This document shows, in pieces, positions 1-48,214 of a DNA stretch of 48,214 nucleotides (within the stretch, counting starts at the first letter, position 1; every line of letters starts with the position of its first letter). The stretch lies in the NCBI GenBank assembly GCA_900757485.1, contig CAAEOA010000050.1, positions 1 through 48,214 on the forward strand, given 5' to 3'. This DNA is from Oscillospiraceae bacterium. Lineage in GTDB: Bacteria > Bacillota > Clostridia > Oscillospirales > Ruminococcaceae. Under the pieces are notes generated by a model that was not told where the DNA came from, ran no database searches, and saw only the letters and a list, made by a program, of their open reading frames with translations. Position numbers and translations under genes: made by a program.

Positions 1-167
1 ATATTAACACGGACACGCCGGTTATAATGATACCGACGTGTCTGTGCAGCTGCTAAGTCTTCAAGGTGTCCCGCAAATAAGCGGGACGTGAAGAACTGTC
101 TGTCCGTGATTTTGCTTCGCTTCTCGTTCAGACGCTGTTTAACTAATTTGTGATTCACCCTTGCCAT
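1..167 (-). CDS. Hypothetical protein, N-terminal 55 codons only (runs off the window edge)
   Basis: ATG at 165-167 preceded by GGAGG 13 nt upstream. The frame stays open to position 1 (MARVNHKLVKQRLNEKRSK...). Not in the ORF track because it is short. Confidence 0.3.
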   Translation of the reverse strand, partial: MARVNHKLVKQRLNEKRSKITDRQFFTSRLFAGHLEDLAAAQTRRYHYNRRVRVN

Positions 168-197
168 AAAATAGGGTTAGCCTCCTCTCTGATAGAT

Positions 198-2072
198 TTA
201 TGCGGTAGCCTTACGCCTCTTCGGAGGAATAATAGGCTCTAAAACCGCGCTGATAAGTGCTTCTCGGTCGAGCTCATCGGAAGTCGCCTTACTGATGATG
301 GTGTACATAGCCGAATTGTAGGCGTCACCTGTGATCTCCGTGCTGACAATCCAGTCGATGAGGCTTCGCATACCGTAGGAACCGTCTGTAATACTGTTCT
401 TTCGGCAATACTCAGCCAGATCATTAACAACCTGGACCATCTGTGACACCTGGAATTCATCGGTAGCACCCGTAACTGACATTGCACGTTGTACCATCAC
501 CTCAGGGGACGGCATTTCCACGTCTCGTACCAGACTCATACGGTCAATAACCGACTGGTTCATACCACGGCATCCCTCATAGCTGACGTTGGTCGTAACG
601 ACTACAACAGCATCCGGATGACGCTCGATGATTTCGCCTGTCGGCAACGTGATAGAACCGGTCTGCTCAAGCAATGAGTTAAGACCAACCAAAACACCGG
701 GCTGGACGATGGTTGAAGGTTCCTGAATCTCGATAACGTAACCGTTCTTCAGGGCCTTGATAAAGTCCGTTTCCACATAGGTGTAGGTCTGTCCGCTGCT
801 CTTTGCATTCTCATCGCGCTTAGACAGCGCTCTGACCTTCTCAGTGACCTTATCGAGCACAATAGCCATACAGTCCTGGGAAGATGCATCCGGCTTCTCA
901 ACGCCCGTGAGAGCCTTATAAACGCCTGCGGGGTCATAGTCCATATCATCAAGATCCGGAAGATTCATCAATTTAGAAACATTGGCGTAATTTACACCGC
1001 CCATGCTCTTAAGGACAGCATTCTCTGCGTCCAACTGTGCATCTCCTGTGGAGCTCGAATCAGAGTCCGGGAAGATCATACCGACAAAATCGAAGATCTC
1101 CGTACCTGCCGAACAGGTATATTTCATATACGGCAAGTTCAGTCCTGCAGCAATCGCCTTGGCGCCCATCGTTTTACCGGTACCTGCAGGTCCGCGCAAC
1201 AGAAAGTTACGCATCTGCATCGGTTTACCGGTAGTGAGCTGAGCGTGCTTACAGATATCCACGACCTCATCCGGAATGATGTACCAGGCCGGAAGTACAG
1301 GGATCAATGACTGCTCAACAGCGTTGAAGCTTCTTTTACCAAATTCATACTTGCCTATAAAGTCCTCGTGTTCCACCAAGGTTGTAGCCTTACCTACGGT
1401 AACGCGGGCGGTCTTTGCCATAATGACAAACTCACCGGCAACGACAGACTTTGGTTCAAAACGTCCTGAGTCAATATGTGCCGGAGACACACGCATGAGG
1501 TTTCCTGATTTATCCACATTCACTTTGACGTGGGCAGAACAGGTTTCATCCTTGATGCGTCGGTACGCGTTATCACAAAGGATCGCCATTGTATCCCTCG
1601 CACCGTTAAAATCCGTAAAACCTTTGGTGTAGTGGTCACGGTAGGCATTGAAGTTCTCTTCAAACTCATCATCCGTCATCAGCACCGGGAACAGCGCCAT
1701 CATTACTGCAGCACCGTCTCTGCCTGAAGAGTTCAAAACGTAGTTTTCAAAGGATTCGGTACCTTTATCGTAGACACTGGCCATAATGCTGCCTTTATCA
1801 CTGTCATAGACAACCAAGTGATAAGCATCCGGGCTTACAGAGGACTTGTATTCTGCAACAGTTTTTTGGTCAATGACACCAACTGCGCCTTCTCCAGTAG
1901 CCTGCATACAGTTGATAACCGCATGAATGGCCTTGATCATAGTGGCGCAGAGAGTTGAGGTTGTTTTATCACCATATTTTGAGGATACGCCGACCTTTTT
2001 GTTGGACAGCGTATCAAATGGTGCCGGCAAATCTCTGCCGAAATTGAAAATGTTATTCATGTATGTAGCCAT
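198..2072 (-). CDS. AAA+ ATPase (AAA_5 / MoxR-CobS-like) with a large N-terminal domain
   Basis: Walker A LLRGPAGTGKT (aa 291-301), Walker B-like GYVIEIQEP (about aa 444-452), VVVVTTN sensor-like segment. An acidic insertion of about 95 aa separates Walker A from Walker B. Confidence 0.8.
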   Translation of the reverse strand: MATYMNNIFNFGRDLPAPFDTLSNKKVGVSSKYGDKTTSTLCATMIKAIHAVINCMQATGEGAVGVIDQKTVAEYKSSVSPDAYHLVVYDSDKGSIMASVYDKGTESFENYVLNSSGRDGAAVMMALFPVLMTDDEFEENFNAYRDHYTKGFTDFNGARDTMAILCDNAYRRIKDETCSAHVKVNVDKSGNLMRVSPAHIDSGRFEPKSVVAGEFVIMAKTARVTVGKATTLVEHEDFIGKYEFGKRSFNAVEQSLIPVLPAWYIIPDEVVDICKHAQLTTGKPMQMRNFLLRGPAGTGKTMGAKAIAAGLNLPYMKYTCSAGTEIFDFVGMIFPDSDSSSTGDAQLDAENAVLKSMGGVNYANVSKLMNLPDLDDMDYDPAGVYKALTGVEKPDASSQDCMAIVLDKVTEKVRALSKRDENAKSSGQTYTYVETDFIKALKNGYVIEIQEPSTIVQPGVLVGLNSLLEQTGSITLPTGEIIERHPDAVVVVTTNVSYEGCRGMNQSVIDRMSLVRDVEMPSPEVMVQRAMSVTGATDEFQVSQMVQVVNDLAEYCRKNSITDGSYGMRSLIDWIVSTEITGDAYNSAMYTIISKATSDELDREALISAVLEPIIPPKRRKATA

Positions 2073-2097
2073 GACTTAGTAATTCCTTTCTGCAGTT

Positions 2098-2826
2098 TCA
2101 CTGCGTGAGATTGATTTTGATACCCTGAGGTATGCACTTGACATCATCGAGCCCATTCTTTTCAAGCTCTTTGCAAATGGCAGGCCAGCTCTCCTTGACG
2201 GGAAGCTCATCCGCTGTCAGAATGATTTCGGTCATTCCTTCACCGATTGCCTCGTTGCAGCGCTTGTTAAGCTCCATAATGTGTGCGTCAGCCCATTCAA
2301 AGGCGACCAGGTCGAAGTTTTCTTCCTGAGGTTCATTAGTGTCTGTGTCCTCGTCATCAGACTCAATTGGTTTTGCTGGGGCACAGTTGTATTCGATCGT
2401 CACAACCTGTAAATTTTGAATTACTACGTGTGCGCGGCGATAACCACCTGCACGGTTGAGCAAAATGAACACATCTTCGCCCAGTTCGATGAGCTGTCGG
2501 GCATTCGGTGCTTCCCAGACCCATCTGGCTTCAGGATAAGATGTTGTGACAAGCTCTGTGATCCGTCTGAGTATGACAGAGTAAGCTATATCTCTCACAT
2601 CTTTTTCCGTGGGCTCCTTAGGTTCCGGTAATGCCGGCAATGGTAACGGTTCTACTACCTCAACTCGCTTAGGAGAGAGAAACAGCAACCGTAACGCCGT
2701 AATGAAAATGCCGATGATGAGGAGGAAAATGATTGGCCAGAGCCGACATAGAAACATCAGCACGGTCAGCATCACAAGGATCACTAAGACTTCATAGGCG
2801 ATATGCCGTTTCCAATCCTTCTTCAT
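2098..2826 (-). CDS. Membrane-anchored hypothetical protein (N-terminal 2 TM)
   Basis: 242-aa ORF with a hydrophobic N-terminus (VLVILVMLTVLMFLCRLWPIIFLLIIGIFITAL). Overlaps the upstream ORF by 4 nt. Confidence 0.6.
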   Translation of the reverse strand: MKKDWKRHIAYEVLVILVMLTVLMFLCRLWPIIFLLIIGIFITALRLLFLSPKRVEVVEPLPLPALPEPKEPTEKDVRDIAYSVILRRITELVTTSYPEARWVWEAPNARQLIELGEDVFILLNRAGGYRRAHVVIQNLQVVTIEYNCAPAKPIESDDEDTDTNEPQEENFDLVAFEWADAHIMELNKRCNEAIGEGMTEIILTADELPVKESWPAICKELEKNGLDDVKCIPQGIKINLTQ

Positions 2827-3209
2827 ACTTTCTGATTTCCTTTCCGTAATCGAGATGGCGGAATATATATGTGCAGCTGTGATGCGCCACTTTCATCCGC
2901 CTGGTTATTCAAGAGAATTGCCGCAGGAAGTGCCGGGCAGTACAACTCGCCACGCGTATTATCGTGACTTACAAGTACCTGCCCGAGCACGGTCTTACCT
3001 CGGAATCCGCTTGACAGTTGCAAGACTTCACGGAACTTGTCAGCGTCATTGTGAACAACGATGCTGCACTGCTTGCGAGGAGAGACGCATAAAAGAATGC
3101 TTCTCATCTCCTCAGCGGTGAGGGTCCGGTCGGTCTTATCGTTCAGTATTGCTCTGAACTTTGAGTTTTTCTCTGCCTCAGTTAAGAGACAAAACGCTGC
3201 ATTCCGCAT
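2823..3209 (-). CDS. Hypothetical protein
   Basis: 128-aa ORF with AAAGGAGG SD upstream of the ATG at 3209. No family recognised. Confidence 0.55.
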   Translation of the reverse strand: MRNAAFCLLTEAEKNSKFRAILNDKTDRTLTAEEMRSILLCVSPRKQCSIVVHNDADKFREVLQLSSGFRGKTVLGQVLVSHDNTRGELYCPALPAAILLNNQADESGASQLHIYIPPSRLRKGNQKV

Positions 3210-3230
3210 AAGACACCTCCTTTAGAACGC

Positions 3231-3273
3231 AAAAAGGCGCACATGGTTCTAATTACAGAAACTCATGTGCGCC
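3231..3273 (-). terminator. Intrinsic terminator after ssb-like gene
   Basis: Minus strand GGCGCACATG-N18-CATGTGCGCC (10-bp stem) followed by TTTTTG. Lies only about 20 nt upstream of the SD of the next ORF. Confidence 0.7.
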
Positions 3274-3304
3274 CTTAATACGCTCTATTCATTTGTTCGC
3301 TCCT

Positions 3305-3799
3305 TTAATTCTGATCATCAAAGAACGAATTGCCGCCAAAAGGTTCATAGCCGGTGAAACCACCAGTGCCATCGCCTGTATTGGCTGCAGGAGTTTGAGC
3401 AGGTGCCTGATTGCTTGTGCCGTTCGTCGCATTGCCGTTATTATTGTTGGATTTGCCACCACCGGAAGCGTACTCAATCTCATCGAGAATGAGAACAGGA
3501 CAACTCTTCTTTTCCTTGGTTGTCTGATCTTCCCAGGTGTCTTCGTCCAGCCGAGCCTCGATGTTGATAAACGAGCCTTCCTTCAGCTGCATCTTTTCGA
3601 TGCGATCGACGATCGGGCCAAAGCCCTTTACGGAATAATTGAGCCATCTTGTGTTGTTCTCAGCCTTCGGATCATAGACCTTCTTGCCGATGCGGAATCT
3701 TACCGATGCGGCAGAGTCATTACCTCTGGTGATACTGATGGCGGGTTTGTTGTCATATCCTCTGGAAATGACGACTTGGGTTGCGAATACCTTTAACAT
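3305..3799 (-). CDS. ssb: Single-stranded DNA-binding protein-like (OB fold, Gly/Asn-rich linker, acidic C-terminal tip)
   Basis: The N-terminal ~110 aa have the SSB OB-fold layout. A low-complexity G/N/A/P linker follows, and the C-terminus is ...GGNSFFDDQN, resembling the acidic SSB tail. Confidence 0.7.
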   Translation of the reverse strand: MLKVFATQVVISRGYDNKPAISITRGNDSAASVRFRIGKKVYDPKAENNTRWLNYSVKGFGPIVDRIEKMQLKEGSFINIEARLDEDTWEDQTTKEKKSCPVLILDEIEYASGGGKSNNNNGNATNGTSNQAPAQTPAANTGDGTGGFTGYEPFGGNSFFDDQN

Positions 3800-3878
3800 A
3801 GGTTACTCCTTTCTGCAGGGATTGCCTGCAACAAAAATTTTATATTTCAACCCGCATTTTGCGGGACGAAACCGAGAA

Positions 3879-3971
3879 ATAAAAAAAGTGCCAATCAGCA
3901 CTAATGTGCTAACTGACACTGTGAAAACTCTGATAACTGTGTTTGGTACTTGACCAAACTCTGATACTAAC
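3879..3971 (-). ncRNA. Conserved structured leader RNA, copy A (two UAUCAGAG-type boxes, hairpin 1, terminator hairpin)
   Basis: Shares a 24-nt block (3917-3940) and a 13-nt block (3960-3972) with copy B. Hairpin GTTTGGT-caagt-ACCAAAC (3941-3959). Terminator stem 3888-3917 plus a U7 run. Confidence 0.6.
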
Positions 3972-3977
3972 ACAATT

Positions 3978-4006
3978 ATTATAGCAGATTATTTCCCAAT
4001 AGTCAA
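3978..4006 (-). promoter_or_regulatory. SigA-type promoter A (TTGACT-17-TATAAT)
   Basis: Reverse complement of 4001-4006 is TTGACT. A 17-nt spacer follows. Reverse complement of 3978-3983 is TATAAT. Confidence 0.7.
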
Positions 4007-4026
4007 TCTTTTCGCAAAAATTGGCG

Positions 4027-4194
4027 TTACTCAGGTTTTACAATGGTCTTTTCAATCTCAGTCCTTGCAAAATCCAGAGCAACCATCGCCTTTATCTCAT
4101 CAAAGCGAAAAGTGCCATCTTCGGTTTCGTTATTTCTGATCAGCGCTTCAATCTCATTAAGCAGTTCATAGATTTTTTCTTTGTTAGAACCCAC
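4027..4194 (-). CDS. Small hypothetical protein (55 aa) missing from the ORF track
   Basis: GTG at 4192-4194 directly after the double stop of the upstream gene. Helical-looking sequence (V)GSNKEKIYELLNEIEALIRNNETEDGTFRFDEIKAMVALDFARTEIEKTIVKPE. Stop at 4027-4029, just before promoter A. Confidence 0.4.
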   Translation of the reverse strand: MGSNKEKIYELLNEIEALIRNNETEDGTFRFDEIKAMVALDFARTEIEKTIVKPE

Positions 4195-4197
4195 TTA

Positions 4198-4653
4198 TTA
4201 CACCCCATTTCTTACTTCCATTGCATAATAGTTAAACACTACGTATCCGTCATCCTGCGGGTATACCGGTGCCTTTACGGAAAGGTATACGATAACAGTA
4301 TCTCCGATTTTGAGTTTCTTAATCTTATGCCTCACGGAGATCTTCAGCGAGTTTTCCTCTAACTTCAGGGTGATGCTTTTGACGCGCTTTCTGATACCGG
4401 TAACTTCAATGTTCTCGCAAACACCTGCAACACTCACATAGTTGCCGTTGATACTATTATATAGCAGGAAAATGCCGTTTACAATGAGCAAGACCATAAA
4501 AAAGAGACTCGGCAACCACAAATACACATTGCGGTAAAAGAGCATAATCACTATGAAGAGGAGAAAGAAGCCCACACCACCGGCAAACCTTGAAATAATT
4601 TGCCATTGCAACACTTCAGGCAAGTTTTTGAACTTTTTTTTCATCAGTCTCAC
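4198..4653 (-). CDS. Membrane protein (2 TM plus C-terminal soluble domain)
   Basis: 151-aa ORF with two hydrophobic helices in the N-terminal half. No family recognised. Confidence 0.6.
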   Translation of the reverse strand: MRLMKKKFKNLPEVLQWQIISRFAGGVGFFLLFIVIMLFYRNVYLWLPSLFFMVLLIVNGIFLLYNSINGNYVSVAGVCENIEVTGIRKRVKSITLKLEENSLKISVRHKIKKLKIGDTVIVYLSVKAPVYPQDDGYVVFNYYAMEVRNGV

Positions 4654-4654
4654 C

Positions 4655-5218
4655 TCACAATATTACGATTTTCTTATTATTCAGCAGTACCATAATGGCT
4701 GCTGTAACTTTGTCTCTGCAGGTAGCGTGTTCCATCTGACATTCCAGGATGTTATCAAAGATATTTTCCTGAGTATAGATGGTTTCTACAAGTTTTTGAC
4801 GGTTGTCGGTATAGAGCAGATCCTTTTCGGGCTTAATCTGGCGCTCGTGCAGGTAGACAAGCTCTGCCATACTCAGTCTAATACCGGCATTGGTCAGCCA
4901 ATTAAGGATAGAAGACTCGAAACATCCTACCGTTAGACTGACATGAGAGTTTGCCGCAGCACAGAGCACACATCTGGTAAGAATTCTGTAACGGGAGACA
5001 AGGGTGTCTTCCTGCTCGTATTCCACCAGACCCATTCTGTACAAATGCTCGATGGCACGGTCCTGAGATGTATTTCGGGTTTCACAGAACCCAAAACGAC
5101 CATCCAGCCAGAGCTGCGCTTCGATCTTCGTGAGCTGGAACACCTGTCCGCCGCGACCGACATATATGTTACGTTCGGTGGATCTCTCCTGAACAATACC
5201 TTTGGAAATGTAAATCAT
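4655..5218 (-). CDS. Hypothetical protein
   Basis: 187-aa ORF, tightly packed with the downstream gene (1-nt gap). No family recognised. Confidence 0.55.
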   Translation of the reverse strand: MIYISKGIVQERSTERNIYVGRGGQVFQLTKIEAQLWLDGRFGFCETRNTSQDRAIEHLYRMGLVEYEQEDTLVSRYRILTRCVLCAAANSHVSLTVGCFESSILNWLTNAGIRLSMAELVYLHERQIKPEKDLLYTDNRQKLVETIYTQENIFDNILECQMEHATCRDKVTAAIMVLLNNKKIVIL

Positions 5219-5276
5219 TATTCATCACCTCGTGTTCTTTTACTTACATTACACGATGGGAGACAGTAATTTACAA

Positions 5277-5636
5277 CTAAAGAACATACATCAGAGCAAC
5301 ACAGGCTGCTATTACAACAAAAAGCACACCGATAATGATGGCAATCTTCTTGATGAGCTCTTTATCGACGCCTTCACGCTCACGGCCTTCATCAATCGGG
5401 CGGATGTCATCATAATAACCGTCATATCCATCATCAACGGCAGTTTCGATCTCGCTGCTGTTCTCCGTCTTCTTGGTAGGTTTCTTTTTCTTCTTTTTAG
5501 AAGCTTTCTTGATTTCTGGCTTTTTCTTAAGATTTTCTTTCTGCGTCTTACCTGTAGGAAGCTGTTTTCCGCATTCAGCGCAAAAAGAAACGGCATCCTC
5601 AATCAGATCGGCGCCGCAATAGGGACAGTATTTCAT
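5277..5636 (-). CDS. Zinc-ribbon protein with Lys-rich linker and C-terminal TM anchor
   Basis: MKYCPYCGADL...CAECGK is a CxxC...CxxC motif. KKKKKK stretch, C-terminal hydrophobic helix. Start moved to the ATG at 5636 (SD AAGGAG 8 nt upstream). Confidence 0.65.
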   Translation of the reverse strand: MKYCPYCGADLIEDAVSFCAECGKQLPTGKTQKENLKKKPEIKKASKKKKKKPTKKTENSSEIETAVDDGYDGYYDDIRPIDEGREREGVDKELIKKIAIIIGVLFVVIAACVALMYVL

Positions 5637-5662
5637 TTTACACACTCCTTTTCGGGCATAAT

Positions 5663-5694
5663 AAAAAAGTGGATCCGGTTAAGGACCCACTTTT
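5663..5694 (-). terminator. Terminator-like hairpin between promoter and first ORF
   Basis: Minus strand AAAAGTGGGTCC-ttaacc-GGATCCACTTTTTTATT. Located between the -10 box (5705-5710) and the SD of the 5636 gene. Confidence 0.55.
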
Positions 5695-5704
5695 GGACGA
5701 TATT

Positions 5705-5733
5705 AGTATACCACATTCTCTTTTACTTGTCAT
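5705..5733 (-). promoter_or_regulatory. SigA-type promoter (ATGACA-17-TATACT with TGn extension)
   Basis: Reverse complement of 5728-5733 is ATGACA. A 17-nt spacer follows. Reverse complement of 5705-5710 is TATACT, preceded by TGG. Confidence 0.55.
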
Positions 5734-5738
5734 CGGCA

Positions 5739-5771
5739 TTTTATAGGCGTTTTATAGGCGTTTTGTAGGCA
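5739..5771. repeat. Three tandem 11-bp repeats (TTTTATAGGCG x2, TTTTGTAGGCA)
   Basis: Units read directly at 5739-5749, 5750-5760 and 5761-5771. They sit immediately upstream of the -35 box. Confidence 0.85.
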
Positions 5772-5918
5772 CATCACAAATCGCATAATATGGCGCAAAC
5801 TTCCTTTCGTGTGGACAAATGTTGTCATAGTCCAAATATTCTGGGGTTGTCATTGGTTATACCTCCTTTTTACAGCACAAATACATACCAACACTTTCCA
5901 CAAGTCCAGAGAAATATT

Positions 5919-5947
5919 AAAGACGGCGAAATAAATCCGCCGTCTTT
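5919..5947 (-). terminator. Hairpin terminator after TetR gene (left boundary of cargo island)
   Basis: AAAGACGGCG-N9-CGCCGTCTTT, a perfect 10-bp stem flanked by A/T runs. Confidence 0.65.
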
Positions 5948-5951
5948 CAAC

Positions 5952-6407
5952 TTAATTACTATAGATTTTATCGTATTCCCGTTTTACTATCGTTCCCATT
6001 TGTTCAGCCGGCTCAATACAGCCGTCCTCGAACCACATTTTTGCAACGGAATATATGCCGTTTCTGAAAAAGATAGTCTTATAGTCTGTAGACACTTGAC
6101 TGACACCGAGTTTGAAATAAATCCTGAAAAGGTCAGGATGCTCTTTTATGTAGTCAAATATCGAAGAAAAATCATTTTCAGTATGTGGTTGCTCGGACAC
6201 CTGCTTTTCAACTTGGGCCGCATAAGCATTTGCCAATGCCGCCACATCTTCATAGTGAGCATAGAAGGTACTACGTTCTATACTAGCAAGTTCACATATA
6301 TCCGTAACGGTAATTTCACGCAGTTCCTTATCCTGAAGCAAGGAAATAAAAGCTGCATTTATGCTTTCCTCTATATCCCGGTATCGCTTATTGTTAGGGG
6401 TATTCAT
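5952..6407 (-). CDS. TetR/AcrR-family transcriptional regulator
   Basis: N-terminal HTH signature INAAFISLLQDKELREITVTDICELASIERSTFYAHYEDV. Confidence 0.8.
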   Translation of the reverse strand: MNTPNNKRYRDIEESINAAFISLLQDKELREITVTDICELASIERSTFYAHYEDVAALANAYAAQVEKQVSEQPHTENDFSSIFDYIKEHPDLFRIYFKLGVSQVSTDYKTIFFRNGIYSVAKMWFEDGCIEPAEQMGTIVKREYDKIYSN

Positions 6408-6417
6408 ACAGCCATCC

Positions 6418-6825
6418 TCATTTCATTAGTTCGTCTGTCAGACGAAGAATCTCCGGTGCTATCTTTTCACGCTCTTTCTTTATAATGCGATTGTAAAGAG
6501 GATAAGCAAGGCTGACAAGAACAATACCGACAACACCGATTATAATTCCAAACAGCATAGACATTCCTCTGTATGAACCGAGGATTTCGCCTAAATCGGT
6601 CATTGCAAGACTCATTCCAAACCCTAAAATCAAAGCGCCGATTACACCGAACACAAGAGAAGCTGCCTGAGCTTTTTGCGTAACGCCTGCATCCAAGCGA
6701 CGAAGCTGTGCCATTTTGTCCTCTTTTTCTTCGGGTGCGGAATATTTCTTTCGGATTGCTTTGATTTCTTCCTGCTGTTTTGCAGAATAAGTATAGTTAA
6801 AGGTTTCTTTCTCTTTATTCTCCAT
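6418..6825 (-). CDS. Small 2-TM hairpin membrane protein, paralog A
   Basis: FNYTYSAKQQEEIKAIRKKY N-terminal helix, central Gly-rich TM hairpin, C-terminal helix. Paralogous to 15726-16115 and 15271-15636. Start set at the ATG 9 nt after GGAGG (alternative start 6834). Confidence 0.7.
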   Translation of the reverse strand: MENKEKETFNYTYSAKQQEEIKAIRKKYSAPEEKEDKMAQLRRLDAGVTQKAQAASLVFGVIGALILGFGMSLAMTDLGEILGSYRGMSMLFGIIIGVVGIVLVSLAYPLYNRIIKKEREKIAPEILRLTDELMK

Positions 6826-7714
6826 CTTTTTCATCCTCCGCTGTTCTTAACAGCTTTAATTTCTTATTACTCTGCACAATCATATAAATTGCCATTCCAA
6901 TGATAAATACCGAAATCACACCGCCCGTAGCTCCAAGCATAATGCGTCTGGTTGTCAGATCCATTGTACCGTCACCGAAGGTTGTCAGCATTGTAGACTC
7001 CAAGGTAAGCATGGATACCAAGGCCGCTGTAAGGCTAATAGCCTTGGAAGCAGAATATACGGGACTGTTATATTTACGGTATTTTACCACATTCATAATC
7101 GCCATTGTTAGCGAGGCGAAGGTGTATGCAGCCATCGTAATCGTAGTAATTTCGTGATGATTGAAAGTCCTGTTCCAATACACCATAAAGAAAATAATGA
7201 GTGCAAGAGCTAAGTTCATTAAAAGGAACACAATCCCGCAGGCACGGTACTTAATAAGTTCTTCTTTCATAAGCTCGCCGGGTTTATGACGGCTTGTATG
7301 AAGAACCAAGAAGAAACGCATTATGGCAAGAGCAATATAATATCCTGCAAGGGAATAAAACCAAAATGTATGATGCCAAAATCCCATGCCGAGTTGCAAA
7401 AGCGCATATGCCGTATTCCAAATCAGCGTGCCGAAAAGTGATACGTTCACTCGAAGTCTATCATCGTCCTGCCACCGTCTTGAGTATTTGTTTTCATCTT
7501 TGAAAGTCTTAAAAAACCGAATTAAATACGGCACTTTCAGAGTCCAAATCATCAATGTGTAAAAGGCAAGCACATAGGACACGATGGCGATGATGGAATC
7601 TGACCCCATAAATACTAAGGAATATACCAAAAACACTGTTGCGATAGGAAGCAGAATTATCATTATAGCAATGGGAGGAAACAAAACTGCTTTACCGATT
7701 TTCTTCCAATCCAT
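6815..7714 (-). CDS. Polytopic membrane protein, unknown family
   Basis: 299-aa ORF with about 7-8 hydrophobic segments. SD GGAGG upstream. Starts 1 nt after the HK stop. Confidence 0.7.
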   Translation of the reverse strand: MDWKKIGKAVLFPPIAIMIILLPIATVFLVYSLVFMGSDSIIAIVSYVLAFYTLMIWTLKVPYLIRFFKTFKDENKYSRRWQDDDRLRVNVSLFGTLIWNTAYALLQLGMGFWHHTFWFYSLAGYYIALAIMRFFLVLHTSRHKPGELMKEELIKYRACGIVFLLMNLALALIIFFMVYWNRTFNHHEITTITMAAYTFASLTMAIMNVVKYRKYNSPVYSASKAISLTAALVSMLTLESTMLTTFGDGTMDLTTRRIMLGATGGVISVFIIGMAIYMIVQSNKKLKLLRTAEDEKDGE

Positions 7715-7715
7715 A

Positions 7716-8783
7716 TTATGTCCTCCGAATTTTCACGGTAAATGTAGTACCAACGCCAACAATGCTTTCTACGCCGATTTCACCCTGCAAAATATCAATT
7801 ACTCTTTTAACAAGAGCAAGTCCCAGACCGTTGCCTTGAACGGAATGGGAGGTGTCGCCCTGATAAAACTTCTCGAAAATGTGTGCACCTACTTCTGCGG
7901 TCATTCCACAGCCTGTATCCTTCACTTTGACGATGGCGTGATGTTCGGTGGCTGTAAGCTGTAGCGATACCGAGCCGCCCTCCTCGGTGAATTTGAAAGC
8001 ATTGGAAAAAAGATTATTCCACACAAGAGAAAGAAGTTCAGCATCCGCCTCCACCTTAATATCTTCCGCAATATCGGTGTCTATCTCAATATTCTTCTTT
8101 TCCCACACATTTTCAAATTGCAATAAGCATTCACAAAGCTGTTCTCCTAAATCAAACGTAGTGGTTTCGGGAAAAATCTGCTGATTCTCAAGACGATTTA
8201 GCTTCAGAATATTGGTCATCATTTCAGAAAGACGGCGTGAAGCATCGGTTACGCCCTTAGCATACTCTATGCGCTTTTCTTCGTTCAAATCAGGGGCCTG
8301 CAGAAGTGTTCCGTAATTGTTGATTACAGCAAGGGGCGTTTTCATTTCGTGGGATACGTTAGCAATAAAATCGGTACGCAGGGTTTCCACACTGGATAGT
8401 TCTTCTGCCATTTGGTTTATTGCCATAACAATCTGATTAAAGCCCTCCATGCCGGAGCTTTGCATGGGTTTAATGCGAACGGAAAAATCACCGGACATGA
8501 TCTTTTCGGTTGCTTCTGTAATGATTTTAGTTGGACGCTCAACCATAATTTTGCGTCGAATATAATCTGCAAATTTGAAAAGAAATGTAATTAAAATTAC
8601 GTTCCAAAAGGTTACCTTTGCGGCAGTGCCAACATTGTCGGGAGTGATTGTAAGCTCCATAGTATCTGCCAATATGCTAACAAACAGCATCATGCAGCAG
8701 GACACGATAAATCCCACTGTTAAGAAGAACAACAAAAAGCTACTAACCGATCCCAATACATCTTTCAGCGTCGGTTTCTTCAT
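7716..8783 (-). CDS. Sensor histidine kinase, intramembrane-sensing type (2 TM, ~20-aa loop, HAMP, HisKA, HATPase_c)
   Basis: H-box FIANVSHEMKTPLA, N-box NLFSNAFKF, G-boxes DTGCGM and GNGLGLALV. Very short extracytoplasmic loop between TM1 and TM2. Confidence 0.9.
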   Translation of the reverse strand: MKKPTLKDVLGSVSSFLLFFLTVGFIVSCCMMLFVSILADTMELTITPDNVGTAAKVTFWNVILITFLFKFADYIRRKIMVERPTKIITEATEKIMSGDFSVRIKPMQSSGMEGFNQIVMAINQMAEELSSVETLRTDFIANVSHEMKTPLAVINNYGTLLQAPDLNEEKRIEYAKGVTDASRRLSEMMTNILKLNRLENQQIFPETTTFDLGEQLCECLLQFENVWEKKNIEIDTDIAEDIKVEADAELLSLVWNNLFSNAFKFTEEGGSVSLQLTATEHHAIVKVKDTGCGMTAEVGAHIFEKFYQGDTSHSVQGNGLGLALVKRVIDILQGEIGVESIVGVGTTFTVKIRRT

Positions 8784-9451
8784 TTGATCACCGCCTTGTA
8801 GCCAAGTCCGTGAACTGTTTTGATCTCAAAATCCTCACAGTCAGACAGCTTTGAACGAAGCTTTGTCATATACACATCAACTGCGCGGGGAGCCGTTTCG
8901 GTATCAGCATCCCAAAACTCATCCATAAGCTGCGTTCTTGTAAAGGTCTTTTTAGGATAACTAAGCAGCTTATAAAGGATGCTGAACTCACGATTGGTAA
9001 GGGAAATTTCTTCATCCCGTAAATATGCTGTATGTTCATCCGCATCCATAACAAATCCACCTATTTCAAGTTTGCGTGAGGATGCGATCTTTGCACGGCG
9101 AAGAAGTGCACCGATACGTAAAAACAACTCGTCAAGGTCGATGGGCTTTACCATATAGTCGTCTACACCGATGCGGAAGCCTCTCTGCTTGGAGGCAATA
9201 TCATCACGGGCAGTCATAAAGAGGATCGGAATGTCCTCGTTCAGCTCTCGCACATTTCTTGCAAATTCAAAACCATCCACGCCGGGCATCATAATGTCGG
9301 ATACGATAAGGTCGAACATATTCTCATAAAGCGCATCGTAAGCATCGTTTGCATTCAAACATCCGGTAGCTTCATATCCGCTGTGGTTCAAAAACGAGCA
9401 AACAGTCTTGTTCAGCTCCTTATCATCCTCTACAACCAATATCTTAAACAT
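8780..9451 (-). CDS. OmpR/PhoB-family response regulator
   Basis: MFKILVVEDD...DLIVSDIMMPGVDG receiver domain. C-terminal winged helix ...VHGLGYK. Start moved to the ATG at 9451 (GGAGG 8 nt upstream). Confidence 0.9.
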   Translation of the reverse strand: MFKILVVEDDKELNKTVCSFLNHSGYEATGCLNANDAYDALYENMFDLIVSDIMMPGVDGFEFARNVRELNEDIPILFMTARDDIASKQRGFRIGVDDYMVKPIDLDELFLRIGALLRRAKIASSRKLEIGGFVMDADEHTAYLRDEEISLTNREFSILYKLLSYPKKTFTRTQLMDEFWDADTETAPRAVDVYMTKLRSKLSDCEDFEIKTVHGLGYKAVIK

Positions 9452-9487
9452 CGTGTTACCTCCGCTTATTACTATCATTCATTATAC

Positions 9488-9521
9488 AGTATAACACCCA
9501 AATGTTAAAGTTTTGTTTATG
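9488..9521 (-). promoter_or_regulatory. Promoter of the RR-HK operon with two phased 8-bp boxes (probable autoregulation)
   Basis: -10 TATACT (rc of 9488-9493). Boxes TGTTAAAG (9503-9510) and TGTTTATG (9514-9521) are 11 bp apart. The 9-nt gap to the -10 matches the three island promoters. Confidence 0.55.
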
Positions 9522-9614
9522 TTTTGGCCTCTTTGAAAAGATTTTCAAATTTATTTTATCACTATGTAACCCCTAACTGAACAACACATATTGCTAAAAG
9601 TGTTGATTTGAAAG

Positions 9615-9649
9615 TCAAGGCAACGCCGATATTTACAGCGTTGCCTTGA
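9615..9649 (-). terminator. Stem-loop after the second ABC permease
   Basis: TCAAGGCAACGC-N11-GCGTTGCCTTGA, a perfect 12-bp stem. The U-tract is weak (CUUUC). Confidence 0.5.
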
Positions 9650-9652
9650 AAA

Positions 9653-10468
9653 TTATACCAAACTTGATTTTTTCAGCACAGCCTTACTTCCAAATCCCAA
9701 GCCGACAGCGAATATTGCACCGCCTGCGAGACAGAGAATGACGTTGATGAAGGTCGAGCCGAGAGGCGTGATCATAGAAACCATCATAAACAGGAGCATT
9801 CCTCCACCAAGAGAGCCACAGATCGAAAGCCAAGCCTTCTGCTTTGCCGCTACGCTGATAAGCGTAAAGATAGATACGAACACGAGCATAAGGAATATCT
9901 TTGCGAGCATACACATCACGATATTGCCTGCGTTAAGTCCGTGAAGGTCAAAGGATAGACCTGCCATAGCACCGCCGAGAATGGAGCCGATAAAATATGC
10001 GACCAGCATTAACCCTCCGCATATAAATCCCGAGACCGTCTTTGACACCACGTATTCGCCTCTTTTTGCACGAACGGTGAAGAGATTTTTTGCGTAACCG
10101 CTTCTAAAATCATCCGAAATAAAGAGACAAACGAACACGGCGACGAGCATAAACACCATATTGATGTTGCACATCATAAATATCTCGTTTCCACCCATTG
10201 CTTCACCGCCGGGAAGCGTTCCTATATTCTGCCACGTGTTTTCGGGGCCTTGCATAACCGTTTCCACACCTGTCTGCGGATCGACCGAAACAGAGCCGTC
10301 CATCATTGCCATCATCACGGTCATAAGTATCGGCATCACAAGAGCGCAGGCGATCAATATGTAAAACAGCTTGGATTTGAACATTCTGCGGAAGTCTACC
10401 TTCAGCATACTTCCTATGCGCTTACCGAAGCTGATCTTTTCAAATTTCATTGCATTTTCCATTTTCAT
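9653..10468 (-). CDS. ABC-2 type transporter permease (pair 2)
   Basis: 271 aa with 6 hydrophobic segments. ATGA overlap with the upstream ATPase. Paralog of 11381-12217. Confidence 0.75.
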   Translation of the reverse strand: MKMENAMKFEKISFGKRIGSMLKVDFRRMFKSKLFYILIACALVMPILMTVMMAMMDGSVSVDPQTGVETVMQGPENTWQNIGTLPGGEAMGGNEIFMMCNINMVFMLVAVFVCLFISDDFRSGYAKNLFTVRAKRGEYVVSKTVSGFICGGLMLVAYFIGSILGGAMAGLSFDLHGLNAGNIVMCMLAKIFLMLVFVSIFTLISVAAKQKAWLSICGSLGGGMLLFMMVSMITPLGSTFINVILCLAGGAIFAVGLGFGSKAVLKKSSLV

Positions 10469-11364
10469 CTGCCTCCTTTCATAAGGTCGATATAATATTC
10501 TTCAAGACCGATCTTGTCGGTTTTGATCTCCGTCACAATGATACCGTTATCGTACAGATATTTAACAATATCCTCGGGCGTGGTCAGATCATACACACGG
10601 ATATAGCCTGCTTCATCTTCTTCAACACGGGAGTACTTGCAGCCGAGGAGCATTTTCGTTCTGTTCATTTCACCGCTTTGCAATGCAACGTAGGTACGGC
10701 AGCTCGCGTCAAGCTCGTCGGCGGTCATTTCCACGAGCATTTTGCCGTGACGGATAATGCCGTAATGGGTCGCTACCTTTTGAAGCTCGCCGAGGAGGTG
10801 TGAGGACACGATAATGCTGCGCGTTCCGTCCTTTATGATGTCAAGGAACACCTCGCGCATAATTCTCATACCGTCGGCATCAAGACCGTTCAAAGGCTCG
10901 TCAAGAACGAGAAGCGTAGGATTGCCGAGCAGAGCCATCGCAATACCGACTCTCTGCTTCATACCGAGGGAGCAGTTCTTGTATTTGTTACCTGCCGCAC
11001 CCTCCATTCTTACCATTTTGAGAACTCTGATAACTTCTTGCTCCGCGTTAGGAATAGACAGATTTGCCGCTTGAAGCATCATATTGTCAAACACGGTAAG
11101 TCCCGGGAAGCAACCAGGAGCTTCGATCAAAACACCCATTTGGGCTCTTATGCTCTCGTCGGTATAGTCCTTGCCATAGAGCTTGATCGATCCGCCGCTT
11201 GTGGGAATCAGTCCGCAGATCATTTTTTCGGTGGTGGATTTTCCCGAGCCGTTCTCACCGATAAAGCCGTAGATCGCGCCCATGGGAACGGTCATATCAA
11301 GACCGCACACAGCCTGCTTGGGGCCGAAGTTTTTAGATAAATTCTTTATTTCAACTGCATTCAT
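10465..11364 (-). CDS. ABC transporter ATP-binding protein (pair 2)
   Basis: Walker A GENGSGKST, signature CSLGMKQR, Walker B LLVLDEP. Start moved to MNAVEIKNL (GGGAGG SD). Confidence 0.9.
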   Translation of the reverse strand: MNAVEIKNLSKNFGPKQAVCGLDMTVPMGAIYGFIGENGSGKSTTEKMICGLIPTSGGSIKLYGKDYTDESIRAQMGVLIEAPGCFPGLTVFDNMMLQAANLSIPNAEQEVIRVLKMVRMEGAAGNKYKNCSLGMKQRVGIAMALLGNPTLLVLDEPLNGLDADGMRIMREVFLDIIKDGTRSIIVSSHLLGELQKVATHYGIIRHGKMLVEMTADELDASCRTYVALQSGEMNRTKMLLGCKYSRVEEDEAGYIRVYDLTTPEDIVKYLYDNGIIVTEIKTDKIGLEEYYIDLMKGGR

Positions 11365-11380
11365 TGTTTCGACCTCCCAA

Positions 11381-12217
11381 TCAATATACGTCACACTTAT
11401 TCAAAAGGCGTGTGCCTGCCACGTTATAGATGACCGCCCAAGCAACCGACACAACAATGCAGATCAGCAAAGATCCGATACCGCTTGAAAGGTTGGCGTT
11501 AACCGATGCGCCGTAAAGGAAAACGTTGAGGAAGCTCGTAGGAAGCCCCAGCCCTTCGACGATCGCCGCTGCACCGATAATGAGGATACCCGTTCCAAAG
11601 AAGAAGGACGAAGCAACGGAAATGCCGAAATATCTTCTGAAGATCACGTTGAGGAAGGTATAGAGGCTTGCCCAACCGAGAGACATCACCATTTTTCCGA
11701 GAACGGCGATGACAAGCGACCCGACGTTGACCGTAGCATCGTAGCCTGCGAACATACCGCCGACAATACCGCCAATAAGATACGTTACGCACATACAAGC
11801 CATTGCAAAGGCACATACGAGAGTTTTAGAAATCATATAATCCTGTTTCTTTGCGTGAGTGGTAAAGAGCTGCTTAACGTAACCCGATTTATAGTCGTGA
11901 CCGATGAAGATCGACACCATAATACCGCCGAAAATGAAAACCATATTCATATTGGCATAGTCTGCGATTCCTTCAATCACATACAGCGACTTGGATGCAG
12001 CTATGATCTGCCATAAGTTCGAATACAAGGGGGTGCTTGCACTGCCGTCGGGTCCGGGCATCGTTGTCATTGCAGATACCATCGCAGGGATGATCGCCGC
12101 AATAGCGAGGAATATGTAAAACATAGGCGTGTGGAAGAGCCTGTAAAAGTCCACGCCGAGCATACCTTTAATTCGCTCCGAAAAACTCGGATTTTTGAAT
12201 TTGAGTTCTCTTGTCAT
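11381..12217 (-). CDS. ABC-2 type transporter permease (pair 1)
   Basis: 278-aa multi-TM protein. N-terminus KFKNPSFSERIKGMLGVDFYRLF parallels KFEKISFGKRIGSMLKVDFRRMF of pair 2. Confidence 0.75.
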   Translation of the reverse strand: MTRELKFKNPSFSERIKGMLGVDFYRLFHTPMFYIFLAIAAIIPAMVSAMTTMPGPDGSASTPLYSNLWQIIAASKSLYVIEGIADYANMNMVFIFGGIMVSIFIGHDYKSGYVKQLFTTHAKKQDYMISKTLVCAFAMACMCVTYLIGGIVGGMFAGYDATVNVGSLVIAVLGKMVMSLGWASLYTFLNVIFRRYFGISVASSFFFGTGILIIGAAAIVEGLGLPTSFLNVFLYGASVNANLSSGIGSLLICIVVSVAWAVIYNVAGTRLLNKCDVY

Positions 12218-12218
12218 T

Positions 12219-13121
12219 TCATTTATCCTCCTTTGCCGACATCAGCTCAATGTAGTATTCTTCAAGACCGACTTTGTTCTTTTTGATTTCGCTGACAACG
12301 TGACCGTTCTTCATCAAATAATCAACAATTGCGGCGGTATCATCCTCGTCGAAGATTCTTATACATCCGTCTTCTGAGCGAACGTCTGCAAATTTCTCTG
12401 CAAGCACCTTGTATGTATTGTCGAGATCCTTGGTTTTGAGCGTGGTAAACACCTGTGCTCTTGAATCCATTTCTTCAGCAGAGAGTTCCATAATCATCTT
12501 GCCCTGACGGATGATACCATAGTGGGTTGCGATCTTTTCAAGTTCCCCGAGAATATGGGAAGAAATAAGAACAGTACAGCCGTAGGTCTTTGTAATATCC
12601 ACAAGGATTTCACGCATAATGCGCATACCGTCGGTATCAAGACCGTTAATAGGCTCGTCCAAAATGAGCAAAGCAGGATCGCCAAGCAGAGCCATGGCAA
12701 TGCCGATACGCTGCTTCATACCGAGAGAGCATTTCTTGAATTTGAGGTTTACGTTATCTTCCATGCGCACGATCTCAAGCACACGGTGGATTTCCTCGTC
12801 TGCGTTCTCGATACCGAGATTGATGCATTGCATCATAAGGTTCTGATACACGGACGAACCGGGAAAACAGCCTGCGTTCTCGATAAGCGCGCCAACTCTG
12901 ACGCGGACTCCGGGATCGGTGTGCTTGCGGTCAAACAGCTTGATATTGCCCTCGTCGGCAATGAGATGACCACACAATAGTTTCATTGTCGTGGATTTGC
13001 CGCTGCCGTTCTCACCGATAAAACCGTAAATACTACCTACGGGAACGGTCATATTGAGATGATCAACAGCATACATCCCACGAAAGCTCTTTGAAAGATT
13101 TCTGATTTCAATCGCATTCAT
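12219..13121 (-). CDS. ABC transporter ATP-binding protein (pair 1)
   Basis: Walker A GENGSGKST, signature CSLGMKQR, Walker B LLILDEP. Clear paralog of 10465-11364. Confidence 0.9.
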   Translation of the reverse strand: MNAIEIRNLSKSFRGMYAVDHLNMTVPVGSIYGFIGENGSGKSTTMKLLCGHLIADEGNIKLFDRKHTDPGVRVRVGALIENAGCFPGSSVYQNLMMQCINLGIENADEEIHRVLEIVRMEDNVNLKFKKCSLGMKQRIGIAMALLGDPALLILDEPINGLDTDGMRIMREILVDITKTYGCTVLISSHILGELEKIATHYGIIRQGKMIMELSAEEMDSRAQVFTTLKTKDLDNTYKVLAEKFADVRSEDGCIRIFDEDDTAAIVDYLMKNGHVVSEIKKNKVGLEEYYIELMSAKEDK

Positions 13122-13134
13122 AAATTTTACTCCT

Positions 13135-14697
13135 TTATAGCATTGGTGCGAATATTCTGACTACTGCTCGGATAAACCTTTGCAGCAGATTTGTTTTCAG
13201 CATATCCTTTGTAACTTCAATACTTTTGTTTAAGATATCCTCAATATCGGCTTTTAAATCTTTGATTGACTCACAGCCATACATCCACACACCGTTTTCA
13301 AAGTGATGGACAAGACTGCGGTAATCTAAGTTGATGGTTCCGATCATCGCTTGGTTATCATCTGAAAGATAGCTTTTGGCGTGAATAAAGCCGGGTTCGT
13401 ATTCATAAATTCGCACCCCTGCCGCCATCAGTCTGTGGTAAAAGCTTTGTGTCATACCAAAGACAAGCTTTTTGTCGGGAATATGCGGGACAACAATGCG
13501 GACATCTACGCCACGCAAAGCAGCATTTTCTATGCTTTGACACAGATCATTGTCGATGATAAGATACGGTGTTGTCATCCACATATACCGAGTAGCACTG
13601 TTCAGCATATTCTGAATTACACTCTTGCCAACTCTGCGATTGTACAGAGGATGTGGGCCATCGCCGAAAGGAATGACATACCCTTGTTCTTTTATCTCTG
13701 TTTTGGGATACAGGTCATCACGGATGTTCGGCATTTTTCTCACGTTGATACCGAAGTCCACAAGGAACAGCTTTGTCAATTCCTGTACTGCTTCGCCTTC
13801 CAAACGAATGGCAGTATCCTTCCAATGACCGTACTTCACAATCTCATTGATATATTCGTCAGCAATATTAACGCCGCCTGTATATCCGATTTTTCCGTCT
13901 ATAACTGTGATTTTACGATGGCTGCGGTTATTGAACTCACTGTCTGCGTTGCCTTTCAATCTTGAAAAGGGTGTTGCCTCAATGCCGTAGGATTTCAGCG
14001 TTTTGTGGTAATTGCCGGGGAGCGTCATCATACAGCCGATGTCATCGTATAAGACTTTAACCTCAACACCGGCAGCAGCTTTTCTTCTCAGAATCTCCAA
14101 TATGGAGTTCCAAAACTTGCCTTCTTCAATGATGAAGTATTCCATATAGATGAACTTTTCAGCGGTTTCCAAGTCTTCAATCAAACGGTGATGCATATCT
14201 TCGCCAAGGGGAAAATACTCCTGCTTGGTATCGGTAAATAAATGCGCTTCGCCAATACCTGTCAGCATCTTTGCCTGAGAAGCAACTGCGGGATTTTCTT
14301 TCTTGAGAGTCGAAAACAACTCGCTGTCATCCTGCTTATAACCCTGACTTTTTAAGGCATCCAGCCGCTTTACAAATCGCTTCTGCAATTTTCTGGAATA
14401 AAACATAAAATACAGCATGAAGCCGGCGATGGGGATAATCAGCACGAATAGCAGCCACGGTACTTTGTAATCGGGATTGTCATCGGAAGCAATAATGCGA
14501 ATCACGCAAAAGATTTCCGTTGCCCAGGCTGCAAGATAAAAGTACGGCACATAATAGCAAAGAGCGCCCAGAATACCAATAACAGCAAGAACCTCAAAAA
14601 GCGTAATCAAAACGGCAAGTATGTATCGAACAGGGATATAAGAATACTCCCGTTCCCTCTGTTTTTGACCGTCAAAATAGCTGTATTTTCGTTTCAT
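13135..14697 (-). CDS. cls: Cardiolipin synthase (PLD superfamily, two HKD motifs)
   Basis: N-terminal 2 TM. HKD motifs HRKITVIDGKIGYTGG and HAKSYLSDDNQAMIGTINLD. Typical length of 520 aa. Confidence 0.9.
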   Translation of the reverse strand: MKRKYSYFDGQKQREREYSYIPVRYILAVLITLFEVLAVIGILGALCYYVPYFYLAAWATEIFCVIRIIASDDNPDYKVPWLLFVLIIPIAGFMLYFMFYSRKLQKRFVKRLDALKSQGYKQDDSELFSTLKKENPAVASQAKMLTGIGEAHLFTDTKQEYFPLGEDMHHRLIEDLETAEKFIYMEYFIIEEGKFWNSILEILRRKAAAGVEVKVLYDDIGCMMTLPGNYHKTLKSYGIEATPFSRLKGNADSEFNNRSHRKITVIDGKIGYTGGVNIADEYINEIVKYGHWKDTAIRLEGEAVQELTKLFLVDFGINVRKMPNIRDDLYPKTEIKEQGYVIPFGDGPHPLYNRRVGKSVIQNMLNSATRYMWMTTPYLIIDNDLCQSIENAALRGVDVRIVVPHIPDKKLVFGMTQSFYHRLMAAGVRIYEYEPGFIHAKSYLSDDNQAMIGTINLDYRSLVHHFENGVWMYGCESIKDLKADIEDILNKSIEVTKDMLKTNLLQRFIRAVVRIFAPML

Positions 14698-14758
14698 TAA
14701 GCCACCTCATAAAATGCCGAAAAGCGAGACGGCAAAATGCCGTTTCGCTCGTTCGGTC

Positions 14759-15247
14759 TTATTCTTCTGTCACAGTAACGGTATACTTGCCGTCCAGACC
14801 TTTGCTCTTCAGAAATGCGTTAAATTCGTCTTCCAGAGAGGAAGCAGTTACTTCGGAGGTCACTGCGCCAGGCTTACCAAGAGTGTTAGCATGAGCAACG
14901 GCTGCCTGAGTATGTGCCTTTGTTTTGGCGATCTGCGCTGCGGTGTTGACCGGAGCCTCGGACATACCTTTCTTGATGTTTTCAACAATCAGCTTATACT
15001 TTGCCTTGATGCCCTTAGTGCGAAGGAATTCTGCAAACTCTTTGTTATCCTCTGCTGACTGTGCTTTAACAGCTTCAAACTCGGCAACGTCAGCAGCGTG
15101 CTGCTTCTTCGCGGACTCGCTCATATTGTTGAATGCCAGCTTGAACTTGGCAGCAATACCCTTGGTGTGGAGGAATGCAGCAAACTGCTCGTTCAGCTCC
15201 AGCATCTCCTGTTCGATTTCCTGCTCGGTCTTAATTCTGTTTTCCAT
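14759..15247 (-). CDS. Hypothetical protein with three F-x-x-F-L-x-[TS]-K-G motifs
   Basis: EQFAAFLHTKGIAAKFKL, KEFAEFLRTKGIKAKYKL and DEFNAFLKSKGLDGKYTV are read in the translation. Confidence 0.6.
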   Translation of the reverse strand: MENRIKTEQEIEQEMLELNEQFAAFLHTKGIAAKFKLAFNNMSESAKKQHAADVAEFEAVKAQSAEDNKEFAEFLRTKGIKAKYKLIVENIKKGMSEAPVNTAAQIAKTKAHTQAAVAHANTLGKPGAVTSEVTASSLEDEFNAFLKSKGLDGKYTVTVTEE

Positions 15248-15270
15248 TGTTGATATCTCCTTTATAAAAT

Positions 15271-15636
15271 TTATTTACTCATAATCTTGTCGCTGAGCTT
15301 TACGATCTTATCAGCGTATTTCTTGCGGCGTGAGGACATGATACGCTTGTAGATGGGATAGTTGATGATTGCCATAAGCATACCTACAATTCCGATTGCA
15401 ATACCGGGAATCATAGGATCAGCAATACCGATTGTTGCACCGATGTCTGTCATAACAAGGCTCATACCTGCACCCATAATGATGGCGCTGATACTGCCAA
15501 ATACATAAGAAAAGACATTGGCCGGTCTTTTTACCTTTGCATCCAGTTCACGTAAAGCATCCATTTCGGTGCTTTCCTTTTCGGTGTACTGACTGCGAAT
15601 CTTCTGTACGAGAAATTCCTGATCGTTTCTATTCAT
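15271..15636 (-). CDS. Small 2-TM hairpin membrane protein, paralog C
   Basis: Same architecture as 6418-6825 and 15726-16115 (GMSLVMTDIG versus GMSLAMTDLG; YPIYKRI versus YPLYNRI). Confidence 0.7.
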   Translation of the reverse strand: MNRNDQEFLVQKIRSQYTEKESTEMDALRELDAKVKRPANVFSYVFGSISAIIMGAGMSLVMTDIGATIGIADPMIPGIAIGIVGMLMAIINYPIYKRIMSSRRKKYADKIVKLSDKIMSK

Positions 15637-15669
15637 TTTGATTACCCCTTTTCAATTTGTTGTAGGCAC

Positions 15670-15714
15670 ATTATACCGTGCCGATGTTTTTGAAAGTTTT
15701 GAAAATTGTTTGAG
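15670..15714 (-). promoter_or_regulatory. Promoter P1 with three phased 8-bp boxes (candidate response-regulator-dependent)
   Basis: -10 TATAAT (rc of 15670-15675). Boxes at 15685, 15696 and 15707 (TGTTTTTG, GTTTTGAA, TGTTTGAG on the plus strand), 11-bp period. No good -35. Confidence 0.6.
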
Positions 15715-15725
15715 TTTTATTAAAA

Positions 15726-16115
15726 TCACTCTGTTTTTTCGCCGGTAAGTTCTGCCGTGAGTTCAAGGATTCTCGGCGCATATTTTTCTTTGGTCGCGCT
15801 GAATACCTTGCGGTACACGGGGTATGCCACGAGCATTCCTGCCATACCTACGATGCCGATCAGAACTCCAATGATCATCATTACCAGTCCACTTCCGATT
15901 ACCTGCATCGCAAGGCAAAGTCCCAACCCGAAGATTAACGCACCCCCAATACCGGCGCATAAGGATTCAACCATTCCCGAAGCCTGAACTGTTTCATCAA
16001 GACGCTTTAGCTCTTCCAATTTGCTTTCGCTTTTGGGAAGGTATTTTTTTCTGATTGCCTGTACTTCTGCATTTTCTTTAGCAGAGTATTTATAGCTGAA
16101 AGTATTTTCCATCAT
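15726..16115 (-). CDS. Small 2-TM hairpin membrane protein, paralog B
   Basis: FSYKYSAKENAEVQAIRKKY matches FNYTYSAKQQEEIKAIRKKY of paralog A. Central TM hairpin. SD GGAGG. Confidence 0.7.
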   Translation of the reverse strand: MMENTFSYKYSAKENAEVQAIRKKYLPKSESKLEELKRLDETVQASGMVESLCAGIGGALIFGLGLCLAMQVIGSGLVMMIIGVLIGIVGMAGMLVAYPVYRKVFSATKEKYAPRILELTAELTGEKTE

Positions 16116-16141
16116 TTTGATTTCCTCCGAAAGAACAGCGA

Positions 16142-16447
16142 TTATTTTTCACCGTTCAGTCTTTTCTTTGCATCCTCTACAGTTTCGCCGTCTTTGGCAA
16201 AGAACTTTTCGACACACTTGTCAGTCACCTTACCGAAGCCGTCAACAACACCTGTTTCGATTTTCTTGTAGCCGCTGACTACACCGTCCTCAATCTTCTT
16301 ATAACCGGTAACAACCGCGTTCTCGATCTTTTTGTAACCACTGACCGCACCTTCTACTGCGACTTCTGCAACTTCTTTTGCCAGTTCCGGGTCTACACCG
16401 GACATATCGTGCTCTCTTGCCATCATTTCCATCTGCTTGTTATTCAT
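16142..16447 (-). CDS. Small soluble protein with four 11-residue repeats
   Basis: VSGYKKIENAV/VTGYKKIEDGV/VSGYKKIETGV/VDGFGKVTDKC. Start moved to MNNKQ (GGAG SD), because the track start overlaps the -10 box. Confidence 0.6.
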   Translation of the reverse strand: MNNKQMEMMAREHDMSGVDPELAKEVAEVAVEGAVSGYKKIENAVVTGYKKIEDGVVSGYKKIETGVVDGFGKVTDKCVEKFFAKDGETVEDAKKRLNGEK

Positions 16448-16481
16448 CGTAATAATCTCCTTTTCTTGATTTTGTGTCCTC

Positions 16482-16526
16482 ATTATACCTTTCGGTTGTT
16501 TGAGAGTTTTTTGAGAAATGTTTGAG
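16482..16526 (-). promoter_or_regulatory. Promoter P2 with three phased 8-bp boxes
   Basis: -10 TATAAT (rc of 16482-16487). Boxes TGTTTGAG (16497), TTTTTGAG (16508) and TGTTTGAG (16519). Confidence 0.6.
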
Positions 16527-16587
16527 TTTTGTTAATTTTGAAATTTCTTTCGCAATGCTTATTGCGCTTTCATCACCGTACAAGCGA

Positions 16588-16632
16588 ATTATATACTGTC
16601 AATGTTTTTGCAGTGTTTGAGAAATGTTTAAG
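16588..16632 (-). promoter_or_regulatory. Promoter P3 (tandem duplicate of the P1/P2 design)
   Basis: -10 TATAAT (rc of 16588-16593). Boxes TGTTTTTG (16603), TGTTTGAG (16614) and TGTTTAAG (16625). The ~55 bp are near-identical in layout to P1. Confidence 0.55.
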
Positions 16633-16710
16633 TTTTATTAAAATGAAAACCACACTGTTTTGAAGTGGGCTAAAAAGAAAAGATAACATTTACACATTTG
16701 TCACTTAGAA

Positions 16711-16748
16711 GCAAAAATGGCGGCAAGGATTTTACTCCCTGCCGCCAT
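16711..16748 (-). terminator. Intrinsic terminator after the 16755 gene (right boundary of cargo island)
   Basis: Minus strand ATGGCGGCAGGGA-gtaaaa-TCCTTGCCGCCAT followed by TTTTTGC. Confidence 0.8.
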
Positions 16749-16754
16749 CACCAT

Positions 16755-17405
16755 TTAGAACATAGGAACAGCATTGCTGTCCGGTTCAGTATGGTTTGTC
16801 TGATACTGTGCCTGCTGTTTGGATGCAGGCTGGATTGGATTATGCACGTACCAGGAAGCCAGCCACATCTGATAATGCATCTTTGTCATAAGGAACAGTT
16901 CGCTTAACGACTCAAATGACATATTGACTGCGACATGATTCTCCGGTTTGTTACCGAACTTCGGTACAATCAATCCTTTAGCATTTGTCTCGCCGGGACC
17001 ACTATCGGCAATAAAGAGAAAATCTCCTTTATTCGCCGGTATGAGCTGTGCCACACGTGAAAGGCTCTTGCCATCCGGTCTGGAACGGCCTTGTTTTGCC
17101 AGTTTATCTGCAGCTGTACCACCAAGGCACTGATAAAGCGGTGTACTATCACCGTTTTTCTTTTTTGTCTGCAGCATATATCTGAGCTCACCGCATTCCA
17201 GTTTCCTGCACAGCTCCAGGAACTCATCCACAGCAATGTAGATGTGAATGTTATTAGTCTGACGCTGACCTGCAGGACGATTGACGTCGTAGGTTGCAAA
17301 GGCGAAATGTACTCTTCCAATTGGAAAGCAATCATTTAAGCTTTCCACAAAGCAGTTCTTTGCATCCTTACGTGCAATTTGATAGTTATTGCGTTCTTCA
17401 GCCAT
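16755..17405 (-). CDS. Hypothetical protein
   Basis: 216-aa ORF from MAEERNNYQ (GGAGG SD). No family recognised. Confidence 0.6.
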   Translation of the reverse strand: MAEERNNYQIARKDAKNCFVESLNDCFPIGRVHFAFATYDVNRPAGQRQTNNIHIYIAVDEFLELCRKLECGELRYMLQTKKKNGDSTPLYQCLGGTAADKLAKQGRSRPDGKSLSRVAQLIPANKGDFLFIADSGPGETNAKGLIVPKFGNKPENHVAVNMSFESLSELFLMTKMHYQMWLASWYVHNPIQPASKQQAQYQTNHTEPDSNAVPMF

Positions 17406-17406
17406 C

Positions 17407-18126
17407 TTATTCACCTCCGTGGATTGGCAGATCATTCAGCATTTTGATCATCATATCTCTGTTCGCAATGAACTGAGGGAAGAAATCTTGCTCCAGGTCA
17501 TAATCCATATAGAGCTTAACGAAGATAATGTTGAGGATCTGATTCATGCTGTCCACTCGGATCTTCGTAATTGCTTTTTGGATAAGCGGACTGAGTATAG
17601 AGATCGTTTTATGCCACTGAATGAAATACTCATCCTCAATAGGAATGCCAAACTGCGTCAGCCATTCTCTCACCGTATGCGTTTCGGTTTTACCGCAGCG
17701 TATAGGATGAGTGAACAGATACTCAATATCCTTGACATTCATATCCTTAGGATCTTTCACTGAGGTGTCAATGCAGATGGTTCTGCCAATCGGGTACATA
17801 GCGCACACCACGGGCTTGCACTCGTGTACAACGCACTTATTATTTTCGAGCAACGGGCAATGGCCGGCTGCATCGTGGGGAACGATACGAACAATGGGCA
17901 TATGCGAAGTGTCTCCGAGGTAAGAGTCACAATATCTCTTGATGAAATCATATGTAGAGATACCGAGCTTCTTGGAGATTCTGAACACATCCTTCGGTGT
18001 GCAAAGAATATCCTCACGGTTCATGCAACATTTGCCGCACTGATTACAGTTGAACTGGAACGTATCATCGATGCCAATCAGCATCTTATCTCTGTTTTGT
18101 AATATTCGATTTAATCTTGGATCCAT
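17407..18126 (-). CDS. YkgJ-family (CxxCxxCC) Cys-cluster protein, copy 2
   Basis: FNCNQCGKCCMNRED motif plus further conserved Cys (HCPLL, CVVHECKPVVC). Start moved to MDPRLNR (GGAG SD). Confidence 0.7.
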   Translation of the reverse strand: MDPRLNRILQNRDKMLIGIDDTFQFNCNQCGKCCMNREDILCTPKDVFRISKKLGISTYDFIKRYCDSYLGDTSHMPIVRIVPHDAAGHCPLLENNKCVVHECKPVVCAMYPIGRTICIDTSVKDPKDMNVKDIEYLFTHPIRCGKTETHTVREWLTQFGIPIEDEYFIQWHKTISILSPLIQKAITKIRVDSMNQILNIIFVKLYMDYDLEQDFFPQFIANRDMMIKMLNDLPIHGGE

Positions 18127-18181
18127 AATAATTCTCCTATTCTGAATGAAGGGGCACATTGCTGTACCCCTTCGGATTGTG

Positions 18182-18865
18182 TCATACTGACTTGGTTTCA
18201 TTTGTGATTTCCCTGAGGAATTCAAGTAAGCACTGAATGTTCTCCTCATACTGAGGCTGAAACGGCTTATCCAGATCTAAGTCTCCATACTTAAGACGCT
18301 GAAAGCACAATAGTGCTCGAACTTTCTTCTCCTCTGGAACTCTACGTAATAGTTGTGCAATTTCACGTGCGGTACTAAAATCCACACTCAAAAATGCTTG
18401 GTCTTCAGGTGTAAAACGCTTTTTCATCCAAGTCTTAGTGTGTACCTTAGGACCATTGAAATGCTGCTTGCGTTCGTAGGATATAAGATATTCGTATCCA
18501 CCGTTCTCCAGAGGTCCTGCAATGAACGGGTAAGTTCGGCAGGCTCTTGGATTGACAGCGTGGATCTTGCAACGGTTGTTCTCAAGGAAGATGCACGCGT
18601 CATCCGGTCCTTTGGTCTTGAGGAAGTATACGAAATACCCACACTCATCCAAAAGGGCAGGTTCAGCATACCTTTCCCAGAAATCATCCATGCAAGTGAT
18701 GCTATTATCCTGTTCCATCAAATAACGTGCGATACGAAACGCATCTAAGGTTTCCACCGGTACCTGCTCTTTGACGTGCTTGCAGCACTCACCACAGCCG
18801 ATGCACTTAAACGGCACGTTATCCTTCGGCTTGAGTTTGACCAGGTTCTTATACAGCTCATCCAT
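18182..18865 (-). CDS. YkgJ-family (CxxCxxCC) Cys-cluster protein, copy 1
   Basis: FKCIGCGECCKH motif, ACIFLENNRCKIHAVNPRACRTYPF. Confidence 0.7.
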   Translation of the reverse strand: MDELYKNLVKLKPKDNVPFKCIGCGECCKHVKEQVPVETLDAFRIARYLMEQDNSITCMDDFWERYAEPALLDECGYFVYFLKTKGPDDACIFLENNRCKIHAVNPRACRTYPFIAGPLENGGYEYLISYERKQHFNGPKVHTKTWMKKRFTPEDQAFLSVDFSTAREIAQLLRRVPEEKKVRALLCFQRLKYGDLDLDKPFQPQYEENIQCLLEFLREITNETKSV

Positions 18866-19181
18866 CGAATTTCCTCCAGGGACATTTCTTCTGGTTGAAC
18901 TTGATGGGCTTAAATCCTATGCTGTCGCAGAAGAAGGTACCAAGACCTTCTGCCCAAACAACATCGGACGTACTCATCGACCTTCCTCGGTATCCTTCTG
19001 GATGGTTATTATTGAAGATAATCCAAAGATCATTTAACGTCTTGGCCTCTAATTCACCATCAAACACAAGCTCATAGGAACTTTCCTTGATTCCACCGTG
19101 GCTCATTGTGAACTCATAGTGCATATACAGCAGATTATAACGGTCTTCTTCCGGTGAGATCTGAAACAGTTTTACCTTCAT
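18858..19181 (-). CDS. YodL-like domain protein
   Basis: MKVKLFQISPEE...YELVFDGELE...LNDLWIIFNNNHPEGYRGRSMSTSDVVW...FFCDSIGFKPIKF matches my recollection of the YodL-like motif layout. ATGA coupling to the upstream gene. Confidence 0.55.
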   Translation of the reverse strand: MKVKLFQISPEEDRYNLLYMHYEFTMSHGGIKESSYELVFDGELEAKTLNDLWIIFNNNHPEGYRGRSMSTSDVVWAEGLGTFFCDSIGFKPIKFNQKKCPWRKFDG

Positions 19182-19609
19182 ATTTTCCAACCTCCTTCTC
19201 TGTAAATGAAATCAGTCGTAAAAATTTGGGGTGTATATCTCATATCACACCCGGGATCCTCAGGGAAACGGTTATGTTTATCCGGTATGATAACACGAAG
19301 CACCGTCCTTCCGGTTTCCTCAAACTCAGTTAAACGAACATCGCAATCCTCATAAATCCCAGATACCATTTCACCGTTTTTGAAGCGTTCACCGGCCTGC
19401 ACTCGAAGGCCGAGTGTATTCAATATCCTACAGATCTCCTTGTGCGGATATCCCAGTGTCATCTGGAAATCCATGTGGTTGTATCTTCCCATACCGTGAG
19501 TATGGAAATTACAAGTTCCCGGCATAAATCCGTTTTCTGTTTTCCCATCAATCTCGCAAACAACACCGTTTGCACACCCGTGAATTACCCAGTCGATATT
19601 AGGCTTCAT
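19178..19609 (-). CDS. DUF4262-like protein
   Basis: FHTHGMGRYNHMDFQMTLGYPHKEICRILNTLGLRVQAGERF pattern resembles DUF4262. Start is uncertain: M34 of the track ORF was chosen. Confidence 0.45.
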   Translation of the reverse strand: MKPNIDWVIHGCANGVVCEIDGKTENGFMPGTCNFHTHGMGRYNHMDFQMTLGYPHKEICRILNTLGLRVQAGERFKNGEMVSGIYEDCDVRLTEFEETGRTVLRVIIPDKHNRFPEDPGCDMRYTPQIFTTDFIYREGGWKI

Positions 19610-19985
19610 TCTGATCACCGTCCTTCTCACCGAGAATCCACAATGCATCATCTTCGATGTGTATGGTTTCCCATTGATATCCAAGGCAACGACGAAGCAA
19701 CAATTCACTGACTGACATACCGAGACAGCTCACATCAACTGGATGGTCGCTTTCGGGCGGGACCGAGTCAATTCGTTCGTGCTCAGAAGCGTTTATAGCC
19801 TCTAAAATCTTAAACAGCTCCGACAGCGGAATTCTACCTTCCGGGAACCCAACGCACCAGTAGTATTCGTCGTCAGGTTTCGCAACGCAGAGAAGCTTTC
19901 TACCAAGAATCGCTTCGATTTCCGGTTGCAATTTCTGCGAGACCTCATCCCAGGAGAATTTAAGAGCTTTCGTTTCACTCATCAC
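19599..19985 (-). CDS. Hypothetical protein
   Basis: 128-aa ORF with GGAGG SD. No family recognised. Confidence 0.55.
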   Translation of the reverse strand: MMSETKALKFSWDEVSQKLQPEIEAILGRKLLCVAKPDDEYYWCVGFPEGRIPLSELFKILEAINASEHERIDSVPPESDHPVDVSCLGMSVSELLLRRCLGYQWETIHIEDDALWILGEKDGDQNEA

Positions 19986-20373
19986 TTTTCACCTCCTGAG
20001 GATCCGTAGAACCTTTTTCGGCGATATCGAGTAAGCTCTTACTGGTCCAGCCAACGATGGCGACCAAAAACTCCTCGATGCTATTGTGAAGAATGGCACG
20101 TGCCATATGAAAACCCACAGACTCAAGCTTCTCATCATCAGTAGCGATTTCATCGTAGAATGCTTTTGCAAATGCTTCGGCTTTCTCAGAATCGTTCATA
20201 ACGGCAAGAAGGCGCTTGCAGGTCTCCTCATCTGCCAAGGGAAACGGTATAACTGGTATAGATCCTTGTGTATTTTTGGATTCGGCAAGTTTTTCAATAG
20301 CTTTCGTCAGTCTTGGAAGCTGATGTTCAAAGAAAGTCTTGCCATATACTGTTTCGTGAAATTGTAATCCCAT
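19975..20373 (-). CDS. Hypothetical protein
   Basis: 132-aa ORF with AAAGGA SD. No family recognised. Confidence 0.55.
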   Translation of the reverse strand: MGLQFHETVYGKTFFEHQLPRLTKAIEKLAESKNTQGSIPVIPFPLADEETCKRLLAVMNDSEKAEAFAKAFYDEIATDDEKLESVGFHMARAILHNSIEEFLVAIVGWTSKSLLDIAEKGSTDPQEVKSDE

Positions 20374-20375
20374 AA

Positions 20376-20876
20376 TTATTTCCTTTCTGCCTTATAAGGC
20401 CCGTAATGAATTGTGTCTTCCTCAACTGAGTTGTACACACCGATACATACCTCATGACCATCACCGCGCTCTGGGTTATATTCCACAAAGCTTACGTGCT
20501 CCGGATCATCAGCACCACCTTTATCCCAGTAGACGTTAATCGCCGGGAAGTTCGGGTCATCGATGGCCTTCGCACTAAGGTGAGTACTGTCCGGCAGAGG
20601 CAGGACGATTGTCGGGTACCATTCAGGTGTAGTTGGCTTTTCAGGTGAGTCTGACAGTGTGAAACGCTGCTTACCGGTTTTACCTGCAGCAAAGCGTTTT
20701 CTTGCTTTGTCCAGCTCAGTCTGGAGAGCAGTAAAAATCTGCTCGACCTGACGTTGCGTGTAGGAATAGTTTGAGGACCAGGATAAATTACCAAGCAGGC
20801 GAACCATTTTGATAATCTTATTGACTCTGGCTTCTGCTAATCGAACGAAGCGTTCGTCCTTAGGTTCTTTGCTCAT
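20376..20876 (-). CDS. Hypothetical protein
   Basis: 166-aa ORF, ATGA-coupled to the upstream ORF. No family recognised. Confidence 0.55.
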   Translation of the reverse strand: MSKEPKDERFVRLAEARVNKIIKMVRLLGNLSWSSNYSYTQRQVEQIFTALQTELDKARKRFAAGKTGKQRFTLSDSPEKPTTPEWYPTIVLPLPDSTHLSAKAIDDPNFPAINVYWDKGGADDPEHVSFVEYNPERGDGHEVCIGVYNSVEEDTIHYGPYKAERK

Positions 20877-21094
20877 ACCGTCACCGCCTTTTTCGTATCA
20901 GACGTAAGGTGGAGCAAATAACGCGTGTTCTGCGTCTCAAACTTAATAACGCTCTCGGAAAGCTTTTTCATATTCAGAACTGTGGTAGTTTGTCTGTAAC
21001 CACCATCGCGTTCCATAATTACTGCAGGCTGTCCGATTGCAATTGGAAGAATCATACTTCCGGCAATACAAAGTGTTTTCTTCTGCTGATCCAT
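20873..21094 (-). CDS. Hypothetical small protein
   Basis: 73-aa ORF with GGAGG SD 9 nt upstream. Confidence 0.5.
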   Translation of the reverse strand: MDQQKKTLCIAGSMILPIAIGQPAVIMERDGGYRQTTTVLNMKKLSESVIKFETQNTRYLLHLTSDTKKAVTV

Positions 21095-21133
21095 TGTGTT
21101 TATCCTCCGATAAATAAAAATAGACGAAGCTTG

Positions 21134-21466
21134 TTAGGCTCCGTCTTGGTTGTGCTGCTCGAATTGAGCCAGCATTGATTCAAACTCCTGTCCCGGTATG
21201 ATGCAGACGCCGAGCGTTATCGCTCTTTCGAGTTTTATGCCCGGTCTCTCACCGACAATAAGATAGTCGGTTCTACTGCTTACATAACAGGTAGGATACG
21301 CCCCGCGCTCTTTTAACATTGCCATAAGCGTCTTACGGGTGTATTTACGCAGTTTGCCTGTTGCTGCAACCTTCTTTTGCAGAAACGGGAATTTTTGATT
21401 CGCACTCACATTGTGCTTCTCCTTTCTCATCGTCAATACGATGTGCGTTGTTGGATTCCTGTTCAA
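21134..21466 (-). CDS. BRCT-domain ORF, probably the frame-shifted C-terminal part of the upstream methylase-like gene
   Basis: FLQKKVAATGKLRKYTRKTLMAMLKERGAYPTCYVSSRTDYLIVGERPGIKLERAITLGVCII resembles the LigA-type BRCT. No SD before either candidate start. Overlaps the upstream ORF by 122 nt. Confidence 0.5.
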   Translation of the reverse strand: MNRNPTTHIVLTMRKEKHNVSANQKFPFLQKKVAATGKLRKYTRKTLMAMLKERGAYPTCYVSSRTDYLIVGERPGIKLERAITLGVCIIPGQEFESMLAQFEQHNQDGA

Positions 21467-22124
21467 TGTCCATAAATGGAACCGCCGCGCACGGGGTATA
21501 CCACTGGGACCAGGTTTCCATAGTTAATGTGTTGCCGTGGATAACAACAGCAGGGATCCCATACAGGCTCAACTGGATATACGCCATCCAAACACAGCGG
21601 ATATCAATATCCTGCGCCACAAAGAAACTCTTGCGACGGTAATCAATACCTTTACGCTGCATTGCCCACACTGCGCCGATAACCATCGTACCGGAACCAC
21701 AGGTGGGTTCGTTGATTGTAATAGGACCTTCCTTATCCTCAGGCACATCAACATTTGCAAGTTGTGCCATAAGCCTGCAGATATGGTCTGGTGTGAAGAA
21801 CTGTCCATTCCACTCGTTATTAAGCCTCAGCTCATGATAGATATCTCCGAGAATATCGCACGGATCTTCAGCGTGCGCTCTTGTGACCAAGGTGAGCAGA
21901 GCAAACATTCGAGCATAGGAAGATAACATTTCAGGAGCCATCTTGGATGCAATCTCCTGATATCTCTTCTCACGTTCTTCTGCATTTTGCGGATCCATCT
22001 GAGCTGCAATACTTGTAGCCGTGATCTCCAAAAAGGTTGTAAAGACCGTATTGAGACCGTTAGACTGAGCAAGTGTTTTTATCTCAGATATCAGCTCATT
22101 CCTGTACTGATTCTTTCTAACCAA
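21345..22124 (-). CDS. N6-adenine DNA methylase-like protein (SAM-binding motif I present, catalytic NPPF/Y motif not seen)
   Basis: GQFFTPDHICRLM, NEPTCGSGTM (motif I), AQDIDIRCVWMAYIQLSLYGI...HGNTL. The frame ends 50 codons later without motif IV. A TTG start at 22124 is assumed. Confidence 0.55.
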   Translation of the reverse strand: MVRKNQYRNELISEIKTLAQSNGLNTVFTTFLEITATSIAAQMDPQNAEEREKRYQEIASKMAPEMLSSYARMFALLTLVTRAHAEDPCDILGDIYHELRLNNEWNGQFFTPDHICRLMAQLANVDVPEDKEGPITINEPTCGSGTMVIGAVWAMQRKGIDYRRKSFFVAQDIDIRCVWMAYIQLSLYGIPAVVIHGNTLTMETWSQWYTPCAAVPFMDIEQESNNAHRIDDEKGEAQCECESKIPVSAKEGCSNRQTA

Positions 22125-22467
22125 CAGTAACACATCCTTCCCGTATGAGTTCCGGTGGAGAAAAAACCAGTTGCTTGTCATCGTCCACGAAATCCATAAC
22201 CTCAATTTTAATATCCTGCTCGTGCTTTGACTCATAATACACACCAATATCTGTGATCTTCATATCCTGAAGTTCATCAATACGTCCATTGGCGTGCTCT
22301 TCATCAAAGTACACACCCTTGTATCTGGCAGAAAAGCCAGAAGATGTGCGTTCAATATCGCTATAATCCCAGTTTAGAGAAACTTCTTCTCCTGACTTAA
22401 GTTTCACTTGAATGTAGTCAATAAATAAGTCCGGAATAGAGGTTTTCGCTGTTAGGTATAATCGCAT
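22117..22467 (-). CDS. Hypothetical protein
   Basis: ORF with AGGAGG SD 7 nt before the ATG at 22467. No family recognised. Confidence 0.55.
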   Translation of the reverse strand: MRLYLTAKTSIPDLFIDYIQVKLKSGEEVSLNWDYSDIERTSSGFSARYKGVYFDEEHANGRIDELQDMKITDIGVYYESKHEQDIKIEVMDFVDDDKQLVFSPPELIREGCVTVG

Positions 22468-22479
22468 ACGCACACCTCC

Positions 22480-22740
22480 TTAGAACGGCACGTCATCGTC
22501 CTGCATATCATGCATTCCTTCGACCGGCGCCTCTTCGTAATACCAAGAATAATCTCTGATAAACTCTCTTACCTCAAATAGGCAGAAAGCAATGAAAAGG
22601 CATAGGAAAAAGATGCTGCTGACACACTCAAAGATGAGTCCGAGCTGTAAAGCAAGGTATACGTTGGATATCCCAACAGGGATAATGATGATGGCCATGA
22701 TAAGCATGGCGATGGTTAAGATGAATGATAATTTTCTCAT
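22480..22740 (-). CDS. Small membrane protein (2-3 TM)
   Basis: Hydrophobic 86-aa ORF. Its SD region CGAAAAGGAGTGTGT is identical over 15 nt to that of the 5636 gene. Confidence 0.55.
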   Translation of the reverse strand: MRKLSFILTIAMLIMAIIIIPVGISNVYLALQLGLIFECVSSIFFLCLFIAFCLFEVREFIRDYSWYYEEAPVEGMHDMQDDDVPF

Positions 22741-22840
22741 AGTGAGACACACTCCTTTTCGTTTTGTTTATATAGTAACGGCAAGCCCTGAGGCTCCCCG
22801 AGAAAAAAGGTTGGGGGAACCTTTCGGCTCCGATCTATAT

Positions 22841-22886
22841 AAAAAAAGCACCCATCAAAATACACTGACGTGCATTCAATGAGTGC
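22841..22886 (-). terminator. Second intrinsic terminator inside leader B
   Basis: Minus strand GCACTCATTGA-N17-TTGATGGGTGC followed by TTTTTTTA. Confidence 0.6.
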
Positions 22887-22985
22887 CTTTGTTGCCATTT
22901 ATGGTGGCTCAGATTCAATTGTAAAGAGAAGGGATAGCCCCTTCAGTTCCGGCCTCTTGTGCTTCTTTCTGGAAGAAAGCATAAG

Positions 22986-23073
22986 AAAACAAAAAGTGCC
23001 CAAAAGATAATCTCTCGGGCACTGTGAAAACTCTGATAACTGTTACTGCCAATAGGCAATATCTGATACTAAC
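22986..23073 (-). ncRNA. Conserved structured leader RNA, copy B
   Basis: 24-nt (23020-23043) and 13-nt (23062-23074) blocks identical to copy A. Hairpin 1 is TTGCC-tatt-GGCAG. The terminator is GTGCCCGAGA-gattatc-TTTTGGGCAC plus UUUUUGUUUU. Confidence 0.6.
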
Positions 23074-23079
23074 ATAAAT

Positions 23080-23108
23080 ATTATATCAGAAGAATCCGCA
23101 AAAAGCAA
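23080..23108 (-). promoter_or_regulatory. SigA-type promoter B (TTGCTT-17-TATAAT)
   Basis: Reverse complement of 23103-23108 is TTGCTT. A 17-nt spacer follows. Reverse complement of 23080-23085 is TATAAT. Confidence 0.6.
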
Positions 23109-23128
23109 GATGTTTCACAAAGATATGC

Positions 23129-23758
23129 TTATGCCTCGTCGGAAGCACTTCCAAAATCAAGATCAAGAAGCTCGTTCAGCGTAATTCCCATATACTCTGA
23201 CATTCTACGTTCATAGGCGTATGTAAAAGCAGACGGAGCACAATATCCTGGAATAACATAACCGTAGAACTCATTTGCTTTCTTAAAAGCCCATAGGTGT
23301 GCCAGCTTTGGTCCTGTGGTCTCAAGGTGTGACTCATACTCGGAGATAGCATCAGCCATATCCTTTTGCTCCGGTGTCAACTGTGCGAAGAAGGCACTAT
23401 TTACACGATATGCTTTCTCATACGACGGCAAGCGGTGTGCTGTTCCTTCGCGCAAGTAATCTTCCGGGTCAATGGTCAAGAAGTTGTTGCCAGCAGGGTT
23501 GTTAAAATAGTCAAGGTTAGCTTTGAAACCAAGATAGGCAGAATACACCAGGTCAGAACAGATAGCATCATGAATTGCATTGTTCAACTCTTTGGTAGAT
23601 ACTGCAGCATCTTCACCAAGTTCCTTATTCAGTAAGTGAAGACATTCCATATAATTCTTTTGGGTTTCCTTGAAGCCCTCAGAATGCTTCTCCATAAACG
23701 CGATGAGCTCTGCTATCATATTTTCTTTCTTAAAGCAAGTAAACATACTCTCAAACAT
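23129..23758 (-). CDS. Hypothetical protein
   Basis: About 209-aa ORF. Start set at the ATG 7 nt after AAGGAG. No family recognised. Confidence 0.55.
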   Translation of the reverse strand: MFESMFTCFKKENMIAELIAFMEKHSEGFKETQKNYMECLHLLNKELGEDAAVSTKELNNAIHDAICSDLVYSAYLGFKANLDYFNNPAGNNFLTIDPEDYLREGTAHRLPSYEKAYRVNSAFFAQLTPEQKDMADAISEYESHLETTGPKLAHLWAFKKANEFYGYVIPGYCAPSAFTYAYERRMSEYMGITLNELLDLDFGSASDEA

Positions 23759-23760
23759 AA

Positions 23761-24456
23761 TCATTCTCCTTTGTCGTCATTTTTCTTCTTTGGCTCAAGC
23801 CAGTTATCCCATTCAGTCGGGAAGAGCCCGTATTTATTTAATCCCACAGCAACCTCATGTCGCTGTGCAACACCGAGGTTTTTGATGTGGTAAATCGTAT
23901 AGAAATCAAGTTTTGTAATATCTCCTAACACACGATACTCTGCGCGCATCAGAGCATTATATGCTCTCGTCGAGAGACTTAAGCACTCGATGGGAAGGGC
24001 TAAGACATTGACGCTGAATCCGGTCTTTGTAATCCCTTTAGGTCCATCTTCGAGGCCCTGTTTATATCCTTCAGTATATCCGGCCTGGTGGCCTTGCTCA
24101 TAGGCGCTATCAGAAAGCTTCTTTGCGAAACCTCTGACACCAAGCGTGATATATTTCCAGCATATTGGTGTTCTAAGTTTTCTGAGTGCTCTTGATTCAA
24201 TCTGTCGCGATCGCTCCTGCTTAAATCCAAAGTGCTCTCCAATTTGAGCAAGTGTTTTTTTCTCAACATAGCGCAGGTATATAAGCATCTGTTCGCGTTC
24301 ATCAAGAGTTGATACCGCGTAATTGATTCCGGCTATAATATCAGGTGTGAATTCCGGTGATTCCAACTCACGATCCTCTATAACAGCCATTACAAGATTT
24401 TTCGGATAGTCTTCTTTAAGTATTTGCCGCTTCAAAGCAGCTGCTTCTGTTTTCAT
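23761..24456 (-). CDS. Sigma-70 region-4 HTH fused to an RNA polymerase alpha-CTD-like domain
   Basis: Region 4: LIYLRYVEKKTLAQIGEHFGFKQERSRQIESRALRKLR. C-terminus: LSLSTRAYNALMRAEYRVLGDITKLDFYTIYHIKNLGVAQRHEVAVGLNKYGL follows the alpha-CTD pattern (L.L..R..N.L......GDL......L....N.G.....E....L...GL). No region 2. Confidence 0.65.
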   Translation of the reverse strand: MKTEAAALKRQILKEDYPKNLVMAVIEDRELESPEFTPDIIAGINYAVSTLDEREQMLIYLRYVEKKTLAQIGEHFGFKQERSRQIESRALRKLRTPICWKYITLGVRGFAKKLSDSAYEQGHQAGYTEGYKQGLEDGPKGITKTGFSVNVLALPIECLSLSTRAYNALMRAEYRVLGDITKLDFYTIYHIKNLGVAQRHEVAVGLNKYGLFPTEWDNWLEPKKKNDDKGE

Positions 24457-24477
24457 TGTCTCTTCCTCCTCGAATAA

Positions 24478-24672
24478 TCACTCCATTCTGTAATTTGTAG
24501 ATGCCACTTTTCTAATGATCTCAATTCCAGGGATACGAAGCAATATGCCTTCTGATGTACCTATTATCTCAACCATATCGTTCTTATTGAGTTGATAGGT
24601 TCTCCGTATCTCTTTTGGGATAGTTACACGTCCAAGTTCATCTACTCGACGGGTTACTCCAACAACCATCAT
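24478..24672 (-). CDS. AbrB/MazE/SpoVT-family DNA-binding protein
   Basis: MMVVGVTRRVDELGRVTIPKEIRRTYQLNKNDMVEI is the swapped-hairpin signature. Start moved to 24672 (GGAG SD 8 nt upstream). Confidence 0.75.
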   Translation of the reverse strand: MMVVGVTRRVDELGRVTIPKEIRRTYQLNKNDMVEIIGTSEGILLRIPGIEIIRKVASTNYRME

Positions 24673-24690
24673 TATATCACTCCTTTCAAC

Positions 24691-24729
24691 ATTAGCAAAT
24701 AGCATTGTTTCTGTGCTATATGCTAATAT
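24691..24729. repeat. 39-bp regulatory repeat, copy X (upstream of AbrB-like gene)
   Basis: ATTAGCAAATAGCATTGTTTCTGTGCTATATGCTAATAT. 33/39 identical to 25304-25342. Confidence 0.8.
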
Positions 24730-24833
24730 TACCACTGAGTTAATGCGAAGTTTGTCGAAGCGTGTTGTCGAATAAAAAAACTTTCTACAAAATAGAGTAT
24801 AAAAAAGTATAACATCCTATTTTGTCAAATACT

Positions 24834-24849
24834 ATGAACTATAGTTCAT
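24834..24849. promoter_or_regulatory. Perfect 16-bp palindrome ATGAACTATAGTTCAT (candidate operator)
   Basis: Read directly. Lies between the XRE-gene terminator and a TTGACA hexamer. Confidence 0.5.
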
Positions 24850-24861
24850 GTTTTTGCGCAC

Positions 24862-24900
24862 AAAAAAAGAGAGGTACCGTTCCATAGAACGATAACTCTC
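24862..24900 (-). terminator. Intrinsic terminator after XRE gene
   Basis: Minus strand GAGAG-ttat-CGTTC-tatg-GAACG-gtac-CTCTC followed by TTTTTTTG. Confidence 0.7.
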
Positions 24901-24912
24901 TTGCTATTTCTC

Positions 24913-25248
24913 TTATAGATTTTTTAGATAGGCGTCTAATATATCAACTGCCGCTTTTCTTTGCTTTGGTGTAAGGCCCGCGAGTTTTTCTGTTATTTCA
25001 TCAAACACATAATCCTTCCCAGAAGGGAGTTCATTGCGCAATATATAATCTGCAGAGACATCCAACGCCTCAACAATCTTAATGAATATTTTCATACTTG
25101 GCATCTTCACACCACGTTCAATCTCGCCCAGATACATCACACCAATATCAGCCTTCTCAGCAAGTTGCTCTTGCGTAAGTCCAGCCTTGTTTCTTGCTTC
25201 TCGAAGCTTCATTCCTAATTCGACCTTATCCAAACCATCACCTCCCAA
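24913..25248 (-). CDS. XRE-family HTH transcriptional regulator
   Basis: LGMKLREARNKAGLTQEQLAEKADIGVMYLGEIERGVKMPSMKIFIKIVEAL. The true start is uncertain: TTG at 25248 or 25233, or ATG at 25212. Confidence 0.8.
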   Translation of the reverse strand: MGGDGLDKVELGMKLREARNKAGLTQEQLAEKADIGVMYLGEIERGVKMPSMKIFIKIVEALDVSADYILRNELPSGKDYVFDEITEKLAGLTPKQRKAAVDILDAYLKNL

Positions 25249-25303
25249 GCCGATAGCATTACTTCTTTACTATTTAGTATAAGTAATTGCTGTTTTAATT
25301 TGA

Positions 25304-25342
25304 ATTAGCCAATAGCGTTGTATCAATTCTATATGCTAATAT
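25304..25342. repeat. 39-bp regulatory repeat, copy Y (upstream of XRE gene, in a divergent intergenic region)
   Basis: ATTAGCCAATAGCGTTGTATCAATTCTATATGCTAATAT. Terminal inverted hexamers ATTAGC...GCTAAT. Confidence 0.8.
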
Positions 25343-25485
25343 CAAGTTAAAGTTTTTTATAGGAATGATGGCTCACAAGAGGTGGCGATCTGTTTCTTGG
25401 ATATAAAAACATAGCTTTACTTTGATTGATTTTGTTGTCACAAAACACGCAAATAATACGTTATAATATATGTGGAGGGGATGTT

Positions 25486-25665
25486 ATGGAAGAATTGAGC
25501 GATAAATTCAAAAAGAAAATAAATAGGTTGTTTCGTGAGCAAGCGGGAATAAAGAATGTTCCTCATCCCGAAGTGGACAATCTATACGAAAAAATACGAA
25601 GTGGAATTATAAGAAAATACTTAATGAAAAGAAATCGTCTCAAGAAGAAATGCAGCTGCCGCTAA
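25486..25665 (+). CDS. Small basic hypothetical protein (59 aa)
   Basis: GGAGGGG SD 5 nt before the ATG at 25486. Lys/Arg-rich. Followed by hairpin 25652-25676. Confidence 0.5.
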   Translation: MEELSDKFKKKINRLFREQAGIKNVPHPEVDNLYEKIRSGIIRKYLMKRNRLKKKCSCR

Positions 25666-25676
25666 TCGGTAGCTGC
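25652..25676. terminator. Shared hairpin between convergent genes
   Basis: GCAGCTGCC-gctaatc-GGTAGCTGC followed by ATTTTCTTC on the plus strand. Confidence 0.5.
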
Positions 25677-26453
25677 ATTTTCTTCACTTATTATACCATG
25701 TAACACATAACGCGCATTGTCGAATTCGTAACTACAGGTAGATAATGTAAGAATCTTGTCTGTGACTGCAGGAAAAAGGGAGCTTGTAAACCAGGACCTT
25801 TTCTTCGCTTCCTTTAACCACATTTCAAAATCTTCGTCAGACTCAAAACCAATCATCCAGGAAGGATCCTCGACGCTGGCCACGTAGCCGGCAAAGAATT
25901 CTATCCTGTAAGTTCTTTCCGGCGTGATAAGCAATCCTTCTGGATGCTCCTCGTAGTACGTCTGTTTCTTATACTTGGTTAAACCCGAGAACATTGTACC
26001 GTCTTTCATATGATGACCATAAATAATACTATGTCGGTCTGATATATCGCTATCTACTCTGGAATCTAAAAAGATGCAGCCGGCGCTGTTCCATTTACCG
26101 TCAATGAGATGCTTGAGATAATAACTGTTATCCGAGCCCTGCACAACAGGATAATTGATTGCGGTATCCTCGATGTAAATCCAAGCCACACAATCTTCAT
26201 TGATTTCCTTGAGTCCAACAAAGTCGATCGTAGGACCGACAGGCGCAGGTTCGATTTCTCCAGACTCAGATGGATTTGTTTCATCCGGTTCCTCTTCCGG
26301 TAGGACCTCAGGAAATGAGATGAGATTTTCTAAGTCAGTATAGGTATCGACGCTTTCCTGCCGTTCCGCATACTCCCGGTAAATCTGATATCCAGCGAAG
26401 GCGGCTGAAGACGCCAAAAACAAAGTCAGTATGATACAAATTATCTTTCTCAT
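25662..26453 (-). CDS. srtB: Class B sortase
   Basis: N-terminal signal/anchor. DCVAWIYIEDTAINYPVVQGSDNSYYLKH, IIYGHHM, catalytic TLSTC, and a downstream R in ARYVLHG. Confidence 0.85.
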   Translation of the reverse strand: MRKIICIILTLFLASSAAFAGYQIYREYAERQESVDTYTDLENLISFPEVLPEEEPDETNPSESGEIEPAPVGPTIDFVGLKEINEDCVAWIYIEDTAINYPVVQGSDNSYYLKHLIDGKWNSAGCIFLDSRVDSDISDRHSIIYGHHMKDGTMFSGLTKYKKQTYYEEHPEGLLITPERTYRIEFFAGYVASVEDPSWMIGFESDEDFEMWLKEAKKRSWFTSSLFPAVTDKILTLSTCSYEFDNARYVLHGIISEENAATD

Positions 26454-27283
26454 AGTTTGTTCGCCTTTTCTTTCATCTGCCGAGCCGACGGGTTACTGTA
26501 AATGAGTGTGGTTTGGACATTGCTATGACCGGCTTGATTTGCAACCTCGTGGATCTTATAGTCTCCGGTGTCGAGCGCATGGCTACAGAAATAGTGACGC
26601 AGCATCTTGGGTGTGATGACATCAGAATACTGGTTAAAGATCTGGTTGATACGGGATGCTGCCATCTTCTCGGACTGGCGGCTAACAAACAAATACGGAC
26701 TGTCTGAGTTTCTCACCTTCAGGTACTCACGAATCGCATGGACCGTCTTGTCATTCAAATACACTGTGCGGTGTTTGTCACCCTTACCAACAACATAGAT
26801 TTCCTTTGCAATCAGATCCACTTGATCAACGCGTAGGTTGACACACTCTGAGCGTCTGATACCAGTATAGGTATATAAGGTGACGATAGCGAAATCTCTT
26901 TTGCTTCCACCTTCGAGGAGTCTCTGGCGGAATGCTTCCACATCCTTCTGTTCGACAGTGCAGGGATTTGCATAGGCAATCTGAATTTTCATAAAATCAT
27001 TTTTTACGATTGCCAACTCGGTTTGACGTCCGGATGCAATCAGAAACTCATTAAAGCTTCGCAAGGAAGATAGATGGTTGTTCACGGACTTAGGATTGTA
27101 TCTCTTGATAGTTTTCATATATGAGATGTAATCGAGCACATTAGCACGGTAGAGCTGCTGCGGTTCACTGCCAAAACTATCAAGGCACCATTTGAAGTAA
27201 AGCTTAACCTTGTCACAATAATTTAGTGCCGTGTTCTCAGACTTACCTATACCGAGCAAATACTGTTTGAATTCATTTAACAT
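26450..27283 (-). CDS. Tyrosine recombinase (XerC/D-like, phage integrase family)
   Basis: SAM-like N-terminal domain. Catalytic signature GIRRSE...GKGDKHR...LRHYFCSH...AGHSNVQTTLIY. Start moved to the ATG at 27283 (GGAGG 8 nt upstream). Confidence 0.9.
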   Translation of the reverse strand: MLNEFKQYLLGIGKSENTALNYCDKVKLYFKWCLDSFGSEPQQLYRANVLDYISYMKTIKRYNPKSVNNHLSSLRSFNEFLIASGRQTELAIVKNDFMKIQIAYANPCTVEQKDVEAFRQRLLEGGSKRDFAIVTLYTYTGIRRSECVNLRVDQVDLIAKEIYVVGKGDKHRTVYLNDKTVHAIREYLKVRNSDSPYLFVSRQSEKMAASRINQIFNQYSDVITPKMLRHYFCSHALDTGDYKIHEVANQAGHSNVQTTLIYSNPSARQMKEKANKL

Positions 27284-27338
27284 CGAATTCACCTCCTACC
27301 CTTATTACACGAGACAAGGGGCAGGGATACAACAAAAA

Positions 27339-27449
27339 GATTATGTTTAACTCGGTTTGACAGAAAACCATTTTGATTATGTTTAACTCAGATATGTTTT
27401 TCAAACGCGTGCGTTTTGTGGGTTAAACATAATTATCCTTATGTTTAAC
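27339..27449. repeat. Four copies of TTATGTTTAAC: two direct half-sites plus an 11-6-11 inverted-repeat core (candidate recombination site)
   Basis: GATTATGTTTAACTC at 27339-27353 and 27375-27389. GTTAAACATAA-TTATCC-TTATGTTTAAC at 27422-27449. Confidence 0.7.
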
Positions 27450-27567
27450 TTATTTGTATCGTACTTTTCAGAGCAAATATAGGGTATAGAATTCAAAATG
27501 AGAACAATGTACTGTTGTCCCAATTTCTATATTATTTTGGGGACACTAAAAATTTACACAAAAACCC

Positions 27568-27596
27568 TTGATATTATTCCGCTAACCGAATATAAT
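27568..27596 (+). promoter_or_regulatory. SigA-type promoter (TTGATA-17-TATAAT)
   Basis: TTGATA at 27568-27573, a 17-nt spacer, TATAAT at 27591-27596, upstream of the 27630 gene. Confidence 0.65.
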
Positions 27597-27629
27597 ATAT
27601 AATAGCAAACGAAAGGAGCCGGAACACAT

Positions 27630-27842
27630 ATGAAATTCATAACCACAACAGAAGCCGGGAAAAAATGGGAGCTCTCTTCACGTCGCGTAGGAGTCCTATG
27701 TAGTGAAGGACGAATCCCGGGAGTTCAGAAAGCCGGCAATACTTGGCTAATTCCGGATGATGCAGAGAAACCGACTGATGCTCGTGTCAAAAGCGGTAAG
27801 TATATGAAATCTAAAACCGAAACGGAGGAATCGTTCAAATGA
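27630..27842 (+). CDS. Small helix-turn-helix DNA-binding protein (excisionase/MerR-like HTH_17 type)
   Basis: ITTTEAGKKWELSSRRVGVLCSEGRIPGVQKAGNTWLIP. AGGAG SD. ATGA overlap with the next gene. Confidence 0.65.
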   Translation: MKFITTTEAGKKWELSSRRVGVLCSEGRIPGVQKAGNTWLIPDDAEKPTDARVKSGKYMKSKTETEESFK

Positions 27843-29302
27843 TTGATATTGTTTCTATATTACAATCCAAAGAGCGAGTTAATATCGAAGTGAAAGCTGC
27901 AGGTGGTGGTATTCCAAACAGTATTTGGGAGACATACTCTTCTTTTGCCAACACCTTTGGTGGCACCATCATTCTCGGTATTGAAGAGATGAAAGACACA
28001 AAAGAATTTATCCCGAGAGGAGTTAATGATCCTCAGCAGATGCTCTCGGATATTTGGAACACGTTAAATAACCGTCAGAAAATCAGCAGTAACATTCTTT
28101 TGGAACACCACGTTTATAACATTGAGCACGACGGAATGAATTTCGTTGTGATCGAAGTGCCTCGTGCCGAGCGCAGGGAAAAGCCTGTCTTTGTTGGGCA
28201 GGATATGTTTAGAGGTACTTTCCGCAGAAACCACGAAGGCGATTATCACTGTTCCAAAGAAGAAGTCAAGTCTATGCTTCGTGACCAAACGGACACAACG
28301 CAGGATGCACTGATCCTCGAAAATCTCCTTATCAGCGATTTGAACCAGGATTCTATTCATCGTTATAGAATAATGTTCAATAACCTTAAGCCTGATCACA
28401 CTTGGGTGAAGCTTGCCGATGCAGAATTCCTTTTGAAAATCGGTGCCGCAAAGAAAAGCCAGAACGACGGAAATATCCATCCTACCCTGGGAGGTCTCCT
28501 CTTCTTCGGTGATTTCGTAAATATCAGTGATGAACTGCCGAACTTCTTCTTGGATTACAGAGAGCGCTTATCAAATGAAACGCGCTGGTCTGACAGAGTG
28601 TGCTCCGGAGACGGTAACTGGAGTGGTAACGTGTTCGATTTTTACTTCAAGGTCATTGACCGCCTGACTGCAGACGTAAAGGTTCCGTTCAAGCTTGATG
28701 CCAATCTGCAGCGTGTAGATGATACTCCTATTCACAAATCTCTCAGAGAGTGCTTGGCGAACGCTCTTATTCATGCAGATTACTATGGCCGTCGTGGAAT
28801 TGTCATCGACAAAGAATTCCGCAAGATTACCATTGCAAATCCGGGCACCTTCCGTATCGGAATTGACGAAGCTATCGCCGGTGGTATCAGCGACGCGAGA
28901 AATGGAAGAATCTTTAATATGTTCTCCCTTATTAAGGTTGGGGAACGCTCCGGACAAGGTTTGTGTGACGTATACAGCGTTTGGGACAAGAACGGATTCA
29001 AAAAACCTGAACTGATTGAAGCTGTAGATCCTGATCGTATTACTCTCACGTTGGCGATAGAAATTGATAGTAATCGTGACAGTAATGATAGTAATGAGAG
29101 AACTGATGATAGTAATCTGACAGAGACCGAGGCAAAGGTAATGGACGTGCTCCGTCATAACACCGGACTCAGTGCAACACAGGTAGCAACTGAAAGCAGG
29201 CTCTCTGTTTCAACAGTAAATAGAGCATACAAGAGCTTGAAAGAAAAAGGATATATCACCCGCGAAAACCAAACACGCGGCAAATGGATTATTCTAAAAT
29301 AA
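27839..29302 (+). CDS. AlbA_2 (Schlafen-like 'divergent AAA') / HATPase_c_4 protein with C-terminal winged HTH
   Basis: ERVNIEVK...SSFANTFGGTIILGIEE (AlbA_2 signature), ECLANALIHADY (HATPase_c_4-like), C-terminal MarR-like LSATQVATESRLSVSTVNRAYKSLKEKGYI. Confidence 0.7.
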   Translation: MIDIVSILQSKERVNIEVKAAGGGIPNSIWETYSSFANTFGGTIILGIEEMKDTKEFIPRGVNDPQQMLSDIWNTLNNRQKISSNILLEHHVYNIEHDGMNFVVIEVPRAERREKPVFVGQDMFRGTFRRNHEGDYHCSKEEVKSMLRDQTDTTQDALILENLLISDLNQDSIHRYRIMFNNLKPDHTWVKLADAEFLLKIGAAKKSQNDGNIHPTLGGLLFFGDFVNISDELPNFFLDYRERLSNETRWSDRVCSGDGNWSGNVFDFYFKVIDRLTADVKVPFKLDANLQRVDDTPIHKSLRECLANALIHADYYGRRGIVIDKEFRKITIANPGTFRIGIDEAIAGGISDARNGRIFNMFSLIKVGERSGQGLCDVYSVWDKNGFKKPELIEAVDPDRITLTLAIEIDSNRDSNDSNERTDDSNLTETEAKVMDVLRHNTGLSATQVATESRLSVSTVNRAYKSLKEKGYITRENQTRGKWIILK

Positions 29303-29338
29303 TCAGCACAATACACGCAGAAAGAAGGTGGTGGCAGA

Positions 29339-29932
29339 TTGGCAAGACAATATAAGAATGCACGTAAGAGCCAAAAGCTGATCGTAAAAGATGCAGCTGC
29401 CAAGCTCGACGTTTCACCATCTACTCTCGGTGCATGGGAAGCAGAGCGTAAAGCACCTTCGATTGAGAGTTTAGAAGCTATGGCGGATCTGTATCAGGTT
29501 TCCACTGATTATCTTCTTGGTCGAGAGGAAACGACCCCAACAACTTCTCTTCCACTCCCAGGTGAACTGCTCAAGATATACCACGGCAAATCAGTTTGGT
29601 CATCTGATTACGGGTGGGTACTGGTAAACTCAATTAAAAGTGTGCTGGTCTGTGTTGATGGATCTGTGATACCGTTTGATAATGTCGGATCCGTTTATGC
29701 AGCACAGCCGCCGTTCTATGAAGCATCGCTTCCGGAATCAAAACCATTAAGCAAGCCGGACCTCCAAAATTACCGAGAAATCTGGCTTGAACCAATCTCT
29801 CACGATGCGGAGCTTAGAGAACAACTTAGAGGAACCTATAAGGTTTACGAGCACTGGGTGGAAAATAATCTTGGCAACCGTTTTACAATTGATACCTATG
29901 GAGCAAAATGGCTTGCATTTATTATAGGGTAG
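29339..29932 (+). CDS. XRE-family HTH protein with uncharacterised C-terminal domain
   Basis: KLIVKDAAAKLDVSPSTLGAWEAERKAPSIESLEAMADLYQVSTDYLLG. TTG start. Confidence 0.7.
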   Translation: MARQYKNARKSQKLIVKDAAAKLDVSPSTLGAWEAERKAPSIESLEAMADLYQVSTDYLLGREETTPTTSLPLPGELLKIYHGKSVWSSDYGWVLVNSIKSVLVCVDGSVIPFDNVGSVYAAQPPFYEASLPESKPLSKPDLQNYREIWLEPISHDAELREQLRGTYKVYEHWVENNLGNRFTIDTYGAKWLAFIIG

Positions 29933-29935
29933 AAC

Positions 29936-29964
29936 AAAGGCGTCGCATGCACTGCGACGCCTTT
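29936..29964. terminator. Repeated hairpin family, copy 1 (bidirectional, between convergent genes)
   Basis: AAAGGCGTCGCA-tgcac-TGCGACGCCTTT, a perfect stem. Confidence 0.7.
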
Positions 29965-29982
29965 CATTATAGTTCTATTGGA

Positions 29983-31836
29983 TCAAATCACTTGAAGAAT
30001 ATGCTCTAACACCCCTCTGATCTCGTCCTTGTCTGCTTCATCTCCAAAGGCACGTAGCGTGTAGAACACACCATCCTTCACCCAGTAAGCAGTAGGATCG
30101 TAATAGTCGCCGTTGTAGTATCCAGTGTTGTTCGACTCGTTTGTAGTCACAATCAGCACAGGGATGCCGGAACCACTGCTTACCGTTTTCTGCTCATAAG
30201 TAGCATAACCATTGGTAACACTTCCGGTAGTATGCGAACCGGGAGCTGCACAAAGCGTTGCGGATAACGTGATCTTAACTTTTCCTGAGTTGTAACCCGA
30301 AGAAATAGTGATTTCACTCAATTCTCTATCGAGGTTGGTTACAGATTGCATTGTGTTGGCATTGATTAGGATGTGCTTTACTTCTGTGTCAGGATCCGCA
30401 CTCTCCATCCCGAAATATCCAGTTGTATTCAACCAACCAATAGACTCAAGGGGATTAAAGACGGAAAAACCGATTGTTTCCTCACATTCATCCCACGAGT
30501 CCACCTGGATGCCTACCAAGCCCCACAGTTTACTCGATGTAAGCCTTTGTTCTTGTGTCATACCATCGTATGTCTTCCATTCCTGTTCGATCTTATCCAA
30601 AAGGATCTGACCAATGGACGAAAAATCGGTACCGGGCAAATAGGCACTGACCTCGTATGAGGATTCTTGATCGTCTGACGAAGTGTTATTTACCATTACA
30701 GCACTATAAACGGTTTGGGGTCCATCCACGCCGCCTATATTAGAGATAGAGGAATCATTTTCACTTGCTCCACCAAGGCACAAAGCAAGAGTTACACCCA
30801 AAACAACAACTGCACTAACAACAGAAAGAATAGCAATCAAATTCTTCTGTCTCGAATTGGAACAATCTTGTTCTCTGTTAAGTATCTCAAAGACCAATGC
30901 CGTTATGCACCCAGACGATAGGATCACCAACAGATCTATCGGTGCAAAAACGATGCCGGGCAAACCATTGAAAACAAAGCCAGAACCCAAACTGTACAGA
31001 TGACCGTTGAGCAAGATCATCTCGCCAATGTACATCAGGAGCGTCATTACCGAGGCAATCACTGCCGGGATCCAAACGGAAACAAGCTTCCGTTTTCCCA
31101 AAAGGAACGATCCAGCAAGCACACCAGCAGCAATTCCAAGAAGGACGAAGAATATGGTCATTAACGCTGCAGATAAAAGCGACACTTTAATGCTACCGTC
31201 TCTCCAGAAAGCGGTAAAGCAGGCGAGTATACAGAGGCCAAGGAAAATCGCGGAACAAATCGACTGCAGAACCAAAGATTTACAGCGTTTCTTATCGCCA
31301 CTCTTGATCATTTGTCCAAAACCATATAAGCAGTTCAAAATGGTAATAATCAATACAACGGAGATAATGTAAAAATGCAGCTTGAAGGCAGGGTTGTAAT
31401 CTCCCATCAAAATATCGACTGCTGTCTGCGTCTTGTATGTAGTTACGGTTTCTCCCCATCCTTCCGGAGGCACGTAACACATAAACATCTGCCAGTCCTC
31501 AAGCTTGGTGACAGTTTCTGCAGTTGATACCACGACCTTCTGCTCTAATAAGAATTCTAACGCAAAGAATATACCTATGGCAATTGAAGCTCCGCTAACA
31601 AATGCGAATCTCTTAAAGAACCTAATTAACAAGGGCATTAAGAGTACACCGACAATAATAGCTACGCTTATTGGCGTGTACGGAATGATATATTTGGGGT
31701 AGTTTTCTTTCAAAACAGCACCGTTTGTAATCATATCGCTAATTACACGTACTCCCATGGATAAGGGATAATACGAAGCTATCAGCACGCCGAGACACGA
31801 AAACAGATAATATCTGTTAAATGATTTGTTTTTCAT
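29983..31836 (-). CDS. Large polytopic membrane protein with C-terminal extracytoplasmic domain
   Basis: About 10 hydrophobic segments followed by a ~250-aa hydrophilic C-terminus. Start moved to MKNKSF (GGAG SD). Last gene of BlaI/BlaR module 1. Confidence 0.65.
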   Translation of the reverse strand: MKNKSFNRYYLFSCLGVLIASYYPLSMGVRVISDMITNGAVLKENYPKYIIPYTPISVAIIVGVLLMPLLIRFFKRFAFVSGASIAIGIFFALEFLLEQKVVVSTAETVTKLEDWQMFMCYVPPEGWGETVTTYKTQTAVDILMGDYNPAFKLHFYIISVVLIITILNCLYGFGQMIKSGDKKRCKSLVLQSICSAIFLGLCILACFTAFWRDGSIKVSLLSAALMTIFFVLLGIAAGVLAGSFLLGKRKLVSVWIPAVIASVMTLLMYIGEMILLNGHLYSLGSGFVFNGLPGIVFAPIDLLVILSSGCITALVFEILNREQDCSNSRQKNLIAILSVVSAVVVLGVTLALCLGGASENDSSISNIGGVDGPQTVYSAVMVNNTSSDDQESSYEVSAYLPGTDFSSIGQILLDKIEQEWKTYDGMTQEQRLTSSKLWGLVGIQVDSWDECEETIGFSVFNPLESIGWLNTTGYFGMESADPDTEVKHILINANTMQSVTNLDRELSEITISSGYNSGKVKITLSATLCAAPGSHTTGSVTNGYATYEQKTVSSGSGIPVLIVTTNESNNTGYYNGDYYDPTAYWVKDGVFYTLRAFGDEADKDEIRGVLEHILQVI

Positions 31837-31849
31837 CTTTCCGCTCCTT

Positions 31850-32773
31850 TCATCCTGCGTTAGTAAGCAGTACATAGAAGATGATTCCAATTAGGGCTAC
31901 AAATGCCACGAGGGAAATCCATGTTAACTTTCTAAAAGACAGTACATTTTCGATTCGAGTACGAATTCTCGCGCCGCCAAATGCAGATGCAAAAACCGTT
32001 GGTCCTTGACGGCATTCCAACAATGCAGTTGCGTACTCTTTTGAACGGTCAGCGCCAAGTTTTACAAGAACACGCTCATCACAAGACAATTCAAGATCTG
32101 CAAGGAGCGCTCTTAAAAACATCCACGCTAACGGATTAAACCAATGCACCGCAACAACCATAAAGGCTATCATTCTCCACAGATTATCAAGACCGCGTAT
32201 GTGTGTCTTTTCATGTTGAATGATAAGTTCGATATCCCTATCCTTATACGATAACGGCAGGATAATCTTTGGCCTTATAATACCGTACACCGCAGGAGAC
32301 GTAACTTTCTCTGAGAGATAAATGTTATCCTTCAGATGGGTTGAATCCTTGATTTCGTGTATCGTTGTAAAGTATATAATTATTAGCATCAAAAGAATGG
32401 CCAACGAGACAATGATCCAAATAACCGAGGCCACACCGAATATGTCATCAAGAATATTGACTTTATACGTTATTGGGAAATAAGTATTTGCAGCCATAAC
32501 ACTATTCATCATTGAAAAGGATATATCTTCAGTAGGCTGAAACACAACGATGGTTTTGGTGGTTATTTTGGATAGCAAAGTCATCAAACTGTAAGGGCTG
32601 TTCAGCCCCAAAGGAACCGTCATCCTCAGAATAGGAACTAACCAAAGAAATACCACTATTCTTCTCGGTATCTTTTTTATCAGTCTAACGAACATAACAA
32701 GAATGCCGGTTAAAGCTGCTGTTATGCTCATATTGAATATCCAATAAAAAACTTCCTGTAGCATAACCGTCAC
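31850..32773 (-). CDS. BlaR1/MecR1-type M56 peptidase, transducer domain only
   Basis: HEKTHIRGLDNLW (HExxH) in the M56 context. 4-5 TM. No appended sensor domain. ATGA-coupled to BlaI. Confidence 0.8.
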   Translation of the reverse strand: MTVMLQEVFYWIFNMSITAALTGILVMFVRLIKKIPRRIVVFLWLVPILRMTVPLGLNSPYSLMTLLSKITTKTIVVFQPTEDISFSMMNSVMAANTYFPITYKVNILDDIFGVASVIWIIVSLAILLMLIIIYFTTIHEIKDSTHLKDNIYLSEKVTSPAVYGIIRPKIILPLSYKDRDIELIIQHEKTHIRGLDNLWRMIAFMVVAVHWFNPLAWMFLRALLADLELSCDERVLVKLGADRSKEYATALLECRQGPTVFASAFGGARIRTRIENVLSFRKLTWISLVAFVALIGIIFYVLLTNAG

Positions 32774-33126
32774 CTATTATCAATAAGTTTACGCAACTCA
32801 TTGATTTCTTCGTCGGATAAGGGCTCATCCTCAAGCAAAGCAGAAAACAAAGCCTTGCGAGATCCTCCAAACACTTTCTTTACAAGAGACGCAGCTTCTA
32901 CCTTTTGCATTTGATTTTGAGAGATAAGAGGTGTACAAATAAATCCAGGATCTTCACGCTGAATAAATCCTTTTGCCTCCAGCTTTTTGATTACCGTATA
33001 GGTGGTATTCTTATTCCAACCAATTGTTTCTGCTGCAATCAAACTGATTTCCTTTGCAGATATGGGGCTTTTAGCCCATATAATCTCCATCACCTTGGCT
33101 TCACTTTCAAATAACTTTTCCTGCAT
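32770..33126 (-). CDS. BlaI/MecI/CopY-family repressor (copy 1)
   Basis: EAKVMEIIWAKSPISAKEISLIAAETIGWNKNTTYTVIKKLEAKGFI. Start moved to MQEKLF (GGAGG SD). Confidence 0.85.
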   Translation of the reverse strand: MQEKLFESEAKVMEIIWAKSPISAKEISLIAAETIGWNKNTTYTVIKKLEAKGFIQREDPGFICTPLISQNQMQKVEAASLVKKVFGGSRKALFSALLEDEPLSDEEINELRKLIDNR

Positions 33127-33140
33127 AACGAACCTCCACA

Positions 33141-33186
33141 GACTATTTCTATAGTCTATACTATCACAATAGTCTGAACTTGTCAA
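33141..33186 (-). promoter_or_regulatory. Promoter TTGACA-17-TAGTAT with two ACTAT-N4-ATAGT dyads
   Basis: -35 is rc of 33181-33186 and -10 is rc of 33158-33163. Dyads are GACTATTTCTATAGTC (33141-33156) and ACTATCACAATAGT (33160-33173). Confidence 0.6.
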
Positions 33187-33207
33187 GGTGCTTCACAGAA
33201 AAGTAAC

Positions 33208-33235
33208 AAAGGCGCCGCTGTGAAGCGACGCCTTT
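33208..33235 (-). terminator. Repeated hairpin family, copy 2
   Basis: AAAGGCGCCGC-tgtgaa-GCGACGCCTTT, starting 3 nt after the stop of the 33239 gene. The mismatch becomes G-U on the minus-strand RNA. Confidence 0.65.
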
Positions 33236-33238
33236 ATG

Positions 33239-33814
33239 TTATATCTGTTCCTCGTTTGTTGGGAGACACCTTCTAAGATCAAATAATGCTTTCATCAAGC
33301 AAATGCCTGCTATGAGGTAAACGATAAGCATAACCACTGAAATATAGGTCCATACCTCCGACAACCATGGATGTAAGCGTGTAATGATTAGGATTGCTGT
33401 CAGCATTACCGTTTGCAATGTTCTATACCGTAACAGCTTTGCGTCCTGCTCGTAGCCTTCAGGCTGATACTTGGTAGCGATAGATGCCAAGTTTGTTAGC
33501 AGCTGAAAATGAAAATATAGGTTCACAAGACTGATTATGATATCAACAAACTGCCACGCGCCATCAAGGTCAAACGAAAACCAACTTGCTAACCACGCTA
33601 TAGAATGCCAACCCACAAGAATTACTCCCAATGTGTGCAGCAAAGATAGTTCGCGCTCCTCATCCTGAAGATAATTGATATCAGAAAGGAAAAGCAAATA
33701 TCCAACAAATGAAGGGATAAGACTGACGGTGTTAATGTTGATGTTGAAATATATGAAGAAGTAGCCCCACGCAGCTTTTGAAATACCATCATATAGTTTC
33801 TGATAATTTGTCAT
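33239..33814 (-). CDS. Polytopic membrane protein, unknown family
   Basis: 191 aa with 5-6 hydrophobic segments. ATGA-coupled to the upstream BlaR-like gene. Confidence 0.65.
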   Translation of the reverse strand: MTNYQKLYDGISKAAWGYFFIYFNININTVSLIPSFVGYLLFLSDINYLQDEERELSLLHTLGVILVGWHSIAWLASWFSFDLDGAWQFVDIIISLVNLYFHFQLLTNLASIATKYQPEGYEQDAKLLRYRTLQTVMLTAILIITRLHPWLSEVWTYISVVMLIVYLIAGICLMKALFDLRRCLPTNEEQI

Positions 33815-35760
33815 TCTGCCACCCCTTCCTGCAGTTTCAAATCAAGTTGTGCTATGAGTTCATCATTAACGTATAGATCTGCCGCAAAGTATTCCGGAAG
33901 AACAGCATCACGGTTGGGGTCGAAGGTTCCACCGCCACCGTCATACGTTATAATCGGTCCCCATCCAGGTTCCGTTTTTTGACTGTTCCAGCTTTCACCA
34001 TTGTTGCTACTGCCTCCTGATTGATCGCCGCTTGGAACTCTCAAATTCTCAGGACGTTTCTCCCCGGCATATACTGGAAAAATAGAAAGACCAAGTCTCT
34101 CAATTTTCTCTCTATCTTCTGCTGTTCCAAGATGAGTTAAGATTTCACTCTGCGTTCTTGCAGCTCTTGTGAACTCAGCATTTGGCTTAGGGGTGGTGTC
34201 AAAATATGATGTACTTCCAAATAAAAAGTTGTTATTTTCACTTTGGACAGTGCTTTCCACCGTGTATACGGTTTGAACTTTCGCATCAATGCGGAAATCC
34301 GAATTTGTTCCAGAATACACAATGCCGGGAAGATCAATGCATCCCCAATCTAAGCTCTGTTCGATTGCTTCGACATTTCTGAAATCCTCCAAGGTAATAA
34401 CAACCCAACGTCCGTTTTCTTTTTCAGCCCTGAGATTCTGGACTACAAGATACATTTTTCCTTCTTCTTCAGGCTTACCATCGGGAGGATAATTCACCTT
34501 TATTACAAGGAGTCCCTCATAGGTGTTTTTATTACACTGCTTCAGATTGTAAATATAATATCCGCTTTGTGAATTTGGCCACTCATTCAGACCGCAATCC
34601 CAACTCGGAAAGATACCTGTCTTTTCCTTTTCGTGTATTTCATCAATGATTTCTTTCTGCATAGACTCAGGAGCACACATTACTCTATAGAGCCCATTCT
34701 GATCCAGTACCGCCTTTGCGTAGGTGTCAAATGCTCCTGCCGGTGTTGTGCATGAAGTGCTTCTTGCTGATGCCAAAGGCAACCACATCGAATTACTGGA
34801 CCAATCATATATTGTAGATGCCTGCACTCCCACAACCAAGGAAAGGGTCAGGATGATAATAACACAGACTGATACCAACTTCATTCCTACAGGATATTTC
34901 TTGAATCGTGCAATAGCTTCGATTCGCTCCCGGATATTTTTACCGCCGTTATTTATGCAAGTGCTTCCGGGCGTTTTCGCAAAACGATCATTCGCCATAG
35001 AGAGAAGGATCCGTCCATAGTCTCTGCGTTCCTCGCCCTCAAGTTGTTCAAGTACGTGCTGATCACAACGAGCTTCCATATCATTGATTGCCTGATTTGC
35101 GCAGTAAACAAGAAGCGGATTACACCAGTGAATGCATCTCAATAAACAAATTAAAACGCTCCAGAGTGTGTCTCCATACTTCATATGCAAAAGCTCATGC
35201 AGAATCACCTTGTCGTCTAAATCACAGTCCGTAGGCAGCACCAAGACAGGACGAATAATTCCGCACACAAATGCGCTCGGTAATCCCGGAACCTCAATGA
35301 CTTTTCCAATCTTGACTTTCTGCGCAGCTGCAATTTGTTGAATACGGTTATTGACCTCATCACTGGGCTGACATCCATTTCGTAATGCAGATCGGAGCCG
35401 GATATAAGAGACCAAATAAGTTATTACGTGGGCAACGACGCCAAGAGTATATCCTGCGAAGACCCATTGAAGAATAGTTTTCGGTATCGCTGTCATTACC
35501 GGAACGGGGAAAAGGACCTGGGTAAAGGAATAATCCCCAAACCATGATTTAATTACTTCTACAACCAACTGCCAGTGAAACAATGTATACCGCCCGTTAA
35601 GCCCCGCAGGTATCAATATCATTATTCCGAGGACTCCCCAAACGGCAAAGTGCCACTTGGGAGGAAGTTTATCCTTGAACAACGCCTTGATTACAAGCAG
35701 CAGAACCGCTACTCCGGAGGCAGTAAGGGTCTGGAGAAGAAATCCCCAAAAATCAAACAT
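33811..35760 (-). CDS. BlaR1/MecR1-type M56 peptidase with large uncharacterised C-terminal domain
   Basis: HELLHMKYGDTLW (HExxH). N-terminal TM domain. The ~330-aa C-terminal extracytoplasmic region shows no PBP/class-D beta-lactamase motif that I can recognise. Confidence 0.8.
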   Translation of the reverse strand: MFDFWGFLLQTLTASGVAVLLLVIKALFKDKLPPKWHFAVWGVLGIMILIPAGLNGRYTLFHWQLVVEVIKSWFGDYSFTQVLFPVPVMTAIPKTILQWVFAGYTLGVVAHVITYLVSYIRLRSALRNGCQPSDEVNNRIQQIAAAQKVKIGKVIEVPGLPSAFVCGIIRPVLVLPTDCDLDDKVILHELLHMKYGDTLWSVLICLLRCIHWCNPLLVYCANQAINDMEARCDQHVLEQLEGEERRDYGRILLSMANDRFAKTPGSTCINNGGKNIRERIEAIARFKKYPVGMKLVSVCVIIILTLSLVVGVQASTIYDWSSNSMWLPLASARSTSCTTPAGAFDTYAKAVLDQNGLYRVMCAPESMQKEIIDEIHEKEKTGIFPSWDCGLNEWPNSQSGYYIYNLKQCNKNTYEGLLVIKVNYPPDGKPEEEGKMYLVVQNLRAEKENGRWVVITLEDFRNVEAIEQSLDWGCIDLPGIVYSGTNSDFRIDAKVQTVYTVESTVQSENNNFLFGSTSYFDTTPKPNAEFTRAARTQSEILTHLGTAEDREKIERLGLSIFPVYAGEKRPENLRVPSGDQSGGSSNNGESWNSQKTEPGWGPIITYDGGGGTFDPNRDAVLPEYFAADLYVNDELIAQLDLKLQEGVAE

Positions 35761-35762
35761 AC

Positions 35763-36128
35763 TTACACCTCCATATTATCGAGTATCTTACGCAGACGTT
35801 CCCTTTCTTCCTGAGAGATAGGTTCTTCTTTCAAAAAGGCTGCTATAAGATCTCCAGTGGATCCACTGTAAACACGGTGGAGGAAGCTCTGTCGTTCTTG
35901 TTGCTGACAGCTCTCACGGTCCAATGTGGCATGATAAATGTGCGGGTATGTTTTCTTGTCGATCCGCACCAATCCTTTAGCCTCCATACGGGTTAGATAG
36001 GTCAGAACCGTATTACGGCTCCAGCCTGTGTTTTCATATAGTTTAGTAACGAGCGTACCAAGCTCAGCGCCCTCAGTTTCCCACAAAGCGTTCAACACGG
36101 TCCACTCTCTTTCGGACAGTTTCATCAA
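35763..36128 (-). CDS. BlaI/MecI/CopY-family repressor (copy 2)
   Basis: EREWTVLNALWETEGAELGTLVTKLYENTGWSRNTVLTYLTRMEAKGLV. Confidence 0.85.
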   Translation of the reverse strand: MMKLSEREWTVLNALWETEGAELGTLVTKLYENTGWSRNTVLTYLTRMEAKGLVRIDKKTYPHIYHATLDRESCQQQERQSFLHRVYSGSTGDLIAAFLKEEPISQEERERLRKILDNMEV

Positions 36129-36136
36129 TATACCTC

Positions 36137-36188
36137 CTACACTTGTAGTATCTTCTTATATACTACACCTGTAGTAACCATTTGTCAA
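36137..36188 (-). promoter_or_regulatory. Promoter TTGACA-17-TAGTAT with two TACA-N2-TGTA boxes
   Basis: -35 is rc of 36183-36188 and -10 is rc of 36160-36165. Boxes are CTACACTTGTAG (36137-36148) and CTACACCTGTAG (36163-36174), the classical CopY/BlaI-type dyad. Confidence 0.7.
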
Positions 36189-36210
36189 TAGATTTCAGGG
36201 AAAAGGCAGC

Positions 36211-36239
36211 AAAAGGCGCCGCATTTCTGCGACGCCTTT
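36211..36239 (-). terminator. Repeated hairpin family, copy 3
   Basis: AAAAGGCGCCGC-atttct-GCGACGCCTTT, just after the stop of the 36244 gene. Confidence 0.65.
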
Positions 36240-36243
36240 CTAT

Positions 36244-37434
36244 TCATTTTCTTTTTTTCTGAAGGAGTATCTCGATTAGTGAAAAAACGATAAAAACAAC
36301 TGCAACCAATGCAAGTGCATACCAAAAATATTCTGAGTACCAGGACTCATATCGTTGCCCCTCTATATCGCCGGGATCATACCACCAACCCATACTATGC
36401 ATTTCTGAAACAATCAATGCCGATGGAATAATCAGTAGGTTTCTTATTCCAGGAAGCAGCAGTTTTAGCCGTTCTGCTTTTTTACATATTAGAAAGACAA
36501 CAAAGATTATTACACTCGCCAATAGACAAGCAAGGCCAATAAGCACAACTGCAGTATAAAGAAATGTTGTTTCATTCGGATTATAGTCAAAATACGGGGC
36601 AATAACGAATAATGCACCTGCGATGACTGTCAGTGCAAGTTGTATCATGGACATCTTCTTACGTGTTTTACTAATAGGTTCGTTTAGTTTCTGTGGAAGC
36701 TCACCATTTGTAATCCATGCCAGATACGGTTTTTTACACTTCAAATATACCAGTGCAAGTATTAGAACAATACCGCCAAAGAACACTGTAAAATAACTAT
36801 ACGGTGTCACAACACTATTCACATAATCTGACGTAATCAATATAAGAGGAAGGGACATTAGTACAACTGCGAAAATAGCATAGAATGCTGCAAAGGACAT
36901 TGTACCCAAGGTGTTATTGAACCTTGCAACCAATGACTCATCTGCCATTTCAAACAATTCATTATCGGTTTTTACATCTTTTGTTCTGCTCACGGCAAGA
37001 ACGGCAATAACCAATGCACACGCCTCAAACAAGAGCATCACAGCAAAACCGATAACGGGACGGTAAAAGCCGTAGGAGATTCCGAACATACAAACAAGTC
37101 CAACAATAGCTACAGCCAATGAGATCCATATCAAAGTTTTGAAACCGGAAAGTGTTTTAGTTACAAGATTCCTAACCTGCTTTTCCACTCTCGGTTCTTT
37201 CTTTTCAGCGGGAGCTGATTCCAAAATGCGTTCACCCTTCAGCAGTTCATCACAAGTAACGCCGAACATCTCTGCCAGAGCAGGGATGACCGACAGATCC
37301 GGGGCGCACTCATCACGCTCCCAACGGCTGACAGCTTTATTGGATACATTCAGACGGTCTGCAACATCCTGTTGAGTCATACCGTTTGCTTTTCTTAGTG
37401 CGGCAATAAATTGCCCAATTGAATTCTTTGCCAT
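36244..37434 (-). CDS. XRE-family HTH fused to a polytopic membrane domain
   Basis: IGQFIAALRKANGMTQQDVADRLNVSNKAVSRWERDECAPDLSVIPALAEMFGVTCDELL followed by about 8 hydrophobic segments. Confidence 0.8.
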   Translation of the reverse strand: MAKNSIGQFIAALRKANGMTQQDVADRLNVSNKAVSRWERDECAPDLSVIPALAEMFGVTCDELLKGERILESAPAEKKEPRVEKQVRNLVTKTLSGFKTLIWISLAVAIVGLVCMFGISYGFYRPVIGFAVMLLFEACALVIAVLAVSRTKDVKTDNELFEMADESLVARFNNTLGTMSFAAFYAIFAVVLMSLPLILITSDYVNSVVTPYSYFTVFFGGIVLILALVYLKCKKPYLAWITNGELPQKLNEPISKTRKKMSMIQLALTVIAGALFVIAPYFDYNPNETTFLYTAVVLIGLACLLASVIIFVVFLICKKAERLKLLLPGIRNLLIIPSALIVSEMHSMGWWYDPGDIEGQRYESWYSEYFWYALALVAVVFIVFSLIEILLQKKRK

Positions 37435-37610
37435 AACAAAGCCTCCTGATGAAGTTTATTTTCAACCTCATTCTACAAAAATGGTATCGGGAATAACAGC
37501 CCGTATACCGAAAATCAGTCTCGCAAAGTGAGAATAAGGGTAGTTTTTCATCTGTAGACTCTATTATAACACATAAAATGCGTATTTCTATGAACAATTT
37601 CGCAAAAGGT

Positions 37611-37638
37611 AAAGGCGCCGCAATTCTGCGACGCCTTT
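37611..37638 (-). terminator. Repeated hairpin family, copy 4
   Basis: AAAGGCGCCGC-aattct-GCGACGCCTTT, after the stop of the 37651 gene. Confidence 0.65.
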
Positions 37639-37650
37639 AGTTAATGCGTA

Positions 37651-38340
37651 TTACTTTTCGATTTCCATAAGGTTGATTTGACCAAGTGCGATAAGATCCT
37701 GAATTGCTGAAGTGATCTCGGTCATTACCGTTTCGCTTTCATCCTTCTTGCCTGCATTTTCAATATAAACCGTACTTTCACCAAGTTCAAAGGTGGCATA
37801 GTAGATGACAGTTTTACCACTGCTGAAATACCCAGCATTAACAGAAACGCCGTCCACATCCGATGCCTTTTCTTCTCCTTCAATAACAAGATCGCTGATA
37901 CTCACGTCAGGAGCCGATACAAGTAGTTTCATATCATCATACTTGCCTTCAATACCAAGGATACTGTCATTCTCGTTATTAAAAAGAGCATAACCGGTAA
38001 CAGGTAAATCACCGAACAAATTTGTGATTTCATCCTCAGTCAGATCCCTCGTGCTGATCTCAAATGCGATATCAAACTGTGCGACACCGCCATCCGACTT
38101 AACGAAGTTGATCTTGTTTCCGTTGTCCAATGTTGCAATCTGCTCATTGCCTCCGAACAGACCACTCTGGAATACACCAAACCCAATAACGGCTACGAGT
38201 GCAAGGCAAGCTGCAATCGCACCCCATTTCATCCAAGCAGGGCGGCGAACAGTTTTTGCTTCGCCGGTATAGGCGGTGGCTTCATTGACATATTTCTGAT
38301 CAATATTGCCGATGGTTTCAGAGATTCTGTTTTTTCTCAT
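37651..38340 (-). CDS. Putative anti-sigma factor (single TM, extracytoplasmic domain)
   Basis: ATGA-coupled to the ECF sigma gene. Short cytoplasmic N-terminus, one TM (WGAIAACLALVAVIGFGVF), ~170-aa outer domain. Confidence 0.6.
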   Translation of the reverse strand: MRKNRISETIGNIDQKYVNEATAYTGEAKTVRRPAWMKWGAIAACLALVAVIGFGVFQSGLFGGNEQIATLDNGNKINFVKSDGGVAQFDIAFEISTRDLTEDEITNLFGDLPVTGYALFNNENDSILGIEGKYDDMKLLVSAPDVSISDLVIEGEEKASDVDGVSVNAGYFSSGKTVIYYATFELGESTVYIENAGKKDESETVMTEITSAIQDLIALGQINLMEIEK

Positions 38341-38906
38341 AAAGATACTCCTTCCTTAATCAAGTGCTTTCTCAGCTTTTCCCGTGTGCGAGAAAGCCGA
38401 ACCGAAACATTATGGTTGCTTGTATGAAAGAGTTCCGCAAGCTCCGAGATCGAATCCGAATGCCAATAACGACGAACAAACATTATTCTGTTTTCTTTGT
38501 CCAGGGTTGCAAGAAAGTCATCAATGATTCGAGCAACCTCGCCGGCATTGAATTCATCCTCAACAGAGGCGGAAGCCGGGAAACAGTTTTCCAGTTCGTC
38601 AAGTGCGACATCGTAGATGCTGTTTCGTTTTGCTGCGGTATTTGTGTGATACTTTTTAATAGCAAGATTACGAACGATACGACAAACATAACTCAAAAGC
38701 GGATTTGGTTTTTGAGGCGGTATTGTATTCCACGCTCCGAGATATGCGTCGTTTACGCATTCTTCGGTATCCTGCCGATTATTCAGTATGTTGTTTGCTA
38801 CTCTCGTGCATACAGAGCCGTACTTATTCGATAGTTCAATGATTGCCTGCTCCGAGCGCTCATAGAACAACTCAATTATTTTACTATCGTCCAAACTGCT
38901 CACCAT
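38337..38906 (-). CDS. ECF-type sigma-70 family RNA polymerase sigma factor
   Basis: Region 2 (DTEECVNDAYLGAWNTIPP) and region 4 (SISELAELFHTSNHNVSVRLSRTREKLRKHL). Confidence 0.85.
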   Translation of the reverse strand: MVSSLDDSKIIELFYERSEQAIIELSNKYGSVCTRVANNILNNRQDTEECVNDAYLGAWNTIPPQKPNPLLSYVCRIVRNLAIKKYHTNTAAKRNSIYDVALDELENCFPASASVEDEFNAGEVARIIDDFLATLDKENRIMFVRRYWHSDSISELAELFHTSNHNVSVRLSRTREKLRKHLIKEGVSL

Positions 38907-39002
38907 CCTTTCTGCCTCACCTTTATACTACGGATTCGGAAGCATTTATCTCACATTATTTGAAATTATATCAAAAAAATATGTATTTTTCTATGGACAG
39001 CG

Positions 39003-39032
39003 AAAAGGCGCCGCATTTGAAGCGACGCCTTT
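39003..39032 (-). terminator. Repeated hairpin family, copy 5
   Basis: AAAAGGCGCCGC-atttgaa-GCGACGCCTTT, after the stop of the 39043 gene. Confidence 0.65.
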
Positions 39033-39042
39033 GAATTATAGA

Positions 39043-39435
39043 TTATTTTGATTTGATAAATCCGCATCCAAATGTTCCTGCCAAGAGTACGGTGATGATA
39101 ACACCGATCACTGTGATGTAATCAAATCCGAACATCAGGGGCATAAGGGATGCTGCGGTTGCAAAACCGGCAACATTCATAATCGCGGTGTTCAGTCCCT
39201 TGCTGGGCTTGAACAGATAGATAGCAACCAGGACAAGCAGAACGCAGGTCAGGATCGCTGTGATGAACGGGCCGAAGTTGGCATAGCCAAACGGCGTCAA
39301 GCTGAAATAAGAATATGTCCTACACCACGGCTCACCCTCGGGGTTGGCAAAGTTCAGCACAGCACCGTTAGGCAGAAGCTCAAGGATCAGAGCAATGAGA
39401 GGTAATACAACAAAGAGAGTCTTTTTCATCTTCAT
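39043..39435 (-). CDS. Small polytopic membrane protein
   Basis: 130 aa with 4 hydrophobic segments. GGAGG SD. Confidence 0.65.
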   Translation of the reverse strand: MKMKKTLFVVLPLIALILELLPNGAVLNFANPEGEPWCRTYSYFSLTPFGYANFGPFITAILTCVLLVLVAIYLFKPSKGLNTAIMNVAGFATAASLMPLMFGFDYITVIGVIITVLLAGTFGCGFIKSK

Positions 39436-39447
39436 ATCATTGCCTCC

Positions 39448-40758
39448 TTATTTCAGTTCAGTACCGCCCCATTCAACAACAGTGAAACCATTACGTTCGG
39501 GTGCGGTCAACTCCTGCTCAGGCAGATCCACAGCGGTCTCAGATGCCTGCCAAGCCATAAAGACACGAATCAGCGTGTCGGGAGCAGGATCTACTTCGAG
39601 CTGTGCTGCATCGGTGTAAATGTCAGTCTGGAAGGAAATGATATTATATGGGTTCTGCTCCATCAGAGGCAGCCAGTACACGATGAACTCATTGGCTTCA
39701 CGACGGGTAAGGCCGAGCTTATCCAGAGCATTCTCAAGGAACGCGGCGGTGTCTTCGCCCTTAACGCAGAAGCCTTTGGAAAGATCGTACTGTGCGTAGG
39801 TTTCGCCCTCCCAGTAAAGATAGTTATAAGTCTGTCCTTTCGCATCGGTCAGCGTTCCGTCCGGAGAGGCCGTAACCGTCCAACCATTGTTATATGCCGG
39901 GTAGGTGCAGGTCAGCTTACCATCAAGTGTAAGTTTAACGGACACGTCCATTCCTTTTTCGGGATACAGATAAATAACCGGCTTGTATGCTGCGTTAGGA
40001 TCCGGTTGCCAATCACTTGCTTCAACCGATGTGAAATCACATTCCACGCGCTGATTTTCCTGGTCATAATAGACGTTGGAATAGGTTGCTGTAATTTGGT
40101 CGCCCACACACCATTCATCAGATAACGTTCCGTTGAGCTTGATTTCATAGGGCATCGGAATAACCGTTCTTGCAAAGAAGCAGTTGGAATAGATCTTCGT
40201 AATCTTAATATGGTCAAAGATATTATGGTCATACTTTTCTGCAGTCGATTTATCCAACCATTGCTCGGTGTATTCTAAATGGCTAAGGTCATCGGACAGT
40301 TTCCAGCTTGTAGCATTAACCTGAGCCGGATAAGATTCCATAACATCGCCTTTATAGGTTACTTTAACAACGCTACCAACCTCAACCTCAATTTTCTCCA
40401 GGTCAGACATTCCGAAGGAAACTTTGTCGGTGCTCATGAGCATTGCACTATCTCCAACGGGCTGTACGGTGATAGATGTACCGTTTATTTCAAGGACAGT
40501 AGCTATGAAGCTATGCTCAACCTTGTCTTCTTCGTAGTACCAAAGACCGTCAATGGATTTGAAATTGTATGGGAAGAAATACACCCGTGTCTTGTCGTAA
40601 GTGCTATCGCCCGTGAGACGGTTCCAATCCACGATCTTATAGGTCAGAGCAGTGTATTCCCGTGTGCCGCCATCCTTATATACACCTGTCGGAATGGGGA
40701 TCACAAGAATGGCTAACAAAACAACGATAACTATGGGTATCCATATTTTCTTTTTCAT
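39448..40758 (-). CDS. N-terminally anchored extracytoplasmic protein, unknown family
   Basis: Signal-anchor MKKKIWIPIVIVVLLAILVIPIP followed by a 410-aa hydrophilic region. GGAGG SD. Confidence 0.65.
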   Translation of the reverse strand: MKKKIWIPIVIVVLLAILVIPIPTGVYKDGGTREYTALTYKIVDWNRLTGDSTYDKTRVYFFPYNFKSIDGLWYYEEDKVEHSFIATVLEINGTSITVQPVGDSAMLMSTDKVSFGMSDLEKIEVEVGSVVKVTYKGDVMESYPAQVNATSWKLSDDLSHLEYTEQWLDKSTAEKYDHNIFDHIKITKIYSNCFFARTVIPMPYEIKLNGTLSDEWCVGDQITATYSNVYYDQENQRVECDFTSVEASDWQPDPNAAYKPVIYLYPEKGMDVSVKLTLDGKLTCTYPAYNNGWTVTASPDGTLTDAKGQTYNYLYWEGETYAQYDLSKGFCVKGEDTAAFLENALDKLGLTRREANEFIVYWLPLMEQNPYNIISFQTDIYTDAAQLEVDPAPDTLIRVFMAWQASETAVDLPEQELTAPERNGFTVVEWGGTELK

Positions 40759-40770
40759 CGTGGCACCTCC

Positions 40771-42339
40771 TTATTCACCATATTCTACATCAATAATTTT
40801 ACCTTCATGTGTGATGGTAAAGACCTGATCTCCTCCGGCTGTGTTTTTCTTTGAGAAGCTTACAGTCCAAAGACCTTTCTCGGTATCAAATCTTGCGCTC
40901 GTCTGATTGTATTCAACAGTAACATCTTTCTTTGCAAGGTCGATGACCTGTTGTTCAGTCAGAACGCCTTCTGCTAACTTAACAGAGCTGAGAATTTGCA
41001 TTGCTTCATCACCATATTGACCCCACCATTTATCGGCACCTTCATTCATTGCCACATAGGATCCGGCCATGCCTCTGAAGCTGATAAAATCCCAAACTTT
41101 CTTGTTATCATAGGTGCCTTGCCACGCTTTATATTCTCCGACAGTAATTTCCTTTTCTTCGAGACCTGTACCGCAAACACCAAACGCAGTATAGTACCAC
41201 ATTTTGATTTTACCTTCGGTTTGGTCTGCAGGCCAGAAGGATATACAATACTCGTCGGGACTGTTTCCACGTTCCGTTTCATATTCCCAACCGTGAGGAA
41301 TGGTGAGCGTGATGTTAGAATATGCACCTGACTCACGCACAGTAGCCGGTTGAGTCTTAGGATTTATGCCATCTAAATACACGACTACGTCAGACTCACT
41401 TGCGACATTGATATCCTTTTCTGGCTCTATCAAAATATGCCATTCTGCCATATCACAGGTACCGACCTCTGGAACAATGGAACGAATACTGATATAGAGT
41501 TTTCCATTAGAACCTAATTTCACATTATCTACATTATGACGGTTTGAGCCGCTGCCTTCTTCCAGGAGAACCATCACAAGAATTTGGTCCTCAAAATATT
41601 CAGCGTTGTACTTATCGCAGGCATCAAGGAAGCCAATTGTACTGTCCGAAGCAGGATCTTCTCTGCGTTCAAGGCTGTATTTTTCCTTGTTCTCGTTATA
41701 ATAAGAATTCAATTCATCAACAGAGCGAATGATTTTAACCACCGGATATTCAACATCTTCGTTGTATCCATTTGTGCGAATATACTGAGGGGTAAAATCG
41801 ACAAAGGTTTTCTTCACATCACCGCTTGTATCCCCAACACGGGTAACGGTAAACTCTGCCCATAACTCGCATTCTGTGCTTTCGCCACCTCGCCCTTTAT
41901 CATAGACAAAGCAATCTGAGGTAAACCGGTATTTGCCGTTTTGAGAAATATCAAAGATATCGGTCAGATTGTAAGTTTGCTTCTGTGAGGATTTGGAACG
42001 CAATTCATAACCTATATCAGTAAATGCAAGGTTATCGAGGGTTACACAGCTTTTCCATTCGCCGTTTGTCTCTTTTTCAATTTCATAATCTTCGCCGTAA
42101 ACCACATCATAAGAAGTTTCGTTGTTCCATTTAACCTCAAGTTTAATTTCTTCATCATTCCAGATTGCATTTACAATCTGAACGTTCATACCTTCAAAAG
42201 TGGTATCTGTCTTGCCGATTTCGATGGTGGCCTTATCCGCTTTTATTATGCCATCTGCATGCCGACCAACATTTTGATTGCAGGCGGTGAGACCCACCAA
42301 AAGCAAGATAGATAACACAAGAGCTATTATTCGTTTCAT
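40771..42339 (-). CDS. Putative lipoprotein (possible PepSY-like C-terminus)
   Basis: MKRIIALVLSILLLVGLTAC lipobox. The PepSY-like call rests on the C-terminal LTEQQVIDLAKKDV...WTVSF...FTITHEGKIIDVE and is low confidence. Confidence 0.65.
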   Translation of the reverse strand: MKRIIALVLSILLLVGLTACNQNVGRHADGIIKADKATIEIGKTDTTFEGMNVQIVNAIWNDEEIKLEVKWNNETSYDVVYGEDYEIEKETNGEWKSCVTLDNLAFTDIGYELRSKSSQKQTYNLTDIFDISQNGKYRFTSDCFVYDKGRGGESTECELWAEFTVTRVGDTSGDVKKTFVDFTPQYIRTNGYNEDVEYPVVKIIRSVDELNSYYNENKEKYSLERREDPASDSTIGFLDACDKYNAEYFEDQILVMVLLEEGSGSNRHNVDNVKLGSNGKLYISIRSIVPEVGTCDMAEWHILIEPEKDINVASESDVVVYLDGINPKTQPATVRESGAYSNITLTIPHGWEYETERGNSPDEYCISFWPADQTEGKIKMWYYTAFGVCGTGLEEKEITVGEYKAWQGTYDNKKVWDFISFRGMAGSYVAMNEGADKWWGQYGDEAMQILSSVKLAEGVLTEQQVIDLAKKDVTVEYNQTSARFDTEKGLWTVSFSKKNTAGGDQVFTITHEGKIIDVEYGE

Positions 42340-42956
42340 TGGGAATCCCCCTCCCATGTAATTGTTAATCCAAGCATATCCAGCAGATTAGAACGCTGGT
42401 CTTCTGTCAAAGTAGTTTCTTGCTTCGTTGTTTCATTGATCAATTTGTCCCCGGAAAGAGAATATATGGTTTGTGTGCCATTCTCGGTGGTAAAGATTAT
42501 TCTAAATCCAGAAGACAGATTGGTGGTTCCGCTTTGCGAATAGTCCTTGTTTTCCGTTAACGCATCATCTTCTGCCTCTTCATTGACAGATTCCTTATTA
42601 CCTCCACCGGAGCTCACAAAGGACGATTGGACGGTATAGTAAATCTGCGCCACCTCATCGACATCATCCTTCAGGATTGTGGACTGTGTGGCAGTACCGG
42701 TGCTCATAACCTCTACACGAACAAACGCTGCGTCAGTACCATCAACACCACCCATCATGTCCATACCTTCTCCAGCACTATTATTACTTTTATTTGCCGG
42801 CATCATTGCAGGTAGTATCATAATCGACCACACGGTAACAATCAGGCAGAGAGGGATACACAGAGCCAGGATGCGATTGCGGTTTCTCTTACGCTCTTTT
42901 ATTCGTTTTTCACTACGACGGAAAACTTCCGCCGTGCATTCATTTATTTCTCTCAT
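42336..42956 (-). CDS. Putative anti-sigma factor (single TM)
   Basis: ATGA-coupled to the ECF sigma gene. Basic N-terminus, TM ILALCIPLCLIVTVWSIMILPAMM, extracytoplasmic C-terminus. Confidence 0.6.
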   Translation of the reverse strand: MREINECTAEVFRRSEKRIKERKRNRNRILALCIPLCLIVTVWSIMILPAMMPANKSNNSAGEGMDMMGGVDGTDAAFVRVEVMSTGTATQSTILKDDVDEVAQIYYTVQSSFVSSGGGNKESVNEEAEDDALTENKDYSQSGTTNLSSGFRIIFTTENGTQTIYSLSGDKLINETTKQETTLTEDQRSNLLDMLGLTITWEGDSQ

Positions 42957-43501
42957 AATAACAGCTCACCATCCTCTCCAAGAATGATGCGAAGTTCCTT
43001 TTTAGCGCGATATAACAGGTTATCTACTTGTTTTCGGTTTTTCTTCATAACCTTGGCTGCTTCGTCATAGGTCATCTCTTCAAAATAGATTAGGTGTATG
43101 ACAACACGCATATCCTCCGGCAGTTTAGAAATAGCAGCGTGTACCACACGCTTTCGCTCATCGGCAAGGACAAGTTCTTCCAGTGTTTTCTCATCCTCAA
43201 GACCTTCTGCCTCGGACAGTTCGACAAAGCTCAATACCTTACGATGTTTTATGTAATCGAGCGCACGACTGCGACCAAGCATAAAGACATAGGTTTTGAG
43301 CGTCACCTTGAAATTGTACCGATGTTTATGTACGACAAGATCCGAAAAGGTATCTATCGCAATATCTTCGGCTGCGTGAACGTCATGCACATAACCATCA
43401 ATGAAGAATACGAGACTGCGAAACAGCTCCTTCATTATCTCGTTAAAGGCACTTTCATCACCATCAAGGAAACGGCGGTAGCTACTTGCGCCGTTATCCA
43501 T
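42953..43501 (-). CDS. ECF-type sigma-70 family RNA polymerase sigma factor
   Basis: Region 2 (VHAAEDIAIDTFSDLVV) and region 4 (MTYDEAAKVMKKNRKQVDNLLYRAKKELR). Start moved to MDNGASS (GGAGG SD). Confidence 0.85.
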   Translation of the reverse strand: MDNGASSYRRFLDGDESAFNEIMKELFRSLVFFIDGYVHDVHAAEDIAIDTFSDLVVHKHRYNFKVTLKTYVFMLGRSRALDYIKHRKVLSFVELSEAEGLEDEKTLEELVLADERKRVVHAAISKLPEDMRVVIHLIYFEEMTYDEAAKVMKKNRKQVDNLLYRAKKELRIILGEDGELLL

Positions 43502-43546
43502 ATAGGTTCCTCCTAAACTTGGGATCACGTCTGACCCCTTCACTTA

Positions 43547-43573
43547 TTATACGACTGAGCAGGGTGCAGTTCC
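43547..43573 (-). promoter_or_regulatory. Candidate ECF-type promoter (GGAAC-N15-CGTATAA)
   Basis: Reverse complement of 43569-43573 is GGAAC and of 43547-43553 is CGTATAA. It resembles AAC...CGT ECF promoters, though the spacer is 1-2 nt short of typical. Confidence 0.35.
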
Positions 43574-43580
43574 TTATTAG

Positions 43581-43622
43581 AAAACGCAAAAGCCCGTAAC
43601 TTTTTTACAAGTTACAGGCTTT
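43581..43622 (-). terminator. Intrinsic terminator after GNAT gene
   Basis: Minus strand AAAGCCTGTAACTT-gtaaaa-AAGTTACGGGCTTT followed by TGCGTTTTC. One G-U pair forms on the minus strand only. Confidence 0.7.
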
Positions 43623-43675
43623 CAACATCGTCCGTGTTCTGTTCGTGGCAGGCTGATGATGCCTATAACCAAAAC

Positions 43676-44335
43676 TTATTCTACACCGTGCATTCCCATT
43701 TTTTCTCGCAGATCTCCGAGGCTCTTATCATACTGGGACTGCGAAATTGCATGTTTCTCAAGGAAAGTGTCAAGCAAGTTTTTTTGTTTCAAAAACAACT
43801 GAACCTTTTGCCAACGTTCCCTGGTCATCAAGTTACAATGACCGGTTCTGATTTCATTCATCAGACTCACTTCAAGTCCCTCGGTCTTATGCTGATATAC
43901 AAAACCCAGTTTGGTCTGTACTTTTCGGGATTTTTCATTACCATCGTAGTACCCACACCACACAGCTCGCATACCAAGTTTCTCAAAGGCATAGCGAAGC
44001 AGTTCACGGGAAGCTTCAGGAATCAGCCCTTGTCCCCAAAACGGTTTACCAATCCAGTAACCAAGCTCACATTCATCATCTCTATCGGTCATATCGGTAT
44101 GTCCATTCAAATGCAATCCTATGCTACCAATGGGCTTACCTTCCTTAAGACAAACAGCATATGTTTCTTGTCGTGAAAGTACATTTCTTATTATGTCTCG
44201 GCTGTTCTCCACACTTGTATGCGGTGGCCAGCCGGCAGGCGGTCCAACTTCTGGATCACTTGCATATTTATATAGTTCTTCGGCATCTTCCTCCGACCAT
44301 GGACGAAGGATGAGCCTTTCCGTTTCTAATGTCAT
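43676..44335 (-). CDS. GNAT-family N-acetyltransferase (RimJ/RimL-like) with C-terminal extension
   Basis: TERLILRPWSEEDAEELYKYASDPEV...GYWIGKPFWGQGLIPEASRELLRYAF. Confidence 0.8.
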   Translation of the reverse strand: MTLETERLILRPWSEEDAEELYKYASDPEVGPPAGWPPHTSVENSRDIIRNVLSRQETYAVCLKEGKPIGSIGLHLNGHTDMTDRDDECELGYWIGKPFWGQGLIPEASRELLRYAFEKLGMRAVWCGYYDGNEKSRKVQTKLGFVYQHKTEGLEVSLMNEIRTGHCNLMTRERWQKVQLFLKQKNLLDTFLEKHAISQSQYDKSLGDLREKMGMHGVE

Positions 44336-44346
44336 TTATCTCACCG

Positions 44347-45588
44347 TTACGCCTTCCAAACAGCCTTTAAAATTGCACCGAGCTTCGGAGTAGTTCCATA
44401 CATCAGAACACCCACACGATAGATCTTTGCGGAAAGAACTCCAACACCAATGGTGGAACCAATCAGAATGGCTATGGAGATCAGAATTTCATACAGCGGA
44501 ACTGTGCTCATACAGATCCTTGTAAACATCGCCATCGGTGATGTGAACGGAATGTAGGAGCAAACAGTCATAATGGTGTTATCAATATTGCCGGAAGACA
44601 TCGAGAACATAACCACAAAGAACGCGATAATGAAGAGCATCGTTATCGGCATAACCGAGGTGTTGATATCCTCCAGTTTTGAGGCTGTAGATCCCACTGC
44701 ACCAAACATAAAGGCATAGATGAGGAAGCCCAAAACGAAGAACACAAGCATATACACAAACAGCTCCGGCGGAATATTAAAGATGGAGTCCACAATCTCA
44801 TTCCCGCCCCAGTAAGACTTATTGATGTTATAGAACAGGAGAGCCGAACCGAAAATGGCAATCAGCTGAACAAGACCCGCGATGCAGGAAGCCAGTACCT
44901 TACCGAACATCATAGAGGTAGGCTTGGCACTGGTAATCAGCACTTCCATTGCACGGGAACTCTTCTCGGTTGCCACGTTCGTTGCCACCATCTGACCGTA
45001 CAGAAGGATAACCATATACAACGCAAAGATCATTATGTAGGTATAGAAGAAGTTCTGAAACTGATCCTTACCGAGACTTTCAACCTCGCCGGTAATCTGG
45101 ATGTTCATGACCTCGCCTGCCTGCTCCACAGTCATACCACCGTTGATCATTGCATTCATCTGATAGATCTGCTGCAGGACCTCGGTAGCAATCTCAGAGT
45201 TCATATCATACATAGAGAGATTGTTAACGTAGTAGGTAAAGGATGTCGGTCCGGTCATCACAAAGGCGCATTCTACTTCGCCTGCCGTGATCTTATCTTT
45301 GATAGCAGACACATCATCGCCGAAGCTCTGCACATCATAATCTACGAATGCTGCAGCGAAGGTCTCGCGTACCATATCCTCCTGCGCCGAATCTTCCGCC
45401 ATAACAAGCATTACGGGAAGATCTGCAGGAGTATCCACAGTATCTTTCTTTTCAAACAAGGTTGTAATGCGCGGGAAGAACATCACCACAGCAATCAGCA
45501 GGGCAAGGAAGATCGTAACACCCACAAAAACCTTGTTCTTGAGATAGTATTTCAGTTCAAATTTCAGTATCTTTCCAAACTGTTTCAT
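44347..45588 (-). CDS. ABC-2 family transporter permease (NatB-like)
   Basis: 413 aa. N-terminal TM, a large loop, then 5 C-terminal TM segments. Follows the ATPase gene. Confidence 0.75.
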   Translation of the reverse strand: MKQFGKILKFELKYYLKNKVFVGVTIFLALLIAVVMFFPRITTLFEKKDTVDTPADLPVMLVMAEDSAQEDMVRETFAAAFVDYDVQSFGDDVSAIKDKITAGEVECAFVMTGPTSFTYYVNNLSMYDMNSEIATEVLQQIYQMNAMINGGMTVEQAGEVMNIQITGEVESLGKDQFQNFFYTYIMIFALYMVILLYGQMVATNVATEKSSRAMEVLITSAKPTSMMFGKVLASCIAGLVQLIAIFGSALLFYNINKSYWGGNEIVDSIFNIPPELFVYMLVFFVLGFLIYAFMFGAVGSTASKLEDINTSVMPITMLFIIAFFVVMFSMSSGNIDNTIMTVCSYIPFTSPMAMFTRICMSTVPLYEILISIAILIGSTIGVGVLSAKIYRVGVLMYGTTPKLGAILKAVWKA

Positions 45589-45591
45589 CGC

Positions 45592-46491
45592 TTAGTCCTC
45601 CTTTGTAGCGTCGCCTGCATACTCGACAAAAATATCGTTGAGGGAGGGTTCAAACACCTTAACCTCATCAATATCATAATTCTCAACCAATCGTGCCATA
45701 ACTGTCTTCTTCTCATCGGCAGAAGCAAGCTGAATCATCAGATCACCGTTTTCCATAACGGTACAGACGTCACCGAAGTCTGCCAGGATCTTTTCAGAAG
45801 ACTCTGTACGGACAGCCAAACGTTCGCGGGGATAATCTCTTTTGATGTCGTGCAGATCACCATGCAGTGCGACCTTACCGGCATTGAGGATGGCAATGCT
45901 GTCGCAAAACTCCTCGATGTAGCTCATCTGATGACTGGAGAACAATACAATTTTGCCCTTTCCGATCTGCTCCTTCACCACATCCTTAAGCAGCATTGCA
46001 TTCACGGGGTCCAAGCCCGAGAACGGCTCGTCGAGGATCACAATATCGGGATCGTGTGCCAATGCGGTAATGAGCTGTATTTTCTGCTGATTACCCTTGG
46101 AGAGCGTATCCAGGCGCTTGTTGCGATACTCGGTCATACCCAGTCTGCCGAGCCAGTAGTCCACCGCCGCTACCGCGTCCTTGTGGCTCATACCTTTCAG
46201 CTCTGCAAAATAGGTAAGCTGATCAATAATAATCTTTTTCGGATACAGACCTCTTTCTTCGGGAAGATAGCCGATACCGATTTTGTTGTAATCAATTGGC
46301 TGACCATCGATCAGCACTTCGCCGCTGTTTGCGGGAAACACATCCATTAAAATACGGATAGACGTGGTCTTGCCGGCACCGTTTCTGCCGAGTAGTCCGA
46401 AGGCTTTGCCACCCTCAGCTTTGAATGAAACTCCGGTGAGAACTTTCTTCTCACCAAAGGATTTTTCTATGTTTCTAAGTTCCAGTATCAT
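45592..46491 (-). CDS. ABC transporter ATP-binding protein (NatA-like)
   Basis: Walker A GRNGAGKTT, signature LSKGNQQK, Walker B IVILDEP. Start moved to MILELRN (GGGAGG SD). Confidence 0.9.
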   Translation of the reverse strand: MILELRNIEKSFGEKKVLTGVSFKAEGGKAFGLLGRNGAGKTTSIRILMDVFPANSGEVLIDGQPIDYNKIGIGYLPEERGLYPKKIIIDQLTYFAELKGMSHKDAVAAVDYWLGRLGMTEYRNKRLDTLSKGNQQKIQLITALAHDPDIVILDEPFSGLDPVNAMLLKDVVKEQIGKGKIVLFSSHQMSYIEEFCDSIAILNAGKVALHGDLHDIKRDYPRERLAVRTESSEKILADFGDVCTVMENGDLMIQLASADEKKTVMARLVENYDIDEVKVFEPSLNDIFVEYAGDATKED

Positions 46492-46516
46492 TTGTCTTTG
46501 TCCTCCCATACTGATT

Positions 46517-47458
46517 TTACAGTGCTGCATTAACGATCAGCTCATCCAACTTTGTCTGCACTGCCTTCTGGTCTTTTTCAGCAGAAGCAAGCATTGAAGC
46601 AAGCTTGTCCAGCACCGCCTGTATTTGTTTGATAACGTTCTTAACTTCAGCCTGCGATTCTTCGATTTTATCGAGAACAGCCCAGTCTGCGAATAGGCCA
46701 TCAAAGAAGTAATCGGCAAAACGAAGGAATCCATCAATATTTACCTGCATTTCAGCACGGATGGTGACGTCGGCAAGCTCAGTCTTAAATCGTCTGAGCT
46801 GTACCTGCAGATGTTCAATTTCTTCCTGAGCATCATCGAGAGAACTGTGCTTTGCAAGGTCAGAAATCAAACCACCACCAAGAAGATCCCAGGTACCCCA
46901 ACCTTCGGCATCATCAAGTTCCGAAAGGACCTGCTCGGCAATGTTCTTTGCCTTGGTTCCGGCAGAGATTGCTTCTCTGATTTCCTTTTTCTGATTTTCC
47001 AGATTAGATATCTGCTCCTCATACTGAAGGATCTTTTCAGAGACGGGGGTTGCCGTCGATTTCAGCAGTTGAACCTTCTGCTTGAGGGCATAGGCATATT
47101 TCATCTCAATGTCTTTTAGCGTGGCAAGCTCGTCCTCATATCGGCTGATACGTCGCTGAACGAGATCCATTTCCTGCATAGCTACATCGTATTTCGCTCT
47201 GGCTGTTACCGCCTCACGACGCTGCTCATCAAGCTTTTCTTCTTTCTTACCAACGATACCATAGAACAGTGCAGTAAGTCCCCGTCCTTCCAAACGGTCC
47301 ACATCGGACTGCTCTTTTTCCATAACATCCCTCAAATTGCTGACCTTCGATTCAAGCTCAGTTCTCTGGGTGTATAGTTCTTTCAACAGTGCCTGCAGGT
47401 GCTTCTTTCTTGCGATCTGTTGTTGCAATGTCTGTAATTCTTCGTCGTAATAGGTCAT
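46517..47458 (-). CDS. Coiled-coil hypothetical protein
   Basis: 313 aa with heptad-rich E/K/Q/L composition throughout. No family recognised. Confidence 0.6.
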   Translation of the reverse strand: MTYYDEELQTLQQQIARKKHLQALLKELYTQRTELESKVSNLRDVMEKEQSDVDRLEGRGLTALFYGIVGKKEEKLDEQRREAVTARAKYDVAMQEMDLVQRRISRYEDELATLKDIEMKYAYALKQKVQLLKSTATPVSEKILQYEEQISNLENQKKEIREAISAGTKAKNIAEQVLSELDDAEGWGTWDLLGGGLISDLAKHSSLDDAQEEIEHLQVQLRRFKTELADVTIRAEMQVNIDGFLRFADYFFDGLFADWAVLDKIEESQAEVKNVIKQIQAVLDKLASMLASAEKDQKAVQTKLDELIVNAAL

Positions 47459-47462
47459 TTGC

Positions 47463-48214
47463 TTATCCTCGATTCTGTGCTTTTTCTATACGTTCTTTCA
47501 GTACGTTAACCTCGTGTCCGTGGATTGGATCCTCGAACTGGAATTTTCTTGTTTTACCACGCACATCGGTAAATTCAAAGAAAAAGTAATATCTTCGTTC
47601 TGCCGCCTCATAGTAATGTGCTCTTGTGCGAACTACCTTTTTAATTCGTCTGCAACTTGCAATTTCGTGGTAATCATAATATTGTCCGTCAAAAGCGTTG
47701 GTTCGGCAATAAAAACCATTCTCCTTAATCTCTACCTTGAAAAATGTATTATTGTTGATCAGGTAGATGAGTACGAATAGTGCGATCGCAACACCCGGAA
47801 CAGCCAAATACATCTGTCCGGTTGCCTTTATAATAACCGCATCAATAATAGCAACCACAATAAGCAGTACAATAGCGATGACAATTCTTGTCCTTCCAAA
47901 TACCTTACCATCAATAAGGTATTCTGTCTTTTCATTTCTGTCCTCAGTAAATTCTTCACACGCAGATACTTCGATTCTTTTGATAAGGTAATTCACTGCT
48001 TTTTCGTCAGCAAAGAAAAATTGAAAGCGTATCACAGGGATACCGGGAATCTCAATGTTACAGTAATCTTCCTGCGCTCTATTTTGTGCTTCTCCGGAAT
48101 TGATCCACGCTTTTTCCACTTCGGCATAGTTGTAGAACTTACCATTGTTCGGACCGGTCTGATAATAAAAGCCGTCCTTACCAATCAAAACCTTGAAAAA
48201 AGCAAGCCTATAAA
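47463..48214 (-). CDS. Membrane protein (2 central TM), possibly 5'-truncated by the window edge
   Basis: The track ORF starts at a TTG (48188), but the frame stays open to the window end. Central TM pair IVIAIVLLIVVAIIDAVII / LAVPGVAIALFVLIYLI. Confidence 0.55.
   Translation of the reverse strand, partial: YRLAFFKVLIGKDGFYYQTGPNNGKFYNYAEVEKAWINSGEAQNRAQEDYCNIEIPGIPVIRFQFFFADEKAVNYLIKRIEVSACEEFTEDRNEKTEYLIDGKVFGRTRIVIAIVLLIVVAIIDAVIIKATGQMYLAVPGVAIALFVLIYLINNNTFFKVEIKENGFYCRTNAFDGQYYDYHEIASCRRIKKVVRTRAHYYEAAERRYYFFFEFTDVRGKTRKFQFEDPIHGHEVNVLKERIEKAQNRG

Follow-up and report, generated by a model that had tools for sequence, protein, structure and literature searches.

The sequence upstream of an SSB-like gene in a contig from Oscillospiraceae bacterium (CAAEOA010000050.1, assembly GCA_900757485.1) raises the question of what a strong promoter does that fires almost directly into a terminator, and why this arrangement recurs elsewhere in the same stretch of DNA. 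The window analysed here is that whole stretch, 48,214 nt in length. An initial annotation, made from the letters alone, had described the unit on the minus strand as a promoter, two short single-stranded blocks (block 1 and block 2) flanking a hairpin, and a terminator (T1). It had left open whether the unit is an attenuator, a small-RNA gene, an antitermination site or a set of DNA operators.

Anatomy of the two copies

The promoter described for copy A is real: TTGACT-17-TATAAT lies on the minus strand where it had been placed, and with 11 of 12 consensus positions and a TG extension it is the top promoter match within 2000-6500 in a consensus scan. The second copy, at 22986-23108, also proved genuine, and both copies consist of a promoter, block 1 at the predicted +1, a hairpin, block 2 and a terminator of 13-15 bp (Table 1). 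Read in the sequence, the stretches identical between the copies are 13 nt and 24 nt long, as had been claimed; with up to three mismatches allowed, a search of the window for the 24-nt block still gives these two occurrences and no others, against zero expected from 100 shuffles. The hairpins had been called completely different in sequence yet paired. The pairing holds in both copies, but "completely" is slightly overstated, as the 5′ arms of the family share a G-W-U-U-K-S flavour; AUUGC-type hairpins like hairpin 1 of copy B also occur elsewhere among type B units, in the families of L064 and L111. Similarly, the core TATCAGAG said to be shared by the two blocks forms a genuine direct repeat of 8 nt within this element, whereas the likeness of block 1 and block 2 across the family is only modest (local alignment score 5.3 versus 4.1 for shuffles).

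Folding of both copies, which had been suggested as a check, showed the minus-strand RNA to be more stable than the plus strand (z = -6.2 versus -3.4 for copy A and -5.0 versus -3.0 for copy B), and several terminator pairs are indeed G-U pairs available to the minus-strand RNA only. Downstream of T1, the distal leader of copy A contains GGUUUC..CCCGC-N4-GCGGG..GAAAU, an A/U-rich stretch and the hairpin CUGCAGG..CCUGCAG, directly 3′ of which lies the ribosome-binding site GAAAGGAG. The longer distal leader of copy B carries two terminator-like hairpins (~22887-22841, with a long loop and U7, and ~22831-22803). A promoter-like site was found neither in 3800..3879 nor in 22753..22985 by consensus scan. 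A 10-nt perfect complement flanks unit A (3866-3875 versus 4121-4130); as this pairing comes out first or second in no more than 4 of the 11 families, we did not treat it as a conserved long-range helix.

Table 1 Features of the two copies of the unit and of the genes behind them
Feature	Position	Strand	Remarks
Copy A, unit overall	4006-3880	-	type A
Copy A, -35 hexamer TTGACT	4001..4006	-	promoter scan; 17-nt spacer follows
Copy A, extended -10, TGC-TATAAT	3978..3986	-	promoter scan
Copy A, block 1 and predicted +1 (G3971)	3959..3971	-	GTTAGTATCAGAG (RNA/feature form GUUAGUAUCAGAG)
Copy A, hairpin 1	3941..3959	-	GUUUGGU-CAAGU-ACCAAAC (DNA arms GTTTGGT/ACCAAAC); folding
Copy A, block 2	3917..3940	-	ACAGTTATCAGAGTTTTCACAGTG (feature form ACAGUUAUCAGAGUUUUCACAGUG); last 4 nt = terminator stem bottom
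Copy A, intrinsic terminator T1	3880..3920	-	stem-loop 3920-3887, 15 pairs, 4-nt loop, then U7
Copy A, distal leader	3800..3879	-	conserved among type A units
First gene behind copy A	3305..3799	-	divergent SSB-like protein, 164 aa; Pfam SSB E = 1.4e-4; TIGR00621 E = 1e-6
Genes after the SSB-like gene	ATPase 198-2072	-	p128, p242, CobS-like AAA_5 ATPase
Copy B, unit overall	23108-22986	-	type B
Copy B, -35 hexamer TTGCTT	23103..23108	-	weak
Copy B, extended -10, TGA-TATAAT	23080..23088	-	
Copy B, block 1 and predicted +1 (G23073)	23062..23073	-	GUUAGUAUCAGA
Copy B, hairpin 1	23044..23061	-	UAUUGCC-UAUU-GGCAGUA (DNA TATTGCC/GGCAGTA); dG -8.9, z = -3.8
Copy B, block 2	23020..23043	-	identical to that of copy A
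Copy B, terminator T1	22986..23023	-	stem-loop 23023-22995, 13 pairs, 3-nt loop, then U5-G-U4
Copy B, long distal leader	22753..22985	-	more hairpins; read from sequence
First gene behind copy B	22480..22752	-	p90, membrane-like
Further genes of the p90 operon			p118, N6 DNA methylase, p73, p166, p132, DUF4262, YodL, CxxCxxCC proteins

Both helices are under RNA-level selection in related elements

A covariance model of the unit gave 94 matches in 1.03 Mb of related gut-Clostridia loci, all but one weak match on the operon strand and none of them an orphan copy without an operon behind it. The units occupy three syntenic positions per element, which we call types B, A and C, each heading a co-directional operon; in the related locus L049 they lie at 1450, 9820 and 19705, respectively, and the genome contig JAUNJO010000001.1 also carries all three types. 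Of 56 distinct regions in front of SSB-like genes, with protein identity as low as ~56%, 55 carry unit A, and the type A distal leader is kept as far as the ribosome-binding site down to 58% identity. The SSB-like homologs amount to 596 protein clusters, and the hosts of these elements include Oscillospiraceae, Acutalibacteraceae, Ruminococcus and Absicoccus. In most relatives unit B directly follows integrase-sortase. The GC content of the module ranges from 0.31 to 0.44, with no GC-rich stretch. A blastn search in distant mode with copy A against plasmid and phage records gave no match. We rejected a phage origin, since the "Bacteriophage sp." matches are unverified virome contigs; the genes tested on one such contig, 28 kb long, include those for a histidine kinase, transporters of the ABC and MatE types, a resolvase, a ligase and NADAR, and none for structural proteins.

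Selection acts at the RNA level on both helices. With a covariance model built from a register-consistent seed (a model from a MAFFT seed mis-registered hairpin 1, with 73% paired), 97.9% of the cells in both helices are paired compared with 76.6% in shuffles, a percentage somewhat inflated because the alignment used for the pair counts was fitted to the model structure; none of 500 shuffles reached 97.9%, and controls in which the helices were slid had 37-43% of cells paired. The covariation score is 0.554 versus 0.178 in shuffles. For hairpin 1, 96.3% of cells are paired family-wide and five of its six pairs change on both sides, including C-G/G-C swaps (pair types CG:30/GC:22, GC:30/UA:18 and AU:24/UA:13/UG:10), and T1 is paired in 98.6% of cells with abundant covariation. 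Many pairs are U-G and valid only on the sense strand, and the model scores the antisense strand at no more than 37 bits compared with 39-112 bits for the sense strand. The compensatory changes that had been predicted for homologous copies in related elements are therefore present in both hairpins, and 54 distinct homologous copies, covariation in both helices and strand-specific wobble pairs bear out the proposal of a functional RNA rather than a plain duplication.

The unpaired parts are more conserved in sequence than most of the paired ones. Among 22 family representatives, mean column identity is 0.86 in block 1, 0.78 in block 2, 0.70 in the hairpin 1 stem and 0.64 in upper T1; the bottom 5 bp of T1 (GUGUC/GGCAC) are nearly invariant (0.98), so that conservation is continuous from block 2 into the foot of T1. 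The family consensus of block 1 is R-U-N-A-G-U-W-U-C-A, and none of the 54 distinct units departs from its A at +4 and T at +8. Unit-specific co-evolution of the two blocks was rejected, as their similarity within a unit (5.3) equals that across units (5.2). Neither a conserved alternative, antiterminator-like pairing in minimum-free-energy folds nor, on reading the aligned leaders, a leader peptide with a conserved start codon or reading frame across families was found.

Block 1 is coupled to the promoter. Of 51 distinct upstream regions, 50 have TGn and TATAAT or TATACT at a constant offset, with spacers of variable sequence; TTGACT at 17-nt spacing is present in 41 of 51 distinct units, and the aligned units keep 7 nt between the -10 and the start of block 1, except for L054/L055 and L105 with 8 nt. 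From this spacing and an invariant Y-R step we predict the +1 at G3971 and G23073. In L049 the promoters of units A and C are the two best matches in 20 kb, that of unit B being absent from the scan list because of its weaker -35, and the unit terminators are among the strongest. T1 stems have 13-18 pairs across the family. Sigma-70-type consensus scans of the window copies, L049 and relatives revealed no promoter between T1 and the first gene, and the same scans of the window and related loci detected no terminator other than T1 behind the upstream operon. L049 has a further leader terminator in the C leader (19827-19858, 14 pairs) and a terminator-like site in the B leader (1585-1601), which is homologous to that of copy B. 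Two other promoter types were considered. For sigma-54, the 3′ foot of T1 offers a sequence similar to a -24 box (TGGCAC), but TTAT or TTGT stands where the -12 GC would be needed, and the candidate was rejected. Frpo-type promoters, known from plasmid leading regions, depend on a long inverted repeat that restores the -35 and -10 boxes when the DNA is single-stranded; no inverted repeat was found over either promoter of the window.

Known antitermination systems and the search for a partner

The unit matches no known RNA family. Rfam 15, which includes the EAR/epsC motif, riboswitches and known leaders, gave no match at gathering score in the window or in 88 kb from five related loci; matches around copy A at E up to 10 were noise (at most 17 bits against thresholds of 35-90), and none was obtained around copy B at E up to 1. 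Full-text literature searches by block sequence and by topic (antitermination leaders of clostridial ICEs) were negative. Among ~70 element proteins scanned from the window and related loci, there was no NusG/LoaP, Q/AlpA, ANTAR or CAT-type domain and, in Pfam, no NusG_N or KOW domain; LoaP-dependent antitermination was rejected for want of a NusG-paralog domain in this set. The kinship with put, EAR, LoaP targets and conAn put forward in the initial annotation was thus not upheld, given the absence of both an Rfam match and a NusG-like gene and the several times larger, otherwise organised conAn2 and canT.

The nut site combines a linear boxA element with a boxB loop read by the arginine-rich N protein, and its specificity lies in the boxB hairpin. 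HK022 put consists of two stem-loops of ~70 nt, which need no phage protein for their action in cis on RNA polymerase, and it has no conserved linear blocks. Our unit resembles both in being a short RNA module (linear box and hairpin, or stem-loops) just past early promoters, present in more than one copy per element and followed by terminators (PMC11658703). By description it is set apart from both: nut and put are not tied to +1, whereas the module here starts there. A single hairpin precedes T1 instead of the two stem-loops of put, and, unlike in nut, the stem and loop of hairpin 1 are free in sequence while the flanks are conserved; an N-like protein was not found among the scanned proteins.

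Promoter-plus-terminator checkpoints relieved by antitermination are established in mobile elements, namely conAn of pLS20 (PMC8191782), canT of Tn916 (PMC11658703) and AlpA/Q (PMC9371919). The likeness to conAn and canT is that of antitermination in Gram-positive conjugative elements past terminators that insulate long operons (PMC8191782, PMC11658703). However, conAn2 is 260-600 bp long, follows the small conAn1 gene at the head of the conjugation operon and requires a GC-rich 16-bp stretch and the stem-loop SL1 (PMC8191782), whereas the module here measures ~55 nt from +1, precedes any gene, lacks a GC-rich element and occurs three times per element instead of once. Compared by size and description, canT is a cis RNA of 341-452 nt between orf8 and xis, upstream of terminator T1 of Tn916 (PMC11658703), and is present once per element, while only ~55 nt separate +1 and T1 here. 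Stems in the 13-18 bp range resist conAn antitermination in pLS20 (PMC10325885); the T1 stems fall into this class, so bypassing them would need a strong or specific mechanism.

The layout also resembles that of Q and AlpA (PR′-qut-tR′, giving 6S RNA, and PalpB-tB), which likewise have a constitutive promoter, a close intrinsic terminator and a short default RNA (PMC9371919), the last being predicted in our case. There, the downstream genes need a termination-resistance factor, as would those here, and a conserved initially transcribed element stands at a fixed distance from the promoter (PMC9371919). With regard to the -10-like pause of these systems, N-A-G-T-W-T retains the two key positions in 54 of 54 units, although it matches TATAAT at only 2-4 of 6 positions. 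Q and AlpA, however, read a DNA element between -35 and -10, and here the spacer is not common to the A, B and C units or to the families. Also unlike Q/AlpA, a covarying RNA hairpin and a second block lie between promoter and terminator, the element has three cassettes instead of one, and a Q/AlpA homolog was not found among the scanned element proteins. We conclude that the unit belongs to none of EAR, LoaP, conAn, canT and Q/AlpA and, judged by description, probably not to put.

Neighbouring genes were considered as partners. The sigma-r4/alpha-CTD protein (23761-24456), p211, AbrB and XRE beside copy B were rejected: they are absent from most relatives, and sigma-r4/alpha-CTD, XRE and AbrB are for this reason not the universal partner. 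The neighbouring Zn-ribbon operon gave no lead either: membrane helices are present in p151 and in the Zn-ribbon/K-rich protein, and its only soluble protein, p187 (confident AlphaFold model, pLDDT 92), had no fold match (best E = 0.25) and no sequence match in the PDB.

A candidate checkpoint and the alternatives

Among the options first considered, a cis-regulatory leader is favoured, as the unit precedes operons without a sigma-70-type promoter of their own. We give an even chance to the reading that each unit is a cis-acting leader at the head of one of the main operons of an integrative mobile element, at which transcription would be stopped by default and allowed to pass when a factor acts on the 5′ module. 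The near-consensus and probably constitutive sigma-A promoter would fire into the leader of ~55 nt (block 1, hairpin 1, block 2) and on into the unusually long-stemmed T1, which would at the same time serve as the sole visible terminator of the upstream operon. The predicted default product is a terminated RNA of 85-90 nt, with the downstream genes silent; their expression would need read-through of T1 and, in types B and C, of one or two more leader terminators. Read-through may be licensed by a trans-acting factor that recognises the single-stranded blocks flanking hairpin 1 and renders the polymerase termination-resistant; such a factor might be encoded by the element or by the host, or RNA polymerase itself could respond to the RNA, as for put. 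Among the points against the checkpoint, its anatomy is also typical of a small-RNA gene, and a candidate factor was not found among the ~70 proteins scanned, with transcription start, termination and read-through all being predicted. More tentatively, we consider it possible that the units are a new and very compact class of processive antitermination or licensing module, ~55 nt long, that has to begin at the +1 of its own promoter and is used by Gram-positive mobile elements. The RNA, alone on RNA polymerase or with a small factor, would then pass only locally initiated polymerases, and the long-stemmed T1 would halt transcription arriving from upstream, such that one element ends one operon and starts the next. 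Three such gates might set the order in which establishment and anti-defence operons are expressed.

Sibling sRNAs of the Qrr or LhrC type are encoded by multiple copies that have promoters and terminators of their own and in which single-stranded segments are conserved while the stems diverge. It appears rather unlikely to us that the units are such RNAs, three per element, acting in trans with operon read-through incidental or secondary, in which case the unpaired blocks would be seeds or protein decoys that regulate host or element mRNAs or counter host defence. The architecture would suit this well, with a strong promoter of its own and, in 85-90 nt, a conserved unpaired block at the 5′ end, then a hairpin and an A/U-rich linker before a strong, U-tailed terminator; a consensus promoter in front of a 13-18 bp terminator yields a short RNA by default, the copies share blocks and differ in stems as sibling families do, and the neighbours are of anti-defence or establishment type (methylases, YodL and SSB, with NADAR and DNA ligase in a remote relative). 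Yet, unlike in those families, every copy is co-oriented with and directly upstream of an operon lacking a sigma-70-type consensus promoter, as its 5′ leader, and no orphan was seen. Moreover, in type A the distal leader is conserved along with the unit as far as the ribosome-binding site, and element transcripts within the window contain no complement of the blocks of at least 9 nt, the single 9-nt match, at 41496, lying outside the element.

Less probable still is a role of the blocks as DNA, either as repressor or roadblock operators from +1 to +56 or, for block 1, as a -10-like sigma-dependent pause for an antiterminator of the Q/AlpA type. The fixed distance of block 1 from the -10 fits this idea, and the invariant A at +4 and T at +8 are spaced like A-11 and T-7 of a -10 hexamer (TAGTAT, AAGTWT). 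A constitutive promoter, a short terminated RNA and an operon are also the layout of lambda PR′-tR′ and PalpB-tB (PMC9371919), and only polymerases started at the unit promoter would still carry sigma, which would explain how T1 stops upstream transcription and yet lets local transcription pass. A pure DNA site does not, however, predict the covariation of hairpin 1 or the sense-only U-G pairs. The blocks are direct repeats and not palindromic, and the spacer, the binding place of Q and AlpA, differs within an element (in F1, ATTGGGAAATAATC in A and TTTGCGGATTCTTC in B; in F2 all three differ). Genes resembling Q/AlpA and a conserved repressor gene were likewise not found; most relatives lack the window's XRE, AbrB and sigma-r4 genes. 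We regard as similarly improbable an unregulated attenuator or insulator, in which T1 ends the upstream operon and trims a strong promoter to low constitutive output while the leader blocks help to stabilise the RNA or to make termination efficient. No terminator other than T1 was seen behind any upstream operon, and neither an alternative fold nor a regulator was found. In addition, the Zn-ribbon operon, which lacks the module, also opens with a promoter and, immediately behind it, a terminator-like hairpin, so promoter-then-terminator may be the house style of this element. Against a passive device stand ~35 unpaired nucleotides conserved at three loci per element between elements whose SSB-like proteins are 56-65% identical, far beyond passive need, and the position of the promoter before rather than after the terminator, an arrangement that would make for futile transcription if neither the short RNA nor a switch were important.

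The unit is most likely a checkpoint that decides whether the genes of the element are transcribed, a reading in which we place about half of our confidence. If true, it would be an undescribed regulatory RNA in a mobile-element family common in human and animal gut Clostridia, and the few antitermination mechanisms known from Gram-positive conjugative or integrative elements (conAn, canT) would be joined by one that is small and tractable. The motif is suited to submission as a new RNA family and, being short, with clear covariation and natural variants that include three paralogous copies per element, makes reporter and pull-down work straightforward. For the biology of these elements, the checkpoint would show how ~20 kb of DNA-metabolism, methylase and anti-restriction-type genes stay silent behind consensus promoters.

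Two copies in the window and the family they belong to

The unit upstream of the gene for an SSB-like protein (copy A) and its second occurrence (copy B) show an identical order of parts in the minus strand of the window sequence: a promoter, block 1, hairpin 1, block 2 and an intrinsic terminator, T1 (see table). We rechecked the parts, coordinates, folds and the count of the block 2 24-mer, and the initial annotation had described both units correctly in all details. In both copies, 7 nt with a pyrimidine-purine step at the end separate the -10 element from block 1, and the copy A promoter (11 of 12 positions, plus the TG extension) is the top promoter match within the surrounding 4.5 kb. 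With up to three mismatches tolerated, the 24-mer has two sites in the window, where none is expected. The minus-strand RNA folds into exactly hairpin 1 and the terminator (z = -6.2 for A and -5.0 for B), and the plus-strand RNA of both copies folds more weakly. The block 2 core recurs once over 13 nt in sense orientation (AGTTATCAGAGTT; chance expectation ~0.02), within an ABC ATPase ORF; promoter, hairpin and terminator are all absent around this copy, which is probably a coincidence.

Positions of the described features in the window
Feature	Coordinates	Strand	Remarks
Copy A -35	4006-4001	minus	TTGACT
Copy A extended -10	3986-3978	minus	TGC-TATAAT
Copy A block 1	3971-3959	minus	GTTAGTATCAGAG
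Copy A hairpin 1	3959-3941	minus	
Copy A block 2	3940-3917	minus	24 nt
Copy A terminator	3920-3887	minus	15 pairs, then U7
Copy B -35	23108-23103	minus	TTGCTT
Copy B extended -10	23088-23080	minus	TGA-TATAAT
Copy B block 1	23073-23062	minus	
Copy B hairpin 1	23061-23044	minus	
Copy B block 2	23043-23020	minus	24 nt
Copy B terminator	23023-22995	minus	13 pairs, then U5
Complement arm after T1 of copy A	3866-3875		UCGGUUUCGU
Complement arm upstream of copy A	4121-4130		ACGAAACCGA
Small acidic ORF	4027-4194	minus	55-58 aa, ...KIYELLNEIEALIRNNETEDGTFRFDEIKAMVALDFARTEIEKTIVKPE
p187	4655-5218	minus	
Zn-ribbon gene	5277-5645		
Control region of Zn-ribbon gene	5646-5800	minus	
Cargo	~6400-16700		
ABC ATPase ORF	10465-11394		
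Block 2 core copy	11023-11035	minus	
p211	23129-23764	minus	
Sigma-70 region 4 + RNA polymerase alpha-CTD-like domain protein	23761-24456	minus	
AbrB/MazE-like protein	24478-24735	minus	
XRE	24913-25248	minus	
Boundary locus	27630-29932	plus	

The SSB-like protein has hundreds of homologs in gut metagenomes, and the unit precedes its gene in 55 of 56 distinct upstream regions, at protein identities down to ~56%. When one genome per GTDB species was scanned for the pattern of the unit, 12 loci came up, in MAGs of Oscillospiraceae, Acutalibacteraceae, Ruminococcus, unclassified Eubacteriales and Clostridia, and an Absicoccus; on one contig the unit was present three times, each time in a different context. 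In 1.03 Mb of related loci, a covariance model of 30 representatives matched 94 times, always on the operon strand except for one weak antisense match that is due to the terminator palindrome. These matches sort into three syntenic positions. Type B follows the integrase-sortase genes and heads an operon for small membrane proteins, an N6 methylase, YodL, DUF4262 and others; type A follows the Zn-ribbon operon and heads the genes for the SSB-like protein, p128 and p242 (proteins named by their length in aa), a CobS-like AAA ATPase, a CobT-like VWA protein and a DNA methylase; type C lies ~9-10 kb beyond type A and heads an operon for a 400-aa protein, a YqaJ exonuclease, DUF7768 and a RecD2-like helicase. 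The window contains types B and A, and type C of its element would lie beyond position 1. The unit is thus a conserved family and not a local duplication.

The mobile element and its neighborhood

One end of the element encodes a tyrosine integrase and a sortase; DNA-metabolism and anti-restriction-type genes are also present. An insertion of cargo between the YodL/CxxCxxCC genes and the Zn-ribbon operon comprises two ABC transporter ATPase/permease pairs, a two-component system (response regulator and putative sensor) and small DUF-type proteins; the matching gap in the related locus L049 spans only ~2.3 kb. The genes from XRE to p211, which include an unusual fusion of sigma-70 region 4 and alpha-CTD, form another insertion, between the sortase gene and unit B; in most relatives this block is missing and unit B directly follows integrase-sortase. 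A small number of relatives carry the label 'Bacteriophage sp.' or are listed in IMG/VR, and neither phage structural nor conjugation genes were recognizable in the sequences examined.

Upstream of the Zn-ribbon gene, a different control region is kept in at least nine families. It has three or four copies of an 11-bp tandem repeat, GCCTAYAAAAY (in other families TGGCAsArAAA), immediately adjoining a weak -35 (GCCGATGACA); TGn-TATACT follows after a 17-nt spacer, and directly after the predicted start comes a hairpin of 12-13 bp (AAAAGTGGGTCC..GGATCCACTTTT) and its U-run. The repeats look like iteron-type sites for an activator or repressor, preceding a terminator-like 5' hairpin. The conserved small ORF upstream of unit A, present in nearly all relatives and encoding an acidic, helical product, has a GTG start, overlaps the end of p151 and stops 20 nt before the -35. 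It contains one arm of a perfect 10-nt complement that brackets all of unit A; in only 4 of 11 families does a similar pairing come out first or second in rank. The protein p187, conserved in all relatives, has a confident AlphaFold model (pLDDT 92, pTM 0.87), with no significant PDB fold match and no Pfam, PHROG or NCBIfam hit. Adjoining the integrase end, the opposite strand encodes a small HTH_17-like gene, a 487-aa protein (Schlafen/AlbA_2, HATPase_c_4 and winged-helix) and an XRE-family gene, which could be a defense or abortive-infection locus at the element boundary.

Covarying helices and conserved blocks

Among 22 representatives across families and types, mean column identity was 0.86 in block 1, 0.78 in block 2, 0.70 in the hairpin 1 stem and 0.64 in the upper terminator, with 0.98 in the bottom five terminator pairs (GUGUC/GGCAC). 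The consensus runs from the -10 through NNNNNY, R(+1) U N A G U W U C A and 0-3 nt to a hairpin of 6-8 bp, and from there through C M N A G U (U) W W U C M G R G U U W Y M A H A G U G to the terminator and U5-7. The promoter hexamers, TG extension, 17-nt spacing and 7-nt gap to block 1 are nearly invariant, unlike the spacer sequence, which varies freely. Within the window's own family, all three units have identical blocks, with hairpin 1 also common to A and C, and other families show moderate differences among the three, which points to patchy gene conversion over a common constraint. The proposed core shared by both blocks, TATCAGAG, is a strong direct repeat in some families, but family-wide the resemblance of the blocks is only modestly above shuffles and not unit-specific. 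A diverged unit was seen in L114 (MT835792.1; sites 1-215 and 14990-15210 examined), a remote relative filed as 'Bacteriophage sp.', where it precedes a canonical SSB gene with TTTAAGTTT twice around a longer structured insert, nowhere else in its 28 kb, and a conserved T1 base. This contig, which otherwise looks bacterial (histidine kinase, ABC and MatE transporters, resolvase), has a second consensus promoter with block 2-like sequence upstream of NAD-dependent DNA ligase and NADAR genes.

A covariance model rebuilt on a register-consistent seed placed standard pairs in 97.9% of cells over 54 distinct sequences, an alignment that is fitted to the model and favors pairing, compared with 76.6% in shuffles (0 of 500 reached 97.9%) and 37-43% with slid partners; the covariation score was 0.554 versus 0.178. 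In the same sequences, hairpin 1 was paired in 96.3% with both-side changes in five of six pairs (e.g., C-G 30 / G-C 22; G-C 30 / U-A 18; A-U 24 / U-A 13 / U-G 10), and the terminator in 98.6% with both-side changes in 9 of 14. When sequences were folded singly and independently, nearly all units formed hairpin 1 in the same position, from some ten different stem sequences. Changes from U-A to U-G, which would be A-C mismatches on the opposite strand, are frequent, in line with bit scores of 39-112 for sense and at most 37 for antisense matches. The RNA structure of the unit is under selection. The view that the unit is a functional RNA rather than a plain duplication is strongly supported by the covariation of both helices and the homologous family.

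Proposed conditional termination at the head of each operon

In all three operons, the stretch from T1 to the first gene showed no promoter of the sigma-A type in consensus scans, and because the operons seem dependent on the unit promoter, they would be expressed by read-through only. Since no terminator was found after the operon that precedes the unit, transcription arriving from there must end at T1 as well. The T1 stem has 13-18 pairs; Bacillus terminators average 9 +/- 2 pairs, and 14-15-pair stems resist conAn antitermination in pLS20 (PMC10325885). Type C leaders have a second terminator of 14 pairs, type B leaders one or more extra terminator-like hairpins, and the type A leader is also conserved 3' of T1, as far as the ribosome-binding site.

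The best-supported reading, to which we give about an even chance, is that the unit acts as a conditional termination checkpoint at the head of each operon. The near-consensus promoter and long T1 predict an 85-90-nt RNA as default product. The conserved unpaired blocks on either side of the free-sequence hairpin look like a recognition site, and conservation extends into the 5' foot of T1, as in leaders whose bound factor competes with terminator formation; a conserved alternative fold of the leader was not seen in the minimum-free-energy folds. The extra terminators in B and C leaders would argue for a processive modification. The strict coupling of block 1 to +1, which sites of the nut or put type do not usually show, suggests that the module may require a free 5' end or that block 1 may also serve in the DNA as a sigma-dependent pause signal, a candidate role because the invariant A+4 and T+8 match the two key positions of a -10 hexamer. 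With either, T1 could stop upstream polymerases yet pass locally started ones.

Sibling small RNAs that act in trans would also match the anatomy of the unit well. Against them, each copy is joined to an operon lacking its own sigma-70-type consensus promoter, and the element transcripts of the window contain no complementary site of at least 9 nt, which makes this reading unlikely. Still less probable is a DNA-level site, an operator or a Q/AlpA-like loading site, as hairpin 1 covariation is left unexplained, -35/-10 spacers are not shared and a gene for Q/AlpA or a common repressor was not found, even though the fixed promoter distance and -10-like positions fit. We consider a passive attenuator and insulator just as improbable; it is simple and has a parallel in the Zn-ribbon operon start, likewise a promoter followed by a terminator-like hairpin, but leaves unaccounted for why ~35 unpaired nucleotides are kept at three loci over deep divergence.

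As an explanation, a cis-regulatory or antitermination role ranks first; it is plausible and unproven. The checkpoint would work most like the promoter-terminator cassettes relieved by antiterminators, namely lambda Q, AlpA, N/nut, put, conAn and canT. The specific kinship with put, EAR, LoaP or conAn suggested initially found no support: Rfam gave no match to the unit, the defining LoaP gene was not found among the element proteins scanned, and conAn2, as well as canT, differs in size and layout. The unit also lacks the DNA element between -35 and -10 of Q/AlpA and the inverted repeat of Frpo. On these comparisons, which covered Rfam, conAn, canT, LoaP, Q/AlpA and Frpo and in each of which the unit departs from the defining features, we class it as a probable checkpoint of the leader/terminator type in a mobile element, with an RNA motif not described before.

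Follow-up and report, generated by a model that had tools for sequence, protein, structure and literature searches.

What controls a minus-strand island of envelope genes in the 48,214-nt stretch of Oscillospiraceae DNA analysed here (the window), and is the response regulator encoded in the same island its activator? The initial annotation had recognised three promoters, P1, P2 and P3, in which phased direct repeats take the place of a -35 element, and had tentatively assigned them to an OmpR/PhoB-type activator. We consider it likely, from sequence evidence, that P1–P3 are activator-dependent sigma-A-type promoters which the phosphorylated regulator (RR) is predicted to bind and activate, with autoregulation of its own gene. 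The positions of all features are given in Table 1.

Table 1. Operators, promoters and genes of the island, with positions in the window; operator units are predicted
Feature	Position	Strand	Remarks
Strong intrinsic terminator	16716..16749	-	Upstream mobile-element operon; upstream boundary of regulated block
P3, four-unit operator and -10	16588..16643	-	R1 44.9 bits
P3 unit 4	16643-16636	-
P3 unit 3	16632-16625	-	CTTAAACA
P3 unit 2	16621-16614	-	CTCAAACA
P3 unit 1	16610-16603	-	CAAAAACA
P3 -10	16593-16588	-	TATAAT
P2, four-unit operator and -10	16482..16537	-	R1 47.7 bits
P2 unit 4	16537-16530	-
P2 unit 3	16526-16519	-	CTCAAACA
P2 unit 2	16515-16508	-	CTCAAAAA
P2 unit 1	16504-16497	-	CTCAAACA
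P2 -10	16487-16482	-	TATAAT; 11-mer-repeat gene ATG (16447) 34 nt downstream
11-mer-repeat protein	16447-16142	-	101 aa; behind P2/P3
parB	16115-15726	-	Small 2-TM paralogue; behind P2/P3
P1, four-unit operator and -10	15670..15725	-	R1 51.3 bits, E 3.3e-13
P1 unit 4	15725-15718	-	TTTTAATA
P1 unit 3	15714-15707	-	CTCAAACA
P1 unit 2	15703-15696	-	TTCAAAAC
P1 unit 1	15692-15685	-	CAAAAACA; then 9-nt spacer
P1 -10	15675-15670	-	TATAAT; parC ATG 33 nt downstream
parC	15636-15271	-	Small 2-TM paralogue; behind P1
p162	15247-14759	-	FLxTKG-repeat protein; behind P1
Cardiolipin synthase (cls)	14697-13135	-	TIGR04265 335.6 bits, above cut-off; behind P1
Two ABC-2 ATPase/permease pairs	13121-9653	-	Behind P1
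Hairpin	about 9648-9616		After last P1-operon gene
P_RR, two-unit operator and -10	9481..9521	-	RR-HK operon promoter
P_RR distal unit	9521-9514	-	CATAAACA; then aaa
P_RR proximal unit	9510-9503	-	CTTTAACA; then 9 nt
P_RR -10	9493-9488	-	TATACT, TGn-extended
P_RR second -10	9486-9481	-	TATAAT; 16 nt from TTAACA
RR, OmpR/PhoB-family response regulator	8780..9451	-	223 aa from MFKILVV
HK, histidine kinase	7716..8783	-	HisKA + HATPase_c; two N-terminal TM helices, loop of ~19 aa
p299	6815-7714	-	Polytopic membrane protein; conserved RR-HK-p299-parA partner
parA	6418-6834	-	Small 2-TM paralogue; conserved RR-HK-p299-parA partner

Gapless alignment of the minus strands of P1 (TTTTAATAaaaCTCAAACAattTTCAAAACtttCAAAAACAtcggcacggTATAAT), P2 (AATTAACAaaaCTCAAACAtttCTCAAAAAactCTCAAACAaccgaaaggTATAAT) and P3 (TTTTAATAaaaCTTAAACAtttCTCAAACActgCAAAAACAttgacagtaTATAAT) gives a common layout, TTAAYA-aaa-CTCAAACA-ttt-CnnAAAnA-nnn-CAAAAACA-N9-TATAAT, with four phased units and a period of exactly 11 bp. 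The initial annotation had described three repeats per promoter. On re-checking, its coordinates for the three -10 hexamers and for the nine box starts were correct, and so were the exact 11-bp spacing and the 9 nt between the proximal box and the -10. All three repeats are present in each promoter, but a fourth phased unit, TTAAYA, had been overlooked 11 bp further upstream in P1–P3 alike. The box formula C(T/A)(C/A)AAACA describes most boxes, though the middle box deviates from it in P1 (TTCAAAAC) and P2 (CTCAAAAA). The reported absence of a -35 was borne out. Over the 81 sites described below, P1–P3 included, matches to TTGACA at a spacing of 16-18 nt average about 1 of 6.

Read along the minus strand, the block starts with the terminator, P3 and P2, which are followed by the 11-mer-repeat gene and parB, and then by P1 with parC, p162, cls and the two ABC-2 pairs. 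Beyond these lie the hairpin, P_RR and the genes for RR, HK, p299 and parA. Small 2-TM proteins, paralogous to one another, are encoded by parA, parB and parC; Pfam and NCBIfam searches returned no family for these three, p299, p162 or the 11-mer-repeat protein. P3 is situated just downstream of the terminator and 106 bp upstream of P2. The P3–P2 interval contains a small hairpin (CGCAAT-aagc-ATTGCG) and no credible ORF. Two ORF calls in this region were discarded: a 47-aa TTG ORF at 16583-16440, running from P3 through the P2 operator, is non-coding, for it lacks an RBS and shares sequence with the operator, and a 113-aa ORF overlapping the P2 -10 is an over-extension of the 11-mer-repeat gene, which starts at its ATG behind AAGGAG. 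The earlier assignment of genes to P1 and to P2/P3 holds for the genes named, but P3 has no gene of its own. Since parB and P1 are not separated by a terminator, transcription begun at P2 or P3 probably extends into the P1 operon. A weak terminator-like hairpin is located between p162 and cls (14743-14729).

A genome-wide scan of the 3.13-Mb assembly with a triple-box PWM singled out the same promoters. P1–P3 alone reached at least 28 bits (28.5-37.5 bits), against 22.4 bits for the top unrelated site in the same genome and peaks of about 21.5 bits in a simulated background of three order-3 Markov genomes. We also built R1, a sequence-only covariance model from 12 sites; its search of the same genome gave three matches only, namely P1, P2 and P3. 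The weaker PWM match C303:12210 (19.9 bits, 7-nt spacer) had no backing from the R1 search and was rejected. As the triple-box PWM was trained on P1–P3 themselves, the real test is conservation across genomes.

R1 and a matching PWM together found 81 distinct sites, P1–P3 included, in many other genera, 69 of them outside the seed; this search scored only the top candidates of a first pass, and most of the genomes are incomplete MAGs. Because the seeds of both models come from loci adjoining RR or par genes, the conservation seen in those genomes is in part built in. The consensus of the 81 sites is TTAAcA-aaa-CtnAAACA-tTT-CnnAAAaA-ntT-caaAAACA-N9-TAtAAT. The repeats are direct, not inverted, and neither the period of exactly 11 bp nor the 9-nt spacer varies. 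Hardly any variation occurs at the leading C and in the AACA cores, the information content being 1.6-2.0 bits at the leading C and the ACA end, and the -10 always fits TAnnnT. The median distance from site to start codon is 37 nt. The genes behind the sites are parC/parB-like genes, 11-mer-repeat genes, p162-like genes, cls, tandem ABC-2 pairs and p299-RR-HK. Occasionally, an MFS transporter gene, a radical-SAM and DegV pair or an epimerase and SDR pair stands behind a site. Homologues of parB occur in 13 of 60 related genomes searched, and upstream of parB homologues in other families the same four units are followed by 9 nt and a -10. The initial annotation had made its reading depend on box conservation at orthologous loci, and the arrays are indeed kept there, and at unlinked loci, in other genera. 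In G057, the two-component system is on contig C4 and a site on C18; G036 has its system on C11, with sites on C20 and C29. These unlinked sites are therefore a regulon signal and not just local duplication.

We then inspected the regulator and its own promoter. The assignment of RR to the OmpR/PhoB family agrees with its domains, a receiver (PF00072, 6.6e-26) and a Trans_reg_C winged helix (PF00486, 2.7e-21), and its best PDB relatives are DrrD, RegX3, MtrA, BasR and PhoP. Orthologues (at least 59% identity) all keep the recognition helix RAVDVYMTKLR and the wing TVHGLGYKAV. According to tblastn maps, RR, HK, p299 and parA form a conserved core module, of which RR is the sole DNA-binding protein. 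Judged from its two helices and short loop, the kinase is of the intramembrane-sensing type. Neither RR nor HK has a curated equivalog match, the PhoB, PhoR, PnpS, VanR and WalK models all scoring far below their cut-offs. P_RR differs from the target promoters in having two units. It is the single genome site of at least 18 bits by a two-unit PWM, with a score of 50.1. Among 79 RR-orthologous loci taken from a species-representative genome collection, 78 have the upstream pattern YAAACA-aaa-CTTTAACA-ttt-nnn-TGn-TAnnnT, with the proximal box, as at the targets, exactly 9 nt from the -10. The TGn extension is present in 68 of the 78 RR promoters, compared with 6 of the 81 four-unit sites. In 30 of the 78, TTAACA has a second -10 at a distance of 16 nt and could double as its -35. 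As a general account of the RR promoter this was rejected, given that the 9-nt geometry is found at 78 of the 79 loci. By the RR-promoter PWM, the distal pair of the four-unit sites scores 13.8 bits and the proximal pair 0.1 bits (Wilcoxon p = 1.4e-12).

The same operators could serve repression, either of a derepressible system or of the RR promoter by negative autoregulation. They span -22 to -62, a region that RNA polymerase must contact, so that occlusion would be expected, and the extended -10 of the RR promoter, or TTAACA-N16-TATAAT where it occurs, could fire with no activator. We nonetheless regard repression as quite unlikely. The targets have neither a -35 nor, in most cases, TGn, and hence should be nearly silent unless activated; besides, PHO boxes activate from this same geometry, a register fixed at 9 nt from the -10 (PMC4415409).

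RR orthologues form a distinct group with at least 59-62% identity, the next paralogues having at most 53%. Within the related set (60 genomes, the window's own excluded), an R1 match was present in 10 of 10 genomes with RR and in 2 of 50 genomes lacking it (Fisher p = 8.8e-10). In an independent class sample of 398 genomes, none of which contributed to the seed, the corresponding counts were 9 of 15 and 3 of 383 (Fisher p = 1.7e-12). The genomes that break the pattern, in either direction, are draft MAGs. Four genomes with RR gave no R1 match (G343, G156, G258 and G439). G343 has a weak TTAACA-type array of 23 bits, and G145, which also has RR only, has arrays of 29-34 bits; arrays upstream of parC at two loci (L101 and L102) resemble the consensus by eye. 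Conversely, five draft genomes carry strong sites and no close RR orthologue. These sites, together with the many OmpR paralogues per genome (46-51% identity), would suit binding by another factor, be it a paralogous OmpR-family regulator or a host factor. However, the site-only cases lie on short contigs or contig ends of MAGs, co-occurrence with RR orthologues is strong genome by genome, and a site is kept at RR's own promoter, which makes another factor most unlikely. Domains, conservation, co-occurrence and the RR-promoter site thus all point to the activator regulon of RR that the initial annotation had put forward, and to autoregulation as well.

The units are A-rich and one helical turn apart, and could act as phased A-tracts, curving the DNA in the manner of an UP element and boosting the promoters with no dedicated protein; the likeness of P1–P3, which precede paralogous genes and have ~55 bp in common, would then stem from segmental duplication. 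We find this highly improbable and rejected it, duplication alone included: the non-A positions mentioned above are nearly invariant, the array replaces a -35 instead of lying upstream of one, and it is kept across families with unrelated flanks and tracks the presence of RR. Promoters of an ECF-type alternative sigma factor, with the AAC-containing boxes as -35, are scarcely credible: GAAAC/CAAAC does resemble ECF -35 'AAC' motifs, but the -10 is of the sigma-A type TAnnnT and not CGTC-like, the boxes lie 9, 20 and 31 nt from the -10 instead of 16-17, and the conserved module contains no sigma factor gene.

From the architecture, conservation and co-occurrence observed, we infer binding, activation, stoichiometry and signal as follows. 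The four-unit operator, built from 11-bp direct repeats whose core is (T/C)(T/A)AACA, would take the place of the -35, its promoter-proximal unit ending 9 nt upstream of the -10. Most likely, it is bound head-to-tail by two dimers of phosphorylated RR, which would bring in RNA polymerase in the way known from PhoB and its PHO boxes. The four units suggest two dimers at the targets, and the two units of the RR promoter suggest one. At its own promoter, two units nearer the consensus and a TGn-extended -10 would allow basal expression and positive autoregulation. Since TGn is found at RR promoters and not at targets, the two-component system would be expressed at a basal level while the targets would depend strictly on the activator. 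The likeness of the distal pair to the autoregulatory pair, together with the degeneracy of the proximal pair, suggests that a weak activating site is loaded cooperatively from a strong distal one. The genes under this control would form an envelope-remodelling and export set, comprising the small 2-TM proteins, the amphipathic 11-mer-repeat protein, cls and two ABC-2 exporters, and its induction would be triggered by the intramembrane-sensing kinase.

At least 593 stretches of the species-representative genome collection encode an RR relative. The best 80 of these have 82-98% identity and are almost all MAGs from gut or faecal samples, many of them from ruminants (goat, deer, sheep and cattle gut). 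Their labels include Oscillospiraceae, Acutalibacteraceae, Ruminococcus, Lachnospiraceae, Roseburia and Lachnospira, among others. Such a broad distribution fits the island as cargo of a mobile element. It is possible, though less likely than not, that RR-HK-p299-parA and the (T/C)(T/A)AACA code together make up an envelope-defence regulon that is self-contained, moves horizontally and is present in hundreds of uncultured species of gut Clostridia, with two-tier operators and thresholded induction against membrane-active antimicrobials. The first tier would be the consensus two-unit site with its extended -10 at the regulator gene; the second would be the targets, where loading of the weak proximal pair would start from a strong distal one. 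Thresholded induction would then bring cardiolipin synthesis, ABC-2 export and membrane-surface proteins into play, in hosts including Oscillospiraceae, Acutalibacteraceae, Ruminococcus and Lachnospiraceae. The outputs (cls, two ABC-2 exporters and orphan small membrane proteins) point to an inducible membrane-defence programme on a mobile element, and such a programme could affect how well gut commensals withstand lantibiotics, lipopeptides, bile or host peptides.

How does this system relate to known ones? The PHO boxes of E. coli PhoB share with it an OmpR/PhoB-family regulator and 11-nt direct repeats that replace the -35 ~10 bp upstream of the -10; a PHO box consists of two 11-nt direct repeats bound head-to-tail by OmpR/PhoB effector domains (PMC4415409). 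Four sequence features of a PHO-box-like promoter were found here: cognate RR domains, 11-bp direct repeats, replacement of the -35, and co-occurrence together with a site at the regulator's own promoter. The B. subtilis PhoP hexamer, TT(A/T/C)ACA, which occurs as four repeats between -20 and -60 in the PhoP core binding region, is close to the (T/C)(T/A)AACA units of P1–P3. Nevertheless, the system differs from Pho in its kinase, in which no PAS domain was found and which has a short membrane loop only, and in its outputs, which are envelope genes (cls, ABC-2, small membrane proteins) and not pst/pho. RR scores 168.7 bits against the TIGR02154 PhoB model (cut-off 296.2), and HK 200.9 against PnpS (cut-off 400) and 184 against PhoR (cut-off 334). 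With scores below the cut-offs, no PAS domain and non-phosphate targets, membership of the Pho regulon (PhoR-PhoB/PhoP) was rejected.

Among Firmicutes, the OmpR-family regulators CiaR, WalR, SaeR and HssR also use direct repeats with an 11-bp period ~10 bp upstream of the -10, for instance TTTAAG-N5-TTTAAG for CiaR and TGTWAH-N5-TGTWAH for WalR. Their operators have two units and differ in repeat sequence and strand, whereas the targets here have four units. RR is not an orthologue of these regulators, its best NCBIfam matches being generic and below cut-off. The BceRS-BceAB modules, which are induced by envelope-active compounds, are alike in having an intramembrane-sensing kinase, an OmpR-type regulator and an adjacent ABC transporter. 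In Bce modules the permease is of the FtsX type and has a large extracellular domain, and BceR recognises inverted repeats; by contrast, the permeases here are ABC-2 (PF12730) and the sites direct repeats. A Bce-type detoxification module was thus rejected, as both permeases match ABC2_membrane_4, ABC2_membrane_2 or ABC2_membrane_3 only. DraRS of C. difficile has, according to a commentary, a novel glycolipid as its reported output, unlike the genes of this island.

The closest functional analogue that we found is EdsRS of Bacillus anthracis, an autoregulated two-component system in which envelope damage leads to expression of an operon with ABC-2-type transporter genes and clsT, the gene of a dedicated cardiolipin synthase (PMC7157781). 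EdsR belongs to the GerE/NarL type and is paired with a HisKA_3 kinase; that report describes no EdsR operator, and the small 2-TM and 11-mer-repeat proteins have no counterparts in that system (PMC7157781). Here, the domains are Trans_reg_C and HisKA instead, so membership of an EdsRS-type system was rejected and EdsRS is an analogue, not a relative. When the literature was searched for the box sequence in connection with response regulators, incidental primer or sequence matches alone came up. The mechanism is a textbook one; we found no earlier description of the regulon or of its operator code. As the mechanism is conventional, the value lies in the regulon annotation, which gives a widespread, uncharacterised two-component system of gut Clostridia an operator code that can be tested and a predicted regulon, and in a first functional context for several orphan protein families.

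The cargo of the regulon differs from genome to genome. Its fullest version seen is L069 (G027:C31:10001-30000), in which five successive four-unit promoters, each with four 11-bp-phased units and a TATAAT-like -10, occur within one 10-kb cluster. Behind them lie cls, encoding cardiolipin synthase; a radical-SAM and DegV pair; a 58-aa 11-mer-repeat gene; the genes for the membrane protein p299, the response regulator (RR) and the histidine kinase; and p162 with two ABC-2 pairs. L034 (G026:C29) has two four-unit promoters divergent from the RR operon. The one at 12105-12161 precedes a gene for a 470-aa protein of unknown family, and the one at 13550-13606 precedes NAD-dependent epimerase-like and SDR-like genes, as assigned by eye from their sequences. 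Neither Pfam nor NCBIfam has a model for five of the regulon's protein families (see table), and all five were found again behind the operator in other genomes. An RR orthologue with 84% identity is located on a 160-kb contig (L173, CALUYM010000003.1) of a MAG labelled Anaeroplasmataceae. Either the gene was transferred beyond Clostridia, or the contig was misbinned or the MAG mislabelled.

Families without a model and minor features of the P1 operon and the P3-P2 interval
Feature	Position	Strand	Remark
par 2-TM proteins	6418-6834, 15271-15636, 15726-16115		no Pfam/NCBIfam model
p299	6815-7714		no Pfam/NCBIfam model
p162, FLxTKG repeats	14759-15247		no Pfam/NCBIfam model
11-mer-repeat protein, VSGYKKIE repeats	16142-16447		no Pfam/NCBIfam model
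2-TM family, 157-184 aa	in L021, L033, L071		no Pfam/NCBIfam model
Weak terminator-like hairpin, ACGGCATTTTGCCGT then CTCGCTTTTC	14729-14743	minus	between p162 and cls
Hairpin CGCAAT-aagc-ATTGCG	within 16538-16587	minus	6-bp stem, no U-tail
47-aa ORF, TTG start	from P3-P2 interval	minus	crosses P2 operator

The RR promoter (9481-9510) can be read in two overlapping ways. The first, a box followed by 9 nt and TGnTATACT, is universal, being present at 78 of 79 orthologous loci. The second, TTAACA-N16-TATAAT, occurs at only 30 of 78 loci, the window among them; it is possibly a basal promoter, with the RR box itself serving as its -35.

Within the P1 operon, the hairpin between p162 and cls may partly stop transcription from P1 before it reaches cls and the ABC genes. 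A separate four-unit promoter serves cls or the ABC operon in G027, G036 and G057. The -10 of P1 is enclosed by a 5-bp inverted repeat, GGCAC-ggtataat-GTGCC (15665-15682), which is absent around the -10 of P2 and P3 and is probably due to chance.

P3 is directed at P2, and the intervening minus-strand stretch (16538-16587) contains no gene, nothing but the CGCAAT-aagc-ATTGCG hairpin and the 47-aa ORF being recognised there. In other genomes, two four-unit promoters flank a short 11-mer-repeat gene, as at sites 11119 and 10646 of L069 in G027. Hence, P3 may be left over from a gene that has been lost, or it may be an additional upstream promoter.
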